A stretch of DNA of 64,000 nucleotides from Candidatus Micrarchaeota archaeon (GTDB lineage Archaea; Micrarchaeota; Micrarchaeia; Anstonellales; JAHKLY01). The position numbers and the translations under genes were made by a program. The stretch lies in the NCBI GenBank assembly GCA_020854825.1, contig JAHKLY010000002.1:31487-95486 (forward strand). The letters run 5' to 3'. The notes beneath the pieces were generated by a model. That model made no database searches. It saw only the letters and a list, made by a program, of their open reading frames with translations, and had not been told where the DNA came from. Position 1 is the stretch's first letter. Each line of letters begins with the position of its first letter. Shown piece by piece: positions 1 through 64,000 of this stretch.

Positions 1-598
1 AATACAATTTCATTATTGTAATATGCATCATTGAATTTTTTTAGTCTGTTGATAATTCTTTCTTTTTTGAAAAAATATATTCTCCTTTTTAAATCTGGGT
101 TATTTCCTCTGATGATTGTTTTATTAAAAGTATTACAAAATAAATAAAAAAATATTCTTGATCTAATTACTGGACCACAGGAGTTTATTTTATTACAAAT
201 ATCTTCTAATTCCTCAGTTTTAATGCTGTAGATGTAATTAGGGAGAATTTCCAATAAAATTTCTTTTTGAATTTCAAATGGGATGTTTTTATTAGATAAA
301 ATTATTATATCCTTAAAAAAATCAGAATTTTTTGAAAATGCACCTTTTTCAATATCTTTTTTAAAAATTGAATTATATTTTTTATTAATAATTTCTTTTA
401 ATACAGTAATTAAGTTATGATAAAGTGGTTTTTTTTCCTCATATTCTTTTAATATTTTATTTATTAATTTTTGTTTTGGAGTTAATTTTATTTCATGAGG
501 GGTGTGTAATGAAACGATAGATAAAAATGGATTTCTATACCCTCTTCTTTTAGATTTTTGTGTAGGCGTACAGTTATAGTTATTACCAATCCTTTTCA
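1..598 (-). CDS. hypothetical protein (partial; starts at ATG 598..596, no stop before the window edge)
   Basis: Uninterrupted minus-strand reading frame from ATG at 598 to position 1 (MKRIGNNYNCTPTQKSKRRGYRNPF...). It is absent from the ORF track because it has no in-window stop. No recognisable motif. Confidence 0.3.
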
Positions 599-791
599 TA
601 AGAATATATTTATTACAAATGATTTTTATTTGTATTGAAAGTTCATTAATTTTTGTTTTTCTAATAATATGAAAAGCTTTAAAAAGAGTTCCCTTAAATA
701 AATAAATACTCTTTATGATTTAAAGTTAAATGAATATTTAAAAGGTGTCTATTTGGGAAAACGACCAAGAAAATGGAAGAAGAAAGGAAGA

Positions 792-866
792 ATGCGTTGG
801 AAATGGCTACAAAAAAGAAGACGCAGACTTAAAAAGAGAATGAAGAGAAGAAAAGGAGAGCTTTAA
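792..866 (+). CDS. rpl41e: ribosomal protein eL41 (L41e)-like 24-aa ultra-basic peptide
   Basis: ATG..TAA ORF encoding [24 protein letters not shown]. Its length and composition closely resemble eukaryotic/archaeal L41e ([21 protein letters not shown]...). An AT-rich promoter-like sequence lies upstream. Confidence 0.45.
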
Positions 867-927
867 GTTAAAGCTAATTTTTATAAATTATTCCTTCTTA
901 GTATTAACCATAAAAGGAGGGATATTT

Positions 928-1398
928 ATGGATTATGTTAAAATATTGGCTTCAGCAATTTTTGTAATGTTTGTTAGTTTAATTATATATACTGCAGGTT
1001 CATTTGTGGATATGGAGTATTATACTAATTCAGATAATTTTGGCCTATGGAGCAAAATAATGATGCCAAATATGGGTCCTCCGGGTGTTGAATTTTATTT
1101 TGTTTCGTTAGTATTTAAATTCATAATCGGATTGATATTTACTCTATTTTATATGGTAATTGCGAAATCTATAAGACAAGAATCAATACTCAAAACAGGA
1201 ATTTTCTATGGATGTTTATTATTTGTAATATTAGGGATACCTACTACATTAAACACGTTTTTACTTTTTGCAGTTCCATTGGGATTATTGATAAGTTGGA
1301 CAATACAGGGGCTACTAGTGTTAGTAATTAGCGGAATGGGAGTAGTATATATAATGCGTTATACTTGTAAGTTCAATAATGCAGGAAGTTTAAGATAG
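928..1398 (+). CDS. small integral membrane protein (about 4 TM), 7 nt upstream of hydA
   Basis: ORF with four hydrophobic helices. GGAGG-like RBS (aaaaggaggg) before the ATG. Tightly spaced with the downstream hydrogenase gene. Confidence 0.5.
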   Translation: MDYVKILASAIFVMFVSLIIYTAGSFVDMEYYTNSDNFGLWSKIMMPNMGPPGVEFYFVSLVFKFIIGLIFTLFYMVIAKSIRQESILKTGIFYGCLLFVILGIPTTLNTFLLFAVPLGLLISWTIQGLLVLVISGMGVVYIMRYTCKFNNAGSLR

Positions 1399-1405
1399 GG
1401 ATTTT

Positions 1406-2509
1406 ATGATATCCAAGGATTCAAAGCAAGTATTGGGAATGCTTGAAAATAAAAAAACTATTATGGTGGCGCAAATAGCACCAGCAGTAAGAGTTTCTAT
1501 GGGTGAAGAGTTTGGGTATAATTTAGGAACAGAAATAACTGAAAAATTAATAAGTGCTTTAAAGCAATTAGGTTTTGATTATGTTTTTGATACCTGTTTT
1601 GGTGCAGATGTTGTTACATTGGAAGAAGCATATGAGTTAGATTTAAGAATAAAAAATAATGGGCCTTTCCCTTTAATGACTTCTTGCTGTATTGGTTGGA
1701 GAAATCATGGATTGCAATTTTATCCTCAAAAATTAAAGAAGTTATCCACTTGTATGGCACCGCAAATAACTTTGGGTGCATTGATAAATAGTTATCTTCT
1801 TAAATATTTGAAAGTTAAAGATGATAAAAAAGTGGGAGTAGTTTCAATAATGCCTTGTATATTAAAAAAACAAGAAGCAAAACAAGAAGCTACAATTGGG
1901 TTAGAAGAAGTAAATTTTGTTTTAACAACAAAAGAATGTGCTGATTTATTAAAATATAAAAACATTGATTTGAAAAAATGTGGAAAAACTGATTTTGATA
2001 AATACTTAGGTCATGCAACTCAAGCAGGCAAAAAGTTTGGTGCGACAGGGGGAGTTTTAGAAGCAGTAATAAATACATATGCAGCAATGAAAGGTGATAA
2101 AACAAGAATAACAATTGATGATGATAAACCATTAAATGAATATTCTGTTAACATAGATGGAAAAAAATTGAATATCGCAAAGGTTTGGGGATTGCAGAAT
2201 TTAGATAAAATTATAGAACAAATTAAATGCGAAAAAAAAGAAATACATTTAATTGAAGTAATGGCTTGTCCATTTGGGTGTGTTGGAGGTCCAGGACAAC
2301 CAACTCCCGTAAATAATGAGAAGAATAAAAAACGTGCAAATGCATTAAGAAAATATGCTAAACAAGAAAATATGGAAACTCCATATGATAATAAAGATAT
2401 AAGAAAAATATATAATTTATATTTAGATAAAATAGGAACTGAAAAAACAAAAGAACTTTTACATATGGGTTTTATTCATTCAAAAATTAAAAATAATTTA
2501 AAAAGGTGA
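1406..2509 (+). CDS. hydA: [FeFe]-hydrogenase catalytic H-cluster domain protein (ultraminimal, no ferredoxin-like N-terminal domains)
   Basis: All three H-cluster signature motifs are present: P1 TSCCIGW (TSCCPxW), P2 MPCILKKQE (MPCxxKxxE), P3 EVMACPFGCVGGPGQP (ExMACxxGCxxGGGQP). The 367-aa protein begins directly with the H-domain. Confidence 0.8.
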   Translation: MISKDSKQVLGMLENKKTIMVAQIAPAVRVSMGEEFGYNLGTEITEKLISALKQLGFDYVFDTCFGADVVTLEEAYELDLRIKNNGPFPLMTSCCIGWRNHGLQFYPQKLKKLSTCMAPQITLGALINSYLLKYLKVKDDKKVGVVSIMPCILKKQEAKQEATIGLEEVNFVLTTKECADLLKYKNIDLKKCGKTDFDKYLGHATQAGKKFGATGGVLEAVINTYAAMKGDKTRITIDDDKPLNEYSVNIDGKKLNIAKVWGLQNLDKIIEQIKCEKKEIHLIEVMACPFGCVGGPGQPTPVNNEKNKKRANALRKYAKQENMETPYDNKDIRKIYNLYLDKIGTEKTKELLHMGFIHSKIKNNLKR

Positions 2510-2513
2510 ATCT

Positions 2514-3098
2514 ATAGTACAAGAAATAATTTTAGCAACAGGATCAAAACATAGAATTAAAGCTTTTGAAGAACTTAATCTCTCATTTATTTATGAAAAA
2601 AGTAATGTTGATGAGTATATAGATATAAGACCAAAAAATCCAGAAGAGTTAGTTAAATTTTTAGCAAGATTAAAAACTGAAGCAGTAGCTAAGAATTATT
2701 CTGAAGGTATAGTTATTGGTTTTGATTCTGTAGGTTATTTTGATAATAAAATATTGGAAAAACCAAAATCTAAAGAAGAAGCTTTTTTAAGATTACAAAA
2801 AATGTCTGAGCAGTCTTTTTCATTTTATACTGGAATTCATATAATAGATCTAGTTAAAAATATTTCAAGAACAGAAGTTTCAATTACAAATGCAAAATTA
2901 CGAAAAATAAGTAAGGATGAAATTGATAATTATTTAAATCAAGATCAAGATTATACTACATTCGCGTTAGGTTTTGATCCATTAAATATGTATAGCTGTA
3001 CATTTATTTCATCTATAACTGGAAGTTATAATAATATACTTAAAGGAATACCTTTGGAAAGAATAATAGAACTATTGAATGAGGTTAAGAAAAAATGA
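2514..3098 (+). CDS. maf: Maf-like nucleoside triphosphate pyrophosphatase (start codon uncertain)
   Basis: The frame is open from 2502. It translates ...IILATGSKHRIKAFEELNLSF...GFDSVGYFDNKILEKPKSKEEAF...GIPLERIIELL, which matches the Maf/Ham1 fold signature (ILASxSPRR-like N-terminus). There is no ATG/GTG/TTG before the Maf-homologous N-terminus. The track ORF at 2754 is only the C-terminal part. Confidence 0.55.
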   Translation: MVQEIILATGSKHRIKAFEELNLSFIYEKSNVDEYIDIRPKNPEELVKFLARLKTEAVAKNYSEGIVIGFDSVGYFDNKILEKPKSKEEAFLRLQKMSEQSFSFYTGIHIIDLVKNISRTEVSITNAKLRKISKDEIDNYLNQDQDYTTFALGFDPLNMYSCTFISSITGSYNNILKGIPLERIIELLNEVKKK

Positions 3099-3364
3099 AA
3101 AGAGAATCTGTATTAATTGCATTTATTCTTGCAGGAATAATATTAATTGGTATTTTTATATTTGATAATAATCCTTTAACTAATGACACATTTTGTTTAA
3201 CAGATGATGATTGTCATGTATATAGAATTGATAATTGTTGTACATTTATACCGTTAAATACATTTAATTATCAAACTGTGCATAAGTATGAGATACTTTG
3301 TGATGCAGTTTGCCCAGAATATGAATCAAAATGTGCTTATTTTAGATGTGAATTAATTACCTAA
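3095..3364 (+). CDS. small secreted Cys-rich protein
   Basis: N-terminal hydrophobic signal/TM segment followed by about 9 Cys in 60 aa. Overlaps the maf stop by 4 nt. Confidence 0.4.
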   Translation: MKRESVLIAFILAGIILIGIFIFDNNPLTNDTFCLTDDDCHVYRIDNCCTFIPLNTFNYQTVHKYEILCDAVCPEYESKCAYFRCELIT

Positions 3365-3416
3365 CAATAACTAATTTATTTTTAAATATAGCTTTAATTA
3401 ATCAATAGGTGATTGT

Positions 3417-3806
3417 ATGAAAAAATATTTTTATGTATTTGGAATTGGGATATTGTTAATACTTATGGGATGTATAGAAAGACAAGAAATTGATTATACA
3501 AATAATTCCACTCTTGTTAATCCTGCATCAAAATTTTGTGTAGATAATGGCGGAAAATTAGATATACGAACAGAAACAGATGGATCTCAGATAGGCTATT
3601 GTATATTTAGAGAAAAAGAATGTGAAGAATGGGAGTTCTATAGAGGAGAATGTAGTCAAGCACATATTTGTACTAATGAAGAGAAACAGAATGAGATATG
3701 TACTATGGAATATATTCCAGTATGTGGAGATGATGGAATAATATATGGAAATAAATGCGCAGCTTGTTCAGCTAAAATTATTTCCTGGATAATAGGAGAA
3801 TGCTAA
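3417..3806 (+). CDS. lipoprotein with DUF333-like domain and C-terminal Kazal-type inhibitor-like domain
   Basis: Lipobox-like LILMGC. NPASKFCVDNGGKLDIR...GYCIF..ECEEWEFYRGEC matches the DUF333 signature. CTMEYIPVCGDDGIIYGNKCAACSA matches the Kazal motif C-x(n)-PVCG-x-DG-x-TY-x-N-x-C. Confidence 0.55.
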   Translation: MKKYFYVFGIGILLILMGCIERQEIDYTNNSTLVNPASKFCVDNGGKLDIRTETDGSQIGYCIFREKECEEWEFYRGECSQAHICTNEEKQNEICTMEYIPVCGDDGIIYGNKCAACSAKIISWIIGEC

Positions 3807-3944
3807 TCCTATATTTTTATTTTTTTTAAATTATCAGAATAAAAAATTGTAATAAATCTAATTTTAAGTTTAACATAATATTTATAAATCTATTTTACAA
3901 AGTATTTTCATCATACTAGAAAAGTATAATAAAAAGGGAGATGA

Positions 3945-6900
3945 TTGTGTATGTCTAATATTATAAAAAATATATTTTTAGTAGCATTTGTTTTAATTGT
4001 ATTTAGTTTTGGCATTGTAAATGCTTGGGTTCCTCAATGTAGTGGAAATACATATGACTTTATTTGTGGAGATATAGTAGATGAAAGCTGTATAATGAAT
4101 GGTAATTTAACTTCTATAGGAACGTGTTTTACAGTATATGCAGACAATATTGTAATAGATTGTGATGGATATACAATCACAGGAAGTCAAACTGGATATG
4201 GAGTTTTAAATGACGGGTATGATAATGTTAGTATAAATGGATGTATAATACATGATTTTACAGTTGGAATACAATTTTATGATTCTACAATTGGATTAAT
4301 TTATAATAATACTGTTTATGATAATAATAATGGAATTACATTAGATAATAGTTCCTTAATTAATGTTTCTGGTAATGATGTATATGGTCATGATTATGGT
4401 ATTTCTTTAATAGATGGATCAAATAATAACACAGTAGCAGATAATAGTGTGAATGGCAATGACTTTGGTATTTATTTAACTATTAGTCCTGGTAATAATC
4501 TAACTAATAATTTTGTATGTAGAAATTCAGAAGTAGATGTATATGATAATGAATTTCCAAATAATAATTGGGCTAGAACTATATATTCCTCATCAGACCC
4601 AAATAATTCAACTTATTTTGCACAAGTAGGGGATTGTTCTTTTGAACAAGGAGTATGTGGACAATTTATAAATGAAGATATAGTATTAACTGAAGATATA
4701 GAATGTACTGAAGAAGGAATAGGAGATTCCGGAATTGTAGTTGAAGCTGATAATATTACAATAGATTGTAATGGATATTCAATAATTGGTTTTATGGGTT
4801 CAGGGATTGGAGTTGAAGTTAGTGGTTATGATGGAATTACAATTATAAATTGCAACGTTTCAAATTTCCTGACCGGAATTTATGTTGAAGATTCTATAGG
4901 TACTGAAGTTTATGACAGTATAATATATTACAATGGTATGTTGGGGCCCGATATGACTGGAATTCATTTCTATAATGTGAATTATTCAGCCATATATAAC
5001 AACTTAGTTCATGAAAATGATATTGGAATTGTTCTTGAAGATTCATACGAAAATGAAGTTTATGAAAATGAAGTGTATGATAATCTATTCCAAGGCATAC
5101 ATCTTGTAAATTCTGAACATAATGTGATTTATGATAATCACATATACTGGAATGCTGACATTGGTTTGTACATTTTAAATTCAACTAACAACTTGTTTGA
5201 AAATAATACAGTTTGCACTAATAGGTTATCTGATATTCTTTTTAGGGGGACAAGCGAAGGAAATGAAGGAGACAATACCTGCAATGTTCTTGATGATACT
5301 GAGGAAGATATGAACATGGAAGTAACTTGTTCAATTACTTGTCCATATTATGGCAATTGCGGTGATGAAATTGACGGAGATATTGTTTTAGCAAGGGATA
5401 TTGAAGATTGCGAAGACGGTTTAATAGTAACCACAGATAACATTGTAATTGACTGTAATGGATATAGAATTTATGGTGATGGAATAAATGGCGGAATAGG
5501 AATTTTAGTTGATAGTTTGGATAATATAACAATAAAGAATTGCACTATCAAATATTTCGGGGTAGGTATTGCTTTGTTTAATTCTAATTCCAGCACACTT
5601 ATGAGCAATTATATGGATTCCAATGGTATGGGTGGAGAAACCGGAATCTATATGTTTAATAGCAATTATACAACAGTTGAAAACAATTTAGTTGAAAATG
5701 ATGACGGCACGGGCATAAACCTGGAATTTGGGTTTTTGAATACTCTTACCAATAACACTTTGTTAAACAATCTTTATGGTATCTATTTAATATCTAGCCA
5801 CAATAATACTTTGACAGATAATACTGCGAATGAAAATGTATTCGGAATTGATTTAGGTAATTCTGCAAACAATACATTATCTGGAAACACTGCAAATAAA
5901 AATATAGTAGTAGGGGTTTATTTAACTGGTACGAGTACTAACAATTACTTAATTGAGAATACTGTAAATCAAAACATAGGTGAAACTTATGGAATATTAT
6001 TATCAGAGGGAGCAGATGAAAATACCTTAATAAACAATACAATAATTGGCAATACTGCGGGTATGAACGTAGGTTCTTTAAATAATACATTAATAGACAA
6101 TTTCGCTTGTGCAAATATTGTTGATATTATTGATTATACTGATGGAAATGATTGGACAAGAACAACTTATACTTTCTCTGATCCAGTGAACACAACATAT
6201 TTTGATCAATTAGCCACTTGTCCATTTATTCAAGGTTTATGCGGACAGACAGTAACTGAAAGTGTAACTTTAACAGAAGACATTGTTTGCGAAGAAGGGG
6301 ATATATTTAGTCCCCGGCCTACTGCATTGGTAATCGGGGCAAATAACCTCACAATTGACTGTGATGGAAACTATTTAATCGGATATGCAGATTATGCAGG
6401 AATTTTATCATCTGGATACAATAATACTGAAATAATAAATTGTGATATTTCAGGATTCTTTTACGGAATCTATTTTGAGGACTCAAACAATTCAATTGTA
6501 GAGGATTCAAATCTTCATGAAAATATGTGTGAGGGAATGTATATCTACTCTTCCAGTGAGGACCCATATCATGCATACGTTTATGATACAGTTTTTGAAG
6601 ATAATTATCAAGAATGTGTACTGACTGGATTGTATTTATCTTCGTCCACATTATTTATGTGGAACAGTGAATTCATAAATAATGGAGAATATGGGTTATA
6701 CGAGGAGTTTAGGGGCATTCCAGATACTGTTTATTGGACCATAGATGATTATGCATATTGCAAGGACAACGGAATTTATATCAGCACAGCAGACGGTTAC
6801 ATAACTTTTGATGAAGGTGTTTTGGAAATAGATAACTGTACAATTGAGATATATAACAGAGAAACAGAAACATGGGCAATATGGTCTATAGAAGGTAACA

Positions 6901-7670
6901 TGACTGATTATATACCAGAAAGAGAAGTTGAAGCAAATGAATCTGAAGAATTTGTGTTTGAAAATTCAGATGCAATAATAACTTTAGAATTAAATGAAAC
7001 AACAAATATTTCATTCTTTGTTGGTTTATTAAATGCAGGTCAATTAGAAGCATTAGGAGATTCTCCAACAGGATTAATTCCATTCAAAGGAATAAATGTA
7101 GAAATTAATGAAAATGAAATAAATGGTACTATAACAATTTGTATTACCTATACTGATGATGAATTAGATGATGCAGGAATAGAAGAAGATACATTAGTTA
7201 TGTATTATTTCAATGAAACATCTGATGAATGGGAAATAATAACTCTCCAAAGGCAAGGGTCAAATAGAGTATGTGCAGAAATACCACATTTCAGTATATA
7301 TGCATTATTTGGTGAAAAAACTGAAGAAGATGGAGGCTCACCTAGAGGAAGCAGTTATACTGGTGGCGGTGCAAGACCAGTAGGACAGAGTCCAATAACA
7401 ACTGAAGAAGAAGAGGAAGAATTACAAATAGATGAAGAAGAATTAGAAGAAGAAATAATAGTACCAGAAAAACCAAGTGAAGAAATACCAGATGAAAAAC
7501 CAATAGATACAACTAAACCATATGTACCTCCAACAATTGAAGAACAACAAGAAGAAAGTGATTTTACAGGTATATATATTGTTGCAGGAATAATTATAAT
7601 TGCAGGAATAATATACTGGTGGATGACAGCAGCAAAAGCAGGTAAAAAAGGATTAATGAGATTTAAATAA
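3945..7670 (+). CDS. large cell-surface protein with parallel beta-helix (NosD/pectate-lyase-like) repeats, acidic linker and C-terminal TM anchor
   Basis: Signal peptide. Repeated I(D/E)CNGY(T/S/R)I(T/I/Y)G and N-x-(I/V)-x-x-N repeat units typical of right-handed beta-helix proteins. Two long internal module duplications (WARTIYSSSDPNNSTYFAQVGDCSFEQGVCGQ / WTRTTYTFSDPVNTTYFDQLATCPFIQGLCGQ). E/P-rich spacer. C-terminal hydrophobic helix plus basic tail (..IIYWWMTAAKAGKKGLMRFK). Confidence 0.7.
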   Translation: MCMSNIIKNIFLVAFVLIVFSFGIVNAWVPQCSGNTYDFICGDIVDESCIMNGNLTSIGTCFTVYADNIVIDCDGYTITGSQTGYGVLNDGYDNVSINGCIIHDFTVGIQFYDSTIGLIYNNTVYDNNNGITLDNSSLINVSGNDVYGHDYGISLIDGSNNNTVADNSVNGNDFGIYLTISPGNNLTNNFVCRNSEVDVYDNEFPNNNWARTIYSSSDPNNSTYFAQVGDCSFEQGVCGQFINEDIVLTEDIECTEEGIGDSGIVVEADNITIDCNGYSIIGFMGSGIGVEVSGYDGITIINCNVSNFLTGIYVEDSIGTEVYDSIIYYNGMLGPDMTGIHFYNVNYSAIYNNLVHENDIGIVLEDSYENEVYENEVYDNLFQGIHLVNSEHNVIYDNHIYWNADIGLYILNSTNNLFENNTVCTNRLSDILFRGTSEGNEGDNTCNVLDDTEEDMNMEVTCSITCPYYGNCGDEIDGDIVLARDIEDCEDGLIVTTDNIVIDCNGYRIYGDGINGGIGILVDSLDNITIKNCTIKYFGVGIALFNSNSSTLMSNYMDSNGMGGETGIYMFNSNYTTVENNLVENDDGTGINLEFGFLNTLTNNTLLNNLYGIYLISSHNNTLTDNTANENVFGIDLGNSANNTLSGNTANKNIVVGVYLTGTSTNNYLIENTVNQNIGETYGILLSEGADENTLINNTIIGNTAGMNVGSLNNTLIDNFACANIVDIIDYTDGNDWTRTTYTFSDPVNTTYFDQLATCPFIQGLCGQTVTESVTLTEDIVCEEGDIFSPRPTALVIGANNLTIDCDGNYLIGYADYAGILSSGYNNTEIINCDISGFFYGIYFEDSNNSIVEDSNLHENMCEGMYIYSSSEDPYHAYVYDTVFEDNYQECVLTGLYLSSSTLFMWNSEFINNGEYGLYEEFRGIPDTVYWTIDDYAYCKDNGIYISTADGYITFDEGVLEIDNCTIEIYNRETETWAIWSIEGNMTDYIPEREVEANESEEFVFENSDAIITLELNETTNISFFVGLLNAGQLEALGDSPTGLIPFKGINVEINENEINGTITICITYTDDELDDAGIEEDTLVMYYFNETSDEWEIITLQRQGSNRVCAEIPHFSIYALFGEKTEEDGGSPRGSSYTGGGARPVGQSPITTEEEEEELQIDEEELEEEIIVPEKPSEEIPDEKPIDTTKPYVPPTIEEQQEESDFTGIYIVAGIIIIAGIIYWWMTAAKAGKKGLMRFK

Positions 7671-7696
7671 TTTAATCCTTTTTCTTTTTTATTTTT

Positions 7697-8281
7697 TTAT
7701 CTTTTTGCATACCTTACTCTATTTTCAATAATATCTGCGCGTGTTAGTACGTCTTTATCTCCAAATGATTTATATTCATCTAAGAAAAAAATACCTTTTA
7801 TTTCTCCCAATGCTTTTTTCATTGTGACAACATCCATAGCTTTATCTTCTATTTTTTTAGAGAAATAACCTAACCCAAAATCAATAACTACTAGTCCCTT
7901 CTTTGTTTGAATTAAATTAGCAGGTGTGTAATCGCCGTGTATTATATCTAGTTTATGAAGTTTTGCCAGTATTTCAGCTGCATGTTTTATTTGTGATTTA
8001 GAAATATTTTTATGATCATAAAGCATTTTACCTTCTACTCTTTTTAGAATTATTTTATTTTCATATATATCATATATAATAGGACACAATATTCCAGATT
8101 CTTTTGCAGTTGTTAATAATTTTGCTTCTTGTCTTGTTCTTTCAGTTCTTAATCTAATATCTAATGTTTTTTCTCTATATGATTTCTCAATACGTTCTTT
8201 TACTAATACATCTAGGTCAAAATATGATATTGGATAAACAATTGCTTCAGCACCTTTAAACTCCTGCATATCTTTGACCAC
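7697..8281 (-). CDS. bud32: Bud32/PRPK-type small protein kinase (KEOPS subunit)
   Basis: About 194 aa. GAEAIVY glycine loop, catalytic IIHGDYTPANL, VIDFG (DFG) motifs. Size and motif order are typical of archaeal Bud32. Confidence 0.7.
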   Translation of the reverse strand: MVKDMQEFKGAEAIVYPISYFDLDVLVKERIEKSYREKTLDIRLRTERTRQEAKLLTTAKESGILCPIIYDIYENKIILKRVEGKMLYDHKNISKSQIKHAAEILAKLHKLDIIHGDYTPANLIQTKKGLVVIDFGLGYFSKKIEDKAMDVVTMKKALGEIKGIFFLDEYKSFGDKDVLTRADIIENRVRYAKR

Positions 8282-9089
8282 CTAAAATAGATCTAAATAA
8301 GAACCCCATCAACATCATCATTACAATAAAGGATACAGCTCCGCCACCTCCAATTAAAAATAAGATGCTTATTGAAATTAGTACAATACCTAACCAAATG
8401 CCCATATTATAACTCATTACTTTTCCACCATCTAATGGATGCATAGGTACCATATTAAATGCTGCTAAAAATGCATTAATATATGCTGAAAATATTAATA
8501 CATGGAGCCAAAATCCAGTTGAAAATAATTGTCCTGCCTGAATTCCAAACCCTTCATTAGCGCCTTCAATAATTCCTATTGACGTTAAACTTGTTAACAA
8601 AAAGAATCCAATTAACATTATAATTGCTAAGATAATATTAATAACTGCACCTGCAGATGCAATATGGCCTCGTTCTTTTTTGCTTAAATATCCTGATGCA
8701 ATATAAACTGCACCTGGCGCTGCAAATATAAACCCTGCAAAAACACCGATTATAAACATAAATGCTAAACCAAATACCCAAGCTCTAAATTCTGCATAAC
8801 ACCCATATTTTATTGCAGTAAACTTATGTCCCATTTCATGAAGAATAAATGCGGGTGAAACTGCAAACAAAAATAACATAAAATTATATGTAAATTGTTC
8901 AGGAGGCTGTAATATTCTTTGAGTTATTACTTCAATTAGCCCAGCGTTTGGGTCATTGACTACTCCTGTTGCTATTGTTAAAGCTAATGAAATAGCTAAT
9001 ACAGAAATTATTATTTCTAATATTTCTCTCGAGGTAAATGTATATTTATTTTGAATTGGAAAGGGATATGGATCCATTTTATCACCCAA
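8256..9089 (-). CDS. site-2 protease family (M50) membrane metalloprotease
   Basis: Polytopic membrane protein with HEMGHK zinc-binding motif in a TM helix, plus a downstream hydrophobic region typical of S2P/M50. Confidence 0.7.
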
Positions 9090-11235
9090 ACATATAGGAA
9101 GTGGATTCTTTAAACTTTTCTAATCTTTCCTTATATTCTTTTTTTGTGCTTGGTTTTATTATTTCTTTGGCTCTTTCAAAATGCTTTTTAGAAACTTGTT
9201 TTGTTTTAATATTTTCTCTTAATGCTTCCATTCCTGCTTCTCTGCATAAATTTTCCAAATCTGCTCCGCTAAATGAATCAGTTTCAGATGCGATTTCTTT
9301 TAAATCTACATTTTTATCCAAAGGCATTTTTGAAGTATGAACTTTCAATATTTCCAATCTTGTATCTTCTTCTGGCATAGGTATATCTAAAACTCTATCA
9401 AATCTACCTGGCCTTAATAAAGCAGGGTCTAGAATATCTGGCCTATTAGATGCAGCTATAACAACGATATCTTTTATTGAGGATAACCCATCCATTTCTG
9501 TTAATAAAGTATCTACAAGTCTTTCCATAACTCCTGAATCTCCAGAACCTCTTCCTCTTCTTGGTGCAATTGCATCAATTTCATCAATAAATATTACACA
9601 AGGTGAAGCTAATTTTGCTTTTCTAAATATTTCTCTAACCATTTTCTCGCTTTCTCCAACCCATTTAGATAATATTGCAGGGCCTTTTATAGATATAAAA
9701 TTAGATTCACTTTCATTAGCAACAGCTTTAGCTAATAATGTTTTACCAGTTCCAGGTAAACCTACTAAAAGTATTCCTTTAATTGGTCTTATTCCCATTT
9801 TTGAAAATATATCTGGATTTTTTAAAGGTAATTCAATTGCTTCTTTTAACTCTCTTTTTTCTTTTTCTAATCCCCCAATATCTTCCCATTTTACATTTGG
9901 ATGTTCAACAAAAACTTCTCTTAATGCAGAGGGAGTTATTCCTTTAATTGCTTCAAAAAAATCATCTCTTTTAACATTTAAATTTTCTATAATTTCTGGA
10001 GGTATTGTTTCACTTTCTAAATCTATTTGTGGTATTATTCTTCTTAATGCCCTCATTGCAGCTTCTCTTATTAATGAAGATATATCTGCTCCAGTATACC
10101 CATGGGTTATAGATGCTAATTCATCTAAATCAACATCTTTTTCTAAAGGCATTCCTCTTGTGTGTATCATTAAGATTTCTTTTCTATCTTTTCTATCTGG
10201 TACTCCAATTTCTAATTCTCTGTCAAATCTACCAGGTCGCCTTAGTGCAGGATCAATTGAATTTACTCTATTTGTAGCTCCGATAACAATTACTTCTCCT
10301 CTTGCTTTCAAACCATCCATAAGAGATAATAATTGGGAAACCATCCTTTTTTCTACTTCTCCACTAACTTCTTCTCTTTTAGGAGCCAATGAATCTAATT
10401 CATCCATAAATATTATTGAAGGTGCATTTTCTTCAGCTTCCCTAAATACTTCTCTTAATTTTTCTTCTGATTCTCCAACAAATTTGCTTACTAGTTCTGG
10501 TCCTGCAATAGGTATAAAATGTGCTTCACTTTCATTAGCAACAGCTTTAGCTAATAATGTTTTACCAGTTCCAGGTGAGCCATGTAATAAAACTCCTTTT
10601 GGAGGGTCTATTCCTAGTTTTTCAAATAATTCTGGATGTCTTAATGGTAATTCTACCATCTCTCTTATTTTTTGAACCTCCTCTTTTAATCCCCCAACAT
10701 CTTCATATGATATTTGTGAAATTGGAGAAGTAGATATTGGTTCTGATTTTAATGTAACTTCTGTTGAATTATTGATTATAACAATTCCTGTTGGTTGTGA
10801 GTTTGCAACAACTAATGGGAATGAAGTTCCAAAAACTCCTATAAATAAATTATCTTCTCTTGTTACTGCTCTGCCAATTAATCTTTTTTTAACATATTCT
10901 TCAAATCCTGGTGAATATTTTATAGGTTGCAATGGAGCTAATGTTATTTTTTTAGCTTCTTTTGAGTCTGCTTTTTTTAATTTTACTTTATCTCCTATAC
11001 CTGTTTTTGTATTTTGTCTAATATATCCATCCATTCTTATTATTTCTAATCCTTCATCTTGAGGTCGTGCTTGCCAAACAATTGCAGCAGTTGATTTTTT
11101 TCCTTTAATTTCAATGATGTCTCCACTAATTACTCCTAATTGTTCCCTTGTTTTTGAATCTATACGAATTATATTTCTACCCACATCTGCTTGTAGTGCT
11201 TCAGCAACTTTTAATTGTATTTCGTTTTTTTCCAT
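9082..11235 (-). CDS. cdc48: CDC48/VCP-type AAA+ ATPase (two AAA domains)
   Basis: Two Walker A motifs ([16 protein letters not shown]) and two Walker B/SRH regions. N-terminal double-psi-barrel-like region. 717 aa. Confidence 0.9.
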
Positions 11236-11304
11236 ACAATGACCTCTAATGAATAAATACCTTTTGTATAGTATAATCTTTAAAAGGTTTTTAAAAGATT
11301 TTTA

Positions 11305-12396
11305 TTATCTAGAAAAGGTTATAATTCGTTTTTTTCCTTCATTTTTTATCATTATAATTTTTAATTTCTCAAATTTATCTAAAATATTGCGCACATTCCT
11401 TTTTTCATTTTCAGTTAATTTTAATTTTTTATATAATACAATATTTTCAATTTCTTTATTTTTTTTTAATATTTTTAAAATTCGTTTCTCATTATCATTA
11501 AATATTGAATAATCTAAAGGTTTTCCTAACTCTTTTTTAATTTCTTCTTCTGTTTTTAAAGAGTTTTTGATATTTTGAACATTTTCAATTTTAACTTTAT
11601 CTTCTCCTTTTTTCTCAGCATCTTTTGCTGCTTTCCATAATGCATTTATAGCAATTCTTGCATCTCCTTTATGGTTTAATCCTATTGCTGCACAAAGAGG
11701 AATTACTTCTTCGTCTAATATATTTGGATAAAATGCTAATTTGGCCCTATTAGATAAAATATTTTTTAATGCAATTGAATCATATGATTTAAATTCTAAA
11801 CTTCTTGGATTTAATGAACTTCTGATCCTATTATCTAATTTTGCTAAAATATCTCTATTATTTGAAATTGCAATAATTGATATATTAACTCCTAAATTTT
11901 CTTTAGATCTGCTTAAATCATATAAGACTTCTTTATCTCCAGTTTTTGAAACAAATAATCTATCTATTTCATCTAAAACAACAACAATACCTTTGTATAA
12001 ACTTTTGTTAAATCCTTCAACTATTTTTTCAGTTACTTCATCTACTGATATTCCTCTTCTTGGTATTAGCATATCTAATTCACTAGCAATTAATCCTAAA
12101 ATTACAAATCTTGAGGAGTGTTCCCAGCAATTGATATATATAGGTAAAATTCTTTGGGTATGCTGTTCTAATTCAGTTAGTATGTATTTAGAACAGCAGG
12201 TTTTTCCAGTTCCTGGGTTACCAATTAAAAATAAATTTTCTCCTTTTCTTCCGTGTATTAAGACGTTTATTGAACTTACAATCTCCTTTATTTCAGTTTC
12301 TCTATGTAAAATATCCGTAGGTAGGTAATCCGGCATTAGTATAACTTCATTTTTGAAAATGCTGTGTTCAGAGGAGAATTTATCAAATAGATTCAT
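11305..12396 (-). CDS. cdc6: Orc1/Cdc6 replication initiator
   Basis: AAA+ N-terminus with GNPGTGKT. 363 aa. Charged C-terminal region consistent with a winged-helix domain. Confidence 0.85.
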   Translation of the reverse strand: MNLFDKFSSEHSIFKNEVILMPDYLPTDILHRETEIKEIVSSINVLIHGRKGENLFLIGNPGTGKTCCSKYILTELEQHTQRILPIYINCWEHSSRFVILGLIASELDMLIPRRGISVDEVTEKIVEGFNKSLYKGIVVVLDEIDRLFVSKTGDKEVLYDLSRSKENLGVNISIIAISNNRDILAKLDNRIRSSLNPRSLEFKSYDSIALKNILSNRAKLAFYPNILDEEVIPLCAAIGLNHKGDARIAINALWKAAKDAEKKGEDKVKIENVQNIKNSLKTEEEIKKELGKPLDYSIFNDNEKRILKILKKNKEIENIVLYKKLKLTENEKRNVRNILDKFEKLKIIMIKNEGKKRIITFSR

Positions 12397-12477
12397 GATT
12401 AAATATCTTTAATCAGATTTAAATTCTTTTGCAATTTTTAACTTACCTTTTTAAATGTTATTTTCGTTGCAATATGT

Positions 12478-13539
12478 ATGGTAAATGATATTTTAGAACT
12501 TACAAAAGCATTAGTAGGTATGAAAACTCCTTGTGGAGACATAAGGAGATTAAACAGATGTATAGATTTTATAATGGATTATTATCATGGTATCGCGCGT
12601 GTTAAAAGATTCCAATATAACAGATTTCCTTCACTTATGATTTCTAATTATGTAAGGCCAAATTTAATATTAAATGCACATATAGACGTAGTAGGTGCAG
12701 ATGAATCTATGTTTACTCCTAGAATTAAAGGAGATAAATTGTATGGTAGGGGTGCATTTGATTCAAAAGCCCAAGTTGCTGCGTTTATGCAGGTTATGAA
12801 AGAAAATCCAAATTCAAGTATTGGATTAATGATAACTTCAGATGGAGAAGTAGGGGGAAAATGGGGGACTGGAAGATTAGCAAAGGAATATCCATGTAAA
12901 TTTGCAATTGTAGGTGAAGCAACAAATTTAGATATTATTTATGAAACAAAAGGTGCAATGTGGATTGATGTAGAATATAGAGGTAAAAGTGCACATGCAG
13001 TTGAACCTTGGAAAGGAGTTAATGCAATAGAAGAAGGTATGAAAAGATTAGAAAAAATATTCAAAAAATACAATAATAAGAAATCAGATTTTTCACCAAC
13101 TTACAATGTTGCAGCTGTTTCAACTAGAAATACTTTTTATAATAAATTACCAGATCAAGCAGTGTTTTCATTAGATATTAGATTTATTGGATCTCCAGAA
13201 CCAATTTTAAAAGAACTTAAAAAAGAGAATTTTGTATTTAATGGAAAAAGTTATCCTGCGTTGAATAAAAAAGTTTTTCCAGCGCTTAAAACAAAACAAA
13301 ATGATAAATATTTATTAGATTTTAAAAATATTGCTGAAAAAGCAACAAAAACTAAATTAAAATTAAGAAAAGATGCAGGATTTACAGATGCGCGGTATTT
13401 TAAAAATGCAATAGAATTTGGAGCAAAAGGAGGAGATGCGCATTCAGATACTGAATATGTTGAAATTAAAAGCATAGAAAAATTATATCAAGCAGTTTCA
13501 GCATTTTCTAAAACTCAAGAAGAAAAAACAAAAAAATAA
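12478..13539 (+). CDS. M20-family metallopeptidase/deacylase (ArgE/DapE/CPG2-like)
   Basis: AHIDVV, GRGAFDSKAQ and GEATN motifs typical of M20 zinc peptidases. Confidence 0.65.
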   Translation: MVNDILELTKALVGMKTPCGDIRRLNRCIDFIMDYYHGIARVKRFQYNRFPSLMISNYVRPNLILNAHIDVVGADESMFTPRIKGDKLYGRGAFDSKAQVAAFMQVMKENPNSSIGLMITSDGEVGGKWGTGRLAKEYPCKFAIVGEATNLDIIYETKGAMWIDVEYRGKSAHAVEPWKGVNAIEEGMKRLEKIFKKYNNKKSDFSPTYNVAAVSTRNTFYNKLPDQAVFSLDIRFIGSPEPILKELKKENFVFNGKSYPALNKKVFPALKTKQNDKYLLDFKNIAEKATKTKLKLRKDAGFTDARYFKNAIEFGAKGGDAHSDTEYVEIKSIEKLYQAVSAFSKTQEEKTKK

Positions 13540-13540
13540 T

Positions 13541-14461
13541 TTATTTTATTTCAAAATTATAACCTACAACCTTTTCATATGGATTGATTTCTATATTTCC
13601 AGTTGTTTCTATGTAATTTGAGTATGTATCAGTATTTATATAAACTAAAACGTGATTTATTTCTTTAGGATCTTCTATATTATCTAAATCAACGTAAACT
13701 AAATATACTTTCCAATCTGAGTTCATTGCTTTAAGTATACTTGCAGTTAAAACAGCTGTATCTTCACAATCTCCTCCTGCACCTAATAATGTTTCTAAAG
13801 GAAGTCTTGGAGTTTCTTCAATTTCTTGTGTGTATTTATATAAACTAGTTGTTACATACCAAACAGCTTCAATTCTTTCTTCATCAGTTAAATATTTATT
13901 ATAAATATGTTTTCCAAAAGTATAAAAATATTCTTTTTCAATATAAGGTCTTAAATCAATAGCTAATTGATTGTTTATAGATAGATATTTTGTATTATTA
14001 AATTTTTTAGATAATTCAGGTAAGTATTTGTCCATTTCAGAAATTTCTTTTTCTCTCATTATTTGGCCTTTATAAAAAGAATTTTCTAAACTTTCTAATG
14101 GCCAAGACCAAACTTGTAGTTTTGTTTCATTTTTAAAATAAAAATTTAATTTTATAGTTCTGTTAGTAATATGGACGTATGGGGGATTTAAAGAATTTTC
14201 ATCAAGTATTTTATATTCATTTAATAAGTCATTATATTTATCCACAAGAAGATTATAATCATTAATTTGTTCGTTAGCAGAAGAATTGTATGTATTTAAT
14301 ATAGAATTATATTCAGTAACTAATAAGTTATGTTTATCAATACATGAAGAATATTGGACTTTATATTCATTACTCTCATTGATTAAAGAAAATGAATATA
14401 TAAAAATAATAAAAATAATTAAACAAGCGAGTATTCCATAAATTTTAGCTCCAAATTCCAT
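13541..14461 (-). CDS. secreted/membrane-anchored protein with transglutaminase-like Cys protease-like C-terminal domain
   Basis: N-terminal TM helix and a coiled-coil-like N/K-rich region. C-terminal GAGGDCEDTAVLTASILKAMN...INHVLVYIN resembles the transglutaminase-like Cys-His core. Confidence 0.35.
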   Translation of the reverse strand: MEFGAKIYGILACLIIFIIFIYSFSLINESNEYKVQYSSCIDKHNLLVTEYNSILNTYNSSANEQINDYNLLVDKYNDLLNEYKILDENSLNPPYVHITNRTIKLNFYFKNETKLQVWSWPLESLENSFYKGQIMREKEISEMDKYLPELSKKFNNTKYLSINNQLAIDLRPYIEKEYFYTFGKHIYNKYLTDEERIEAVWYVTTSLYKYTQEIEETPRLPLETLLGAGGDCEDTAVLTASILKAMNSDWKVYLVYVDLDNIEDPKEINHVLVYINTDTYSNYIETTGNIEINPYEKVVGYNFEIK

Positions 14462-14474
14462 AGTAATTACCTCT

Positions 14475-16328
14475 TTATATTACTGGTCTTAAACTTAAAT
14501 GTTTATTAGTATTTAATGGCATAAAACTTCTGTCTTTTGTTTTTTCGTGTATTTCTTTAATTAATTCTTCTTTGTTCATTTCTTTTTTATTACTATTTCT
14601 AATATTAACTGCAAGAATATTTTTTTCCATTTCTTTTTCTCCTATTACAATAACATAGGGTATCCATTCTTTTTCTGCATTTCTTATTCTTTTACCTAAT
14701 GATTCATTTGTATCATCCATATCTATTCTAATATTTTCTTTTTCTAATTCTTTTGATAGATTTACACAATATTCTTTTTGTTCTTCACTTATAGGTATTA
14801 TTCTTACTTGTGTTGGGGATAACCAAACAGGAAACATTGGTTTTCCATCCTTTCTCATAAATTCTTGTTCTAATAATGCATAAATTATTCGTTCAATTGC
14901 CCCACTTATTGAAGCATGTAATATATATGGTCTCTTTTTTGATCCATCAGAATCAATGTATGAAATATCATAAGTATCTGCATTTTCAACATCTATTTGA
15001 ACAGTAGATAATGCAGCTGCTTTTGAAAACGCATCTACAAAATTAAATTCAAATTTAGTTATGAAATATGCGTATCTAATATCAAATAATTCTAATAAAA
15101 CAGGTCTACCTAATTCTTTAACCATTGAAATATACCAGTCTTTATTTTCTTTATAAAAATCATTTTGTACTCTAAATGCTGCTTCATAATTTTCAATTCC
15201 ACTAATTTTTAAAAATTCTATTGATTTTTTAAATTGAGCATCAAATTCTTGTTTTGAAGAGTCAACTGTTTTACAGAATGTATGCATATCTGGCATTGTA
15301 AATGCTCTTAATCTTTTTAATCCGGATAATTCTCCCCGCTGTTCTCTTCTAAATGAATATCTTGTTATTTCAACCATTCTTAATGGTAGGTTTTTATAAG
15401 AAATAACTGTATCATGTGCCATTAAAAACATTCCAAAACATGCTGCAAATCTTAAAAAGAATTTTTTATTATCTGATAAAACATTATATTGTCTTGCTGG
15501 AAATCTGTTTAAATATTTTTTTAATGTTGGATGTTCAAAATCATACATTATTGGAGTTTCAACTTCCATTGCTCCATAATCAACACAAAATTTTGTTATT
15601 TCTCTTTCTAAAAGTCTTTTCATTAATGTCCCATTAGGATACCATCTCATATTACCGCTATCACTGCCTGGTTCGTAATCTGCTATTCCGTGTTCTTTCA
15701 TTAATTTAATGTGAGGAGGTTCTTTTTCATCTGTTCTATTTCCTCCTTCTTCATATTTAGCAAATTTCTTTAAATTTTGATATTTTGAAAAATTAAATGT
15801 ATTTAAATCAATTTCTTCACCTTCTGGTGTTAAAATAAAAAATTCAGATTTTTTCTTTGATTCTTGTTTTATTGATTCGTTTTCTTCTTCAATTTTATTT
15901 TCTTCTTTTTTAGTATCTGCATAAATTTCCCTAGATAATTCAGATACAGGATGTCCTTTGCAGGATATTGTAAATGCTTTATACCACCCAAAAGGTGCAT
16001 TTTCAACGATATACTTTTCTGAACTTAAAGTTTCTGAAATTTCTTTTAATATTCTTTGAGCTTCATTTGGTGAAGAGGGTTTTGAACTTAAATGGACCCA
16101 TGGATATAAAACAATATTTTTTGTTTTAACTTGTTCTGCAATCTGTTTTATTTCTTTAACTGCTTTTTCTGCAATATTTGTTTCTTCATCCTCTTTTTCT
16201 ACAGAAGTTAAAACTACTAAACATTCTTCAAATCTTTTCATTTCTTTAGGAATTTCTTTAGCTGTTTTAAGCGCTTTTGAAACAGGCTTTATTTCAATAA
16301 AATCACTGTGTAATGCAATAAATCTCAT
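14475..16328 (-). CDS. thrS: threonyl-tRNA synthetase, archaeal type with N-terminal editing domain
   Basis: MRFIALHSDFIEIKPV... archaeal ThrRS editing-domain N-terminus. Class II aaRS core motifs. 617 aa. Confidence 0.85.
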   Translation of the reverse strand: MRFIALHSDFIEIKPVSKALKTAKEIPKEMKRFEECLVVLTSVEKEDEETNIAEKAVKEIKQIAEQVKTKNIVLYPWVHLSSKPSSPNEAQRILKEISETLSSEKYIVENAPFGWYKAFTISCKGHPVSELSREIYADTKKEENKIEEENESIKQESKKKSEFFILTPEGEEIDLNTFNFSKYQNLKKFAKYEEGGNRTDEKEPPHIKLMKEHGIADYEPGSDSGNMRWYPNGTLMKRLLEREITKFCVDYGAMEVETPIMYDFEHPTLKKYLNRFPARQYNVLSDNKKFFLRFAACFGMFLMAHDTVISYKNLPLRMVEITRYSFRREQRGELSGLKRLRAFTMPDMHTFCKTVDSSKQEFDAQFKKSIEFLKISGIENYEAAFRVQNDFYKENKDWYISMVKELGRPVLLELFDIRYAYFITKFEFNFVDAFSKAAALSTVQIDVENADTYDISYIDSDGSKKRPYILHASISGAIERIIYALLEQEFMRKDGKPMFPVWLSPTQVRIIPISEEQKEYCVNLSKELEKENIRIDMDDTNESLGKRIRNAEKEWIPYVIVIGEKEMEKNILAVNIRNSNKKEMNKEELIKEIHEKTKDRSFMPLNTNKHLSLRPVI

Positions 16329-16380
16329 ATAAAATCACCTTTTAAGTAGTTATTAATATAATAGAATAACTTTTAATAGT

Positions 16381-17220
16381 TTATCTTGATGTAAACGAAA
16401 GTTTATTGCCTGAAACTTTTTCTTCTTCTTTATGTTTTTTTAGAATTCTTTCTCTTAGTTCTCTTTTAAAAAACAATTCCCTCATAATTTTTTCTAATTC
16501 TTTTGATGAACATGATTTTATTTCTCTATTCTCTGGAGGACCAGTTTTTATTTTTTCTCTTAAAGCATCCAATTCCATTATCAATCTTCTTGTTTTTTTT
16601 GGGTTTCTTTGGTTGTTGCCTTTTCTATCTGGGTTAAGTTTCCATTCTATTTTTCTTATTCTTTGTTTTATTTGTAAATATTTTTCATTTTTATTTAATC
16701 TTGTTTGCATTAAACTTAAAATAGTTAATTCAGTTAATCCTTTTTTTTGTTCACATTCAATAATTTTTTCTAATATTGATGTTTTCCAGAAGAAAATTAG
16801 ATTTTCATTAATTATACTTTGTTCAAGAATATCAAAATGTCTGTTTGGTAATTCAAGATTATCGATTACAAAGGTTTCAAATTTTTTATTTCCTGGAGGT
16901 TGTCTCATTAATCTTATTAATTTAATTTTTTCTTCTAAACTAATTTTTTCTGAAACAAATACTACAAGATCTACATCCGAATGATTATGTGTTTTTTTTG
17001 GTTCTCTTGCATTACTTCCAAAAATTGCAGCCCCTAATATATTAGGATTCCATTCTTTTTTTGCTTTTTCTAATAGAACTTTAGTAAGTTTAATTACTTC
17101 AAGAACATCTGGATGTATAGGAGTTTCTTTTTTTAGAACTATATCTAAACCTTCTGCATCTGTTGAATTTTCAACCAATGTACTTATTTGTTTAAATTGG
17201 AGTATAATATCCATATACAT
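16381..17220 (-). CDS. nucleotidyltransferase-domain protein (Pol-beta superfamily) with basic C-terminal tail
   Basis: GSNAREPKKTHNHSDVDLVVFV matches the GS-x(n)-D-x-D minimal NTase motif. Confidence 0.5.
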   Translation of the reverse strand: MYMDIILQFKQISTLVENSTDAEGLDIVLKKETPIHPDVLEVIKLTKVLLEKAKKEWNPNILGAAIFGSNAREPKKTHNHSDVDLVVFVSEKISLEEKIKLIRLMRQPPGNKKFETFVIDNLELPNRHFDILEQSIINENLIFFWKTSILEKIIECEQKKGLTELTILSLMQTRLNKNEKYLQIKQRIRKIEWKLNPDRKGNNQRNPKKTRRLIMELDALREKIKTGPPENREIKSCSSKELEKIMRELFFKRELRERILKKHKEEEKVSGNKLSFTSR

Positions 17221-17259
17221 CGCCAGTTATTTTTTTAGTAATATAAAAGTTTATATACC

Positions 17260-17919
17260 TCACTTCGTCTTTACACAAATAGCAGCAAAACTCATACACT
17301 CTTGTTCTGATTTTCTTGTTAACTCTAAAAATTCATTTTTTAAGTTAAAATCTGATTCTTTTAAGAGTATCTCTTTTTTCTCATTTTCTGCTTTTCCATT
17401 AAAGATAATTGTCTTACCAAAATTTAAATTTAATATGGTTTCTATTCTTTTATAATTAGTTTGGATGTGATCTGGATTTGCTAGTTCATAATCATCAAAT
17501 GCATATATATCAAAAGAAATAACAAATATCCCTCCTTTTTTAATTATTCTAGTAGTTTTAGGTATAATTTTTTTTAAATTATTTCCACTATGTCCTTCTC
17601 CTTCAATATTTTTATTTGTAAACATATGTATATCTACTCTATCAAAAATATTATTCCAACTCTCTGGAAATTCTTTAGTAACCAAATCTAGTTTTACAAA
17701 TTCGAAATTATTTGGATATAATATGGTATATCCTTTAGAGCTTATTTCAACTCCATTAGAAATGTCAATAGCAATATGTTTTAAATTAGGATTTCTTAAA
17801 ATTAATAAGTTAAATAATCTAAATTCACTTCCACAAGCTAAATTAGCACTTCTAGAAACGGGTTTATCCAATAGTTTCTTTGCTTCTTCAATAGTTAACT
17901 TATTTTTGCTAATATACAT
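17260..17919 (-). CDS. putative class I SAM-dependent methyltransferase (weak)
   Basis: ANLACGSEF (motif I-like) and KKGGIFVISFD (post-II-like). Otherwise unassigned. Confidence 0.3.
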   Translation of the reverse strand: MYISKNKLTIEEAKKLLDKPVSRSANLACGSEFRLFNLLILRNPNLKHIAIDISNGVEISSKGYTILYPNNFEFVKLDLVTKEFPESWNNIFDRVDIHMFTNKNIEGEGHSGNNLKKIIPKTTRIIKKGGIFVISFDIYAFDDYELANPDHIQTNYKRIETILNLNFGKTIIFNGKAENEKKEILLKESDFNLKNEFLELTRKSEQECMSFAAICVKTK

Positions 17920-18082
17920 ATAAGATTAGTGTTCTTTGGTGTTTATAAATGTTTTTATTTAAGATATTTGTATTAAAAAATAAGCACAAGCTTTTTAAAT
18001 ATACTTTTTAATAATATGTTCTAGAAAAAGAATATACACAGAAGTTATTAATTAAAATTATATAAATAAATGAGGTGAATGT

Positions 18083-18787
18083 ATGTATCCTGTTTCTCCA
18101 CAGGCTTATGATAGGGCCATAACAGTATTTAGTCCAGATGGACGTTTATTTCAAGTTGAATATGCTAAAGAAGCAGTAAAAATGGGAGCTACTGCATTTG
18201 GAATGGTATGTAAAGAAGGAGTGATTTTAGTTTCTTTTAAGAATATTCAATCTACATTATTAGTTCCAGAATCAATGAAGAAAATATTTTCAATAGATGA
18301 CCATATTGCTGCAACAGCAAGCGGGATTGTAGGAGATTCTAGAAGGTTAATTGATTATGCTAGAGTTGAAGCTCAAAAACATAGAGTTTCATATAATGAA
18401 CCTTCAAAAGTTGAAACCGTTGCAAGAGAAATTGGGGATGTTATGCAATTATATACTCAATATGGTGGAGGACGGCCGTTTGGTGTCTCGTTATTAATAG
18501 GAGGAGTAGATGACGAACCTTATTTATTTGAAACAGAACCTAGCGGTTCAGTAATTGGATTAAATGCAGGAGTAATCGGAAGAAGTAAAAAAGAAGGCGA
18601 AGAATTTTTAGAAAAAAATTACAAAAAAGGGATTTCGATAGAAGAAGGGATTAAATTATGTATTAGAGCTTTGAAAAAAACTGGGGAATCCCCAATCACT
18701 AAAGAAACTGTTGAAATTGCAGTTTGTACTACTAAAGAAGGAAAGTTTAAAGAATTGACACAAAAAGAAGTCGCTTCTTATTTATAA
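18083..18787 (+). CDS. psmA: proteasome alpha subunit
   Basis: YDRAITVFSPDGRLFQVEYA alpha-subunit signature. 234 aa. Confidence 0.9.
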   Translation: MYPVSPQAYDRAITVFSPDGRLFQVEYAKEAVKMGATAFGMVCKEGVILVSFKNIQSTLLVPESMKKIFSIDDHIAATASGIVGDSRRLIDYARVEAQKHRVSYNEPSKVETVAREIGDVMQLYTQYGGGRPFGVSLLIGGVDDEPYLFETEPSGSVIGLNAGVIGRSKKEGEEFLEKNYKKGISIEEGIKLCIRALKKTGESPITKETVEIAVCTTKEGKFKELTQKEVASYL

Positions 18788-18796
18788 GGTGATTTT

Positions 18797-19489
18797 TTGG
18801 TATCATTGGATAACGCGCTTATAGCGCATTATGATAAAGATAATGTTAGATTTGAAATATTTGTTGATGCAGAAAAAGCATATGAGTTTAAAGAAGGAAA
18901 AATAAAAGAAGTAAGACAAGTTTTAGCAACTGATGAAATATTTAAAGATGCTAAGAATGGGGAAAGGCATAAAGATGAAAGTTTGATTATTGCATTTGGA
19001 ACAACTGACCCATTACAAATAGCTAAACAAATTATAACTATGGGGGAAGTTCCATTAACTACAAACTTAAGAAGAAAATTAATTGAAGACAAAACAAATA
19101 AAATTATTGCAATAATTTTGAGAGAATCAATTGATCCGCGTACAAAAGCACCACATACTAGAGTAAGATTGGAAAATGCATTAGAACAAGTAAAAGTACA
19201 TATTGATCCTTTTAAATCTGCTGAAATACAGGTTGATTCAGTTGTTGATGCATTAAAACCTGTTTTACCAATAAAATTTAAAAGGATACAAATTGCAGTA
19301 AAAGTACCTGCAGAGTATTCTCAAAAGAGCTATGGGCTTTTAAAAGAGTTCGGTATAAAAAAAGAACAGTGGACTAATACTGGTTCTTTAGTTGTAGTAA
19401 TAGAAATTCCGGCAGGAATACAAATGGAGTTTTATGATAAAATAAATTCATTTACTCATGGTAATGTTGAAACAAAAGTTTTAGAATAA
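18797..19489 (+). CDS. sdo1: ribosome maturation protein SDO1/SBDS
   Basis: IAHYDKDNVRFEIFVD N-terminal FYSH-like signature. 230 aa. TTG start. Conserved position after psmA. Confidence 0.8.
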   Translation: MVSLDNALIAHYDKDNVRFEIFVDAEKAYEFKEGKIKEVRQVLATDEIFKDAKNGERHKDESLIIAFGTTDPLQIAKQIITMGEVPLTTNLRRKLIEDKTNKIIAIILRESIDPRTKAPHTRVRLENALEQVKVHIDPFKSAEIQVDSVVDALKPVLPIKFKRIQIAVKVPAEYSQKSYGLLKEFGIKKEQWTNTGSLVVVIEIPAGIQMEFYDKINSFTHGNVETKVLE

Positions 19490-19543
19490 AAGTAAGGAGA
19501 TAGGAAGTATAAAAATTAGATTTTATATTACAAGAATAAAAAG

Positions 19544-20152
19544 GTGAAGTTTATGGAAGATGAAATTATAATGCCTGGAACACAGATTGCAGATAAACCA
19601 TTAAGGCTTTCTTATGGGCATGTGGAAAATGAAAAAACATATTCTACAGTTTTAGGTTTAAAAAGAGAAGATAAATTAATTCCTTTAAAAGGAATATATG
19701 AACCAAGATTTGGAGATTATATAATAGGTGTTGTATCAGAAGTAAAATTTTCAGGATACGATATAGAAATGAAAACTCCATATCCTGCATTTGTACCTGA
19801 TAGAATGTTAAGAGAAAAATTAGATCATGGAGAAGTAATTTTTGCAAAAGTTATGAATGTTAATGAGATAGGGGAATTAGATTTAGGACAAGTTAAAGTA
19901 TTAAAAAAAGGCAGAATAATTGAAGTTCCTGCTGTTAAAATACCAAGAGTTATTGGTAGAGACAATTCTATGATTACGTTAATAAGAGAGTCTACTGATT
20001 GTAGTATATTTGTAGGTAAAAATGGATTTGTTTGGATAAGTGAAAAAGGGAATTCTGCATTAGCAATATCTGCAATAAGAAAAATTGTAAGAGAAGCACA
20101 TACATCGGGGTTAACAGATAAAATGCAAGAATATCTCAAGAATTCTAATTAA
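19544..20152 (+). CDS. rrp4: exosome RNA-binding subunit Rrp4 (S1 + KH)
   Basis: VMPGTQIA...G.G pattern, S1 then KH-like C-terminus. Sits in the canonical rrp4-rrp41-rrp42 order. Confidence 0.7.
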   Translation: MKFMEDEIIMPGTQIADKPLRLSYGHVENEKTYSTVLGLKREDKLIPLKGIYEPRFGDYIIGVVSEVKFSGYDIEMKTPYPAFVPDRMLREKLDHGEVIFAKVMNVNEIGELDLGQVKVLKKGRIIEVPAVKIPRVIGRDNSMITLIRESTDCSIFVGKNGFVWISEKGNSALAISAIRKIVREAHTSGLTDKMQEYLKNSN

Positions 20153-20163
20153 AAGGTGATAAA

Positions 20164-20904
20164 ATGGAAGAAGTAGAATTATTCAAAAATGGAAAAAGAT
20201 ATGATGGGAGAACAGTTGAAGAATTAAGACATGTTAAAATAAAAGCGCATGTTTTAAATGATGCAGACGGTTCAGCATATTTAGAATGGGGAAATAATAA
20301 GATTATTGTTGGAGTATATGGTCCAAAAGAATGTATACCAAGACATTTAGCAAGTCCATATGGTGCAGTAGTTAAATGTATTTATAATATGTCTCCATTT
20401 TCTTCATTAGGAGAACATGGGAGAAGCGGACCTTCAAGAAGAAGTAGAGAGCTTTCAATGGTTATTGGGCAAGTATTTGAAAATGTTATTGAAAGGGAAA
20501 AATTCCCAAAAGCAGCAATTGAAATATTTGTAGATGTTCTTCAAGGAGATGGGGGAACAAGATGTGCTGCAGTAACAGCAGCATCAGTTGCATTAGCAGA
20601 TGCAGGAATACCTATGAAAGATATGGTTTCTGCTGTTGCAGTAGGAAAAGTAAAAGATACAGTTGTTATAGATTTAGATTATGTTGAGGATAGTCAAGGT
20701 CAGGCAGATTGTGCAATTGCATTTGCAAATCGTAATAAGGAAGTATTATTATTACAAATGGAAGGAGAAATGTCTAAAGAAGATATGCAAAAAGCATTTG
20801 AATTAGCATCAATTGCCCAAGAAAGATTACATCAATTACAAGTAGAAGCACTAAAAGAAGTGTATATGCATATTAATGAAGGAGATGCATTTGTAGATAT
20901 ATAA
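20164..20904 (+). CDS. rrp41: exosome RNase PH subunit Rrp41
   Basis: KRYDGRTVEELR..GSAYLEWGNNKIIVGVYGP RNase PH signature. Confidence 0.85.
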   Translation: MEEVELFKNGKRYDGRTVEELRHVKIKAHVLNDADGSAYLEWGNNKIIVGVYGPKECIPRHLASPYGAVVKCIYNMSPFSSLGEHGRSGPSRRSRELSMVIGQVFENVIEREKFPKAAIEIFVDVLQGDGGTRCAAVTAASVALADAGIPMKDMVSAVAVGKVKDTVVIDLDYVEDSQGQADCAIAFANRNKEVLLLQMEGEMSKEDMQKAFELASIAQERLHQLQVEALKEVYMHINEGDAFVDI

Positions 20905-20917
20905 AAGGTGATTATTT

Positions 20918-21700
20918 ATGGAAATTTTAGATCAATTAAAAAGAGATACAATTCAAAGTTTAGTATCTGCAGGTAAAAGAGCAGATGACAGAGATAATTT
21001 TTCTTATAGGGATATTTCTGTTAAAAAAAATATTTTAGAATATTCAGAAGGATCAGCATTAGTTAGAGTTGGTAAATCTCAAGTTTTATGTGCAATAAAG
21101 ATTGGAATTGGAGAGCCATTTCCAGATAGATTAGATGAAGGAATTTTAACCACATCAGCAGAATTAATGCCTTTAGCTTCATATTTATTTGATCCGGGTC
21201 CTCCAAGTGATGAGGCAATTGAATTGGCAAGAATTGTAGATAGAGGAGTTCGCGCAGCAGAAATTATTGATGTTAAAAAATTGTATATAAGTGAAAATAA
21301 AGTTTTTGTTGTATATATTGATGTTTATGTTATGGACCATGATGGTAATTTAATTGATGCAGCTGGATTAGCAGCAATGGCAGCATTACAATGTACTAGA
21401 ATGCCAAAAATAGAAAATGGTCAAATTGTAAAAGGAGAATATGAAGGAAAATTAGATTTATTAAAAGATGTAACAACTCATACCTTTGCAAAAGTAGGAA
21501 ATACCTTACTTATAGACCCTTGTTTAGATGAAGAAAAAGGTATGGATGCGAGAGTTACATTAGGTATAACTGATAAGAATACTATTTGTGCAATACAAAA
21601 ATGGGGGTCTGGTTCATTTTCTCAAGATGAACTTTTTCAGGTTATAGACATAGCATTTAAAAAGAGAAAAGAACTAAAAGAATTAATAGATAATGCTTGA
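20918..21700 (+). CDS. rrp42: exosome RNase PH-like subunit Rrp42
   Basis: Second RNase PH-fold protein immediately after rrp41. 260 aa. Confidence 0.8.
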   Translation: MEILDQLKRDTIQSLVSAGKRADDRDNFSYRDISVKKNILEYSEGSALVRVGKSQVLCAIKIGIGEPFPDRLDEGILTTSAELMPLASYLFDPGPPSDEAIELARIVDRGVRAAEIIDVKKLYISENKVFVVYIDVYVMDHDGNLIDAAGLAAMAALQCTRMPKIENGQIVKGEYEGKLDLLKDVTTHTFAKVGNTLLIDPCLDEEKGMDARVTLGITDKNTICAIQKWGSGSFSQDELFQVIDIAFKKRKELKELIDNA

Positions 21701-21710
21701 GGTGTGAAAT

Positions 21711-21944
21711 ATGGTAAGTAAACAAGTTAGAGGCGGAACAAAAATTAGAAAACGTGCGAAATCAATAGATAAATTGAAAAACAGTGTTTATGAATGTCCA
21801 GAATGCAGAAAGGTGTCTCTAAAAAGAGTGTCAAATGCAATTTGGAAATGTAATTCTTGTGGTGCAGAAATAGCAGGAGGTGCATATACTCCTTCAACAA
21901 CCCCAGGAAAAGATATTAAAAGGAAATTAGAGGGTAAATCCTAA
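21711..21944 (+). CDS. rpl37ae: ribosomal protein L37Ae (eL43)
   Basis: C4 zinc ribbon CPECRK...CNSCG. 77 aa. Basic. Confidence 0.85.
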   Translation: MVSKQVRGGTKIRKRAKSIDKLKNSVYECPECRKVSLKRVSNAIWKCNSCGAEIAGGAYTPSTTPGKDIKRKLEGKS

Positions 21945-21963
21945 TCAAGGAGGAGATAGCCGT

Positions 21964-22098
21964 ATGTATATTTGTGGAAGATGTGGCAAAGAAGTGAAAT
22001 CAATTGAAGACGGAAAATTTGTTAGGTGTCCTTTTTGTGGTTATAGAATGGTATACAAAACACGTGCACCTTTAGCAAGAGAAGTCAGTACTGATTAA
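21964..22098 (+). CDS. rpoP: RNA polymerase subunit P (Rpb12/RpoP), 44 aa
   Basis: MYICGRCGKEVKSIEDGKFVRCPFCGYRMVYKTRAP CxxC..CxxC zinc ribbon. Conserved position after rpl37ae. Too short for the ORF track. Confidence 0.65.
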   Translation: MYICGRCGKEVKSIEDGKFVRCPFCGYRMVYKTRAPLAREVSTD

Positions 22099-22167
22099 TT
22101 TTTATTCTTTTTTTTATTTTTACTATAGGTTTAAAAAGTATAACTTTAATATAATCTAGGGAGTTGT

Positions 22168-22410
22168 ATGGAGTTTATTAATTCACTGAAGATAAATTGT
22201 AATGACGAATTAGAAGCAAAAAATATCTATAAGTTATTAATAGTAGAAATGCAGAATAGTGATAGATTTTTTTCAAAAATTGAAAGAATTAAAAATATAG
22301 TGGATATTAATATAACAGCAAAAGATGCAACTGCACTAAGGTCTGTACTTAATAGTTATTTACGGATTTTATCTATGACAGAAAAAGTCGAAGAAATGGA
22401 GGATGATTAA
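22168..22410 (+). CDS. pcc1: KEOPS subunit Pcc1-like
   Basis: 80 aa. ...ITAKDATALRSVLNSYLRIL matches the Pcc1 A.D..ALRA.LNSYLR signature. Canonical superoperon position. Confidence 0.6.
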   Translation: MEFINSLKINCNDELEAKNIYKLLIVEMQNSDRFFSKIERIKNIVDINITAKDATALRSVLNSYLRILSMTEKVEEMEDD

Positions 22411-22693
22411 TATGACAGAAGGGGGAAATTTACAACAACAAATACAAATTTTAAATATGCAAAAACAACAATTATCAGCACAACAAAAAGAATTTGATAA
22501 TGCATTAGAAGAATTAAAAAATGCTAAAGGATTAGTTTATAAATCTGCAGGTAATTTGTTAATTGAGGTTTCAAAAGAAGATGCTAAAAAAGAATTAGAA
22601 GAAAAACAAGAGACTATAACTAAACGATTAGAAACCCTAGAACTCCAAGAAAAAAGATTAAATTCTAAGTTAAAAAACTTAGAAAAAGAGTAG
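22403..22693 (+). CDS. pfdB: prefoldin beta subunit
   Basis: 96-aa coiled-coil protein with Q-rich heptads (QQQIQILNMQKQQLSAQQKEF). Confidence 0.7.
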   Translation: MINMTEGGNLQQQIQILNMQKQQLSAQQKEFDNALEELKNAKGLVYKSAGNLLIEVSKEDAKKELEEKQETITKRLETLELQEKRLNSKLKNLEKE

Positions 22694-22701
22694 GTGATAT
22701 A

Positions 22702-23388
22702 GTGGAAAGAGTTCCATTTGATATAGAAGGGTTGGATAGGATTTTGTTTGGTGGGCTTCCAAAATACCATGATATTTCCATTTGTGGAGGTCCAGGAACA
22801 GGTAAAACATTATTAGGTTTTGAATATATATATAGAGGGGCTCTAAGGGGAGAACCGGGAGTTTTTATTTCATTAGTTGAAAATGAAGAATCAATTCTTG
22901 AAAATATGAAAGCAACATTTAAAAATTGGAAAGATATTGATAAACTAATAGAAAATGGAAAAATATTTATTGTAAAACCAGAATCATTAGATGTTTTGGC
23001 ATTAGCAGATATTTTAGAAAAACACATTATTGATCATAAAATAAATAGAGCAGTAATTGATTCAGCTACTGTATTAAGAACAACTTTTTCAGAGCATTCT
23101 AAATATAGACAAACTATGCAGGAATTATTATCTTTAATTGGAGGATTAAAATGTACCACTTTATTAACATATGAGTATCCATCCTATGAAAGGAATAATA
23201 TGACATTTTCAGTTGAACAGTTTATTGCAGATGGAATAATTAATTTGTATAATCTACAAAGAGCAGAAAAAAGAGTAAGAGCATTAGAAGTAGTTAAGAT
23301 GAGAGGAACAAGACATGTTGAAGAACTAGTTCCATTTAAAATTAGTGCTTCTGGATTAGAAGTGTATATAGGGGAAAAAGTATTTTGA
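22702..23388 (+). CDS. single-domain KaiC/RecA-superfamily ATPase
   Basis: Walker [17 protein letters not shown]. 228 aa. KaiC-like architecture (COG0467-like). Confidence 0.65.
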   Translation: MERVPFDIEGLDRILFGGLPKYHDISICGGPGTGKTLLGFEYIYRGALRGEPGVFISLVENEESILENMKATFKNWKDIDKLIENGKIFIVKPESLDVLALADILEKHIIDHKINRAVIDSATVLRTTFSEHSKYRQTMQELLSLIGGLKCTTLLTYEYPSYERNNMTFSVEQFIADGIINLYNLQRAEKRVRALEVVKMRGTRHVEELVPFKISASGLEVYIGEKVF

Positions 23389-23397
23389 GGGAGATAA

Positions 23398-24570
23398 TTG
23401 ACAACAGATAAAAAAATAGAGTATTGGTTTAAATTAACATATGATGCAGACGCAAAAACTAGATTAAAAGCTGCAAAGGAACTATCAGAATATCCAGAAT
23501 CTCCAACAGCTGTTTTTGCTATTTATGAATTGACTTATGATAAAGATGAAAAAGTAAAACAATTAGCTAAAGATATAATTAATTCTTGGAAAGAAGAAGA
23601 CGAAGAAATAATTCCATTAGGTGAAATATTAGCTGAAAAAATGAAAAAAGTTGAAGAAGGCACAGTAAAAGATGAAGAAAGAGATGAAAGAATAAAAGAA
23701 ATTAAGAAAAAATTAATGCCTTCGTTAGAAAATTATTTCAAATCAGAGGATACTAAAAATAAATTAATGCCTTCGTTAGAAAAGCTTTTTGAAAGGTTAG
23801 TAGAATTAGAAACTAAAGGACATCAAACATTTGAAAAGAAAAGATTAGTTGAAGAAAAATCAGAACAAGAAACACAAAAGAGTTTGTTTGATGAAGATGA
23901 AGAATTAGAGATGCCTCCAGAATATAGGGAATATTTAGATACATTATCACAGATTGATAGAATTGCGTTTTCGTCAGCACCTTCTTCAAAAGGAAAGAAA
24001 AAAATAAAAATCAAAAAGATTAAAGAGCATAGAGATAAAGAGGAAGTAGAAGAAATGCTTGAAGAAGTAGAAGAAGAAACTGAAGAAGAAGAAAAAATAC
24101 CTACTGCAGATATTTTTGAAAGGACAATTTATAAAAAAGCATTTAAATTACAAACAACTCCAGGTATTACACAGAGTCTAATAAATCAAGAGATGAAACG
24201 AACAATACATGAATATTCATTGAAGATTAAGTCCGCATTTTCATTAGCTAAATTAAGATCCACACGTAATGAAATAGATAAAATATCAGATTTAGAAAAA
24301 GGTATGAAAAATATATATACTGCTGCTTTTAAAGTTGAAGAAGTTGAAAATAAAGAAATTAAAAGAGGAACCAGAACTTCAAATTATTTAAGAATAGTAT
24401 TATCTGATAAATCTGGAAAATTCCCCGTTTTTATTTGGAAAGGAAGGGGCAGAGGGATATATGAAAATGAATATATTAAATTAGAAAATGCATTTGTAGA
24501 TGAATATCCAGAAATAGGTGAAATTGCACTTTCAATAGATAAAAAAGGAAAAATAATTGTTATAAAATAA
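23398..24570 (+). CDS. hypothetical protein: N-terminal HEAT-like repeats, E/K-rich low-complexity middle, OB-fold-like C-terminus
   Basis: TTG start. KAAKELSEYPESPTAVFAIYELTYDKDEKVKQLA HEAT-like pair. Short tandem KLMPSLE repeat. C-terminal beta-rich segment. Confidence 0.35.
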   Translation: MTTDKKIEYWFKLTYDADAKTRLKAAKELSEYPESPTAVFAIYELTYDKDEKVKQLAKDIINSWKEEDEEIIPLGEILAEKMKKVEEGTVKDEERDERIKEIKKKLMPSLENYFKSEDTKNKLMPSLEKLFERLVELETKGHQTFEKKRLVEEKSEQETQKSLFDEDEELEMPPEYREYLDTLSQIDRIAFSSAPSSKGKKKIKIKKIKEHRDKEEVEEMLEEVEEETEEEEKIPTADIFERTIYKKAFKLQTTPGITQSLINQEMKRTIHEYSLKIKSAFSLAKLRSTRNEIDKISDLEKGMKNIYTAAFKVEEVENKEIKRGTRTSNYLRIVLSDKSGKFPVFIWKGRGRGIYENEYIKLENAFVDEYPEIGEIALSIDKKGKIIVIK

Positions 24571-24647
24571 CTCTCATTTTAATGTTTTCAAACGCTTTTT
24601 AAATACTACTTATCAATATATTAATACGTCAATTTTTGGTGTTTTTT

Positions 24648-26117
24648 ATGAATGAGGAGGAATTTATTAAAGGAATTTTAGATAAAGGAATGCGATTAAC
24701 CCCAGAAGCATCAAAGTTGATTTTAGAAGTAAAAGATAAAGAAAAAATTCTTGATAATTTAATAAGAGAAGGATTTACAATAATAACTAAAGAAGATTTA
24801 GAATCAATTATCGCAGAATATGAAAAAATTCCAGAGCCAGAAGTTGAAATTAAAAGAAAAAACTCTTTTGAACCAATAGCAAAAGATTATGCTTTTAATA
24901 TTAGAGTTTATCCAGATAAAGACATAACAAACAATTCAAGATGCACTGGAAAACCTGAAGATTTTGTTATGTATTTTAGAAGTAGGTTATTAATGACTAA
25001 ATCTGTTTTATCTGAGCGTATCGGTGAAACACCAATAATTAGAATTAATGAATTAAAAACAAGAAACAATTCAGATGTTAGATTAATAGGTATGGTTATT
25101 GATAAAAGAGATTCACAAAAAGGAAATTTAATAGTTGAAATTGAAGATGAACAAGAAGTATGTTTAGTTATTATGATGAAAAGTGATGAAAATGTATATG
25201 CTTTAGCAGATCAAATTGTATTAGATGATATTTTATTATTTGAAGGAAGAGTTTATAATGGAATTTTAATAGCAAAAGAAATTATTTGGCCAGATATACC
25301 TATAATGAGGAATAAAAAAACAATAGAAGAGGATCTAGCTGTTGCTTATTTATCAGATCTGCATGTTGGGAGTAAATTATTTATGGAAAAAGAATTTAAC
25401 AAATTCTTAGATTGGATAAATGGGAATGGAGAAGATAAAGAGTTAGCAGGTAAGATAAAGTATATTAGTATTTCTGGAGATATAGTTGATGGGATAGGAA
25501 TTTATCCTAGACAAGAAGATGAATTAGTAGTTAAAGATATTTATAAACAATATGGAATTTTTATGGATTTAATGGAGAAAATACCAGATTATATTAAAGT
25601 TATTGTAAGTCCAGGAAATCACGATGCAGTAAGAAGAGCACAACCTCAACCACAGTTACCTAAGGAATTACTTAATGGAAAAACATTAAATGTTGGTAGT
25701 CCTTCTTGGATTGATTTAGAAGGATTTAAACATTTAATTTACCATGGGGATTCACTTGATTCAATAATTTCTTCTTTATCAAATTGTGATCATACTCATC
25801 CGGAAGTGCCTATGATAGAACTTTTAAAAAGAAGGAATTTATCTCCAATTTATGGAAGGAATCCAATTGTTCCTGAAAAAAAAGATTATCTATTCATTGA
25901 TCAAATACCAGATGTTTTACATATGGGACATGTACATAAAAATGGATACTCTTTGTATAGAGGAACACATATAATTAATTCAGGAACATTTCAAGAACGT
26001 ACAAATTTTCAAATAAAACAAGGACATATTCCAACTCCGGGCATAGTGCCAATTTTATGTATGAAAACTGGAGAGGTAGTGCATAAAAAATTTGTAGCTG
26101 GTGTTAATTATGGTTGA
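24648..26117 (+). CDS. dp1: DNA polymerase II (PolD) small subunit DP1
   Basis: Calcineurin-like phosphoesterase motifs (SGDIVDG, GNHD, GHVH) in the C-terminal half plus an OB region. About 490 aa. Confidence 0.85.
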   Translation: MNEEEFIKGILDKGMRLTPEASKLILEVKDKEKILDNLIREGFTIITKEDLESIIAEYEKIPEPEVEIKRKNSFEPIAKDYAFNIRVYPDKDITNNSRCTGKPEDFVMYFRSRLLMTKSVLSERIGETPIIRINELKTRNNSDVRLIGMVIDKRDSQKGNLIVEIEDEQEVCLVIMMKSDENVYALADQIVLDDILLFEGRVYNGILIAKEIIWPDIPIMRNKKTIEEDLAVAYLSDLHVGSKLFMEKEFNKFLDWINGNGEDKELAGKIKYISISGDIVDGIGIYPRQEDELVVKDIYKQYGIFMDLMEKIPDYIKVIVSPGNHDAVRRAQPQPQLPKELLNGKTLNVGSPSWIDLEGFKHLIYHGDSLDSIISSLSNCDHTHPEVPMIELLKRRNLSPIYGRNPIVPEKKDYLFIDQIPDVLHMGHVHKNGYSLYRGTHIINSGTFQERTNFQIKQGHIPTPGIVPILCMKTGEVVHKKFVAGVNYG

Positions 26118-29100
26118 AATTACAAAAAAAATGGAAAATTATTTTAATATGCTTGAAATGTATTTAAATAAAGAATATACTATTGCACAAAAAGCTAGAA
26201 AAAAAGGATTAGATCCAAAAACGGAAGTAGAAACTAAATTTGCACAAGATGTTGCAGGAAGAGTTGAAGGATTAGTAGGTCCGGAAGGAATTGCAGAAGA
26301 AATTAGAATTTTAGAAAACCAAGGAATGCAAAGAACAATTATTGCATATGAAATTGTAAAAAAATTAGTGAATTTAAATAAAGAAAAAGGAGTTGAAAAA
26401 GCAATTGATCAAGCTGTAAGAACAGGAGTTGCTATTTTAACCGAAGGAGTATTAGTTGCACCAACAGAAGGAATAGGAGGATTAAAAATAAATCAAAATC
26501 CGGATGGTACTGATTATTTATCTATATATTTTTCAGGACCTATTAGAAGTGCAGGAGGGACAATTGCAGCATTAAGTGTAGTATTAGCAGATGTTGCAAG
26601 AAGAGAAGTTGGAATTAAGGATTATAGACCAACAGATACGGAATTAGATAGATATGTTGAAGAAATAACTATTTATGATGCAAGAGATTCACGATTACAA
26701 TATATGCCAACAGAACAAGAAATAAAAACAATTGTAAAAAATTGTCCTGTTTGTATTGAAGGAGATCCAACAAGTAAATTTGAAGTTGCAGTATATAGGA
26801 ATATGGAAAGAATAAAAACAAATAGATTAAGGGGAGGTATGGCATTAGTTATAGGAGAGGGAATAGCACAAAAAGCACCAAAAGTTTTTAAATATACAAA
26901 ACAAATTGGATTAGATTGGGATTGGATTGAATCAATTATGAAAGTTAAATCATCAAGCAAAGGAACTGTTGAAATAAAACCAATAAATACATATATAAGT
27001 GAAATACTTGCAGGAAGACCTATTTTTTCATATCCTATGGTAAAAGGAGGATTTAGGTTAAGATATGGAAGAACAAGAATAAGTGGTATAATGGCCAAAT
27101 GTATTCATCCTGCCACTATGGAAATTTTAGATGAATTTCCTGCAATAGGTACTCAATTAAAAATCGAAAGGCCGGGAAAAGGGTGTATTGTTTTGCCTTG
27201 TGATTCAATAGATCCACCTATTGTTAAACTTACTAATGGAGATGTAATTAGAGTTAATTCTATACAAGAAGCAAAACAATTGAAATCCCAAGTAGAAGAA
27301 GTATTATTTTTAGGAGATATGTTAATTACAATTGGGGATTTTATAAAATCAAATCATCCATTAATACCAGGAGCTTTTTGTGAAGAGTGGTGGGATGTAA
27401 TTTGTGAATCTAAAAATTGTAAAATAAAAGAGGATTTTGATGTTTATGATGCATTTGAATTTTCAAAAGAAAATGAAGTTCCTTTACATCCGAGATATCT
27501 TTATTTTTGGGGGGATATAAGTTCTACGCAATTAAAAGAATTATCAGAAGAAATAGTAAACGCAGAAATTGAATTTGAGTCATTAGGTATTTTAGGTAAA
27601 ATTTCTAATTTCAAATTATCAACAGAAAACAAAAAAGTTAAAAGAACATTAGAGGAATTAGGAGTAATACATAGAGTTAGAGAAAATAAAATAATATTAG
27701 ATCCAGAAACTGCATATTCTGTTTTAACTACATTAGGAATAAAAAATGGTAAAGACCTTTCATTAGATAAATTCAATAAAGTTTGGGATGAGGACAAAAA
27801 AGTTTTGGAAATGTTGAATGAATTATCTGGAATAGAACTTAAAAATAAAGCACCCATATATATTGGTTCAAGAATGGGCCGTCCTGAAAAAGCTAAAGAA
27901 AGAGAAATGACTCCAGATGTTAATGTTTTATTTCCATTAGGACATATAAGCAAACACAGAGATATTATTAAAACATATAATGAATTAAAAGAAAAAACAA
28001 AAGATAGGGGAATAAAAATAGAAATCTCGAGAAGAAAGTGTAAAGAATGCGGGAAAATAACTTTTTATAATTTATGTGATTGTGGGAGTGAAACAGAACC
28101 TCAAAAAATATGTTCGAAATGTGGGAGAGAAATAAAGGTAGGGGATGAATGTCCTTGTGGAGGAAAGGTTTGTATTTATGATTCAAGATCCATTAATATT
28201 GTAAATATATTGGATGAACTAAAAGAAAGAATTGGGAATAAATTACCAGATAAAATAAAAGGAGTAAAAGGATTAATTAATAGCTCAAAAATACCTGAAA
28301 GACTTGAAAAAGGAGTATTTAGATCAAAATATGGATTATCTTGTTTTAAAGATGGGACTTCTAGATTTGATTTTACAGATGCACCTATGACTCATTTTAA
28401 ACCAAATGAAATTGGAGTTTCAGTTGAAAAGATAAAAGAATTAGGATATAAACATGATTATTTAGGAAAAGAAATAACAGACGGAGATCAAGTTATTGAA
28501 ATGTTTCCTCAAGATTTTATTGTTTCTGAAGATGGAATAAAATTTTTTATTAAAACAGCCAATTTTGTAGATGAGATATTAGTATATTTATATCATTTAC
28601 CTCCATATTATAATATTAAGACGCATGAAGATGTAATTGGTCATTTGACAGTTATACAATCCCCCCATACTTCTGCTGGAATTTTATCAAGACTTATTGG
28701 GTATACAAAAGGAAGAGTTGCATATATGCACCCGTATTTAGTTTGTGGTACAAGGAGAAATTGTGATGGAGATGAAAATTGTTTTATGGTTTTAATGGAT
28801 GTGTTGTTGAATTTTTCAAGAAGCTACTTACCTGAAACAAGAGGGGGAACTATGGATATTCCAATTGTTTTAACTACAATCTTAAATCCTAAAGAAGTTG
28901 ATGATGAAGTTCATGTAATGGAAGCAATAAATAAACTTCCCTTAGAATTTTATGAAAAAACGGAATTATTTGAAAACCCAAGTAATCTTAACTTAGAATT
29001 AATTGAAAATAAGTTAGAAAAACCAGATAAGTATGAAAATATATATTTTACACATGATGTTTCTAATATAAATCTTGGACCAACAAGAACTACTTATGTT

Positions 29101-29508
29101 CAATTTAAGAGTATGAAAGATAAAGTTGGTGCACAATTTGAGTTACATAAAAAGATAAGAGCAGTTGATGCAGTTGATGCAGCTGAAAAATTAATTTTGA
29201 GTCATTTTATACCAGATCTTTATGGTAATTTAAGAAAATTTTCACAACAAACTTTTAGGTGTGTAAATTGTAATGAGAAATATAGGCGGGTTCCTTTAAT
29301 TGGTAAATGCAGAAAATGTGGTGGAAAAATTGTTTTAACTGTATATCAAGGAGGAGTAACTAAATATCTTAAATTATCTCAAGAAATGGCGCAAAAATAT
29401 GATTTGCCTATTTATCTTAAACAGCGCCTTGAATTATTAGAAAAAGATATTGCAAGTATTTTCGTAGACGAAAAAGCCCCGCAAGTCTCACTTTCTGAAT
29501 TTATGTAA
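26110..29508 (+). CDS. dp2: DNA polymerase II (PolD) large subunit DP2 (no intein)
   Basis: MVEITKKMENYFN..EYTIAQKARKKGLDP N-terminus. Multiple Cys clusters (CKECG..CDCG, CVNCNEKY..CRKCGG). About 1130 aa, overlapping the dp1 stop. Confidence 0.9.
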   Translation: MVEITKKMENYFNMLEMYLNKEYTIAQKARKKGLDPKTEVETKFAQDVAGRVEGLVGPEGIAEEIRILENQGMQRTIIAYEIVKKLVNLNKEKGVEKAIDQAVRTGVAILTEGVLVAPTEGIGGLKINQNPDGTDYLSIYFSGPIRSAGGTIAALSVVLADVARREVGIKDYRPTDTELDRYVEEITIYDARDSRLQYMPTEQEIKTIVKNCPVCIEGDPTSKFEVAVYRNMERIKTNRLRGGMALVIGEGIAQKAPKVFKYTKQIGLDWDWIESIMKVKSSSKGTVEIKPINTYISEILAGRPIFSYPMVKGGFRLRYGRTRISGIMAKCIHPATMEILDEFPAIGTQLKIERPGKGCIVLPCDSIDPPIVKLTNGDVIRVNSIQEAKQLKSQVEEVLFLGDMLITIGDFIKSNHPLIPGAFCEEWWDVICESKNCKIKEDFDVYDAFEFSKENEVPLHPRYLYFWGDISSTQLKELSEEIVNAEIEFESLGILGKISNFKLSTENKKVKRTLEELGVIHRVRENKIILDPETAYSVLTTLGIKNGKDLSLDKFNKVWDEDKKVLEMLNELSGIELKNKAPIYIGSRMGRPEKAKEREMTPDVNVLFPLGHISKHRDIIKTYNELKEKTKDRGIKIEISRRKCKECGKITFYNLCDCGSETEPQKICSKCGREIKVGDECPCGGKVCIYDSRSINIVNILDELKERIGNKLPDKIKGVKGLINSSKIPERLEKGVFRSKYGLSCFKDGTSRFDFTDAPMTHFKPNEIGVSVEKIKELGYKHDYLGKEITDGDQVIEMFPQDFIVSEDGIKFFIKTANFVDEILVYLYHLPPYYNIKTHEDVIGHLTVIQSPHTSAGILSRLIGYTKGRVAYMHPYLVCGTRRNCDGDENCFMVLMDVLLNFSRSYLPETRGGTMDIPIVLTTILNPKEVDDEVHVMEAINKLPLEFYEKTELFENPSNLNLELIENKLEKPDKYENIYFTHDVSNINLGPTRTTYVQFKSMKDKVGAQFELHKKIRAVDAVDAAEKLILSHFIPDLYGNLRKFSQQTFRCVNCNEKYRRVPLIGKCRKCGGKIVLTVYQGGVTKYLKLSQEMAQKYDLPIYLKQRLELLEKDIASIFVDEKAPQVSLSEFM

Positions 29509-29564
29509 AATTTACTTTTGTAAATTTGACATATTTACAACAGAGTTGTAAATCATGTGATAAC

Positions 29565-29620
29565 CTTTTTCTTTCTTTTTAAAAAGAAAGAAAAACGTTA
29601 ACGAAAAAGAAAAGAAACAA
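29565..29620. repeat. orphan copy of a polypyrimidine/polypurine palindromic element (TTTCTTTCTTTTT|AAAAAGAAAGAAA + ...AACGAAAAAGAAAAGAAA) also found in two tRNA introns
   Basis: Perfect 26-bp palindrome at 29568..29593. About 55 bp aligns with 43851..43905 and with the minus strand of about 30040..30112. Confidence 0.5.
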
Positions 29621-29741
29621 AAAGAAAGAAAAATAAAGGAAAAAAATAAAACTTTAATGAAAAAGAGTATTTTAGTAGAGTTATAAAAAAGAAATTAAAA
29701 GCAACAAAAGAACTTTCTGATTTAGCAAATGAGATATTAAG

Positions 29742-30014
29742 TTAATCATCGTTTTTCATGCTTTCTAATGCGCTTAAAATAGTCCAAATTTGAGTTCTTG
29801 CATGTGAAGGAATATTTATATCTTCTGCTATCTCTTCAAGAGAATAAACAACTGCGCCAATTTTTAAAGTAGCATCTTCATTTGTTTTTAATCTTTTTTT
29901 AGCATCTGTAATTGTTTTTCTAATATTTTTTGGAATAGAAGTATCTTCTTCAATTTCATCCATAATATCTATAATATCATTAAGATTAATTTCTGTCATA
30001 TTCACCACCCTCAC
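29742..30014 (-). CDS. small conserved archaeal protein (UPF0147-like)
   Basis: 90 aa, acidic/helical. IPKNIRKTITDAKKRL...IPSHARTQIWTILSALE is a pattern I associate with the UPF0147 family. Recalled from memory, not verified. Confidence 0.35.
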   Translation of the reverse strand: MRVVNMTEINLNDIIDIMDEIEEDTSIPKNIRKTITDAKKRLKTNEDATLKIGAVVYSLEEIAEDINIPSHARTQIWTILSALESMKNDD

Positions 30015-30024
30015 AATTAATAAG

Positions 30025-30233
30025 CGGGCCTGGAGAGATTTATTTGTTTATTTCTTTTCTTTTTAGTTGAGTTTTTTATTTTCTTTTTTAAAGAAAAGAA
30101 AAAAGTCATTGAACTCTCGACCATCAGCTTAGAAGGCTTACGTGATATAGTTTTCTTTTTTGGAAAACGTAGCTTTTTTCTTTTACAAAAGAAAAAAGAT
30201 CGTGCCGCTCTGTCCAAGCTGAGCTACAGGCCC
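30025..30233 (-). tRNA. intron-containing tRNA, candidate tRNA-Arg(UCU), with at least 2 introns (one in the T-loop, one 5' of the anticodon arm)
   Basis: Minus strand: GGGCCTG-TA-GCTC-AGCTTGGACA-GAGC-G ... TAAGC-CTTCTAA-GCTGA-TGGTC-GAGAG-TTCAA[69-nt intron]AT-CTCTC-CAGGCCC-G. The acceptor, D and T stems pair perfectly and the T-loop reconstitutes TTCAAAT. The anticodon arm TAAGC/CTTCTAA/GCTGA has one A.G mismatch, and the exact 5' exon junction is ambiguous because of a repeated CACG. Confidence 0.5.
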
Positions 30234-30293
30234 ATTAATTGTATAATCTTATTTGTATAACCATTTAAAAAGGTTCTTTTGCATTTATATTAT

Positions 30294-30542
30294 ATGGCAG
30301 AAGCAGGATTTGCACAAAAGAAAAAACAAGATATTATGAAAAATATAATCAAATGCCCTAAATGTAGCGCAGATAATGCAGTAGGTGCATTAAGATGTGG
30401 GAGATGTGGATATTCATTTGTAAAACCTGAAGAAGAATTCACAAAAGAGGAGGATGAGAAAAAGAAATGTCCTGTCTGCAGTGAAGATAATTTAAAAAGC
30501 GCAAAAGAATGCAAATACTGTGGTTATAAATTTCATGTTTAA
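30294..30542 (+). CDS. double zinc-ribbon protein
   Basis: CPKC..CGRCG and CPVC..CKYCG pairs. Acidic linker. Confidence 0.45.
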   Translation: MAEAGFAQKKKQDIMKNIIKCPKCSADNAVGALRCGRCGYSFVKPEEEFTKEEDEKKKCPVCSEDNLKSAKECKYCGYKFHV

Positions 30543-30543
30543 T

Positions 30544-32322
30544 TTACATTTTTTCTAATTCTGTTAAGCCTAATAAATTCATTCCTGTTTTAAGAGTTTC
30601 TGCTGTTTTTTCTAAAATTAATAATCTAAAGTTCTGTGCATCCTTATTTTCTTCTTTAAGAACAGAAACAGCGCTGTAAAAACTTGCAAATTCAGATGAA
30701 GTGCGCAATAAGTAATCACATATTTGATGTGGTTTTAATTCGTCTGCAGATTTTTCAATAATTTCTGAAAATTCTGATAGTAAAAGTAATAGTTTTTTTT
30801 CAGTATCATTTATTTTAATATTTTGTATATCTATCTTGAATGTTGGTTTTTTCTTTTTGAGAATACTTTTACATCTTACATAGGAGTACATAACATAGGG
30901 TGCAGAATCACCTTCTAAACTTAAAGCTTCCTCCCAATCAAAAGCAATTTTAGTTTCAGGTGCATATTTTAAAATGTAAAAGATCATTGAGTTAGTTGCT
31001 ATTGTTTTTGCTATTTTTTTATCTTCACAGTTTTTTTCTAATGCTTTTTCTATTCCTTGTTCAATAAAATCATCTACTGAATATCCTATCCATGTTCCTT
31101 TTCTTCCTGAAAATTTAATATTTTTTAAAGTGACTTGTTCATAAGTTAAATGATGATAATTTTCTGATTGTTTTGTATAACCCATTTGATTTAAACTATG
31201 TTTAACTACTTTTTGAGGATAAATTTGTTCATTGCCAATCACATTTACTATTTTATCTGCTTTAATTTTTTTCTTAGAACCTTTTTTATTGGTCATATAT
31301 GCAATTTTTTTAGAGGGTTGTGTCATAAATTTAGAAAAATTAAAATCACTTTTTAATAAACCAAATTTCCACATGTGAAAAATAATGTCTTTCCCAGTAT
31401 AGGTTGCAATTCCATTACTTCTTATTAAAATTTTATCTGGATTTTTCATTTTATCAAATTCTTTCCCAGACATTTTTATCACATAACATCCGTTATTCTC
31501 TCCAGTTTTTTCTAAATGAATTATTTTATTTTCTTTTAAGTGTTTGATTCCTTCATTAAAAATAGTATTCATTATATCTGATTCAAATACTAATATTTCG
31601 TGTTCAATATTGAAATTAAAACCAGTTTCCCATTGTGCTTTAACACATTTTTCACTTATTTCTCTTGCTTTTTTTGATATTTTTTCGTCTCCTTGTTCTA
31701 ATTTATGTAATAGTTCTTCTATTTCTTTTTTGATATTGGGATCTTCTGTTTTTAAAGCAACTTTAACATATTCTCTTCCCATCCATTGATCAAATTTAAG
31801 ATTACTATCTGGTTTATTATTTAAGTTTAGAATTCCCCATAAACTTTGTGCAACCTGTAATCCTAAATCATCAATATAATCCATTCTAATAACATCATAT
31901 CCTGAATATGACATTAAATTTGATACTGAATTTCCTAATACTGCATTTCTAAAGTGTCCTATATGCCATGGTTTATTTGGATTAACTGAAGGGAATTCAA
32001 TTATCACTGTTTTTTTATTTTTTTTATTTTTTTCTTTATTTTTCAAAACTTCTTCAAAAAAATTATTTGAAAAATAGATATTGATGTATGGGCCAATACA
32101 GTCTATTTTTTCAATATTTTTATCTTTTAATTCATTACTTATTTTTTTTGCTATTAAATTAGGATTTGTTTTATCTTTTTTAGCAATAGAAAAAGCGATA
32201 GTACACGCTAGATCGCCAAATGAACTTTTTGGTTTTTCTAAAGAGGAATAACATATTGGATAGTCTAAATTAGTAATTTTATTTAGTTTTATCGCTATTG
32301 TTTCCTTTATTTTAGTATACAT
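30544..32322 (-). CDS. argS: arginyl-tRNA synthetase
   Basis: HIGH motif (PNKPWHIGHFRNAVLG). N-terminal Arg-tRNA-synthetase additional domain. C-terminal DALR-like helical domain. 592 aa. Confidence 0.85.
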   Translation of the reverse strand: MYTKIKETIAIKLNKITNLDYPICYSSLEKPKSSFGDLACTIAFSIAKKDKTNPNLIAKKISNELKDKNIEKIDCIGPYINIYFSNNFFEEVLKNKEKNKKNKKTVIIEFPSVNPNKPWHIGHFRNAVLGNSVSNLMSYSGYDVIRMDYIDDLGLQVAQSLWGILNLNNKPDSNLKFDQWMGREYVKVALKTEDPNIKKEIEELLHKLEQGDEKISKKAREISEKCVKAQWETGFNFNIEHEILVFESDIMNTIFNEGIKHLKENKIIHLEKTGENNGCYVIKMSGKEFDKMKNPDKILIRSNGIATYTGKDIIFHMWKFGLLKSDFNFSKFMTQPSKKIAYMTNKKGSKKKIKADKIVNVIGNEQIYPQKVVKHSLNQMGYTKQSENYHHLTYEQVTLKNIKFSGRKGTWIGYSVDDFIEQGIEKALEKNCEDKKIAKTIATNSMIFYILKYAPETKIAFDWEEALSLEGDSAPYVMYSYVRCKSILKKKKPTFKIDIQNIKINDTEKKLLLLLSEFSEIIEKSADELKPHQICDYLLRTSSEFASFYSAVSVLKEENKDAQNFRLLILEKTAETLKTGMNLLGLTELEKM

Positions 32323-32395
32323 GTAGTAATTATAGTAATAAATACATATAAAAACATTAGTTGATATAATATATATACAATGTGGGGGTGGTTTA

Positions 32396-32800
32396 ATGGG
32401 AGATGGAGGAATCAGACCAACACATTTATCAAAAAAAAAGATTACATCTCGAAGAACTGAGCGTCAGTCAAGTTTTGGAAAGCATAGCGGAATAAAAGGA
32501 GATTCTAAGTATATTGAGAACGAGAAAGAATATCTACTTGCTAGATATATGTTAATAGATGCAGATAATATCTACAAATTATCTAGAGGAATTGATTTAA
32601 TAGAATTTTTAAAAAAGAAGTATAAGTCAGAAGCATTAAAATATTTAAAAGAAGTATCAAATATTTATGCGGATAAAATAGCAAAAGAAGGAACAGAAAA
32701 ATATCAAAAGCAATTTGAAAAATTAATTTTTCTTGCTAATTCCTTAAAATCTAAGGAAATACTTAATTTTCTTGAAAATGTGTCAGATAAATACCTTTAA
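32396..32800 (+). CDS. hypothetical protein
   Basis: ORF only. Basic N-terminus. Confidence 0.3.
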   Translation: MGDGGIRPTHLSKKKITSRRTERQSSFGKHSGIKGDSKYIENEKEYLLARYMLIDADNIYKLSRGIDLIEFLKKKYKSEALKYLKEVSNIYADKIAKEGTEKYQKQFEKLIFLANSLKSKEILNFLENVSDKYL

Positions 32801-32825
32801 ATAGGCAAAAACACTTAATAAATAG

Positions 32826-33623
32826 GTGTTGGTTATGGAGAAAAGAACTTTACCTATTGAGAAATCTAAACGCAAAAAAAATATCTTAGAAGATGAGGTA
32901 TTCCTCAGAAATATTCAGGGCCAAACAGGAGAAATAGAAGAATTAAAAGGATTATTTTTAGAATATTATATACGTGGAGAAATTAAACAATTAAATTCAT
33001 TAGCTTTTGAAATTAAAGAAAAATATAACTCTAAACTTGAAATATATAAAAATAAAGAATTTGAATATATTTCACTTTGTCTTGATGCATTAGATTTTTT
33101 TTTAAAATATTCAGATAAGTATCAAGATTTTTGTAATGAATTTTATGATCTAGTAAAAAGTAGGTTAACTCCAGAAGTATTAACTAATTTAAGTGGTTCA
33201 ATTTTAATTTTTAAAATAATAAGATTATCAAAGAAAATGGAAGATATAGGATTCTCTGATAAAGTATATGATGATTTTTTAATTATTGAAGAATCCAAAA
33301 TGGATGAGATAGTAAAACAGAGTGTAAAAACTCAAGGCCCATCTGGGAATTTATCTGTAGATTTTGATATTTCTTTATTATTATCAAGAATTAATTCAGC
33401 TTTACATTGGTTTATTTTTGCAGGGGAAAACGGAATTTTATTTTCGCAGCAAGAGCTTTGTATAGTGGGGGAATTATTTTTTAATTTACAGAATAAAAAT
33501 AAATTTCTAGAAAATGAATTAAAACGAGTATGGAAACATATTTTTAATGAAGACTTTAATGAATTTAACCTAGATAAACAACGAGAACATTTAAAAGGGA
33601 TTAAAAATGGAAGAAGAGATTAA
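32826..33623 (+). CDS. hypothetical protein
   Basis: ORF only. Confidence 0.3.
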   Translation: MLVMEKRTLPIEKSKRKKNILEDEVFLRNIQGQTGEIEELKGLFLEYYIRGEIKQLNSLAFEIKEKYNSKLEIYKNKEFEYISLCLDALDFFLKYSDKYQDFCNEFYDLVKSRLTPEVLTNLSGSILIFKIIRLSKKMEDIGFSDKVYDDFLIIEESKMDEIVKQSVKTQGPSGNLSVDFDISLLLSRINSALHWFIFAGENGILFSQQELCIVGELFFNLQNKNKFLENELKRVWKHIFNEDFNEFNLDKQREHLKGIKNGRRD

Positions 33624-33810
33624 AGTATGTCCTGTTTGTGGAAATACAAACTTTCAATGGGTTGGTGGGGGATTAGAACAAATAGGAATATCTTCTGTAT
33701 CTGGAAAATCAAGATGTATTGGATGTGGAAATGTTATTATTCCAATTTATTTTAAACAGAAGGATTACAAAAAATTTTTAGAACATTTAAAACTTTTATC
33801 TAAAAAATAA
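33607..33810 (+). CDS. small zinc-ribbon protein
   Basis: CPVCGN...CIGCGN. Overlaps the upstream ORF by 17 nt. Confidence 0.35.
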   Translation: MEEEIKVCPVCGNTNFQWVGGGLEQIGISSVSGKSRCIGCGNVIIPIYFKQKDYKKFLEHLKLLSKK

Positions 33811-33847
33811 ATCGCGCAGGGTAACACCCCCCGCTAAATTAACAATA

Positions 33848-34006
33848 TTACTTTTTCTTTGTAGTTTTTTTCTTTGTTGTTGTTTTTTTAACTGCAGTTT
33901 TTTTTGTTGCAGGTTTTTTCTTTACTGTTTTTTTCTTTGTTGTTGTTTTTTTAACTGCAGTTTTTTTTGTTGCAGTTTTCTTTTTTGCACATTTTTTTAC
34001 AACCAT
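33848..34006 (-). CDS. 52-aa Lys/Thr-rich basic repeat protein (histone H1/Hc1-tail-like), putative nucleic-acid binding
   Basis: ATG(34006)..TAA(33848) encodes MVVKKCAKKKTATKKTAVKKTTTKKKTVKKKPATKKTAVKKTTTKKKTTKKK. It contains a tandem KKTAVKKTTTKKK repeat produced by a direct DNA repeat. Confidence 0.35.
   Translation of the reverse strand: MVVKKCAKKKTATKKTAVKKTTTKKKTVKKKPATKKTAVKKTTTKKKTTKKK
33865..33975. repeat. two 48-bp direct repeats (period 63 bp), T-rich on the + strand
   Basis: tttttttctttgttgttgtttttttaactgcagttttttttgttgcag occurs at 33865..33912 and again at 33928..33975. Confidence 0.6.
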
Positions 34007-34160
34007 TTGTAAAACACCTCAAATTTTTTATAGTTTAGTCTCTGCAATAACTTTTATAAACGTTCCTTCAATTTTTAATTTTTCTAAAATTTTATTTTTT
34101 AAAATTTTTCATTAAAAAATTTAGAAAAGTTTTATAAATTAGTTTATTTAAATTTAAATC

Positions 34161-34781
34161 ATGGATCAGAAAAACAAAGCGAGTAAAGAAGAAGAATTAA
34201 AGAAAAAAGTTTATGAAGCAGCAATTGATACTGCAATCTTAATTGCTAAAAAAGGAGAAGGAGGATTAATAGTTATTGGAAAAACAAAAGATTATGAATG
34301 CCATTTTCCAAATTTTTTTGAAAATAAAAAATTTTATATAACTGATAATGGAATGACTGAAGTTTTATCTAAATTAGGTATTGTTGATGGCGCAATAGTT
34401 TTAGATCCAGATGGCAGAATTAAAGCATATGGTGCAAGAATTTTAAAACAAGAAACTGCTAAAGGGTTTGGAACAAGGCATTCTGCAGCAAAAGGAATTT
34501 CTAATTCTGGTTGTTTAGCAATTTTAGCATCAGAACAAGATAAAGTAGTTAGAATTTTTAAAGAAGGAAATAAAGTTATGGAAATAAACCCCCATACAAA
34601 AACAGTAGAAAAAAATGTATCCAAAATTGTTAAAATTTTAACAAAAACAGAAACAGCAGGATTAATTGCAGGGGCAGCAGCAGTTCCCATTATTGGGATA
34701 CCAGGAGTCATAGTTTTTGGAGGGAGTTATTTTGTTTCTAAAACTTTACTGGGAATGATTAGAGAGATAGACTTTAAATAA
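34161..34781 (+). CDS. diadenylate cyclase (DAC/DisA_N domain) with C-terminal hydrophobic segment
   Basis: DAC signature motifs DGAIVL and GTRHSAA (canonical DGA... and GTRHRAA). C-terminal GLIAGAAAVPIIGIPGVIVFGG membrane-like helix. Confidence 0.7.
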   Translation: MDQKNKASKEEELKKKVYEAAIDTAILIAKKGEGGLIVIGKTKDYECHFPNFFENKKFYITDNGMTEVLSKLGIVDGAIVLDPDGRIKAYGARILKQETAKGFGTRHSAAKGISNSGCLAILASEQDKVVRIFKEGNKVMEINPHTKTVEKNVSKIVKILTKTETAGLIAGAAAVPIIGIPGVIVFGGSYFVSKTLLGMIREIDFK

Positions 34782-34832
34782 GTTTCTTTTTATAATTAAT
34801 TACTTATTTTATATATTAAATGAGGAATTTTT

Positions 34833-35951
34833 ATGAAAATACCAAATATTTATGAACAAGATTACAAAAAACTAATGGTTCTTCCAATTCTATTAATTAT
34901 AATTTCGTTATTTTTTATACCTCAAATCAAAGTAGGAATTGATTTTAAAGGAGGCACTATAATTACATTATATTCAGATTATACAATACAAACAGAAAAT
35001 TTAGAAAATGATTTATTACAAGCAGGAATTAGTTTACATTCAGTAAAACAATTTAAAACCACATTAGGAAATGTAGTTGAAATTGAAATTGAAAATGAAG
35101 AATTAATATATGAAGCAGAACAATTAAGATCTGATTTTTCAAATATTTTTGAAAATGTTTCAAGACTTGAATCATATGTTGCACAAACAAATGGGGAAAA
35201 TCAAACTATAATTAATGAATATACTAATGAAAGAAGCAAAGCAGATAAAATTGCAAATAATTTATTTAAGTTATCTGGTTATACCGAAAAAACAGCAGAA
35301 CAAGCAGAATCAACAAATGAATTGAAAAGTTTAGTAACTAAAGCGTATCTGAATATAAAATCTGATTATGAAGATAAATTAGATAGTATATTAAAAAGTA
35401 ATGTTAATTACTCTTCTATAACAGTAGATATTGTTTCACCCTCTCTAAGTTCTAAATTTATTGAAAAAGCAACGTTTGTAACAGTAATTGCAATAGTTTT
35501 TGCTGTTATACTTTCATTTATTGTTTTTAGAGATATTATGCCAAGTTTACTTGTATTAACTGGTGCAGCAGCAGATATTATTATTTGTTTAGGTGCTATG
35601 GGGTTATTTCAAATTCCATTTACTTTGCCTTCATTTGCGGCATTATTAATGATGTTAGGGTTTTCACTAGATACAGATATGCTTTTAACTATGAGAATGT
35701 TAAAACAACATGAAGGAACACCAAAAGAAAGAGCATATGAAGCAATGAAGACAGGTGCAACAATGAGTTTAACTGATTTTATTGCATTTGTAGCATTATT
35801 TGTTCTTGCAATAATGACAAATATATCAACATATTATGAAATTTCTGCAATAGCAATTTGTGGATTAATAGGAGATATAATTGCAACATGGTTATTTAAT
35901 GCAGTTATATTACTAATATATTTAGAAAAAACAAAAAAGGTGTATATATGA
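34833..35951 (+). CDS. secF: protein-export membrane protein SecF
   Basis: GIDFKGGT motif after TM1, periplasmic domain, C-terminal 5-TM bundle. Overlaps the downstream secD-like gene. Confidence 0.65.
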   Translation: MKIPNIYEQDYKKLMVLPILLIIISLFFIPQIKVGIDFKGGTIITLYSDYTIQTENLENDLLQAGISLHSVKQFKTTLGNVVEIEIENEELIYEAEQLRSDFSNIFENVSRLESYVAQTNGENQTIINEYTNERSKADKIANNLFKLSGYTEKTAEQAESTNELKSLVTKAYLNIKSDYEDKLDSILKSNVNYSSITVDIVSPSLSSKFIEKATFVTVIAIVFAVILSFIVFRDIMPSLLVLTGAAADIIICLGAMGLFQIPFTLPSFAALLMMLGFSLDTDMLLTMRMLKQHEGTPKERAYEAMKTGATMSLTDFIAFVALFVLAIMTNISTYYEISAIAICGLIGDIIATWLFNAVILLIYLEKTKKVYI

Positions 35952-37513
35952 GTTTTTCAAGTTTAATTAGAGATAAAAGAGTAATTGCATTGTTTATATT
36001 TACATTATTAGCTATTAGCATAGCTTATTTTGGCGGATTAAAATTTGGTATTGATTTTAGTGGGGGTACAAGAATTCCTGTTATACTTGAAAGACCGGTT
36101 TCAACAGAAGTCATGGATCAAATGATTGAGACTATTAAAACAAGAGTAAGCACTTTTGGTTTAACTGAAATTAAAGTTAGGGCCAGAGGGGATGATGAAA
36201 TAATTGTAGAAATTCCAAGTTATGACGATCAGACTGTAAGACAAACAATAGAAATATTAGAAAGACAAGGAGTATTTTTAGCAGTTTTTGATGGAAAATC
36301 TGCACTCAAAGGGAGTGAAATTTATACTGGTTCCATAGTTCAAATTCCAGCAGAAAGATCCGGTTGGTGGTCTGTTAGTGTTTCTGTATCAAATGCTGCA
36401 TCAACAAAGTTTGGAGAAGTTTCAGAAGGAAAAGCAGGATACCCAATTTATATGTTTTTAGATAGGCCTTCAGACGCATCTATATTTATTACAAAAGAAC
36501 ATTTAGTACAAGATACGGAGTTATCTACTGAAGATGCAATAACAATGCTTAATGATGCATTAAGATTAGAAGGTAATTCAATTGGTTTATATTTAATTGA
36601 CGCTTTTGATAATTATAAAGAAGATTTAACTCCAATTTCAAATACTTCAAAAGCAATAATTTCTAAAGAAACATCTAATGAAATTAAACAAGAATTAAGA
36701 GATAAGGGATTTATTTTAATTGAAAAGGAGGATAAAGATTTATATCCCAAATATTCAATATCCACAACACATAATACTGTTGTTAAATGGGATGCAATTG
36801 GACTAGTATCAGTTCCTTATTTAAGTCCTTCGTTAGCAGGGGGCCCAGCATCACATAGAGGAACATATGCTATTTCTGGACCTGGAGAAGGGAATACAGT
36901 TCAAGAGATGAATTTTAATGCTCAGTTAAAAGCAAGAGAGATGCAATCAATACTCAAAGGAGGATCATTACCTGTAGGTATATCAGTTGGAAGTAAAACC
37001 TCAATTCCAGCCCCATTAGGGTCTAAGTTTTTAGAATGGAGTGCAATTGGAGGATTAGTGGCATTATTAATAATAAGTTTAGTGGTAAGTATAAGATATA
37101 TGGATTTTAAATTAGTATTTCCAATATTAATTGTTTCATTAGCACAAATAACCATTTTAGTTTGTATAATTGGGTATTTTACAATTGATTTGGGTGCATT
37201 TGCAGGTCTAATCGCAGCAGTAGGTACTAGTGTTGATGAACAAATTGTTATTACAGATGAATTAATGAAAAAAGATGGTTCTGATGTTAGGACTAAACTA
37301 AAGCGTGCTTATGCAATTGTTACAAGGTCAAGAGCAATTATTATTGTTGCAATGCTTCCTTTGTTATTATTTTCAGGATTAGTAGAAATTATTGGTTTTG
37401 CAACATCTACAATCTTAGGTGCATTTTTAGGAGTATTATTAGCAAGGTATTCATATGCAGCATTTGTTGAACATTTAATTTTGAAAAAGAAAATACCTTC
37501 TGAAAAAAAGTAA
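35948..37513 (+). CDS. secD: protein-export membrane protein SecD
   Basis: GIDFSGGT motif, large periplasmic domain, C-terminal 6-TM domain. 521 aa. Confidence 0.65.
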   Translation: MSFSSLIRDKRVIALFIFTLLAISIAYFGGLKFGIDFSGGTRIPVILERPVSTEVMDQMIETIKTRVSTFGLTEIKVRARGDDEIIVEIPSYDDQTVRQTIEILERQGVFLAVFDGKSALKGSEIYTGSIVQIPAERSGWWSVSVSVSNAASTKFGEVSEGKAGYPIYMFLDRPSDASIFITKEHLVQDTELSTEDAITMLNDALRLEGNSIGLYLIDAFDNYKEDLTPISNTSKAIISKETSNEIKQELRDKGFILIEKEDKDLYPKYSISTTHNTVVKWDAIGLVSVPYLSPSLAGGPASHRGTYAISGPGEGNTVQEMNFNAQLKAREMQSILKGGSLPVGISVGSKTSIPAPLGSKFLEWSAIGGLVALLIISLVVSIRYMDFKLVFPILIVSLAQITILVCIIGYFTIDLGAFAGLIAAVGTSVDEQIVITDELMKKDGSDVRTKLKRAYAIVTRSRAIIIVAMLPLLLFSGLVEIIGFATSTILGAFLGVLLARYSYAAFVEHLILKKKIPSEKK

Positions 37514-38254
37514 CTAAAGGTGTATATTTCTTCCTTTTATATATGTTGCTTTTTGACATAAAAATCTTATTTTTTTGTTTTTGAAATTATTAAACTGCTC
37601 TTCAAGTGTACTTCCTATGCAGTCAAGCATTTTCCAAGGTTTTCTACATATTAAATCATTTGATATTTTTGTTTTGTATGAACTTGTTATTGCCCAATAG
37701 TCTTCTTTTTTCTCTCTGTTTTCTAGAATATATTTTATAGCACCAGATCCACAACTTAGTATGAAAAGGACTTTTATTCCGTTTATCTCATCAAGCATAT
37801 CAAATAAGGTCTCATATTCTAATTTTGTATCTTCTAATCTCAAATAAGGATTGATTTTTTTTCCATTTCCATGTGCTGCAATTATTATAAAGGTTATATC
37901 ATTTTCTTTAGATATTTTAGACGTATTTGTAATCTGAGTAATAAAATCTTCGTAAGTTAAACTAATATTCTCTCCAAAAGTTTTTTTTAACTCTGAATTT
38001 ACAAATTCTTTTTTATTATCTAAGAAGTTTAATACAGGTTTAACTATTAAATATGGGATTCTATCAAAAAAAGGCATTTTGTTAATTTCTGGTAGTATCT
38101 TTGGATTTGTTCTTCTAAAACCGATTACTCGGTTTGTTCCACAAAAAGGAATACTCTCTGTATTTGATTTAGGATTAGTTAAAATAGTTGAGATTTCTCT
38201 ATTTTGTGAGGATGTAATTAAAGTTATTGGATTGTCTTGTTGTATCATGTTCAT
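37514..38254 (-). CDS. caspase/clostripain-fold (CHF-class) cysteine peptidase-like protein
   Basis: His-Cys dyad context IIAAHGNG ... LFILSCGSGA, typical of caspase/legumain/gingipain-like peptidases. Confidence 0.4.
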   Translation of the reverse strand: MNMIQQDNPITLITSSQNREISTILTNPKSNTESIPFCGTNRVIGFRRTNPKILPEINKMPFFDRIPYLIVKPVLNFLDNKKEFVNSELKKTFGENISLTYEDFITQITNTSKISKENDITFIIIAAHGNGKKINPYLRLEDTKLEYETLFDMLDEINGIKVLFILSCGSGAIKYILENREKKEDYWAITSSYKTKISNDLICRKPWKMLDCIGSTLEEQFNNFKNKKIRFLCQKATYIKGRNIHL

Positions 38255-38392
38255 AATAAACTTGTGTATTTTTATGTTTATAAATGTTTTTATATCTTGT
38301 TTTAAATATATATTTTATATTTTTATAGCAGTTATTTTTTAGAATATATTAAAATAGCATAAGAATATAAATAATATCTTCTTATTTTTTTT

Positions 38393-39043
38393 ATGAAACA
38401 ATTTTCAGTTTATCTAGATGATTTACATGCAATTTATATATTAGATCCTAAGAATAAATTTAATTTTCAGTTTTTTCAAGATAAACCAAAGGAGATTTAT
38501 ATTCACCATACAGGAAATAATTCACATAGTTTAGAAGAAGCTTATAATATAGGAATTTCAAGATTTAATCAGCCTTCATATCATTTTATAATAGATAGAA
38601 AAGGGTCAATATATCAAACTCTTCCAATAAATGTAGCAGGTGCACATGTTAGACGCCATAATGAAAACTCATTTGGGATCGCACTTTTAGATTTAATTTC
38701 ACCTTCTTCTCCTACTCTAGCGATGAAATATTCATTGGGTGCATTAATTGATTTTCTTAAATCTAATTATCCCATAGAAAAAGTCTCTACTCATGTTGAA
38801 GCAACAGTTTCTGATGTTAATGAAATAATAGAACAGACGAGAATAAAACAGGATTTACCTTTATTAGATATAAATGAGATAGGTGAATTGACATTAAGTA
38901 ATGTCGAAAAGTATAAGGAAAATGTTAAAAAAGAAATTAAATATTCAGATGTAGATAAGATTGTAAAAGATTTGTTAAACCAAAGAGTAGAATATGTTAA
39001 AAATTGTCCAGGTCCATATTTCAAAGATCTTTTAGATTTATAA
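38393..39043 (+). CDS. N-acetylmuramoyl-L-alanine amidase (Amidase_2/PGRP) domain protein
   Basis: IYIHHTGN...YHFIIDRKGSIYQ...AGAHV...NSFGIALLD matches the Amidase_2 zinc-amidase core (HHT, IDR.G, AxH, S.GI). Confidence 0.6.
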   Translation: MKQFSVYLDDLHAIYILDPKNKFNFQFFQDKPKEIYIHHTGNNSHSLEEAYNIGISRFNQPSYHFIIDRKGSIYQTLPINVAGAHVRRHNENSFGIALLDLISPSSPTLAMKYSLGALIDFLKSNYPIEKVSTHVEATVSDVNEIIEQTRIKQDLPLLDINEIGELTLSNVEKYKENVKKEIKYSDVDKIVKDLLNQRVEYVKNCPGPYFKDLLDL

Positions 39044-39185
39044 TCTAAAAATAATAGTATAAATTTAATTTATAAAGTTAAAGTTGCTATTTCTGTTAAG
39101 ACATCAAAGTATAATTATTGCACATTATCTCGAAAGATCTATATGCTTTAAAAACCTATATGTTGTAGTATTAGAGTACTTATAA

Positions 39186-39201
39186 ACACAATATATTGTG
39201 T
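39186..39201. promoter_or_regulatory. NrdR-box operator (perfect 16-bp palindrome ACACAATATATTGTGT)
   Basis: Matches the bacterial NrdR-box consensus acaCwAtATaTwGtgt. Lies 53 bp upstream of the nrdR start, inside the nrdR-nrdDG leader. Confidence 0.6.
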
Positions 39202-39253
39202 TTTAAGATATTTATCAATAGGTGTGAAAAATGATTAAAATGAGGCGTAATTT

Positions 39254-39706
39254 ATGAGATGTCCATATTGTATGTATGAAGATACTAAAGTTATTGATTC
39301 AAGGCAAGATGAGGACATTGTTAGAAGAAGAAGGGAGTGCGAAAAATGTGAAAAAAGATTCACTACTTTTGAAAGAGCAGAAATTGTCGAGTTTTATGTT
39401 ATTAAAAAAGATGGGAGAAGAGAGCTTTTTGACAGAAAAAAATTAAGATCGGGCATAATAAAAGCATGTGAAAAAAGACCAATAAGTCAAGAACAAATAG
39501 AAGAATTAGTTGATATAATAGAAAAAAAATTGAGGCAACGAAAAACATTGGAAGTTAATTCAACTTTAGTAGGAGATTGTGTTATGAAAAAACTAAAAGT
39601 AATAGACACAATTGCATATATTCGATTTGCTTCAGTTTATAAAGAATTTGATGATATTGAGTCTTTTGAAGCAACTCTTGAAAATCTTAAGAATAAAAAG
39701 GGGTGA
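39254..39706 (+). CDS. nrdR: transcriptional repressor NrdR (zinc ribbon + ATP-cone)
   Basis: MRCPYCMYEDTKVIDSRQ...RRRRECEKCEKRFTTFE is the canonical NrdR N-terminus. ATP-cone follows. 150 aa. Confidence 0.85.
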   Translation: MRCPYCMYEDTKVIDSRQDEDIVRRRRECEKCEKRFTTFERAEIVEFYVIKKDGRRELFDRKKLRSGIIKACEKRPISQEQIEELVDIIEKKLRQRKTLEVNSTLVGDCVMKKLKVIDTIAYIRFASVYKEFDDIESFEATLENLKNKKG

Positions 39707-39710
39707 AAAA

Positions 39711-41906
39711 ATGGAAGTATCGCAAATAAGAAAAAGAGATGGGACAATCGTTTTGTTTAATAAACAAAAGATTATTGATGCAATTTGGAAAGCTATGAGA
39801 ACTGTTAATGAAGGAGATAGAGATAGGGCAGAAGAAGTAGCAGATCAAGTAGTTGAATTATTAAATCATAAATTTAGGAAAACAACTTCCCCTACAGTTG
39901 AAGAAATTCAAGACGTTATTGAAGAAGTGTTAATTTTAAATAAGTATGTTAAAACTTCAAAAGCATTTATTTTATATAGAAAACAGCATTCAGATGTTAG
40001 AAGAATGGCTAGTTTAATGAATACAGTAGAAACAATAGAAAAGTATATAGACCAAGCAGACTGGAGAGTAAAAGAAAATGCTAATATGACATATTCATTA
40101 CAAGGATTAAATAATCATATTGCAAGTTTAGTTGTTGCAGAATATTGGTTAGATAAATTATATCCTTCAAAAATTGCATTTGCACATAGAAATGCAGAGA
40201 TACATATACATGATTTAAGTACTTTAGGAGCTTATTGTGTAGGTTGGGATTTACAAGATGTATTGATGACAGGGTTCACAGGAGTGGAAGGAAAGATACA
40301 ATCAAAACCACCCAAACATTTAAGAGTAGTTTTAGGACAAATAGTCAATTATATTTATACATTGCAAGGTGAGACTGCAGGTGCGCAAGCATTTAGTAAT
40401 TTTGATACGCTTTTAGCTCCATTTGTAAGATATGATAGATTAGATTACCAGCAATTAAAACAAACTTTTCAGGAATTTTTATTTAACATGAATGTACCTA
40501 CGAGAGTTGGATTTCAAACACCATTTTCTAATATAACTATGGACCTAACTCCCCATCCTAGTTATAAAAATTTACCTGTAATCATTGGGGGTAAAATGAC
40601 TGACGATGTTTATGGTGATTTTCAAGAAGAAATGAATATGATTAATCAAGTTTTTGCTGAAGCAATGATAGAAGGAGATGCACATGGAAGAATTTTTACT
40701 TTTCCAATACCTACATATAATATTACAAAAGATTTTGATTGGGATTCACCAGAAGTTAAAAAAGTATTTGAAATGACTGCAAAATATGGAATTCCTTATT
40801 TTTCAAATTTTATAAATAGTGATATGAAACCAGAAGATGCCCGCAGTATGTGTTGCCGACTTAGGCTTGACAATAGGGAATTAAGAAAAAGAGGCGGAGG
40901 ATTATTTGGTGCAAATCCGCTAACTGGCAGTATAGGAGTAGTAACGATTAATCTTCCAAGAATTGGATATTTAGCAAGAACTGAAGAAGAATATTTTGAA
41001 AAATTAGATGAAGCAATGGATTTAGCATATACTAGTTTAGAAATAAAAAGAAAAGTATTAGAAAGTTTTACAGAACGTGGATTGTACCCATATTCTAAAT
41101 TTTATTTAAGAAAAATAAAAGAAACTCATAACCAATATTGGAAAAATCATTTTAGTACAATAGGATTAATTGGTATGAATGAGTCTATGATGAATATGTT
41201 TGGTTCTGGGTTATTAGATACTGAAAGTAGAAAATTTGCAATAAAAATTTTAGATTACATGAGAAAAAAATTAGAAGACTATCAGTTAGAGTCAGGCAAT
41301 ATATTTAATTTAGAAGCAACACCTGGAGAAGGAACAACACACAGACTCGCAAAAATTGATAAAACAAATTATCCAAGCATAATTGTAGCTAATGAAGAAT
41401 CCTATCAGGAAAGAGGAGCAGCACCTTACTATACAAATTCAACCCAATTACACGTTGCATCAACAATAGATTTGTTTGACGCGTTGGATATAGAAGATGA
41501 ATTGCAAACCAAGTATACTGGGGGGACCGTATTTCATACTTTTCTAGGAGAAAAAATTCAAGATTGGAAAATGACAAGAGAGTTAGTTAAAAAAATTGCA
41601 CATAATTTTAAACTCCCGTATTTTACATTGACTCCAACTTTCAGTGTTTGTCCCGTTCATGGGTATATTGCAGGAGAATATGAAGTATGCCCTAAATGTG
41701 ATGAAGAAATAGGGTATGCAGGCATGATAAGACAACTTAATCAAGGTAAAACTATAGATCAAGAAATTTTAGAAGCAACAAAGAAAAAAAGGAATTATTG
41801 TGAAGTATATAGTAGAGTGGTTGGATATATACGACCAGTTAAACAATGGAATGCAGGAAAGGTAGAGGAATATAAGGAAAGAAAAGTTTTTGACAAATGT
41901 TTTTAA
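39711..41906 (+). CDS. nrdD: anaerobic ribonucleoside-triphosphate reductase (class III) NrdD
   Basis: N-terminal ATP-cone. C-terminal Zn ribbon CPVHG...CPKCDE. Glycyl-radical motif SRVVGY near the C-terminus. About 730 aa. Confidence 0.9.
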   Translation: MEVSQIRKRDGTIVLFNKQKIIDAIWKAMRTVNEGDRDRAEEVADQVVELLNHKFRKTTSPTVEEIQDVIEEVLILNKYVKTSKAFILYRKQHSDVRRMASLMNTVETIEKYIDQADWRVKENANMTYSLQGLNNHIASLVVAEYWLDKLYPSKIAFAHRNAEIHIHDLSTLGAYCVGWDLQDVLMTGFTGVEGKIQSKPPKHLRVVLGQIVNYIYTLQGETAGAQAFSNFDTLLAPFVRYDRLDYQQLKQTFQEFLFNMNVPTRVGFQTPFSNITMDLTPHPSYKNLPVIIGGKMTDDVYGDFQEEMNMINQVFAEAMIEGDAHGRIFTFPIPTYNITKDFDWDSPEVKKVFEMTAKYGIPYFSNFINSDMKPEDARSMCCRLRLDNRELRKRGGGLFGANPLTGSIGVVTINLPRIGYLARTEEEYFEKLDEAMDLAYTSLEIKRKVLESFTERGLYPYSKFYLRKIKETHNQYWKNHFSTIGLIGMNESMMNMFGSGLLDTESRKFAIKILDYMRKKLEDYQLESGNIFNLEATPGEGTTHRLAKIDKTNYPSIIVANEESYQERGAAPYYTNSTQLHVASTIDLFDALDIEDELQTKYTGGTVFHTFLGEKIQDWKMTRELVKKIAHNFKLPYFTLTPTFSVCPVHGYIAGEYEVCPKCDEEIGYAGMIRQLNQGKTIDQEILEATKKKRNYCEVYSRVVGYIRPVKQWNAGKVEEYKERKVFDKCF

Positions 41907-41912
41907 TTATTT

Positions 41913-42638
41913 GTGTATGAAATAAATGCGGGAGGTCAAAGGATGGAATTTGCATATATACAGAAGACTAGTCTAGTAGATTATCCAGGGAATATTTGTT
42001 CAACAGTATTTACCATAGGGTGTAATTTTAAGTGTCCTTTCTGTTATAATAAATCCTTAGTACTTCCTGAAGAGTTTCCAAGAAATCCTTTAACTGAAGA
42101 ACAAGTTTTATCAACTTTAATTAAAAGAAAAAAATTTGTTTCTGCAGTATGTATTACAGGAGGGGAACCCACAATGTATGATGAATTATATAATTTTATT
42201 AAATCTTTAAAAAATGAAGGTTTTTTAGTAAAATTAGATACTAATGGTACAAATCCTAAAATAATAAAAAAGTTAATAGAAAATAAATTAGTTGATTATA
42301 TTGCGATGGATATTAAAAATTCTTTTGAAAATTATACTCTTACTACAGGTGTAGATACCAATACTGATAATATTCAAGAGACAATTAAAATACTAAAAAA
42401 TAGTGATTTGGAATATGAATTAAGAATTACCATTGTTCCTTCAATTCATAAAATTGAGGATATCGAAAAAATAGGTATGGTATCTGGAGGAAATAATTTT
42501 TCAATACAAATTTTCAAAAGAACAAACACATTAATTGATTCTTCTTTAGTAAATGTTGCTCCTTTTTCACAAAATGAATTAAGTATGTTTAAAAAAACAG
42601 CAGAAAAATATTTTAGCAAAGTAGAGTTAAAAGGGTAA
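41913..42638 (+). CDS. nrdG: anaerobic RNR activating enzyme NrdG (radical SAM)
   Basis: CNFKCPFCYN radical-SAM CxxxCxxC cluster motif. 241 aa. Immediately downstream of nrdD. Confidence 0.8.
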   Translation: MYEINAGGQRMEFAYIQKTSLVDYPGNICSTVFTIGCNFKCPFCYNKSLVLPEEFPRNPLTEEQVLSTLIKRKKFVSAVCITGGEPTMYDELYNFIKSLKNEGFLVKLDTNGTNPKIIKKLIENKLVDYIAMDIKNSFENYTLTTGVDTNTDNIQETIKILKNSDLEYELRITIVPSIHKIEDIEKIGMVSGGNNFSIQIFKRTNTLIDSSLVNVAPFSQNELSMFKKTAEKYFSKVELKG

Positions 42639-43712
42639 ACTCTTTTCTTTGCCAATAATAGTTTTTATGTTAATTAATGCTTCACTAACAGATGAAGGTA
42701 AATCCCATCCATTTCCAACTGCATTAATCACTTTATTTTCTATTTCTAATCTTGCCATTACTGTATATCTATTGCCATATTTTTTAATATGTAAAGCAAG
42801 TTTTCCAATGTGTTTATTATGTTTTGTTAATTTATCTAAAAGTTTTTCCCCTTCATGTATTATTTCTTTTGCAAAAGGTTTGTCATATCTATCTAATCCG
42901 GAGATATTAATTCTAAGTTCTCTTTCTTTTGAGTTAATCATAGTTTCAAATATATCTTTTGTACTAACTAATCCAACAGGTTCTCCATTTAAACATACAA
43001 TTAATGAAGGAACTTTTTTATCTATCATTTTTTTAATTGCTTCTGTCAAAGTTTTTTCTGGAGTTATCATCTCAATTTTAGATTTTATAAATGGACTAAT
43101 TGGTTGTTCCCAAGGATTAATTTTTTCATGTTTTAGTTTTGGTAATCTTTCAGCTGGTTTTATTAATTGTAATCCAATGTCATAAGCACTTAATAATCCA
43201 ATTAATTTTTTATTATCATCAACAACAGCAAGTCTTCTTACTCCATATTTTCTCATTTTTGTTGTTGCTTCATTTGATAATGCGTTTTTATTTATAGTTA
43301 TTATGGGAGAAGACATAATTTCTACAACTCTTTTTTTAGGAATATCTTTTTCTCTTAATAATTCGGTTAATACATCAAATCTAGATAAAGAACCTACAAC
43401 TTTTCCTTTTTTTGTTGTGACTGCTAAGTTTTGAAATCTAACACTAAAAAATGCATTTGATATTTCTAAAATATCTGTATTTTCTTCAAAAATTGTTGGT
43501 GCTTTTTGTGTTATTCGTCCACATGGCGTATTGCTGGGATCTTTTACTATATGTTCTATTGTATGTCTTGTATCTAATATTCCATAATATTTATTATCTT
43601 TAATCACAATTATAGATTCTTTTTTCTTACCTATTTTAGCCTGGGCTTTTGTTATACTATCATTAAAATTTATCAAATTTGCTTTATTAATTCTAACCAT
43701 TTCCTCACCCAT
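42627..43712 (-). CDS. CBS-domain protein (tandem CBS pairs)
   Basis: Repeated CBS-like segments (e.g. VVEIMSSPIITINKN..., LIVCLNGEPVGLVSTKDI). No catalytic domain recognised. Confidence 0.55.
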   Translation of the reverse strand: MGEEMVRINKANLINFNDSITKAQAKIGKKKESIIVIKDNKYYGILDTRHTIEHIVKDPSNTPCGRITQKAPTIFEENTDILEISNAFFSVRFQNLAVTTKKGKVVGSLSRFDVLTELLREKDIPKKRVVEIMSSPIITINKNALSNEATTKMRKYGVRRLAVVDDNKKLIGLLSAYDIGLQLIKPAERLPKLKHEKINPWEQPISPFIKSKIEMITPEKTLTEAIKKMIDKKVPSLIVCLNGEPVGLVSTKDIFETMINSKERELRINISGLDRYDKPFAKEIIHEGEKLLDKLTKHNKHIGKLALHIKKYGNRYTVMARLEIENKVINAVGNGWDLPSSVSEALINIKTIIGKEKSLPF

Positions 43713-43790
43713 TTCTTTTTTTAAATAAAAATGTTTAAAACGGCTACATTTATAAAGGGTTTCTAACCTTAAAATAATAGTTTTGTAATT

Positions 43791-43959
43791 GCAGGGCTGA
43801 CAGATCGGCTATGTGTTCGGCTGCAGACCGAAATAGGGGGGTTCGAATGATCTTTTTCTTTCTTTTGAGAAAAGAAAGAAAAACCTCAACGAAAAAGAAA
43901 GAAAATGAGGTTTCTTAAAAAAAGGAAGAAACAGGAAAGAACAACTCCCTCGCCCTGCT
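43791..43959 (+). tRNA. tRNA-Cys(GCA) with an about 98-nt intron in the T-arm (after the T-loop)
   Basis: GCAGGGC-TG-ACAG-ATCGGCT-ATGT-G-TTCGG-CTGCAGA-CCGAA-ATAG-GGGGG-TTCGAAT[intron]CCCTC-GCCCTGC-T. Perfect 7-bp acceptor and 5-bp anticodon stems. Anticodon GCA. TATA-like TTTATAAA about 35 bp upstream and an oligo-T after the 3' end. Confidence 0.6.
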
Positions 43960-44061
43960 TTTTTAGGTATGTACTCAAAAAATCAAAGAAGAACCTTTTT
44001 AAATATTCTTATATTAAGATAAACTATAAGAGTACTTATTTTTAACCAATCAGGTGATTAT

Positions 44062-44676
44062 GTGGATGATTCTAATAAAGTAAAAACAGGAACAACAACA
44101 TTAGGTCTTGTTTGTTCTGATGGCGTTGTATTTGCTTCTGATAAAAGAGCAACTATGTGGCATTTTATTGCTGATAAAAATATACAAAAAGTATATCCTA
44201 TAACAGATTATATTGCAATAACTACTGCAGGAAGTGTAGGTGATGCACAGGCTTTAGTTAGATATATACAGTCAGATATAAAGTTATATGAAACTAGAGA
44301 AGGAAGAAAAATGACAGTTCAAGGAGCAACAACATTAATGTCAAATATATTATTTGGTTACAAAATGTTTCCATTTTTAGTTCAATTAATTATTGGGGGA
44401 GTAGATAAGGAACCAAGATTATATTCATTAGATCCTGGTGGAGGAGTTACTTCTGAAGATTTTATTTCAACAGGAAGTGGTTCTCCAATAGCATATGGTG
44501 TATTAGAAACTAACTATAAAAAAGATAAATCTATTAAAGAAAACTTACCTTTAGCAGTAAAAGCAATAGCTACTGCTATGAAAAGAGATAGTGCAACAGG
44601 AGATGGAATTGATTTAGTTTCAATTGATAAATCAGGATTTAAAAGATATACAAAAGAAGAGATCGAAAAATTTTAA
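44062..44676 (+). CDS. psmB: proteasome beta subunit (propeptide then catalytic Thr)
   Basis: MDDSNKVKTG-TTTLGLVCSDGVVFASDKRAT: short propeptide followed by the TTT active-site N-terminus. Confidence 0.9.
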   Translation: MDDSNKVKTGTTTLGLVCSDGVVFASDKRATMWHFIADKNIQKVYPITDYIAITTAGSVGDAQALVRYIQSDIKLYETREGRKMTVQGATTLMSNILFGYKMFPFLVQLIIGGVDKEPRLYSLDPGGGVTSEDFISTGSGSPIAYGVLETNYKKDKSIKENLPLAVKAIATAMKRDSATGDGIDLVSIDKSGFKRYTKEEIEKF

Positions 44677-44774
44677 TAATTCACTAACCTCTTTGTTTAG
44701 TTAACCAGGTTTATTTTCAAAATTTGAATAAATTTATAGGTGTATTTTGTTCAAAATATATAGAGAGTGATTTT

Positions 44775-46661
44775 ATGGATTTTAAAGAAATAGAGCAAAA
44801 AATAAGAGAAATTGTCCCTGAGCAATGTGGGATTACAAATATAGAAGCAGAAGGATTAGATGTAGTTATATATCTCAAAAATGTTAAATTATTTTATGAT
44901 TCAGAATATTTAATTAAACGACTTTCTGGAAGCATAAGAAAGAGAATAATAGTTAGGGTTGAGTCTAATTTATTAATGGAACCAGAAAAAGCAGAAACTA
45001 AAATAAGGGAATTAATCCCAGTAGAAGCAGAAGTTCATAAAATAAGATTTGATCCTATTTTTTCAGAAGTTTGGATTGAATCAGTTAAACCAGGATTAGT
45101 TATAGGAAAAAAAGGTATAACATTAAGGAGTATAATAGAAACAGTAGGGTGGACCCCAAAAATATTAAGAGTCCCTACTATGAAATCAGAAACTATAGAG
45201 GGGATAAGAAGTTCTTTATTTAAAGAAAGTAAGAAAAGAAAAAAATTTTTAGAAAAATTAGGTAAAAGTATTTGTAAAAATGTTGAAAAAAGTGAATGGG
45301 TCAAAGCAACTGCCTTAGGTGGATTTAAGGAAGTGGGAAGATCAAGTGTATTAATTCAAACTCAAAATACAAATGTTTTAATAGACTGTGGGATAAATCC
45401 AGTTGTATTTGAAGGATCAAAGGCATTTCCTTATTTAAAATCAATGAATTTAGAACCCTCTGATTTAGATGCAGTTATATTATCACATACTCATTTAGAC
45501 CATACTGGATTTGTTCCATATTTGTATGCTTATGGGTATAGAGGGCCAGTATATTGTACTGAACCTACAAGAGACCTTATGATAATGTTGCAAAGAGATT
45601 ATTTAAACATAGTAAATAGATATGCGGGAGTTACTGCTCCATATGCAGTTAAAGATATTCATGAAGAATTATTACATACAGTTACAATTGGATATAATGA
45701 AGTAGTAGATATATCCCCAGATGTAAAATTAACATTTTATAATGCGGGCCACGTTCTAGGAAGTTCAATGATACATTTACATATTGATAATGGGTTACAT
45801 AATTTAGTATATACTGGAGATTTTAAATTTGGGTTTACTAGATTATGTAATAATGCAAATAATCTATTTCCAAGAGTCGAATCTTTATTTATGGAAAGTA
45901 CTTATGGGGGAAAATTGGATGTTTTACCAGATAGGAGAGAAACTGATGAAAAATTAATTTCAGTAATAAAAGAAGTAACTGATAATGGAGGAAAGGTATT
46001 AATTCCTGCTTTTGCAGTTGGAAGATCACAAGAGGTCATGTTAGTTTTAGAAGATGCATTTCAAAGAGGAGAGTTAAAAGTACCAGTATATTTAGATGGA
46101 ATGATTTTGGAAGCATCAGCAGTACATACTGCATATCCAGAGTATTTAAGGAACACACTTAAAAGAAAAGTTTTATCAAACCAAAGTCCATTTGAATGTG
46201 AAATTTTTGAAATTGCTAGTGATAGACAAGCAATAATTGATGGGGGACCATGTGTTATTATATCAACATCAGGTATGCTTTCTGGAGGTCCGATAATGGA
46301 ATATTTAAGACAATTATCAGATGATCCAAAGAATTTAATGGTATTTATTGGGTATCAGTCTCCTTTGTCGTTAGGACATAAAATACAAAGGGGAGAAAAA
46401 GAGATTCCTTTACTCACTAAAGATGGAAGAAGTGAGATGGTGAAATTAAATATGCGTGTTGAAACTGTTGAAGGTTTTTCTGGACACTCAGGAAGAAGAC
46501 AATTAATGGCATTTGTACATAATATTTCTCCAAAACCTGAAAGAATATTTGTTATGCATGGGGATGAGAAAAAGTGTTTAGATTTAAGTCAATCTATAAA
46601 AAATACCTTGAAAGTTGAAGCACAATCACCGATGAACATGGATACAATTCGTTTAAGATAA
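44775..46661 (+). CDS. archaeal beta-CASP ribonuclease aCPSF1 (FttA-like; KH + metallo-beta-lactamase + beta-CASP)
   Basis: N-terminal KH-like segments. HTHLDHTG MBL motif. Beta-CASP region. Conserved position downstream of psmB. An upstream in-frame ATG at 44724 is possible. Confidence 0.8.
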   Translation: MDFKEIEQKIREIVPEQCGITNIEAEGLDVVIYLKNVKLFYDSEYLIKRLSGSIRKRIIVRVESNLLMEPEKAETKIRELIPVEAEVHKIRFDPIFSEVWIESVKPGLVIGKKGITLRSIIETVGWTPKILRVPTMKSETIEGIRSSLFKESKKRKKFLEKLGKSICKNVEKSEWVKATALGGFKEVGRSSVLIQTQNTNVLIDCGINPVVFEGSKAFPYLKSMNLEPSDLDAVILSHTHLDHTGFVPYLYAYGYRGPVYCTEPTRDLMIMLQRDYLNIVNRYAGVTAPYAVKDIHEELLHTVTIGYNEVVDISPDVKLTFYNAGHVLGSSMIHLHIDNGLHNLVYTGDFKFGFTRLCNNANNLFPRVESLFMESTYGGKLDVLPDRRETDEKLISVIKEVTDNGGKVLIPAFAVGRSQEVMLVLEDAFQRGELKVPVYLDGMILEASAVHTAYPEYLRNTLKRKVLSNQSPFECEIFEIASDRQAIIDGGPCVIISTSGMLSGGPIMEYLRQLSDDPKNLMVFIGYQSPLSLGHKIQRGEKEIPLLTKDGRSEMVKLNMRVETVEGFSGHSGRRQLMAFVHNISPKPERIFVMHGDEKKCLDLSQSIKNTLKVEAQSPMNMDTIRLR

Positions 46662-46702
46662 TCACATAAAGATAGTTTTTTAAACACTTAGTTATTTATT
46701 TA

Positions 46703-47011
46703 TTGCTGGTGATTAATTTGGCTAAAAAAAAGAAAACTAGTGAAGTTGAAGATAAGTTAAAGGCATTAGTTCCAGAACTATTTGATACCTCTGAGGTTTT
46801 TGTTAATTCAGATGATTTATCTGAGGAATCTAAAAGTAAAGTAAGAGAATGGGGCGATAAATTTATGACTAATTGTGAATCAGCTAATACTCCGTTTAAT
46901 ATTATGACAGAAGATGAAAAAAGGGCGTATTTATCGAAAATCAGAAATATAATGAGAGCAACAGAAGCAAAAGAAATAGCTGAAGGTAAACACAAAAAAG
47001 TATCTATCTAA
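46703..47011 (+). CDS. hypothetical charged protein (non-ATG start: TTG 46703 or GTG 46709)
   Basis: ORF with charged, helical-looking composition. Preferred over the antisense ORF 46696..46995. Confidence 0.3.
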   Translation: MLVINLAKKKKTSEVEDKLKALVPELFDTSEVFVNSDDLSEESKSKVREWGDKFMTNCESANTPFNIMTEDEKRAYLSKIRNIMRATEAKEIAEGKHKKVSI

Positions 47012-47756
47012 TAAATTTAGCAGTTAATAATGCAAACAGGCCTCCTAAAATAGGAAAAGTTATTATTGTTATACCTAATCTTGTGATTATTCCATTTAAA
47101 TTTAAAGCAACGTTTCCACCAGATAGTGCTATAATAAGATTTAATAAATTTGTATCTAAGAATCCAAATATACTTGAGACTATTCCATATATTTGAGCGC
47201 CCAAAAATACTTCTAAGGATATAATTAAAATTAAAGACACTAAAGCAGCAACAATTCCGGTTAATGCTCCGGTTATAAATCCTGTTTTAGCACTAATATA
47301 TACTTTATAATCATGTTCTGCTCTTAAGTAAATGATAGAAACTATACCTCCAATTGGGAGAATTATAAAAAATAATAAACTTAGGATAGGAATCCCACAT
47401 AATATTCCAGTTATTGTTCCGACAAATAATACAGGGGTTAAAAGTTCTGCATTAATCTTGTTTGTTTCATTTAGATCTTTTTTTTCATTAAATAATTTTT
47501 GAAATAATCCAGATCCTGCAGGTTTTGAAGAATATGAAGAACTAATTTGTGAGGGAATTCTTTGTTCTGGTTCGTTTTTAGTGCCTGTATTAATTAAAGG
47601 TCTTCTATCTTGTTTAAGCATTTGTATTCCTTTTCTCATGCAATTTTTACATATGAGTTCAGGTGTATCATCTCCAACGCAATCTTTACATATAGCTTTA
47701 TAGCATACTGAGCAAAGACCAACTGCATCTTTTTTTGGATGAAAATAACATTTCAA
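47004..47756 (-). CDS. membrane protein with N-terminal B-box-like zinc finger
   Basis: CYFHP...CSVCYKAICKDC...CKNC N-terminus, then S/P-rich linker and 4-5 TM helices. Confidence 0.35.
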   Translation of the reverse strand: MKCYFHPKKDAVGLCSVCYKAICKDCVGDDTPELICKNCMRKGIQMLKQDRRPLINTGTKNEPEQRIPSQISSSYSSKPAGSGLFQKLFNEKKDLNETNKINAELLTPVLFVGTITGILCGIPILSLLFFIILPIGGIVSIIYLRAEHDYKVYISAKTGFITGALTGIVAALVSLILIISLEVFLGAQIYGIVSSIFGFLDTNLLNLIIALSGGNVALNLNGIITRLGITIITFPILGGLFALLTAKFIR

Positions 47757-47761
47757 ATTAA

Positions 47762-48337
47762 TTACCTCTTAGTTTTCTTTGTACTTTTTCTTTTTACATG
47801 TATCTTTTTATTGCTTTCGTTTTTTTTATTTAATAAACCAATTAAAAAAAAAGGCATAATAAATCCAGCGAGCATACCAGTAATTATTCTTAATATGTTA
47901 TTGCTCTGTCTTATTCCGAGTATTTGAGTAATCCCATCTATTGCTAACGGAGTTATAAAAAGTATAAAAACCCATAACGGAGGAACATATGAATAAGGTT
48001 TTCCTTTATATAAATAAATGATCATCCCCCCAATTAACATAAATAAGAAAAAAGAAACATCTCTCGCACAAACTGGAAGTTTATATCCTATTCCTTGTGA
48101 ATTTTCAACAAATATTTTAGTAGTTAAGTTATTATACATAATTGTTTGATCATAACAATCTCCTATTGTGTTTTCATACATACAAAGCGATCTTTGAGTT
48201 ATTTGATGACAAAAAGGACTAAATATTGAATAAATTAATGGATTTTCAAAAGTTTGGTATATAAATGGAGTTGCCCAAATAAGCAGATTAAATATTACTA
48301 GAATTAAAATATACATCTCTAACACATTGATTTTCAT
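47762..48337 (-). CDS. DUF2085-like membrane protein
   Basis: FCHQITQRSLCMY...PVCARD Cys/His pattern between TM helices. Confidence 0.35.
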   Translation of the reverse strand: MKINVLEMYILILVIFNLLIWATPFIYQTFENPLIYSIFSPFCHQITQRSLCMYENTIGDCYDQTIMYNNLTTKIFVENSQGIGYKLPVCARDVSFFLFMLIGGMIIYLYKGKPYSYVPPLWVFILFITPLAIDGITQILGIRQSNNILRIITGMLAGFIMPFFLIGLLNKKNESNKKIHVKRKSTKKTKR

Positions 48338-48382
48338 AGTTTCTTTATTTCCCTTAAGTTTTTAAATACGTATATATAAAGA

Positions 48383-48793
48383 ATGTATATGGAAAACTAT
48401 GAGTCATTATTAGATAAGGCATATGAAGAAATTCCAAAAAAAGCAAAGACCAGTGAAAGGTTTGAAGTGCCAAAACCAGAAATTTTAGTTGAAGGATCAA
48501 AAACAATAATCAAAAATTTTGATCAAATTTTAATAACTTTGAGATCTAATAAGGATTTGATGATAAAATATTTTAGTAAAGAATTAGCAGTGCCTGTTGC
48601 GATAGAAGGTAAAAGATTAGTATTATATGGTAAGGTTCAGCCAAGATTATTTGTAGAGAAATTAAATACGTTTGTTAAAAAATTTGTAGTTTGCAGAGAA
48701 TGTAATAGGCCAGATACTTCTATTAAAGAAATGGATAAAGGAATTAAAGTAATGATTTGTGAAGCTTGTGGTGCTAGAACTCCTATAAGGTGA
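48383..48793 (+). CDS. eif2b: translation initiation factor aIF2 beta subunit
   Basis: ILITLRSNKDLMIKYFSKELA...VVCRECNRPDT...CEACG zinc-ribbon C-terminus characteristic of a/eIF2beta. Confidence 0.8.
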   Translation: MYMENYESLLDKAYEEIPKKAKTSERFEVPKPEILVEGSKTIIKNFDQILITLRSNKDLMIKYFSKELAVPVAIEGKRLVLYGKVQPRLFVEKLNTFVKKFVVCRECNRPDTSIKEMDKGIKVMICEACGARTPIR

Positions 48794-48797
48794 ATAA

Positions 48798-49106
48798 ATG
48801 GAAGATGATGAAAAAAAAGTAATGCGTGTTAGACTCCCAAATGAAAAAGATGGTGAAATGTTTGGATTAGTAATAAGTTTATTAGGTGCAGGAAGATTAT
48901 TAGTTTCTTGCGAAGATGGCAATGAAAGAGTTTGTAGGATACCTGGGAAAATGAAAAGGTTTATCTGGGTTAGAGAAAGTAATTATGTTATTGTTAAACC
49001 TTGGGAAATTGAGAGAGATAAAAAAGGAGATGTAATCTGGAGATATAATAAATTTCAAGAAGATTGGTTAAAGGCAAAAGGGCATTTAAAAAATATCGAA
49101 TTGTAA
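48798..49106 (+). CDS. eif1a: translation initiation factor aIF1A
   Basis: S1-like OB with RIPGKMKRFIWVRESNYVIV. About 100 aa. Confidence 0.85.
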   Translation: MEDDEKKVMRVRLPNEKDGEMFGLVISLLGAGRLLVSCEDGNERVCRIPGKMKRFIWVRESNYVIVKPWEIERDKKGDVIWRYNKFQEDWLKAKGHLKNIEL

Positions 49107-50102
49107 ATTTATTATTGTTTTAAATCTAATTTTTAATCCTTCATCTATCTCTGAATATTTTTCGCCGTCATATAGTATTAATGTTTTTGCATGTCTTTTA
49201 TGTAACACTTTTGAATATAATCCAGGAGTTGTAATTAAGATATCCTCACCAAATAATGGGGGTTTTGTATTATTTGTAATTGAGGTGCAGAATATATCAG
49301 AATTATTTAAATAATGTGAGATATATTCAATCTGTTTTTTATCAGAAACTAATATTATTGTTTTTCCAGAATTTTCTAAAGTTTTTAATAAGTAATTTAA
49401 TTTTGGATCTTCTTTTTCATTATTTAAAATCTTTAAAATTGAGATGATAATCTGTTTTTTAAATAAGATATTTGTTTTTGAACAAATAGATAGTTCTTTA
49501 GTTAAAAGGTCTTTTACACTATATCCCTCAAAGTATTTTTCATTTAAGGTTTCAAAAAATGTTTTTATTCTTTTATTTTTTTCCATATTTTTTAAATCTT
49601 CTATATATTCAGTTAATTTCATTCCGTTATTTAAATTTAAATTTAAATTGGTATAACTGTTTTTTAATTCATCTAAAAAGCTACAAATTTTTTCATCAAC
49701 ATAATCCAAAAATCTTTGGATTCCATAAAAAGTTAGAAATTGTTCCATGTTCTTTATTTCTAAAATATGTTTTATTGCTCCAAAAAATTTCCTTTTTTGT
49801 GGGCCACTTACTTTTTTTTCTATGTAGTTACTTATTGTATTTAATTCATTATATGATAAATCTTTTTTATTTGTTAAGTCTTTAAATACTAGATATAATA
49901 TAGAATTAGACAACCCTTCAATTTGTTTTATTTTAAATTCTTGTAAAACGGTTAAAATATCTGTTAGTTTGGAATTTTTTAATTTTATTTTTTTAATTAA
50001 TGTTTCATCTATTTCTGGATTAATTCCTTTAATTGATCTATGTATTTCTGTATTAGTAGGAGTAAAAAGATCTCCAACCCAGTCTCCGTTATTAAATTCC
50101 AT
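49086..50102 (-). CDS. hypothetical protein
   Basis: ORF only. N/K-rich. Confidence 0.3.
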   Translation of the reverse strand: MEFNNGDWVGDLFTPTNTEIHRSIKGINPEIDETLIKKIKLKNSKLTDILTVLQEFKIKQIEGLSNSILYLVFKDLTNKKDLSYNELNTISNYIEKKVSGPQKRKFFGAIKHILEIKNMEQFLTFYGIQRFLDYVDEKICSFLDELKNSYTNLNLNLNNGMKLTEYIEDLKNMEKNKRIKTFFETLNEKYFEGYSVKDLLTKELSICSKTNILFKKQIIISILKILNNEKEDPKLNYLLKTLENSGKTIILVSDKKQIEYISHYLNNSDIFCTSITNNTKPPLFGEDILITTPGLYSKVLHKRHAKTLILYDGEKYSEIDEGLKIRFKTIINLQFDIF

Positions 50103-50174
50103 TATGAATTAATGCATTTCTTGCTTTTTAAATCTTTTGTACCTATTTAAATACTTTCTTGTTATAATAAATAA

Positions 50175-50936
50175 ATGGCAATTAGAAAATCTAAGACAAA
50201 AGCACCTGCGCGTGAGAAAAAGCAATATAAACAAAAAAGAATGATTGAATCGCAGGTATTTGATATTCCTACTCTTAAAGAGCTTTCTCGTTTAATTGGA
50301 AAAAGAATATTTGATACTTTAGATCACCCAATAGCTATTGGAAAAGAAGCGAAAGTATTCAGAGCAACAAAAGAATCAGTTAATGGAAAAAAAACATACT
50401 TAGCAGTTAAAATATATAGAATTGAAACTTCTTCATTTGATAAAATGATGGATTATTTAAAAGGAGATGCAAGGTTTAACAAAGTTAAAAATAAAAAATT
50501 AGATATTATCAAAACTTGGACAAGAAAAGAATACACAAATTTAAGACTTGCTTATGGTGCAAAAATACATGTTCCTAAACCAATTGGGTATGCAAGAAAT
50601 GTTTTAATAATGCATTTTCTTGGGGAAAAAGGCAAACCATATCCAACCTTACATGATTATGGGCCAATAAATCCAAAAGAAGATTTTAATCAACTATTGG
50701 TAGATATCAGAAAGTTATATACGCTTGGATTAGTTCACGGTGATCTAAGTCCATTTAATATTTTACAAACTCCAAAAGGACTTTATATGATTGATATGGG
50801 GCAAGCAGTAATATTAAAACATCCAAAGGCCCAAGAGTTTTTAGAGCGGGATGTTAGAAATATATTAAAATATTTTAAAAAATATGGTATTAAAAAATCA
50901 GAAGAAGAAATGATTAAGTACATAAAACAGAAGTAA
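50175..50936 (+). CDS. rio1: RIO-type serine/threonine kinase (Rio1-like)
   Basis: IAIGKEAKVFRA...LAVKIYRI and LVHGDLSPFNIL RIO motifs. Conserved position after eif1a. Confidence 0.8.
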   Translation: MAIRKSKTKAPAREKKQYKQKRMIESQVFDIPTLKELSRLIGKRIFDTLDHPIAIGKEAKVFRATKESVNGKKTYLAVKIYRIETSSFDKMMDYLKGDARFNKVKNKKLDIIKTWTRKEYTNLRLAYGAKIHVPKPIGYARNVLIMHFLGEKGKPYPTLHDYGPINPKEDFNQLLVDIRKLYTLGLVHGDLSPFNILQTPKGLYMIDMGQAVILKHPKAQEFLERDVRNILKYFKKYGIKKSEEEMIKYIKQK

Positions 50937-50944
50937 TCCTTTCT

Positions 50945-51691
50945 TTAATCTTCTTCTTTTCTTGGTGCTAAATAGTATGTTAGATCTGCGTCTTCAATAT
51001 TATATTTTACTTTAATAGGCATATCTGATTTTAAAAATAAATTTATAATATTGGCATCTGGGCATGCTTTTATTATATTTTCTAAATATTGAAGTGAAAA
51101 GCTGGCCCTTGCTTTTTTATCTGCTTTTACTTCTCTTATAATATTTCCATCTTTTTGATTTTCAATCCTTAATTTTCCAGAGTCTCCTTTAACATCAAAT
51201 GTTAGAGTTTCTCCATTTACTTCTAATGCTAGATATGAACTAACTAATCCTGCGTCTTTTAAAGATTCTTTAATACTTCCAGATAACATTTTAATTTCAG
51301 CATCTGCATCAATATTTAATTCTTTTTGAACCATATCTTTTGTTTCTAATAAGGGTATTTTGAAAGTTCTTTTACTTTTTTCTGAAGAGAATTCTATTAT
51401 TAATGTATTTTCATCTAAATTTAATGTTAAATTTTCTTTTGGTCTTGCTCTCGCAAGTATTTTATCTAGATTTACAAAATTAAGTCCAAGCGTTGTAGGT
51501 GAATCAACAGTATATTCCACAAAAGCTTCTTTTGGAACATTTAAGGTTATCATTGCAATCTGTGATGGATCTATAGCTCTTAAAAATAATCCATCTTTTT
51601 TAATTTCTAAGGGTCCTTCATCTATTAAATTAACGACAGCATCAATTATATTCTTTAACGATTTTGCGTTTTGCATTACAATTTTAAACAT
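50945..51691 (-). CDS. pcn: DNA polymerase sliding clamp PCNA
   Basis: MFKIVMQNAKSLKNIIDAVVNLIDEGPLEIKKDGLFLRAIDPS matches the PCNA N-terminal pattern. About 249 aa. Confidence 0.8.
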   Translation of the reverse strand: MFKIVMQNAKSLKNIIDAVVNLIDEGPLEIKKDGLFLRAIDPSQIAMITLNVPKEAFVEYTVDSPTTLGLNFVNLDKILARARPKENLTLNLDENTLIIEFSSEKSKRTFKIPLLETKDMVQKELNIDADAEIKMLSGSIKESLKDAGLVSSYLALEVNGETLTFDVKGDSGKLRIENQKDGNIIREVKADKKARASFSLQYLENIIKACPDANIINLFLKSDMPIKVKYNIEDADLTYYLAPRKEED

Positions 51692-51753
51692 TAATAGCAC
51701 CTCCTATTGAATATATTTACTTATGAAATGTTTATAATCATTTGTTTTATACT

Positions 51754-52710
51754 TCAATATTCAACAATAAAGCTTTCACATCCTTGTGGTTCTACCCACA
51801 TCCCAAATAAAAATAGTTTTGCATACCCAACATATGGAATTCTTAATATCACAATTCCCTTTGATTGTTGTTTTGATACAAGTGAATTACCCCTTTGATA
51901 TGTGGAAGAATGCATTTGTAAGTCAAAAATAGCATTATTATCTCCTTTTATTAAATAGTATTCACCTTGCGGTGAATTTATTTTTAAATAGACTCTATGG
52001 ATTATATCTCCAGTTAAAGCAAATAAATCCTCTTTTTTTGGTTCATAAACCATTATATCATTAGTTTTATTTAATTCATATATTTTTTCTTTGAATTCTA
52101 TATTTTTTACACAAATAGTATTAATATTAGATTTGTCTTGATACTCTCTTTTACAAGTTCCATAATTAAATTTTAATGGCCCATGCATTTCGTAATATTT
52201 TTCAGGATATATTTTAAAGTCTGTACAAAAATCAGTATTTTTATCTAAACAATATACAAATATTGATCCATTTAGGCCATATGTATTTCCTTCAATTTCT
52301 ATGATTGCTGTATTATTTATGTCATTTATATTTTCAACATATATGCTGGGAGCATTAATTTCTTGTTCTCCTTTTAATATGATCAGATCTCCTCTTTCAT
52401 AGTCAGGTAACATACTACAAGATACTATTGCATTTATAGGAATAGAAGTACCTAATAAAAATACAAGTCCAAACCATATACTTAAAGCTAATACAATGGC
52501 TATGACAATTTCTTTTATTTCATTTTTCATTCCTTTTTTAATTGTTCCTTTAACAATATCCATACCTACTATTAACAGAATGGATGATCCTCCTAAAACC
52601 GCAAAAATAACATGTCTAGTAAGTAGATATAATAAAAAAGAAATAATAAGCAGGATATAATGTAAATAATATTTTTCAATAACATCTATTTTTTTTAATA
52701 TTTTTTTCAT
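51754..52710 (-). CDS. signal peptidase I (S26/Sec11-like) with extended C-terminal domain
   Basis: SCSMLPDYERGDLIIL resembles the catalytic-Ser box SGSMEP...GDL. N-terminal TM helices. Confidence 0.5.
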   Translation of the reverse strand: MKKILKKIDVIEKYYLHYILLIISFLLYLLTRHVIFAVLGGSSILLIVGMDIVKGTIKKGMKNEIKEIVIAIVLALSIWFGLVFLLGTSIPINAIVSCSMLPDYERGDLIILKGEQEINAPSIYVENINDINNTAIIEIEGNTYGLNGSIFVYCLDKNTDFCTDFKIYPEKYYEMHGPLKFNYGTCKREYQDKSNINTICVKNIEFKEKIYELNKTNDIMVYEPKKEDLFALTGDIIHRVYLKINSPQGEYYLIKGDNNAIFDLQMHSSTYQRGNSLVSKQQSKGIVILRIPYVGYAKLFLFGMWVEPQGCESFIVEY

Positions 52711-52719
52711 TAATTATCC

Positions 52720-52986
52720 CTATTTTTTAAGTTGTGATTCTATTTTATCAAGGTCTTTTTGAAATTCTTCAACAGCATTTTTAATTAAACCTAATGCATC
52801 TTTTTTAGTAGTTCGTACATACAATATGTGATTATCCTTTAAAAAATGTCCTCTTTTAACTGCAGTAAATTCTACATCTTTATCTTTTAGAAGTTTTTCT
52901 TTAATAGAATTTAATAAACCAATATCTAAATCTTCAACTTCAATTTCTATATAATTTTTTTCTTTTTTAAGAAATTTAAATTTCAT
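52720..52986 (-). CDS. rpoL: RNA polymerase subunit L (Rpb11-like)
   Basis: 88 aa. NYIEIEVEDLDIGLLNSIKEKLLKDKDVEF pattern. Sits at the conserved csl4-rpoL locus. Confidence 0.6.
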   Translation of the reverse strand: MKFKFLKKEKNYIEIEVEDLDIGLLNSIKEKLLKDKDVEFTAVKRGHFLKDNHILYVRTTKKDALGLIKNAVEEFQKDLDKIESQLKK

Positions 52987-53004
52987 TTTTATCCCCCCTT
53001 ATTT

Positions 53005-53574
53005 TTATTTTAAAGCCAGGTTTCTATAATCATTACTAATCACTCTATTATCTTTAAATCCACATTGTTCACAAACAAGTGTGTTGTCTTCTTTTTTTAG
53101 TATATTTCTACATTTTGAACAAAATGCTTTTACCACTCCTAAATTAGGTTTATCTGTTGCTATTTCTATTTGTCCTTTTCTGATATCCACATTGATTACT
53201 ATTGCTTTAATTATATCTCCTATTTTTACTTCATTTTTTAAACTATCTACAAAACCTTGTTTTACATTTGAAACATGTAAACTGGCATAGTCATTCGTTT
53301 TTGGGTATCTCCCAATTTTTTGATCTATGGGTATAATTGAAGCTAAAGCCATTTGATCACTAACTTTTTCTATTCTTCCAAAAACCAATACTCCCCTATG
53401 GAGATTTCTATACCTATAAGGTCGGTCTACAGTCATTTTTCTATCCTCTATTTTTTTCTCTCCTAGTAATAGAGAACATATTTTTTCATTTTCTAGATAA
53501 GTTCCAGTTCCTTTAAGGAATTCTTCTTCTGTGCCTAATTCTTCTCCAGGTTTGGTTAAATCCATATTTATCAC
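53005..53574 (-). CDS. csl4: exosome subunit Csl4 (S1 + C-terminal zinc ribbon)
   Basis: S1-like middle domain. C-terminal CSKCRN...CEQCG ribbon. 189 aa. Confidence 0.65.
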   Translation of the reverse strand: MINMDLTKPGEELGTEEEFLKGTGTYLENEKICSLLLGEKKIEDRKMTVDRPYRYRNLHRGVLVFGRIEKVSDQMALASIIPIDQKIGRYPKTNDYASLHVSNVKQGFVDSLKNEVKIGDIIKAIVINVDIRKGQIEIATDKPNLGVVKAFCSKCRNILKKEDNTLVCEQCGFKDNRVISNDYRNLALK

Positions 53575-53647
53575 TAAAAATAGCTTTTATTTGTATATTA
53601 TTGTTAAATACCAATATTTAAATATGTTGCCTATGCTTTTATAATAC

Positions 53648-54871
53648 ATGAAAGGAATTCTTATACTATCTGTAGATAGGGATAATGATTTATTTGAGAA
53701 AGCTAAGATATCCGGTCCAATTATAGGCAGGGAAGCAAACTTAAATGCAGCGAATAAATTAGCGTTAGCAGATCCTCAGGATACAGATGCAAATGCTATT
53801 TTTCAAGCAGTTAAAAAGTATGATGAATTAGGAAAAGATTATGAAGTTCAAATAGTTACTTTAACTGGGAATAAGAAACTAGGGTATGAAGCAGATAAAA
53901 CAATTGCTAATCAATTAGATAAAATATTGCAAGGGTCTTCTTTTACTTCTTGTGTTTTAGTTACAGATGGTCAACATGATGAAGAGATTATTCCAATTCT
54001 TAAATCTAGAATTAAAATAGATTCAGCTCAAATTGTAGTTATGAAACAAGCAAAAGAATTAGAGAAAACATATGTAGTTTTATTAGAAAAATTAAAGGAT
54101 CCATATTACGCAAGAATTATTTTAGGAATTCCTGCGTTATTACTTATAATGTTTGCTTTAAGTAGTTATATGAATTGGGGATGGGAACCAGTAGCAATTG
54201 TTATTGCATTATTTCTTTTAATGAGATTATTTGGGATTGATGAATATATAGTTTCAACTTCAAGACATTTTAATTTTTCAGTAGAGAATAGTAGTTTTGT
54301 GATATATTTATCTGCATTTGCAATAATACTTGTTTCATTTTGGACAACCTATCAAACATATTCAATAAATTTTATGGAGTTTGATGCAGTTAAAATTCTA
54401 GGTATGAGTTTACAATCTTTAATGAGATTATTACCTTGGGGATTATTATTATTAGTTATAGGAAAAGTATTTGATGCATATAAAGAAGGAAAAAAGATAA
54501 AAATAACAAAATACGGGGCATATATGACTTCAATTATGTTATTTTGGTTAATATTTTCAGTAGGTGCAGATTGGGTTGTTAATATTTCTCCACCTTATGT
54601 TTCATTTGGAGATTTTATTTTAGTAATTTTGATAAGTTTAATTTTGGGGTATATATGTATTTATGTAATACATAAGATAAAAGTAGATATTGTATCAAGA
54701 CTTAAACTTGAAGATAAAGAAGTTATAAATGAATATGGATCTTTTATAGGAACTGTAGTTGGGGTAGATAAGAAGAAATCTATATTAATAGTTCAATCTC
54801 CTTTTGGACAAAAGAAAAAACTTAATTTTGATTTGATATCTGAAGTTAATGAAAGAATAATAGTCAAATGA
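53648..54871 (+). CDS. archaeal membrane protein (DUF373-like: soluble N-domain + multi-TM C-domain)
   Basis: ILILSVDRDNDL N-terminus then about 7 TM helices. The family assignment is from memory. Confidence 0.4.
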   Translation: MKGILILSVDRDNDLFEKAKISGPIIGREANLNAANKLALADPQDTDANAIFQAVKKYDELGKDYEVQIVTLTGNKKLGYEADKTIANQLDKILQGSSFTSCVLVTDGQHDEEIIPILKSRIKIDSAQIVVMKQAKELEKTYVVLLEKLKDPYYARIILGIPALLLIMFALSSYMNWGWEPVAIVIALFLLMRLFGIDEYIVSTSRHFNFSVENSSFVIYLSAFAIILVSFWTTYQTYSINFMEFDAVKILGMSLQSLMRLLPWGLLLLVIGKVFDAYKEGKKIKITKYGAYMTSIMLFWLIFSVGADWVVNISPPYVSFGDFILVILISLILGYICIYVIHKIKVDIVSRLKLEDKEVINEYGSFIGTVVGVDKKKSILIVQSPFGQKKKLNFDLISEVNERIIVK

Positions 54872-54877
54872 TTTATT

Positions 54878-55858
54878 TTAAATTAATTTTATTAATCCCC
54901 TGCCTATTTCTGCTAAATCCGCACCTAACATCATAGCAAATGAACGTATAAAGGTATAAGTAATAATTAATGCTATTACTGGTGAAATAAATATTCTCAA
55001 TAATATTGCAAAAAAACTACTTTCAAAAAACATTCCAAGTATTGTTTGATAATCAATACTCATTGCCATGTTCTTAATTAAACTTGCAGTTGCTATATTA
55101 TTACCAATACATAATTCTTCTAACATTTTATTATACTCATCTAGATTTTCAATTTCAAATGCTTCTAAGGATTCTGATGTACTACCTGATACAAAAAGAG
55201 TCATTAAAAAAGCAGAGGGAAGCACAATTGCAAAACCTAATCCCATAGCAATAAACATTGCTCCTACACCCCTAGTTGGAGGAAATGCTCTTAATATAAT
55301 ACCCATGGGTAATATTATTACTGCTAGATAATCTCCAAATTTCATTACCTCAACAAAAAAATACATCCACATTACAAATATCCCTAATACGTTTATTATC
55401 CAAGTGAATGTTCCGATAATTGTATTTGGGAGTGAGGCTGCACCAGGAATAAATGTTTTACTTAATAATCCTCCCATATCAGTTCCTATTATTGAAATTT
55501 CTTTACCAAATGCAAAAAAGAAACCTGCACTAAATACATTTCTATATGTTTTTTTAATTGGCCCCAATATTTTATAAACTTCAAAAACTGCGGCATTAAC
55601 AGGGTCTGAACCAAGTACTGGTGCAGTTGAAGTTGTATGTGTTAATTCATTTGAAACTTCTTGGGTTAAATAAAGCATACCTTGAATAAATCCTATAATT
55701 GCTAAAATTATAAATGCAGTTATTAAAATTTCCATATACTCACTTTTACACCATTTTTCTAATCCTTTTAAAGAAAATGCTCTCGCCATCATATAGAATA
55801 TAGTAATTCCCCCCAAGCAAAAAATTGCCAATATTAGAGTTAATATTATCCAATCCAT
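54878..55858 (-). CDS. paralog 6 of tandem polytopic membrane protein family (R-x-F-P-x-T-R motif)
   Basis: LPMGIILRAFPPTRGVGAMFIAMG motif. C-terminal MLGADLAEIGRGLIKLI. Its start overlaps the upstream gene's stop. Confidence 0.6.
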   Translation of the reverse strand: MDWIILTLILAIFCLGGITIFYMMARAFSLKGLEKWCKSEYMEILITAFIILAIIGFIQGMLYLTQEVSNELTHTTSTAPVLGSDPVNAAVFEVYKILGPIKKTYRNVFSAGFFFAFGKEISIIGTDMGGLLSKTFIPGAASLPNTIIGTFTWIINVLGIFVMWMYFFVEVMKFGDYLAVIILPMGIILRAFPPTRGVGAMFIAMGLGFAIVLPSAFLMTLFVSGSTSESLEAFEIENLDEYNKMLEELCIGNNIATASLIKNMAMSIDYQTILGMFFESSFFAILLRIFISPVIALIITYTFIRSFAMMLGADLAEIGRGLIKLI

Positions 55859-56979
55859 TATATCATCCGTGTTAGATTTGATAAATCTATTTGTTCACCA
55901 AAGAACCTTGAAAATTCTCTCATTGATGTTGCCAATATAGCAAAATTTAATAGGGGTAAAAATAAACTACCCAAAATATTAATTGCCAACATTTTCCAAG
56001 TTGCCATAGATAATGCACTAAACATTATTTTCATAGGTTCAATTATACCAATCTTAAAAGTTATTGGTGCACTTGTATGTATATTTCCATCAAACATATC
56101 TGCAGGACTATTAATATGTAGATTAATAAATTGATTTGCTTGCATTTGTTCTGCAACAAATTCAATAATTCCTTCCCACATTCCAAATACTCCAATACCT
56201 TGTAATGCGACACTATTAATAACTAAGAGCATAGGCCAAAATAAACCCAATGCAATTGTTAATCCAATAAGTGTTCCCCCAAACCTTCTTGTAGGTTCAA
56301 AGCATCTTAGTAATATGCCAATAGGCAGGTATATAGTAAACATTCCAGCATATACATAATTAAATAACATAAGTTGGGTTATAGATGTTACAAGCATTGT
56401 TATTATTCCTATTTGTGCTATTTCAAATACTCTATTTAAACTATTTAATCCCTTTCCAGGAGTAATGCCAATACCCAAACCTATAATATCCACTGAAAAT
56501 TTAAAATTTCCAATAGTTTCTCTTTGAATATTAAAGAAAAGTATGCTTGTTAAAGAAATAGTATTCATTCTCATAAGTGTGGTTAAATAATCTTTTGCTT
56601 CTACGACCATTGAGTCATCGCCAGCACCTAGAACATTACCAAAAATCATTTTAGGAGTTAAACCTCCAGAACATAAAATAAATTCTGAAAATCCAACAAT
56701 AACGAGCAATATTAATACAGTTGCACCAACTTGTAGCATTTCATATTTTGCCCATGTTTCACCTTTTTGTATTTGCATCCCCCTACATATAAGAAATATA
56801 ATTAATAGAATTAAAAGAGAAATCATTATTGCTATATAGCAAGTGACAGCCCATGAAGACATAAATGCATTCAAATCTCCCCCACAAACATCATCTGGAA
56901 ATATATCAAATAATGCAGAATGCGACAGATTAAATAGTAGAATTATGCATAGGATAAATAAGGGAATTTTTTTGATCAT
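55858..56979 (-). CDS. paralog 5 of tandem membrane protein family
   Basis: LPIGILLRCFEPTRRFGGTLIGLT. C-terminal FFGEQIDLSNLTRMI. Signal-peptide-like N-terminus. Confidence 0.6.
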   Translation of the reverse strand: MIKKIPLFILCIILLFNLSHSALFDIFPDDVCGGDLNAFMSSWAVTCYIAIMISLLILLIIFLICRGMQIQKGETWAKYEMLQVGATVLILLVIVGFSEFILCSGGLTPKMIFGNVLGAGDDSMVVEAKDYLTTLMRMNTISLTSILFFNIQRETIGNFKFSVDIIGLGIGITPGKGLNSLNRVFEIAQIGIITMLVTSITQLMLFNYVYAGMFTIYLPIGILLRCFEPTRRFGGTLIGLTIALGLFWPMLLVINSVALQGIGVFGMWEGIIEFVAEQMQANQFINLHINSPADMFDGNIHTSAPITFKIGIIEPMKIMFSALSMATWKMLAINILGSLFLPLLNFAILATSMREFSRFFGEQIDLSNLTRMI

Positions 56980-58181
56980 ATTAATTTCACCAATTCTGCT
57001 ACATTCATATCTGAACCTAAGAATTTTCCCATTTCTTGTATAAATGTAAATGTAATGAATATATTTAATGAAGGCAATATAAAACTACCTATCATTACTA
57101 GAAAAATACCTTCTTGGAGCATAATATAAAAGGCGTCCATATATAAATCACTAATTGCTCCAGCAACCATTGGATAAAGAAGCTGCCGATTTTTAAATAT
57201 AGTGGGAGTTCCACTTGTCATAAATTCTTTAAATGATTTATATAATGGATCTATTATGGCATTTGTAATTTCTCTACCTGGCCTATTAAGAGTAGGAGGG
57301 AAAGCATAGAAATGGTCTTGTGCATAATTTATCATTTCATAAGGATATACTCCAATATATGCAGACATTATTAAATTATTGAGATTAAGCATAATTGGAT
57401 AAACAAAATATAGGCCTAGTGCAAGGGCAATTAATCCCCCCCCTACAGAACGAGTAGTTGGAAAACTTCGCAATATTAATCCCAATGGTAAAAATAAAGC
57501 AAGCATTTTATCTGAAGTAAAACATAGAATAAACATATTACCAATCCAGCTTGTTATTGCAGGTAATAAAATAACCAAAGACCAATCAGTTAGTTTAGAC
57601 ACAATGCCAAACATTGAACCAAAATCATAATTAATTCCAATCATATTAAATGGAGTGAAATTAATTTCTATTGAGAATAACCCTTCTAAAAACATATTTA
57701 TAGTTAACATATGGTATCCTAAATGCATTAGTTCTGCAGCCATTGCTTCTGAATAATAATATGCAGTTTGTAATAAAGTGCACCCCGCATTTGGATCGCT
57801 TGGGTCAGAGTATCCACATAAAGTTACATCACAATCACCTACATTTTGACAAGAAGGGTTATTTAATTTTCCAATTTGATCTAAAGGCCCTATCAATGCA
57901 AGCAATAAAACAATAAGTATGAAGGATGCACTAACTTGCCAAATTTCATTTTTTCCCCATGCACTAATATTTGGAAGGTCCACTGCTTTTCCGATTAAAA
58001 ACACACAAACAGCAATCATAAATACAAGAAAAACTCCAGTAATAGATAGTACTAACCAGTTTAATGATGAATCTTGTAGTCCAATTGTTGGGCATGTTTG
58101 AGTCGGTTGTACTAAACTAAATCCTGTGATATTATTAATACAAAGGAAAAACATAATTACTAAAATTAATTTATTATTCAT
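56976..58181 (-). CDS. paralog 4 of tandem membrane protein family
   Basis: LPLGLILRSFPTTRSVGGGLIALA. C-terminal FLGSDMNVAELVKLI. Confidence 0.6.
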   Translation of the reverse strand: MNNKLILVIMFFLCINNITGFSLVQPTQTCPTIGLQDSSLNWLVLSITGVFLVFMIAVCVFLIGKAVDLPNISAWGKNEIWQVSASFILIVLLLALIGPLDQIGKLNNPSCQNVGDCDVTLCGYSDPSDPNAGCTLLQTAYYYSEAMAAELMHLGYHMLTINMFLEGLFSIEINFTPFNMIGINYDFGSMFGIVSKLTDWSLVILLPAITSWIGNMFILCFTSDKMLALFLPLGLILRSFPTTRSVGGGLIALALGLYFVYPIMLNLNNLIMSAYIGVYPYEMINYAQDHFYAFPPTLNRPGREITNAIIDPLYKSFKEFMTSGTPTIFKNRQLLYPMVAGAISDLYMDAFYIMLQEGIFLVMIGSFILPSLNIFITFTFIQEMGKFLGSDMNVAELVKLI

Positions 58182-58189
58182 TTTTTCAC

Positions 58190-59437
58190 CTATAAGAAAT
58201 GTGATAATCCTGCAATTGATGCATCTCCTCCAAAAAATGGAGCCATTGTTTTTATTGAAGCTAAAATAGCGAATAATACAAGTAAAGGTATAATAACAGT
58301 TAGCATAGCAATTTTACCAATCATATGTAAGATACCGTCTATTTCAAGAGCCATATTCTGTCCTTTAAGATGCATAAGAAGATATGCATCAGAAATCGAA
58401 AAAACTCTATTATAATATTCAGTAAATCCTTTACCTATATTTTTAAGCGATTCAAGAGGATGAAGAAAATCAAAATGTGCATTTTCAAAATCAAATTGAG
58501 GTAACAAACTTGCACTTCCTTCAGTCATAAAATCAGCATAAGGCAGTAGTTTTTGTCCAGTCAAAGAGGTCTGTAATCCTATAAAGTTTCCTGATTCAAA
58601 CATTGCCCTATGGCCAATAATATATGGTAATGGAGCAATATAATACAGGCTAAGAGATGTAGCTATTAAAAACCCCCCCAATTTTCTAGTAAATTCAAAA
58701 CTTCTAAATACAAATCCACTAATTAATAAAACTGGAAATAAAACTTGTGCTACTATATCTACTGCATTTTTTTGAATTATATTAATAATTAAAGAATGTG
58801 ATAAAAGTTTGAATGCTTTAGCATACATTCCAAATTCTACTGAATATCCTACTCCCGGCATAATTTTTAGTATTTCTGGAAGCAACAAGAAAGGAGGTTT
58901 AGGCGCAATTACGTATCCTTGTAATAAAAATTTAAAAGATGAAAAAAAGCTTAATTGTTGGTATAATAATAACATTTGTGTCATTGTTTCTGATATCAAC
59001 CATTCTGTTCTATCTAAAAATGATAGTGTTACACATATATGAGGAGCGTAATTTCTGCCTACTACTTCAAATCCTTTTTTTGTATATAAACACTTTCCAT
59101 CTGGATTTAATGCAACACCTGCCTCTTGCATAGTCAAAGTATTGGATAATATTAAATCAATATTTGGAGTTGTATCTATTGAAGAATATGGATCTAATTG
59201 CACAATTCCTTTGGGGATGATTTCGTTATCTATAATTGGTATTGCAACAACGACAATCAAAAAGAAAAAGAATAGATTTAGAATGACTTGCCCATATTCA
59301 GTTTTTGCCTTTGCTCTTAAAGATTCGTCTTGTAATATAAATGAAAATAAATGTATTAGAACATAAATTCCAAGCATAATTAAAGATAGTACAAATGTAA
59401 GCAAAAGCCCCTGTGTTTGTAATTCTATAGGTATCAT
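58190..59437 (-). CDS. paralog 3 of tandem membrane protein family
   Basis: FPVLLISGFVFRSFEFTRKLGGFLIATS. C-terminal FFGGDASIAGLSHFL. Confidence 0.6.
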   Translation of the reverse strand: MIPIELQTQGLLLTFVLSLIMLGIYVLIHLFSFILQDESLRAKAKTEYGQVILNLFFFFLIVVVAIPIIDNEIIPKGIVQLDPYSSIDTTPNIDLILSNTLTMQEAGVALNPDGKCLYTKKGFEVVGRNYAPHICVTLSFLDRTEWLISETMTQMLLLYQQLSFFSSFKFLLQGYVIAPKPPFLLLPEILKIMPGVGYSVEFGMYAKAFKLLSHSLIINIIQKNAVDIVAQVLFPVLLISGFVFRSFEFTRKLGGFLIATSLSLYYIAPLPYIIGHRAMFESGNFIGLQTSLTGQKLLPYADFMTEGSASLLPQFDFENAHFDFLHPLESLKNIGKGFTEYYNRVFSISDAYLLMHLKGQNMALEIDGILHMIGKIAMLTVIIPLLVLFAILASIKTMAPFFGGDASIAGLSHFL

Positions 59438-60390
59438 TAATCAAACCTCTGTATTAAGAATTTTTGAAAACTATTTATAAAAGATACTGTTATTGCCATA
59501 CTTATTGTAGGTAAAAATAATCCCTGCATTAAAACAACTGACAGCATTATAAATCCATTAAATATTTCATATAGTTTTGGCTCTATTACTTGAAATGTTT
59601 TTCCCCAAGCACCTGTAAATGCATCAAATGTTGTGCTATTTGGTATTTCATCAAATATTATTTGAGTTATTGAAATCATGAAGTTATCTTGTATATCTGA
59701 AACAATATTTTCAACTATTGCTGCGTGGATTACATATGAAAATGGAAAAACAATATAAAATCCAATTGCAACTGCGATTAAAAATGAACCTGAATTTCTT
59801 GTAGTTGGAAATATTCTTAAGAAAATTCCGATTGGCAATACAAAAGGAATCATTATTGCTTTTATAATTGATAATGCAAATTGTTGTATTGCTAAACTTG
59901 CATAAAATGGACTCATTAAAGCAAATACTTTATCTAATGCTTTTGTTAAAGTACTTAAATCAAACGGAGGAAAGGTAACGTCTGCTCTTATTGGAATTCC
60001 TATCAAGGCTACTCCAGGTATGTCATTTAATCCTATCTTTATATTTATTTTAGTTAATATATCCATTCCCACCCTCCCATAGAATACAGATTTCATAGTT
60101 CCAAATGTATCAACAAGTAGGTTTTCTAAATATTCTAAAGATATAGTAAATGGGTCATTTCCAATTAATTGAGTGCTTATTTCAAATAATCCTTGTATTC
60201 CAAATATAATAAATAACAAAATAGCAATAGATACCAATATCTGATATAATTCCATTCTTGCAAAAATTTCAAATTCTTTATTATTTAATAATTTAGAAAG
60301 CAAATAAGAAATTGCAGTTAATGCTACCATAATCATTAAAGGTACGATAGAAAGTTGCAATGCAGTTATAAATGCTTGATCAAATGCCAT
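59437..60390 (-). CDS. paralog 2 of tandem membrane protein family
   Basis: LPIGIFLRIFPTTRNSGSFLIAVA. Stop/start overlap with neighbours. Confidence 0.6.
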   Translation of the reverse strand: MAFDQAFITALQLSIVPLMIMVALTAISYLLSKLLNNKEFEIFARMELYQILVSIAILLFIIFGIQGLFEISTQLIGNDPFTISLEYLENLLVDTFGTMKSVFYGRVGMDILTKINIKIGLNDIPGVALIGIPIRADVTFPPFDLSTLTKALDKVFALMSPFYASLAIQQFALSIIKAIMIPFVLPIGIFLRIFPTTRNSGSFLIAVAIGFYIVFPFSYVIHAAIVENIVSDIQDNFMISITQIIFDEIPNSTTFDAFTGAWGKTFQVIEPKLYEIFNGFIMLSVVLMQGLFLPTISMAITVSFINSFQKFLIQRFD

Positions 60391-60391
60391 A

Positions 60392-61663
60392 TTATCCCAA
60401 CTTTAATTTTTCAATTCCAAATATTTTTGTTTCTCCTCCTAAAATTCCAGAGATATTTGCAAATAAGGTTAAACAAATAATAACATCCATAAAAAAACAA
60501 ATAGCAATAAAAATAAACTTCTGTAAAACTTGATTTGCTAAAGCGGCTGTGTAATGAATTGGTTCAGCTGCAAATTCACTTAAATTAATGCCTAATGCAG
60601 CACCAGCAAGTGCAGTTGTTAATTTGGATAATTTACTTAAGGTTCCAAATAATAAATTGTTTATTGTATTGCTAATTACTTCTCCTGCTCTTATCACAGA
60701 TCTTCCAATATATGCAAAAAAGTTTTTTATTTTATCACCTAAATTTGAATTCCAATTAGTTTCTTCGTTTATATCATTTATATTATCTGTTAATGAACCA
60801 AATTCATCAATTAATATATCTCCCCCTTCAGGATAATGTTCATCCATTTTTTCCTGCATTTTTGTTTCATCTTCAAGTTTTTGTTCTAATCTTTCTTCTA
60901 ATAATGCAACAGAAATTGGATCCTCATTATCATATGATAAACCACCTAAGAACATATTGACATATATATATTGATTAAATAAAATAGTCATTGGAAAAAT
61001 GAAATAAAAAGTAATTGCTAATGCAATTAATGTAGAACCTAATCTTCTTGTTATGGGTAATGCGCGTAATATTATCCCCAATGGGAAAAATATTGTGAAT
61101 GAAGTTATTTTAATAAAATCCAATATGGAATCCATTACAGATACTAAAAAGTTTGTCATAATAACAGTTTTAGTTATATCTCCAATCATATCTGCAACTA
61201 TATTCAATCCTGCTAATGGTTGCATGCTTACACTCACTACAAAACCAACAAGACCCCCCATAGGTATGGGAACTCCAAATGTTATTCCATATTTAGAATA
61301 ACCAGATAAAATTGCACTAGTTCGTACTCCTCTTTCCGCAATATTTTGTAGATTTAAATCCAGTACTTTTAGAAACACTTTTCCTTGTGTAAAATATACG
61401 GGATCGTTTATATCTAAAGGTCCTGAATAACCTATTAATGCATAACATACTAATAATACCACATAATGAAGTAAAAACATCCCAAGAAAAACTATTAATA
61501 CAGAATAAATCAATTCTTTAAATTCTTTTTGTGCCCAGCCTTTTAATTGAGGAAATCCTCCCAAAGTAGATATTAAATATGCAAATAAAGCACCGCCTAG
61601 ACTTATCATTAATCCTATAAATACTAGTACATATGCTTGTGAACTAAATACCATATAATTCAT
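60392..61663 (-). CDS. paralog 1 (first gene) of tandem membrane protein family, with acidic insertion
   Basis: FPLGIILRALPITRRLGSTLIALA motif. E/D-rich insertion (EERLEQKLEDETKMQEKMDEH). C-terminal FGIEKLKLG. Confidence 0.6.
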   Translation of the reverse strand: MNYMVFSSQAYVLVFIGLMISLGGALFAYLISTLGGFPQLKGWAQKEFKELIYSVLIVFLGMFLLHYVVLLVCYALIGYSGPLDINDPVYFTQGKVFLKVLDLNLQNIAERGVRTSAILSGYSKYGITFGVPIPMGGLVGFVVSVSMQPLAGLNIVADMIGDITKTVIMTNFLVSVMDSILDFIKITSFTIFFPLGIILRALPITRRLGSTLIALAITFYFIFPMTILFNQYIYVNMFLGGLSYDNEDPISVALLEERLEQKLEDETKMQEKMDEHYPEGGDILIDEFGSLTDNINDINEETNWNSNLGDKIKNFFAYIGRSVIRAGEVISNTINNLLFGTLSKLSKLTTALAGAALGINLSEFAAEPIHYTAALANQVLQKFIFIAICFFMDVIICLTLFANISGILGGETKIFGIEKLKLG

Positions 61664-61724
61664 TTAATTGTGTTAAATATATAAAGGTTTATTTATCGGG
61701 CATTTATAAAGAAATAGTATAAAT

Positions 61725-61790
61725 CGCTCAGTCCGCTCGTCAATCCTCATTGGCTTGCGCCTTAGTGATCACCTTCGTCCTCATTGCGAT
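61725..61790 (-). ncRNA. candidate box C/D-like sRNA or structured 5' leader, upstream of the membrane-paralog operon
   Basis: Minus strand: AUCGC-AAUGAGGA-[12 nt CGAAGGUGAUCA]-CUAA-GGCGCAAGCC-AAUGAGGA-[12 nt UUGACGAGCGGA]-CUGA-GCG. Two C-like boxes (UGAGGA variant of UGAUGA), D'/D boxes, two 12-nt spacers, terminal CGC/GCG stem. It is the only GC-rich intergenic island in the window. Confidence 0.3.
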
Positions 61791-61827
61791 ATAAATATTA
61801 TTGGGTTTTCCTTTATAAATATGTGTA

Positions 61828-62526
61828 TTAATTTATAGTTCTTTTCTTTAAATGTTTAGGCATTTTTTCAATAGCATATCTTAAAGCGGTTCTTGGCATC
61901 TTATGTTTATTTTTCATTACATATTCAAAAACTTGTTTTTGATCTTGATCTGCGCCTACTTTAAGCGCCCAGCCATATGCTTTTTGTACTAGATATTCTT
62001 TGTCCTGCAATAAAATATCAGATATTTCAAAAATAGTTTTTAAGAATTTTTTATCTTTTCTTACAGGAAGAATAAGAGAAACAGCTGATGCTCTTTTCAT
62101 CCACATATTTTTATGTTTTGCCCATTTTTTTAAATGTTTTACATATTTCGGATATTCTAAAATAAAATAACCCATTGTATGACAGCAGAAATCATCACAT
62201 TTTGCCCAATTATTTACATATTTATTTATCCATCTTTCAAATATTTTAAAATCTTGTTCTGTTATTTGTTTTTTTCTTTTATATATCCATTGAAAAACGA
62301 TAAATGTTTCTTCAATTGATTTTGTTTTTAATAGTTCTTCACATTTCTTATAAAATTCCTTTTTATCTAATTCTTTAATATCTTTAAAATATCCATTAGC
62401 TATTTTTCTTACAATAGGAACTCTAACTCCGTGTGCTTTTATTTTATGTCCAAATGCACGATGTAAATTATTTCTATATTTTATATCAATATTTTTTCCT
62501 AATTCTTTTTGTATTTGTTTTAACAT
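61828..62526 (-). CDS. DNA alkylation repair protein (AlkD/AlkC-like HEAT-repeat glycosylase family)
   Basis: All-helical. W..KRASAVSL and KAYGWALK motifs resemble the DNA_alkylation family. Confidence 0.55.
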   Translation of the reverse strand: MLKQIQKELGKNIDIKYRNNLHRAFGHKIKAHGVRVPIVRKIANGYFKDIKELDKKEFYKKCEELLKTKSIEETFIVFQWIYKRKKQITEQDFKIFERWINKYVNNWAKCDDFCCHTMGYFILEYPKYVKHLKKWAKHKNMWMKRASAVSLILPVRKDKKFLKTIFEISDILLQDKEYLVQKAYGWALKVGADQDQKQVFEYVMKNKHKMPRTALRYAIEKMPKHLKKRTIN

Positions 62527-62644
62527 ACTTTATACCTCATGTTATACTTATCCAGTATATACTAGAATGCATAACCTTTATATACTCTACGATACATTGG
62601 ATATATATAAATAATAGAAATATTATAAAATATGAGGTGATTTT

Positions 62645-62884
62645 GTGGTTAATATAAATTTAGGAGCCCCATACGAAGCAATAATTAAAAGAATAATTGA
62701 AAAAGAATATGCAGGAAACCAAACAGAAGTTATAAGACAAGCACTTGTAGAATATGAGAATAAGATACAAGATGATGAAGCAGAAGTAATTAATCGATTT
62801 ATTGAAGATAGAAGAAGAAAAATAAATTCTGGAGAATTAAAACTAATCTCAGCAGAAGAAATTAAAAAGAAATATAAGTTGTGA
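62645..62884 (+). CDS. parD: type II antitoxin, ParD-like
   Basis: YAGNQTEVIRQALVEYEN matches ParD (GRYGSASEVIRAALRLLE). 79 aa. GTG start. Confidence 0.6.
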   Translation: MVNINLGAPYEAIIKRIIEKEYAGNQTEVIRQALVEYENKIQDDEAEVINRFIEDRRRKINSGELKLISAEEIKKKYKL

Positions 62885-62888
62885 TTTC

Positions 62889-63149
62889 ATGGAATTATTA
62901 TTTACTGAAGAAGCTAAAGAAGATCTTCTAAAACTTGATAAATATGAACAAAAAATATTTATGAAACACGCTGAAAAAATTTTAATTTATGAAAATCGAA
63001 AACATTTGAAACATGGTGTTCCACTTTATGTTGAAAAAGTTTCAAAACAAGCTAGGATAATTTACGATATTCAAAAAGAAAAATTAATAATATTAAAAAT
63101 TTGTGCAACACATAAAGAGTATGAAAAGATATATAATGAATTTAGATAA
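62889..63149 (+). CDS. parE: type II toxin, ParE/RelE family
   Basis: 86 aa. ARIIYDIQKEKLIILKICATHKEYEKIY matches the RelE/ParE C-terminal YRI.Y....I.I..I.HR..Y pattern. 4 nt after parD. Confidence 0.6.
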   Translation: MELLFTEEAKEDLLKLDKYEQKIFMKHAEKILIYENRKHLKHGVPLYVEKVSKQARIIYDIQKEKLIILKICATHKEYEKIYNEFR

Positions 63150-63993
63150 TCTGGATATCTAAACATATTTGAAAAACATTGGGTGCATAAGGCCTAACTA
63201 GTTTTTTATTTAATAATTTAGTTTTAAATCCATATTTTTTAGCTATTATTTCAACTTTTTTTATTTTTCTTTCAAATGGGTATTCTTTAGAATCAAACGC
63301 ATTTAAATGCTGTGCATTTAAATATTCGCCAGCTTTGCTGTCGAAAGCATAGATATGTAAAATAGTTCCTGTTTTAGCGCATTTTAAAACATAAGGTAAA
63401 AAATCTAGTGCATTTTTAGGTAAAGGCATAATTATTCTGTCTGCCCATTTTTTAAATTCAGGATATTTTTCAACTATTTTTGAAGCATCTCCTAAAAGCG
63501 CTTTACAATTATTTAATTTATTTAATTTTATATTTTCTTCAAAATATTTTACTGCTTCAGGATTTAATTCAATACCCACTACTTTTGTTTTTGGATTTTT
63601 TTTTGCAATTGTAATTGCAAACGGACCGTATCCTGCAAATGGTACTAAAATGTTTTCATTTCGCCCAGATTGTTCTGCAATACGTTTTCTATCTGTTGAT
63701 AATTTAGTTGAATAAAACATATTAGAAATATCTAATTTAAATAAACAGCTATTTTCTTTATAAGTAGTAACAAAATTTTTTTCTCCAGTAATAACTTTTA
63801 CTTTTCTTATTCTAAATTTACCAGACATCCCTGTTTCTTTTTTTAATACTGTTTTAATATTTTTATGCATCTGCATTACTGCATTACCAATTTGTTGTTC
63901 ATATTTTTCTAATGAGTTGGGTATTTCTATAATTGCAATAGTATTTAAAACTTCAAAAGATGAAACTAATTCATTTAATTCTTTTTCATTCAT
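63142..63993 (-). CDS. trm5: tRNA (guanine37-N1)-methyltransferase Trm5/Taw2-like (Met-10+ family); may extend beyond the window end
   Basis: VPFAGYGPFAITIAKKN...VVGIELNPEAVKYF...GDASKI...DRIIMPLP class-I MTase motifs typical of Trm5/TYW2. The upstream frame is still open at the window edge. Confidence 0.6.
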   Translation of the reverse strand: MNEKELNELVSSFEVLNTIAIIEIPNSLEKYEQQIGNAVMQMHKNIKTVLKKETGMSGKFRIRKVKVITGEKNFVTTYKENSCLFKLDISNMFYSTKLSTDRKRIAEQSGRNENILVPFAGYGPFAITIAKKNPKTKVVGIELNPEAVKYFEENIKLNKLNNCKALLGDASKIVEKYPEFKKWADRIIMPLPKNALDFLPYVLKCAKTGTILHIYAFDSKAGEYLNAQHLNAFDSKEYPFERKIKKVEIIAKKYGFKTKLLNKKLVRPYAPNVFQICLDIQII

Positions 63994-64000
63994 TAAATTT

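What the first reader, a model, noticed from the sequence alone, without database searches (positions are those of the whole stretch)
54878..61663. Operon of six tandem, translationally coupled paralogous polytopic membrane proteins with a shared R-x-F-P-x-T-R-x-x-G-G motif
Six consecutive minus-strand genes (423, 317, 415, 401, 373 and 326 aa) are clear paralogs. Each has an N-terminal TM helix followed by a conserved (K/N)-x-E-(W/Y) segment, a variable exposed region, and a hydrophobic core carrying the nearly invariant LP(I/L/M)GI(I/L)LR-x-F-(P/E)-x-TR-x-x-G(G/S)-x-LIA motif at a helix-loop boundary. Each also ends in a conserved C-terminal F-x-G-x-D...L...(L/M)I. Stops and starts overlap (shared nucleotides at 55858 and 59437, a 4-nt overlap at 56976..56979, and a 1-nt gap at 60390/60392), implying stoichiometric co-translation into one hetero-oligomeric membrane complex. 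I cannot place the family. I suspect it resembles VirB6/TrbL-type channel components, which occur as tandem paralog arrays in obligate symbionts such as Rickettsia. In a reduced, probably host-associated archaeon, a six-paralog membrane machine could be a cell-cell contact or transfer channel, or a transporter.
Basis: seen in the sequence. Interest (0 to 1): 0.85.

Follow-up and report, generated by a model that had tools for sequence, protein, structure and literature searches.

The report
Six VirB6-like channel paralogs in Micrarchaeota
Six back-to-back genes of a tiny, genome-reduced archaeon encode related membrane proteins that appear to be the membrane-channel part of a conjugation-like (type IV secretion / Ced-type) pilus machine conserved across most of its lineage, a plausible route by which these cells exchange DNA or other material with other cells.

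Summary
Six tightly packed minus-strand genes (54878-61663) are real paralogs with a 5-TM core and a shared motif. They have no Pfam or NCBIfam match.

The host is an 828-kb Micrarchaeota (DPANN) genome with a second six-gene array. In 22 arrays from 12 genomes every array has exactly six genes. Each position forms its own clade, so the sextet is ancient with fixed gene order.

- An unbiased fold search ranks the T4SS channel proteins DotA and TrwI/VirB6 first and second of 48,161 chains, with modest Z (7.9, 7.2).
- A CedB/VirB4-like ATPase and VirB2-type pilins (one passes Pfam's T4SS_pilin cutoff) have the same presence/absence pattern as the family across 201 genomes. A control gene does not.
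- In other Micrarchaeia families pilins, sextet, two TM proteins and ATPase form one operon.
- A minimal version with a single VirB6-like gene exists.

Sequence-level VirB6/TrbL membership was tested and not met. The hetero-oligomer and the substrate remain inferred.

Best reading: the channel/platform subunits of a chromosomal, Ced/Ted-like T4SS derivative, not described in the literature searched. It is a new variant of a known kind.

The parts
60392..61663 (-). Position-1 paralog (423 aa, P0001), the first gene of the array. It has a 5-TM core, a long acidic or coiled insert after TM4, and a C-terminal tail ending ...GGETKIFGIEKLKLG.
   Evidence: The ORF was found, translated and aligned. 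In the position tree, the p1 clade holds 22/22 orthologs with support 0.992.
59437..60390 (-). Position-2 paralog (317 aa, P0002), the shortest subunit. It lacks the conserved C-terminal tail, as do all position-2 orthologs examined.
   Evidence: The p2 clade holds 22/22 orthologs with support 0.98. Its homologs are all annotated 'hypothetical protein' in Micrarchaeia.
58190..59437 (-). Position-3 paralog (415 aa, P0003). This position has the most strongly conserved core motif (FFTRKLGGLLIA type). In B-type arrays it carries giant Cys-rich inserts.
   Evidence: The p3 clade holds 22/22 orthologs with support 0.936. Position-3 proteins reach up to 1455 aa in other arrays.
56976..58181 (-). Position-4 paralog (401 aa, P0004). 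It has an N-terminal signal-peptide-like segment and a Cys-containing ecto-loop. Its core motif is LPLGLILRSFPTTRSVGGGLIALA.
   Evidence: The p4 clade holds 22/22 orthologs, but support is only 0.60.
55858..56979 (-). Position-5 paralog (373 aa, P0005). It has an N-terminal signal-peptide-like segment and a C-terminal tail FFGEQIDLSNLTRMI.
   Evidence: The AF2 model has pLDDT 71.5, and Foldseek's top hits for it are TrwI/VirB6. The p5 clade has support 0.997.
54878..55858 (-). Position-6 paralog (326 aa, P0006), the last gene of the array and a minimal core subunit.
   Evidence: The AF2 model has pLDDT 81.5 and pTM 0.76. VIA-align gives TrwI/VirB6 Z 8.3 in the second look. In the unbiased search DotA scores Z 7.9 and TrwI Z 7.2, ranking 1 and 2. 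The p6 clade has support 0.977.
61678..61685 (-). Candidate archaeal TATA-like box (TTTATATA), 15-22 nt upstream of the first ATG. This is weak evidence, because such strings are common in a 28% GC genome.
   Evidence: It was read from the upstream sequence. No transcript data are available.

Best explanation
**What it is.** The six genes encode six anciently diverged paralogs of a VirB6-like polytopic membrane protein.

**Predicted topology.** The N-terminus is outside and five TM helices follow. Variable ecto-loops lie between TM2-TM3 and TM4-TM5. The conserved motifs (WAKxE, LRxFPxTRxxGG and the C-tail) face the cytoplasm.

**System.** The paralogs are the membrane channel/platform subunits of a chromosomally encoded machine derived from type IV secretion and resembling the Ced/Ted systems. 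It is conserved across most Micrarchaeia. Its other parts are:
- VirB2-type pilins;
- a CedB/VirB4-like hexameric-type ATPase;
- one or two ~275-aa 2-3-TM proteins;
- further unnamed proteins of ~255 aa and ~800 aa.

In this genome those partners lie elsewhere: the ATPase module on contig C4, and the pilins at the ends of contigs C7 and C3.

**Most likely mechanism.** One copy of each paralog assembles into a pseudo-symmetric ring or platform in the cytoplasmic membrane. Its conserved cytoplasmic face docks the ATPase. Its diversified outer face supports pilus assembly and, in the second array, giant Cys-rich secreted proteins. The machine then moves DNA or other macromolecules between cells.

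**Shown here:** paralogy; strict six-position orthology and gene order; co-occurrence and synteny with the pilin and the ATPase; the fold ranking.

**Inferred:** the topology; the hetero-oligomer and its stoichiometry; ATPase docking; the substrate and its direction.
For: 1. **Ancient fixed sextet.** All 22 arrays sampled from 12 genomes have exactly six genes with overlapping or near-abutting junctions. Each position is a pure 22/22 clade, with support 0.94-0.997 except 0.60 for p4. Position-specific signatures are conserved, for example the missing tail in p2.
2. **Fold.** The AF2 model of P0006 has pLDDT 81.5. In an unbiased scan of 48,161 chains, rank 1 is DotA of the Dot/Icm T4SS (Z 7.9, 254 residues aligned). 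Rank 2 is TrwI/VirB6 (Z 7.2, 227 of 261 residues). The next, unrelated, match has Z 6.3 over 149 residues. In the second look, TrwI scores Z 8.3 with 232/272 residues aligned against 6.4 for the next fold. An independent model of P0005 also has TrwI as its top Foldseek hit.
3. **Pilin.** The own-genome 157-aa protein passes the Pfam T4SS_pilin gathering cutoff: 27.4 vs 26.6 bits, covering model positions 3-70 of 71. Seven of 8 family members hit T4SS_pilin and 3 of 8 hit TrbC/VirB2. The best PDB hit of the pilin profile is TrwL, though it is not significant.
4. **ATPase.** The best NCBIfam matches are CedB (7.8e-20), the VirB4-like CD1110 family (4.5e-17), CedD and VirB4_plasma, all ahead of the HerA families. 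It passes the Pfam cutoffs for AAA_10 and P-loop_TraG. Its longest PDB alignment is to the VirB4 ATPase domain 4ag5, over residues 58-340.
5. **Co-occurrence.** Across the same 201 phylum genomes the family was found in 178, the ATPase in 177 and the pilin in 177. The per-family tallies are identical: f16 0/6, f20 0/4, and in f17 the same 2 of 10 genomes. Only single-genome exceptions occur. The control gene DUF373 is present in 199/201, including those lineages.
6. **Synteny.** In f15 the order is pilins, p1-p6, two ~275-aa TM proteins, ATPase. In f13 and f14 the sextet, TM proteins and ATPase are adjacent. In f19, f21 and f27 the pilin genes sit next to the ATPase.
7. **Minimal form.** f17 genus g95 has one pilin, a single family member and a ~260-aa TM protein. 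In G158 the ATPase follows directly. In G156 it lies outside the fetched stretch.
8. **Ecto-location of the variable loops.** One insert holds a CARDB domain, and the B-array position-3 protein has a Cys-rich insert after TM4.
9. **Precedent.** Ced/Ted are VirB2 + VirB6 + VirB4 derivatives whose parts are unrecognisable by BLAST (PMC9905601).
Against: - There is no sequence-level link to VirB6/TrbL. Pfam TrbL gave no hit for the six proteins or anywhere in the genome. hhalign of the 99-sequence family profile against a TrwI/VirB6 alignment gave probability 0.1%. However, that VirB6 profile was narrow (Neff 2.9).
- The fold scores are modest. Z is 7-8 with rmsd 6-9 A, Foldseek E is 0.3-0.5, and the tool's own guidance says Z below about 13 can be a generic arrangement for helical bundles.
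- The canonical VirB4 Pfam domain (CagE_TrbE_VirB) is not found. All NCBIfam hits of the ATPase are far below the equivalog cutoffs (71 vs 700 bits for CedB).
- The pilin-to-TM1 relationship is weak (hhalign probability 19%).
- In the window's own genome the array is not adjacent to the pilins or the ATPase. It sits among housekeeping genes.
- The co-occurrence rests on few independent evolutionary events, because related genomes are not independent.
- No expression data exist.
Confidence: 0.7

Rival explanations
1. The six proteins form a lineage-specific surface-assembly or secretion platform unrelated by descent to T4SS. They would anchor or export the giant Cys-rich surface proteins (or an S-layer or adhesin coat), perhaps working with Sec/SecDF. 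The VirB6/DotA fold similarity would be only a generic helical-bundle resemblance.
For: - B-type arrays are followed directly, on the same strand, by secreted Cys-rich proteins of 1230-1640 aa. This holds in 9 loci plus the window's own genome.
- A-type arrays in five Anstonellaceae loci are followed by SecF and SecD.
- Fold Z scores are in the range where generic matches occur.
- There is no sequence similarity to VirB6.
Against: - This does not explain why VirB2-type pilins (Pfam pass) and a CedB/VirB4-like ATPase share the family's phyletic pattern and operon.
- The giant proteins accompany only one array type.
- The SecDF adjacency was seen only in five A-type loci of one GTDB family (f6).
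- Both top hits of an unbiased fold scan are T4SS channel proteins.
Confidence: 0.15
2. The six paralogs work separately rather than in one complex. They would be alternative, interchangeable channel subunits or variable surface receptors, each giving a different specificity (for example for different hosts). The tandem arrangement would then reflect only duplication history.
For: - The ecto-loops are hypervariable in length and sequence, whereas the cytoplasmic motifs are conserved.
- The family is expanded to 12-18 copies per genome.
- Solo copies exist outside arrays.
Against: - Interchangeable paralogs would be gained and lost. Instead, all 22 arrays keep exactly six genes in the same order, each position is an old orthologous clade, and position-specific features are kept.
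- Overlapping stops and starts suggest coupled, equimolar synthesis.
- Whole arrays, not single genes, were duplicated.
Confidence: 0.1
3. The proteins belong to an ordinary small-molecule transporter or permease family, such as ABC-2/FtsX-type permeases or an ion channel.
For: They are polytopic helical proteins. Weak Foldseek rows include TTYH channels and ABC transporters.
Against: - There is no Pfam or NCBIfam permease hit at E <= 1.
- No ABC ATPase or substrate-binding protein is linked to the arrays.
- TM-scores to those channels are 0.1-0.19.
- The linked ATPase belongs to the FtsK/HerA/VirB4 class.
Confidence: 0.03

Closest known systems
Ced (Sulfolobales) and Ted (Thermoproteales) DNA-import systems: CedA/TedA (VirB6-like), CedA1/TedC (VirB2-like pilin), CedB/TedB (VirB4-like ATPase) (PMC9905601)
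   Same: - It is archaeal, chromosomal and vertically inherited rather than plasmid-borne.
- It has the same three-part core: a VirB2-type pilin, a VirB6-like polytopic protein and a compact VirB4-like ATPase of about 520 aa, whose best NCBIfam hit is CedB.
- No VirD4 coupling protein was found.
- The components are too diverged for BLAST-level recognition, as reported between Ced and Ted.
   Different: - It has six VirB6-like paralogs in fixed order, often in 2-3 arrays, instead of one CedA/TedA.
- It has multiple pilin paralogs.
- Its accessory genes are different: ~275-aa TM proteins, a ~255-aa protein and a ~800-aa protein.
- In one array type, giant Cys-rich secreted proteins are attached.
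- The host is a genome-reduced DPANN archaeon.
- The CedB equivalog threshold is not met (71 vs 700 bits).
- The CedA1 Pfam model could not be tested here.
Bacterial VirB6/TrbL family (TrwI of R388; A. tumefaciens VirB6) and DotA of the Legionella Dot/Icm system
   Same: - These are the best and second-best structural matches over nearly the whole length.
- The topology is the same from my own knowledge of VirB6: N-terminus out, five TM helices, a large loop between TM2 and TM3, and C-terminus in. This matches the hydropathy and positive-inside reading here.
- They are encoded with a pilin and a VirB4-class ATPase.
   Different: - There is no Pfam TrbL hit, and the profile-profile probability is 0.1%.
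- TrwI is a homo-pentamer under a VirB5 tip in a diderm envelope, and no VirB5, VirB7, VirB9, VirB10 or VirB11 context was seen here.
- The conserved motifs (WAKxE, LRxFPxTRxxGG, C-tail) are family-specific.
Rickettsiales rvh T4SS with five tandem, enlarged VirB6 paralogs (RvhB6a-e) (PMC2653234)
   Same: There is a tandem array of diverged VirB6-type paralogs with large variable extensions, in an obligately host-dependent organism with a reduced genome. The other T4SS parts are scattered around the chromosome.
   Different: - RvhB6 proteins carry a recognisable TrbL/VirB6 Pfam domain, and these proteins do not.
- The numbers are five versus six.
- One system is bacterial and diderm, the other archaeal.
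- The expansions are independent, so this is analogy rather than shared ancestry of the duplication.
Patescibacteria (CPR) chromosomal T4SS, essential for epibiotic growth in Ca. Southlakia epibionticum (PMC12102498)
   Same: A chromosomal, lineage-wide T4SS derivative with VirB2-like pilins, VirB6 and VirB4, retained in ultrasmall, reduced-genome, host-dependent monoderm cells.
   Different: - That system is bacterial.
- Its VirB4 is recognisable and nests in the MPF-FATA class.
- It has a single VirB6.
- Its function was tested by Tn-seq, whereas nothing has been tested for the Micrarchaeota system.

Membership tests
Pfam TrbL/VirB6 (PF04610) | A significant match to the TrbL/VirB6 profile. 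| tested here: not met
   - None of the six proteins hit at E <= 1.
- No match was found anywhere in the genome at E <= 1.
- hhalign of family profile A3 against the TrwI/VirB6 alignment A4 gave probability 0.1%, and 0.13% against the single TrwI sequence.
VirB6-like fold (structural class: TrwI/VirB6, DotA) | A full-length structural alignment to solved VirB6-type subunits that stands above unrelated folds. | tested here: inconclusive
   - In the unbiased scan, rank 1 is DotA (Z 7.9, 254 residues aligned) and rank 2 is TrwI (Z 7.2, 227 of 261 residues), out of 48,161 chains. The next match has Z 6.3.
- In the second look, TrwI scores Z 8.3 against 6.4 for the next fold.
- The ranking and coverage favour membership. 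However, the absolute Z is below the tool's caution level for helical bundles, and Foldseek E is 0.3-0.5.
VirB6 topology | N-terminus outside, five TM segments, a large external loop between TM2 and TM3, and C-terminus cytoplasmic (from my own knowledge of A. tumefaciens VirB6). | tested here: inconclusive
   - Hydropathy gives a 5-TM core.
- Signal-peptide-like N-termini occur in P0004 and P0005 and in the B-array proteins.
- Basic residues in the TM1-2 and TM3-4 loops, and Cys-rich or CARDB inserts after TM4, fit this topology.
- No dedicated topology predictor or experiment was available.
Type IV secretion-derived system (T4SS / Ced / Ted class) | A VirB4-class ATPase genetically linked to the channel protein. 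| tested here: met
   - The 524-aa ATPase passes the Pfam cutoffs for AAA_10 and P-loop_TraG.
- Its best NCBIfam hits are CedB and VirB4-like families, ahead of HerA.
- It aligns to the VirB4 domain 4ag5 over residues 58-340.
- It shares the family's phyletic pattern and operon.
- Caveat: the canonical CagE_TrbE_VirB domain is not found, and all equivalog cutoffs are unmet.
Type IV secretion-derived system (T4SS / Ced / Ted class) | A VirB2-type pilin (signal peptide plus a two-TM hairpin). | tested here: met
   - The own-genome copy scores 27.4 bits against a cutoff of 26.6 for PF18895 T4SS_pilin.
- Seven of 8 family members hit that model, and 3 of 8 hit TrbC/VirB2.
- The pilin genes lie upstream of the sextet in f15 and in the f17 genome G156.
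- The pilins show the same phyletic pattern as the family.
Conjugative T4SS (mobile-element transfer) | A VirD4-type coupling protein, and location on a plasmid or ICE. | tested here: not met
   - PF02534 gave no hit in the 97.6%-complete genome.
- The arrays are flanked by housekeeping genes: Csl4, RpoL, PCNA, TBP, L21e, KsgA.
- The system is inherited vertically across the class.
- Relaxases were not searched for.
Ced system proper (Sulfolobales) | Orthology to CedB and CedA1 (NCBIfam equivalog; Pfam CedA1 PF27251). | tested here: not met
   - The CedB model is the best hit but scores 71 bits against a cutoff of 700.
- PF27251 is not in the Pfam copy available here.
- The ESM Atlas shows only a lead: a Micrarchaeota cluster in which 23% of members carry CedA1, at score 0.87-0.89.
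ABC-2 / FtsX-type permeases or other transporters | A profile match, and a linked ABC ATPase. | tested here: not met
   There is no Pfam or NCBIfam hit. No ABC ATPase lies next to any array examined.

The most novel reading that the evidence does not exclude
Most Micrarchaeia carry a chromosomally fixed machine derived from type IV secretion. Its VirB6-type channel has evolved from a homo-oligomer, still seen as a single gene in one genus, into an obligate ring of six different subunits matched to a hexameric ATPase. This machine, with its pilins and giant Cys-rich tip or adhesin proteins, would be the conduit through which these DPANN cells take DNA, nucleotides or other macromolecules from host or neighbour cells. 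It would be the archaeal counterpart of the T4SS that Patescibacteria need for epibiotic growth.
Probability: 0.3. Interest if true: 0.9.

Novelty: new variant of a known kind. Interest (0 to 1): 0.8.

Why it matters
**Open question.** How DPANN archaea with minimal genomes obtain material from other cells is unresolved. This work points to a concrete candidate apparatus: pilins, a six-paralog channel and a VirB4-like ATPase.
- It is retained in 178 of 201 sampled Micrarchaeota genomes.
- The two arrays alone take about 1.6% of an 828-kb genome.
- It is unannotated in public databases.

**What it would extend.**
- T4SS-derived (Ced/Ted-like) systems would reach from Crenarchaeota into DPANN.
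- It parallels the T4SS that is essential for epibiosis in Patescibacteria.
- It would be a clean natural example of a homo-oligomeric channel subunit diversifying into six fixed, ordered paralogs.

**Testability.** The idea can be tested in existing Micrarchaeota co-cultures, where the system is present, and by cryo-ET or cryo-EM.

Tried and rejected
- **Complex prediction.** Complex prediction on p5 (residues 36-373) plus p6 with ortholog alignments returned 'no answer' (score 0.03). It is no evidence either way.
- **Expression.** The look-up of sequencing runs listed no RNA holder. It found only sludge-metagenome DNA runs that may be the source of the assembly.
- **Family scans of the six proteins.** Pfam and NCBIfam found nothing. 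PDB sequence-profile searches with A2 and A3 found nothing meaningful.
- **First structural scan.** The first wide scan, on the lower-quality P0005 model, returned only generic helical hairpins for residues 34-110.
- **Foldseek.** E-values never reached significance. TTYH rows had TM-scores of 0.14-0.19 and were dismissed.
- **hhalign against VirB6.** The family profile against TrwI alone and against a 20-sequence VirB6 alignment was negative.
- **CedA1.** PF27251 is absent from the local Pfam copy. The last homolog search, with the position-2 profile, returned no precomputed Pfam domains.
- **The search for related loci.** The position-3 alignment A5 worked.
- **Inserts and accessory proteins.** The giant inserts and the giant downstream proteins have no Pfam domain, apart from one CARDB. 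The ~275-aa, ~255-aa and ~800-aa accessory proteins have no informative family hit.
- **Literature.** Searches on Micrarchaeota or DPANN with VirB6, VirB2, VirB4, secretion or paralogs found no description of this system.
- **HerA-NurA.** I considered whether the ATPase is the repair helicase of a HerA-NurA pair. Its upstream neighbour gave no Pfam match (so no NurA match), and CedB/VirB4 models outrank the HerA models.

Full report
**1. Observation**

Their lengths are 423, 317, 415, 401, 373 and 326 aa.

The junctions are 1-nt overlaps at 59437 and 55858, a 4-nt overlap at 56976-56979, a 1-nt gap at 60391 and an 8-nt gap at 58182-58189.

The proteins (P0001-P0006) are distant but clear paralogs, at 14-23% identity. 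Invariant residues in P0001 numbering are E47, G196, R200, T205, R206, G209, I213 and P224.

Hydropathy gives a shared five-helix core:
- TM1, then a loop with the W-A-K-x-E motif, then TM2;
- a variable region, then TM3;
- the LP-x-G-I-x-L-R-x-F-P-x-T-R-x-x-G-G loop, then TM4;
- a second variable region, then TM5 and a C-terminal tail.

- The motif is conserved but not nearly invariant.
- The second protein lacks the C-terminal tail.
- The fourth and fifth proteins have an additional signal-peptide-like N-terminal segment.

No Pfam or NCBIfam model matches any of the six.

**2. Organism and context**

The window is archaeal. It encodes PolD, PCNA, FttA, Csl4, RpoL and a ThrRS with the archaeal editing domain. 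GC is about 28%.

It lies in an 828,311-bp genome of 7 contigs that is 97.6% complete. Named relatives carrying the family are Candidatus Micrarchaeota, Micrarchaeia, Anstonellales, Anstonellaceae, Bilamarchaeaceae, Burarchaeum and Gugararchaeum. Four records are titled only 'archaeon' and one is labelled 'ainarchaeum'. The DNA occurs in sludge metagenomes.

The array is flanked by unrelated housekeeping genes: a DNA-alkylation repair gene and TYW2 upstream, and a convergent DUF373 gene followed by Csl4 and RpoL downstream.

**3. The family is large, lineage-wide and organised in sextets**

- The genome holds a second, diverged array of six genes on contig C3 (L009:9390-16672).
- A family profile finds 3161 cluster representatives at E <= 1e-3 among 1.84 billion.
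- It finds the family in 41 of 41 genomes of the same order and in 178 of 201 sampled genomes of the phylum.
- I cut out 22 arrays from 12 genomes. Every one has exactly six tandem members with tight or overlapping junctions and a conserved length pattern. Position 2 is always short (with one 834-aa exception) and position 3 is often enlarged, up to 1455 aa.
- A tree on the 363 profile columns recovers each of the six positions as a pure 22/22 bipartition. Support is 0.992, 0.98, 0.936, 0.60, 0.997 and 0.977.
- Each position has its own conserved signature. All position-2 proteins examined lack the tail.
- The arrays fall into two types, 11 of each in my sample: A-type like the window's, and B-type.

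So the six paralogs predate both the duplication of the array and the radiation of the order, and gene order has been frozen since. That pattern is expected for six non-interchangeable subunits of one assembly.

**4. What the proteins look like**

With a 99-sequence alignment, AlphaFold2 gives an all-helical model of P0006 with pLDDT 81.5 and pTM 0.76.

- Foldseek finds nothing significant, but TrwI/VirB6 of the R388 T4SS is among its top rows for two independent models.
- VIA-align's second look puts TrwI/VirB6 first: Z 8.3, rmsd 6.0 A, and 232 of 272 residues aligned across model 1-309 and chain 23-273. The next fold scores 6.4.
- The unbiased scan of 48,161 representative chains puts two T4SS inner-membrane channel proteins first and second. 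DotA of the Dot/Icm protochannel scores Z 7.9 with 254 residues aligned. TrwI/VirB6 scores Z 7.2 with 227 of 261 residues aligned. Unrelated folds follow at Z <= 6.3 with shorter alignments.

These Z values are modest for helical bundles, so the fold evidence alone is not conclusive.

Sequence-level tests were negative. The genome has no Pfam TrbL hit. hhalign of the family profile against TrwI or a 20-sequence VirB6 alignment gives 0.1% probability.

The topology is inferred as follows. Signal-peptide-like N-termini, basic residues in the TM1-2 and TM3-4 loops, a Cys-rich insert after TM4 in the B-array position-3 protein and a CARDB domain in one insert all point the same way. They place the variable loops outside the cell and all three conserved motifs on the cytoplasmic side. 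This is the topology I recall for A. tumefaciens VirB6.

**5. Partners**

*ATPase.* The genome has a single FtsK/HerA/VirB4-class ATPase (G000:C4:61226-62797, 524 aa).
- It passes the Pfam cutoffs for AAA_10 and P-loop_TraG.
- Its best NCBIfam matches are CedB (7.8e-20), the VirB4-like CD1110 family (4.5e-17), CedD, VirB4_plasma and TraC, all ahead of the HerA families. All are far below the equivalog cutoffs.
- Its longest alignment to a solved structure is to the VirB4 ATPase domain 4ag5, over residues 58-340.
- Its upstream neighbour gave no Pfam match, including no NurA match.

*Co-occurrence.* Across the same 201 genomes this ATPase was found in 177. The per-family pattern is identical to that of the sextet family. 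Both are present throughout f1-f15, f18, f19, f21, f26 and f27. Both are not found in f16 (0/6), f20 (0/4), f22-25 and f28. In f17 both are present in the same 2 of 10 genomes. There is one exception, a genome that is 89% complete. The ATPase is 52-76% identical across the class.

*Operon.* In families f13, f14 and f15 it lies in the same operon as the sextet. The order is p1-p6, two ~275-aa proteins with 2-3 TM helices, the ATPase, a small protein, a ~255-aa protein and, in f13/f14, a ~800-aa protein. In the window's genome the same ATPase module, with one ~275-aa TM protein, has simply been separated from the arrays (L141).

*Pilins.* Just upstream of the sextet in f15 are one to three small genes. 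Each encodes a signal peptide, two TM helices and a charged loop.
- The window's genome has two full copies and a partial third, at the ends of contigs C7 and C3.
- One copy passes the Pfam gathering cutoff for T4SS_pilin: 27.4 vs 26.6 bits, covering model positions 3-70 of 71.
- Seven of 8 family members hit that model, and 3 of 8 hit TrbC/VirB2.
- The pilin profile was found in 177 of the same 201 genomes, again with the same per-family pattern and the same two f17 genomes.
- In f19, f21 and f27 the pilin genes abut the ATPase.

*Control and absences.* A control gene, DUF373, is present in 199 of 201 genomes, including the lineages that lack the system. The shared absence is therefore not an assembly or divergence artefact. 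No VirD4-type coupling protein and no canonical VirB4 N-terminal domain is found in the genome.

**6. A minimal relative**

The two f17 genomes that have the system (genus g95) carry a compact version.
- Both have one pilin gene, one family member of 314-335 aa and a ~260-aa TM protein.
- In G158 these are followed directly by the ATPase and a ~650-aa protein. In G156 the ATPase lies outside the fetched stretch.
- The solo member scores similarly against all six position-specific profiles (143, 133 and 133 bits for p6, p2 and p4).
- This fits a state before the sixfold duplication, or an outgroup to it.

**7. Interpretation**

A VirB2-type pilin, a VirB6-like polytopic protein and a compact VirB4/CedB-like ATPase, encoded chromosomally without a coupling protein, is the composition of the archaeal Ced and Ted DNA-import systems. 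Those systems were shown to be domesticated T4SS derivatives whose parts are unrecognisable by BLAST. There, the N-terminal hairpin of CedA resembles the pilin (PMC9905601). Here the pilin profile aligns in register with TM1 of the family, but weakly: hhalign probability 19%, P = 0.0012.

I therefore read the window's six genes as the VirB6-like channel/platform subunits of a Ced/Ted-like, T4SS-derived machine conserved across most Micrarchaeia.

The frozen six-position orthology and the coupled translation argue for one hetero-oligomer, and six subunits would match a hexameric ATPase. This is inference. The one complex-prediction job gave no verdict (see Tried and rejected).

The substrate is unknown. 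DNA import as in Ced/Ted, or uptake of host material as suspected for the Patescibacteria T4SS that is essential for epibiotic growth (PMC12102498), are the obvious candidates.

The B-type array adds giant Cys-rich secreted proteins (1640 aa, and a further ORF of more than 1140 aa, in this genome) and a Cys-rich position-3 insert. These may form an external adhesin or tip structure.

**8. Rivals**

- *A non-T4SS surface-assembly platform.* It would explain the giant secreted proteins and the SecDF adjacency seen in five A-type loci of one GTDB family. It would not explain the pilin and ATPase linkage.
- *Independent, interchangeable receptor paralogs.* This is contradicted by the strict sextet conservation.
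- *An ordinary permease.* It has no support.

**9. Novelty**

Public annotations call these proteins hypothetical. Full-text searches, a 2025 T4SS review and Micrarchaeota genomics papers show no description of a T4SS-, Ced- or Ted-like system or of this paralog array in Micrarchaeota or DPANN.

The kind of system is known (T4SS, Ced, Ted). What is new is the six-paralog VirB6-like module in fixed order, its duplication into array types, and its lineage-wide retention in a DPANN phylum.

The closest analogy for the paralog array is the five tandem RvhB6 genes of Rickettsia (PMC2653234), which arose independently.

Noticed in passing
G000:C3:77389-84671 (L009:9390-16672, + strand), then L135:673-5595 and L135:5580 to beyond 8999: This is a second ('B-type') six-paralog array in the same genome. 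Its position-3 protein (664 aa) has a Cys-rich insert (many CPxEC/CxDC-like motifs). The array is followed directly by a 1640-aa secreted protein with 5.6% Cys, whose N-terminus looks like a signal peptide or lipobox. A further ORF of more than 1140 aa follows. None of these has a Pfam domain.
   Followed up: partly
window 34833-35951 and 35948-37513 (+): These are the SecF and SecD genes. In five Anstonellaceae loci (L037, L043, L046, L047, L050) SecF/SecD directly follow the A-type array on the same strand. In this genome they lie about 17 kb away in the same window.
   Followed up: partly
G000:C7:29814-30287 (+), C7:30344-30598 (+, cut by the contig end), and G000:C3:274014-274448 (-): VirB2/T4SS_pilin-like genes sit at the very ends of two contigs. 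This suggests the assembly breaks inside a tandem cluster of pilin paralogs, and that contigs C7 and C3 may be neighbours.
   Followed up: partly
G000:C4:56000-68000 (L141): The ATPase module is flanked by glycosylation genes: a GT4 family glycosyltransferase, a Polysacc_synt/MATE-like flippase and a GT1 glycosyltransferase. A comparable pair of polytopic proteins lies upstream of the array in f15 loci. This may indicate a link to pilin or surface-protein glycosylation.
   Followed up: no
G014:C10:58410-59369, G006:C1:175214-176158, G008:C1:392732-393700: Each of these relatives has one solitary family member outside the two arrays. The window's own genome shows only the 12 arrayed copies.
   Followed up: no
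window 53648-54871 (+): A DUF373 membrane protein lies convergent with the end of the array. It is present in 199 of 201 phylum genomes regardless of the system, so it is probably unrelated. It was used as the control gene.
   Followed up: yes
window 51754-52710 (-): A 318-aa ORF has only a faint Peptidase_S24-like hit (E 0.0076). It could be a signal-peptidase-type protease, which would be relevant to pilin processing. This was not examined.
   Followed up: no
window 3945-7670 (+) and 23398-24570 (+): These are a 1241-aa ORF that I did not scan and a 390-aa ORF with only a faint Med26/TFIIS-like hit. Both remain uncharacterised.
   Followed up: no
L138:3485-6628 (G043:C2): In one f15 genome the ATPase ORF is 1047 aa, about twice the usual length. 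This suggests a fusion with an upstream domain or with the ~275-aa protein.
   Followed up: no

What the first reader, a model, noticed from the sequence alone, without database searches (positions are those of the whole stretch)
54878..61663. Operon of six tandem, translationally coupled paralogous polytopic membrane proteins with a shared R-x-F-P-x-T-R-x-x-G-G motif
Six consecutive minus-strand genes (423, 317, 415, 401, 373 and 326 aa) are clear paralogs. Each has an N-terminal TM helix followed by a conserved (K/N)-x-E-(W/Y) segment, a variable exposed region, and a hydrophobic core carrying the nearly invariant LP(I/L/M)GI(I/L)LR-x-F-(P/E)-x-TR-x-x-G(G/S)-x-LIA motif at a helix-loop boundary. 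Each also ends in a conserved C-terminal F-x-G-x-D...L...(L/M)I. Stops and starts overlap (shared nucleotides at 55858 and 59437, a 4-nt overlap at 56976..56979, and a 1-nt gap at 60390/60392), implying stoichiometric co-translation into one hetero-oligomeric membrane complex. I cannot place the family. I suspect it resembles VirB6/TrbL-type channel components, which occur as tandem paralog arrays in obligate symbionts such as Rickettsia. In a reduced, probably host-associated archaeon, a six-paralog membrane machine could be a cell-cell contact or transfer channel, or a transporter.
Basis: seen in the sequence. Interest (0 to 1): 0.85.

Follow-up and report, generated by a model that had tools for sequence, protein, structure and literature searches.

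The report
Six-paralog membrane core of Micrarchaeal T4SS-like machine
Six adjacent genes encode six related but non-interchangeable membrane proteins that occur in nearly all Micrarchaeota (tiny, host-dependent archaea) together with a conjugation-type pilin and a VirB4-type ATPase. They most likely form the membrane channel of an archaeal type-IV-secretion-like machine that I could not find described in the literature held here.

Summary
Window 54878-61663 (-) holds six tightly packed paralogous genes (423, 317, 415, 401, 373 and 326 aa). Each protein has about 5 TM helices and a near-invariant G-x3-R-x5-R-x2-G...P motif in a cytoplasmic loop. No Pfam or NCBIfam model matches them.

The array is not a local oddity. 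The family is confined to Micrarchaeota, in about 129 of 167 genera. All 22 arrays I examined, from 14 genomes, have exactly six genes. These fall into six ancient orthogroups in one fixed order, p1 to p6. The 828-kb genome carries two such arrays.

In other orders of the phylum the array sits inside one operon: VirB2/T4SS-type pilins, then p1-p6, then a 2-TM protein whose soluble domain has the VirB4 N-terminal fold, then a VirB4/HerA-type ATPase. In this genome those modules are dispersed, but they co-occur perfectly across 121 genomes.

Verdict: the six proteins are VirB6-like subunits of a chromosomal T4SS-derived apparatus comparable to Ced/Ted. They probably form a six-component hetero-oligomer. 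Substrate and stoichiometry are untested.

The parts
60392..61663 (-). p1 (423 aa), first gene of the hexad; orthogroup 1
   Evidence: ORF. Family HMM E 6e-50. The p1 clade is monophyletic, 22/22, support 0.989.
59437..60390 (-). p2 (317 aa), orthogroup 2. It is the shortest subunit and lacks the C-terminal LGxD..L..LI helix.
   Evidence: support 0.99.
58190..59437 (-). p3 (415 aa), orthogroup 3. This position carries large Cys-rich extracellular insertions in other arrays.
   Evidence: support 0.998.
56976..58181 (-). p4 (401 aa), orthogroup 4. It has an extra N-terminal signal-like hydrophobic segment.
   Evidence: support 0.89.
55858..56979 (-). p5 (373 aa), orthogroup 5. It has an extra N-terminal signal-like segment. 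Extracellular Cys32 is invariant and Cys103 nearly invariant among orthologues.
   Evidence: (support 0.999).
54878..55858 (-). p6 (326 aa), orthogroup 6. This is the protein that was modelled.
   Evidence: support 0.995. AlphaFold2 gave pLDDT 83.2 and pTM 0.78. The best structural matches are TrwI/VirB6 and DotA.
55247..55312 (-). The family motif LPxGIxLRxFPxTRxxGGxLIA in p6 (residues about 183-204), at the TM3 / cytoplasmic loop / TM4 boundary. The equivalent segment is present in all six genes.
   Evidence: K+R enrichment of this loop is 0.14 against 0.055 in the extracellular regions.
61664..61700 (-). Putative archaeal promoter: TATA-like TTTATATA about 15-25 nt upstream of the p1 ATG. 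Not tested.
   Evidence: Read directly from the sequence. The bacterial-type promoter scan was uninformative.

Best explanation
The six genes encode six distinct, anciently diverged polytopic membrane proteins. Each has the N-terminus outside, 5 TM helices and the C-terminus inside, with two hypervariable, Cys-bearing extracellular regions and conserved cytoplasmic loops. Together they form the VirB6-like membrane core of a chromosomal, T4SS-derived apparatus that is almost universal in Micrarchaeota.

The full machine, seen as one operon in other orders of the phylum, consists of:
- 1-3 VirB2/T4SS-type pilins with signal peptides
- p1-p6
- one or two 2-TM proteins that carry the VirB4 N-terminal domain (a VirB3-like anchor fused to VirB4-NTD)
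- a separate VirB4/HerA-type ATPase with intact Walker A and B motifs

In this genome the modules are dispersed:
- arrays at C2 (this window) and C3
- the ATPase module at C4:61223-63627
- pilins at the ends of C3 and C7

What is shown:
- paralogy, the conserved motif and the topology
- six orthogroups in a fixed order
- phyletic co-occurrence and physical linkage with the pilin and VirB4 modules
- the VirB4-NTD fold of the 272-aa protein

What is inferred:
- The six proteins co-assemble, plausibly 1:1:1:1:1:1, into the channel or platform on which the ATPase docks. Docking would use the conserved cytoplasmic loops (KxEW, RxFPxTRxxGG, and the C-terminal amphipathic helix).
- The pilins are extracted and polymerised through or from this platform.
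- The variable ectodomains, and in the second array the adjacent 1640-aa Cys-rich protein, face the host.
- The apparatus moves DNA or another macromolecule between the Micrarchaeote and its host or kin, as Ced/Ted do in Thermoproteota.
For: 1. The family has 2946 representative clusters but no Pfam or NCBIfam model.
2. It is confined to Micrarchaeota: about 129 of 167 genera and fewer than 3 carriers in each of three other phyla. It is present in 41/41 genomes of the window's own order and in 111/121 of a phylum sample.
3. All 22 arrays from 14 genomes have exactly six genes. A maximum-likelihood tree gives six clades that equal the gene positions, each 22/22 monophyletic with support 0.89-0.999. 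In a leave-group-out HMM test, 70 of 72 proteins score best on the HMM of their own position.
4. 91 of 105 intra-array junctions overlap or are 15 nt or shorter.
5. In G119, G043, G099, G135, G107 and G118 the operon reads pilin(s), p1-p6, 2x 270-aa protein, ATPase, all on one strand.
6. The ATPase lies within 10 kb of the array in 63 of 135 carriers, against 3 at random places (18/33, 42/90 and 0/9 by likeness band). In the reverse count it is 48 of 132 against 3 (39/51, 6/15, <3/9 and 3/54 by band).
7. The 272-aa protein is found in exactly the same 111 genomes as the array and is missing from the same 10.
9. The ATPase matches AAA_10, DUF87 and TraG P-loop. Its longest match to a solved structure is the VirB4 C-terminal domain 4ag5. 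It has Walker A GITGSGKS and Walker B LVVLDE.
10. A pilin of this genome scores above the Pfam cut-off for T4SS_pilin (27.4 against 26.6 bits). 7 of 8 pilin-like proteins match T4SS_pilin and 3 of 8 match TrbC/VirB2.
12. The topology (N-out, 5 TM, large central extracytoplasmic loop, C-in) equals the published A. tumefaciens VirB6 topology. That comparison rests on my own knowledge of Jakubowski et al. 2004.
13. An ESM Atlas neighbour cluster of Micrarchaeal proteins carries Pfam CedA1 in 23% of its members. This is a lead only.
Against: - There is no sequence-level link to VirB6. The TrbL PF04610 HMM finds nothing in the genome. hhalign against a TrwI alignment gives probability 0.2-0.3. A profile search of PDB sequences is negative.
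- Known VirB6 and DotA assemblies are homo-pentamers, not hetero-hexamers.
- No coupling protein (VirD4) or second TraG-like ATPase was found in the genome, so DNA transfer is not implied.
- In this genome the array is not adjacent to any other T4SS-like gene. Its neighbours are housekeeping genes.
- The phyletic co-occurrence rests on few independent events: the 10 genomes that lack both belong to 5 families.
- There are no expression data.
Confidence: 0.7

Rival explanations
1. The six proteins belong to the T4SS-like machine but are not VirB6 homologues. They would be a Micrarchaeota-specific invention that does other jobs, for example envelope-spanning scaffold, pilus base or adhesin platform, standing in for the VirB5/B8/B10-type parts that archaea lack. 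The real channel would be formed by something else.
For: No sequence or profile link to TrbL/VirB6. Fold scores are weak. Large, hypervariable, Cys-bearing ectodomains with insertions of up to about 1000 aa suggest surface or adhesion roles.
Against: They are the only polytopic membrane proteins in the conserved operon, so there is no other candidate for a channel. TrwI/VirB6 and DotA are ranks 1-2 of 48,161 chains, and TrwI aligns over nearly its full length. The topology matches VirB6.
Confidence: 0.17
2. The paralogs are alternative, interchangeable versions of one subunit, kept for host-range or antigenic variation as proposed for the Rickettsiales VirB6 and Bartonella TrwI/TrwL amplifications. 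They would not be co-assembling parts of one complex.
For: Tandem VirB6 and pilin amplification is known in host-associated bacteria (PMC12102498 cites Bartonella and Anaplasma). The ectodomains are the least conserved parts. Genomes of the window's own order carry 2-3 whole arrays.
Against: Variation-driven amplification gives lineage-specific copy numbers and recent duplicates. Here there are exactly six genes in all 22 arrays and six orthogroups older than the sampled orders, always in the same order. Each position has its own features, for example p2 always lacks the C-terminal helix. Tight translational coupling fits co-production. Variation may still apply between whole arrays.
Confidence: 0.08
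3. The array is an unrelated membrane transporter or permease complex (ABC-2/FtsX-like or other) whose linkage to T4SS-like genes is incidental.
For: The proteins are polytopic helical membrane proteins. A weak, non-significant PDB profile hit to an ABC transporter TM region has E 0.056.
Against: No Pfam or NCBIfam transporter model matches. No ABC ATPase or substrate-binding gene lies next to any array. Linkage to the VirB4 module is 48-63 carriers against 3 at random, and the phyletic profiles are identical.
Confidence: 0.03

Closest known systems
VirB6/TrbL family (TrwI of plasmid R388, PDB 7o3v/8rt9; VirB6 of A. tumefaciens)
   Same: A polytopic inner-membrane protein with the N-terminus outside, 5 TM helices, a large central extracytoplasmic loop and the C-terminus inside. 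It is encoded with a VirB2 pilin and a VirB4 ATPase. It is the best structural match of the p6 model and aligns end to end.
   Different: No detectable sequence or profile similarity. TrwI is a single gene that forms a homo-pentamer capped by VirB5. Here there are six non-equivalent paralogs in a fixed order and no VirB5, B8, B9 or B10. The conserved motif G-x3-R-x5-R-x2-G...P is specific to this family.
Ced and Ted DNA-import systems of Thermoproteota (CedA/TedA, CedA1/TedC, CedB/TedB; PMC9905601)
   Same: A chromosomal, apparently domesticated archaeal T4SS derivative built from only a VirB2-like pilin, a VirB6-like polytopic protein and a VirB4-like ATPase. It has no coupling protein. The pilins carry signal peptides, as TedC does.
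   Different: Ced and Ted have one CedA/TedA gene with 6-7 TM helices, not six paralogs. VirB4 is not split into a membrane-anchored N-terminal domain and a separate ATPase. The family HMM finds no carrier in Thermoproteota. The function here is unknown.
Tandem VirB6 paralog arrays of Rickettsiales (rvhB6a-e) and the TrwI/TrwL amplifications of Bartonella
   Same: Several tandem VirB6-like genes in a reduced, host-dependent organism. The extracytoplasmic parts are variable.
   Different: Those are lineage-specific expansions with variable copy number (my own knowledge, and PMC12102498 for Bartonella and Anaplasma). Here the copy number is exactly six, with position-specific orthology across a whole phylum.
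T4SS of Patescibacteria/CPR (PMC12102498)
   Same: A minimal monoderm-type T4SS (VirB4, VirB3, VirB6, arrays of VirB2-like pilins) retained in nearly all members of an ultrasmall, epibiotic lineage with reduced genomes.
   Different: It is bacterial, its components are detectable with the standard VirB6/PrgH profiles, and it has a single VirB6.
DotA of the Legionella Dot/Icm T4SS (PDB 9ngy, DotA-IcmX protochannel)
   Different: rmsd is 8.2 A and identity 7%. DotA is much larger (857 residues modelled) and forms a homo-oligomer with IcmX.

Membership tests
TrbL/VirB6 (Pfam PF04610) | Match to the family HMM | tested here: not met
   No Pfam hit for any of the 12 paralogs of this genome. PF04610 searched over the whole genome in six frames gave 0 matches at E<=1.
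TrbL/VirB6 (Pfam PF04610) | Profile-profile similarity to bona fide VirB6 (TrwI alignment) | tested here: not met
   hhalign of A2 (67 sequences) against A3 (27 TrwI-like sequences) gave probability 0.2. The motif region alone gave probability 0.3. Caveat: A3 is narrow (all sequences >=51% identical to TrwI) and no secondary-structure scoring was used.
TrbL/VirB6 (Pfam PF04610) | Fold shared with solved VirB6 (TrwI) | tested here: inconclusive
TrbL/VirB6 (Pfam PF04610) | Topology: periplasmic N-terminus, 5 TM helices, large central extracytoplasmic loop, cytoplasmic C-terminus | tested here: met
   The hydropathy scan and AlphaFold helices give 5 TM helices. K+R fraction is 0.16 and 0.14 in loops 1 and 2 against 0.055 in the two large regions, and Cys is confined to the large regions. 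The reference topology is from my own knowledge of the A. tumefaciens VirB6 literature.
TrbL/VirB6 (Pfam PF04610) | Encoded together with a VirB4 ATPase and a VirB2 pilin | tested here: met
   A single operon in six genomes. Neighbour counts are 63/135 and 48/132 against 3 at random. The two are not adjacent in this genome.
Minimal (monoderm/archaeal-type) T4SS | VirB4 ATPase: N-terminal domain plus C-terminal P-loop domain | tested here: met
Minimal (monoderm/archaeal-type) T4SS | VirB2-type pilin | tested here: met
   PF18895 T4SS_pilin at 27.4 bits against a cut-off of 26.6 for the C7 copy. 7 of 8 members match it and 3 of 8 match TrbC/VirB2 below the cut-off.
Conjugative T4SS | Coupling protein (VirD4/TraG) and relaxase | tested here: not met
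   Only one AAA_10/DUF87/TraG-like ATPase was found in the 97.6%-complete genome. Relaxases were not searched.
Ced/Ted systems | Sequence relationship to CedA/TedA or CedA1 | tested here: inconclusive
   The family HMM finds no Thermoproteota carrier at 40 bits. Pfam PF27251 (CedA1) is not in the library on hand. The only link is an ESM Atlas lead: a neighbouring Micrarchaeal cluster in which 23% of members carry CedA1. No CedA or TedA sequence could be obtained by reference.
Ced/Ted systems | DNA import between cells | not testable with these tools
   This needs genetics in a co-culture.
   No Pfam or NCBIfam match. No ABC ATPase flanks any of the 22 arrays.

The most novel reading that the evidence does not exclude
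The six orthogroups assemble 1:1:1:1:1:1, in gene order, into a pseudo-six-fold hetero-hexameric VirB6-like channel that is symmetry-matched to a hexameric VirB4. This would be an architecture unknown in any T4SS, where VirB6 and DotA are homo-pentamers. The machine, with exchangeable whole arrays that present different ectodomains, would be the conduit through which Micrarchaeota attach to hosts and take up DNA or other macromolecules from them. That would make it the lineage-defining host-interaction organelle of a DPANN phylum.
Probability: 0.3. Interest if true: 0.85.

Novelty: new variant of a known kind. Interest (0 to 1): 0.72.

Why it matters
Micrarchaeota are ultrasmall DPANN archaea that depend on hosts, and the molecular basis of that dependence is largely unknown.

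A near-universal, chromosomally fixed T4SS-derived apparatus gives a concrete, testable candidate for the contact or transfer organelle. It takes up 12 of the genes of an 828-kb genome for its membrane core alone. It parallels the T4SS that is retained in Patescibacteria and reported there as essential for epibiotic growth (PMC12102498).

It would extend the archaeal Ced/Ted type of domesticated conjugation machinery (PMC9905601) from Thermoproteota to DPANN.

For T4SS biology, the fixed hexad of non-equivalent VirB6-like subunits and the VirB4 split into a membrane-anchored N-terminal domain plus an ATPase are new architectural variants. They bear on how the channel is matched to the hexameric motor.

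The work also defines a large unannotated protein family (2946 clusters at 50% identity) that has no Pfam model.

Tried and rejected
- Pfam and NCBIfam scans of all paralogs gave nothing.
- A profile search of PDB sequences gave only non-significant hits to ABC-transporter TM regions.
- The TrbL HMM over the genome gave nothing.
- PF27251 CedA1 is not in the local library.
- hhalign against a TrwI/VirB6 alignment, whole length and motif region, gave nothing. By eye the family motif (P-x-G-I-x-L-R-x-F-P-x-T-R) resembles the TrwI motif (G-P-x-F-I-x-A-L-L-W-Q-P-T-x-R). The profile comparison does not support that resemblance, so I do not use it as evidence.
- The search for related loci in genome contigs failed. 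The alignments were too divergent for pattern design, and the single-protein query found no relative.
- Complex prediction on p5+p6 with orthologue alignments gave no verdict: score 0.12 against a mark of 0.32, and the controls were not run. This is neither for nor against binding.
- The sigma-70-type promoter and terminator scan found fewer sites than in shuffles. It is not informative for an archaeon.
- Sequencing-run search: no RNA holder is listed. The only holders are DNA contigs from sludge metagenomes, so there are no expression data.
- Pairwise BLAST between the two arrays of this genome does not by itself resolve positional orthology. The tree and the leave-out HMM test do.
- Literature searches found no description of this array or of a T4SS-like system in Micrarchaeota. 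The library lacks most subscription journals, so prior description cannot be excluded.

Full report
**Observation**

Window 54878-61663 holds six consecutive minus-strand ORFs of 423, 317, 415, 401, 373 and 326 aa, at exactly the coordinates given.

The junctions are a 1-nt gap (60391), a shared nucleotide (59437), an 8-nt gap (58182-58189), a 4-nt overlap (56976-56979) and a shared nucleotide (55858).

Pairwise BLASTP E-values among the six run from 1e-4 to 5e-12, apart from one weak pair. The six-way alignment has E47, G196, R200, T205, R206, G209 and P224 invariant.

None of the six matches any Pfam or NCBIfam model.

**Topology**

A hydropathy scan and an AlphaFold2 model of the last protein (pLDDT 83.2, pTM 0.78) give five TM helices.

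In 132 family members the TM1-TM2 and TM3-TM4 loops are rich in K+R (0.16 and 0.14). The two large variable regions are not (0.055), and those regions hold nearly all the cysteines.

The topology is therefore N-out, C-in. The KxEW segment, the LPxGIxLRxFPxTRxxGG motif and the C-terminal amphipathic helix all lie on the cytoplasmic face. Those cytoplasmic parts are the most conserved, and the ectodomains the least.

**Organism and distribution**

The window lies in an 828-kb, 97.6%-complete genome of seven contigs, at about 28% G+C.

Named relatives of the proteins come from Micrarchaeota/Micrarchaeia, which NCBI calls Microcaldota. The flanking genes are archaeal housekeeping genes: RpoL, Csl4, PCNA, RIO kinase and Trm5.

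The genome has exactly 12 family members in two arrays of six. The second array is at C3:77389-84671 (L009:7390-14672) and is followed by a 1640-aa Cys-rich secreted protein.

The family has 2946 representative clusters at 50% identity. It is found in 41/41 genomes of the window's own order and in 111/121 genomes sampled across the phylum. In a census of 36,145 genera it occurs in about 129 of 167 Micrarchaeota genera, with fewer than 3 carriers in each of three other phyla.

**A fixed hexad**

I fetched 21 further arrays from 13 other genomes, spanning several orders. Every array has exactly six family genes. One array has a gene split in two.

A maximum-likelihood tree of the 132 proteins resolves six clades. 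Each clade contains exactly the genes at one position in transcription order (22/22), with support 0.89-0.999.

As an independent check I built six positional HMMs while leaving out a whole group of arrays. 70 of 72 left-out proteins scored best on their own position's HMM, where chance would give one in six. The two exceptions are near-ties.

91 of 105 intra-array junctions overlap or are 15 nt or shorter.

The six-fold paralogy therefore predates the sampled diversity of the phylum. The gene order is frozen, and additional arrays arose by whole-array duplication. This pattern is expected for six non-redundant parts of one assembly. It is not expected for copy-number variation of one subunit.

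**Context that identifies the machine**

In G119, G043, G099, G135, G107 and G118 the array is embedded in one co-directional operon:
- 1-3 small proteins of 104-139 aa, each with a signal peptide and two hydrophobic helices
- p1-p6
- two proteins of about 270 aa, each with two N-terminal TM helices
- a protein of about 512 aa
- a 99-aa ORF

The components were identified as follows.

- **Small proteins.** They match T4SS_pilin (PF18895) in 7 of 8 cases and TrbC/VirB2 (PF04956) in 3 of 8. A copy from this genome scores above the curated cut-off, 27.4 against 26.6 bits.
- **The ~512-aa protein.** It is 58-60% identical to a 524-aa protein of this genome at C4:61223-62797. That protein matches AAA_10, DUF87 and TraG P-loop and has Walker A and B motifs. 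Its longest match to a solved structure is the VirB4 C-terminal domain 4ag5.

VirB4 is thus split into a membrane-anchored N-terminal domain and a separate ATPase.

**Linkage and co-occurrence**

The 272-aa protein is found in exactly the same 111 of 121 genomes as the array. It is not found in the same 10, which belong to 5 families. These are few independent events.

Across genera, the ATPase lies within 10 kb of the array in 63 of 135 carriers, against 3 at random places. By likeness band the figures are 18/33, 42/90 and 0/9.

In the reverse count the array lies within 10 kb of the 272-aa family in 48 of 132 carriers, against 3 at random. By band the figures are 39/51, 6/15, <3/9 and 3/54.

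The modules are therefore linked in distant orders and dispersed in the window's own order.

In this genome the pilin genes (at least three copies) sit at the ends of contigs C3 and C7, next to giant secreted proteins.

**Are the six proteins VirB6-like?**

Sequence methods say nothing. The TrbL HMM finds no match. Profile-profile comparison with a TrwI alignment built from R388 TrwI gives probability 0.2-0.3.

Structure gives a weak but consistent signal:
- Foldseek lists TrwI/VirB6 at probability 0.60, with nothing below E 1e-3.

Three further points make VirB6-like the best reading, and I give homology itself about 0.55-0.65:
- The predicted topology equals that reported for A. tumefaciens VirB6 (my own knowledge).
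- These are the only polytopic membrane proteins in an operon that otherwise holds VirB2-, VirB3/4N- and VirB4-like genes.
- An ESM Atlas lead points to CedA1-annotated Micrarchaeal relatives.

**Mechanism proposed**

Shown: composition, conservation, linkage and topology.

Inferred:
- The six subunits co-assemble into the membrane channel or platform.
- Their conserved cytoplasmic loops dock the VirB3/VirB4N-ATPase motor.
- Pilins are extracted from the membrane and polymerised on this platform.
- The variable, disulfide-capable ectodomains contact the host. In the second array type the adjacent giant Cys-rich protein, conserved in 4 loci, would do so too.

No coupling protein was found. The cargo, whether DNA as in Ced/Ted or something else, is therefore open.

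A complex prediction for p5+p6 gave no verdict.

**Comparison and novelty**

The closest described systems are the Ced/Ted DNA-import machines of Thermoproteota, which combine a VirB2-like pilin, a VirB6-like CedA/TedA and a VirB4-like ATPase (PMC9905601). The minimal T4SS of Patescibacteria is also close (PMC12102498).

This system differs in four ways:
- a frozen hexad of non-equivalent VirB6-like subunits
- a split VirB4
- whole-array duplications
- restriction to Micrarchaeota

Seven full-text searches found no description of it, within the limits of the held library.

I rate it a new variant of a known kind. Sequence membership in TrbL/VirB6 is not met, and the hetero-oligomer remains an inference.

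Noticed in passing
window 61726-61788 (-): A G+C-rich ~60-nt stretch lies between the DNA-alkylation-repair gene and p1. Its box-like motifs (AUGAGGA ... UGAU ... AUGAGGA ... CUGA) suggest an archaeal C/D-box sRNA. Rfam sR1 (RF01152) aligns over the full model length but scores only 11.9 bits, E 0.82.
   Followed up: partly
window 51754-52710 (-): A 318-aa membrane protein with an SxSMxP...GD motif (by eye) and a weak Peptidase_S24 hit (E 0.0076). It may be a divergent signal peptidase I, about 2 kb from the array. The pilin-like proteins carry signal peptides.
   Followed up: partly
L009:7390-19595 (G000 C3:77389-89594): The second six-gene array of the same genome. Its p3 (664 aa) carries a ~330-aa Cys-rich (CxxC-rich) extracellular insertion. 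The array is followed directly by a 1640-aa Cys-rich secreted protein with no Pfam match. Homologues of that protein (1294-1614 aa) follow the same array type in three other genomes.
   Followed up: partly
L076 (G000 C7:18000-30598) and L077 (G000 C3:255000-274482): There are at least three T4SS-pilin-like genes at the ends of contigs C7 and C3. Two share near-identical sequence, which probably broke the assembly there. Nearby are giant secreted proteins of 1800, 4024 and 701 aa.
   Followed up: partly
L041:1485-4628 (G043): The VirB4-like ATPase here is 1047 aa. The orthologous ATPase sequence is interrupted after about residue 74 by a ~510-aa insertion, possibly an intein.
   Followed up: no
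L040:14284-14583 and the equivalent ORFs in L041, L042, L045 and L079: A 99-aa ORF directly after the ATPase is homologous to the ATPase's own C-terminal ~98 residues (43-50% identity to G000 residues 426-523). In some loci a ~120-aa Zn-ribbon-like protein follows, related to G000 C4:60796-61212.
   Followed up: no
L078:7614-11002 (G081): In a genome of the window's own order, a single family member, not a hexad, precedes a second copy of the VirB3/VirB4N protein and a second ATPase.
   Followed up: no
L040:378-1913, L041:14621-16132, L045:11370-12887: A PMT_2-type dolichyl-phosphate-mannose protein mannosyltransferase is conserved four genes upstream of the operon in three genomes. It may glycosylate the pilins or ectodomains.
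   Followed up: no
census: Rare carriers (<3 genera each) of the array family occur in Altiarchaeota, Hydrothermarchaeota and Thermococci. Rare carriers of the VirB3/VirB4N family occur in Altiarchaeota and Nanobdellota. These could be gene transfer, bin contamination or chance.
   Followed up: no
window 53648-54871 (+): A DUF373 membrane protein (E 2.6e-80) converges on the 3' end of the array, only 6 nt from the p6 stop. This neighbour is not conserved next to arrays in other genomes.
   Followed up: partly
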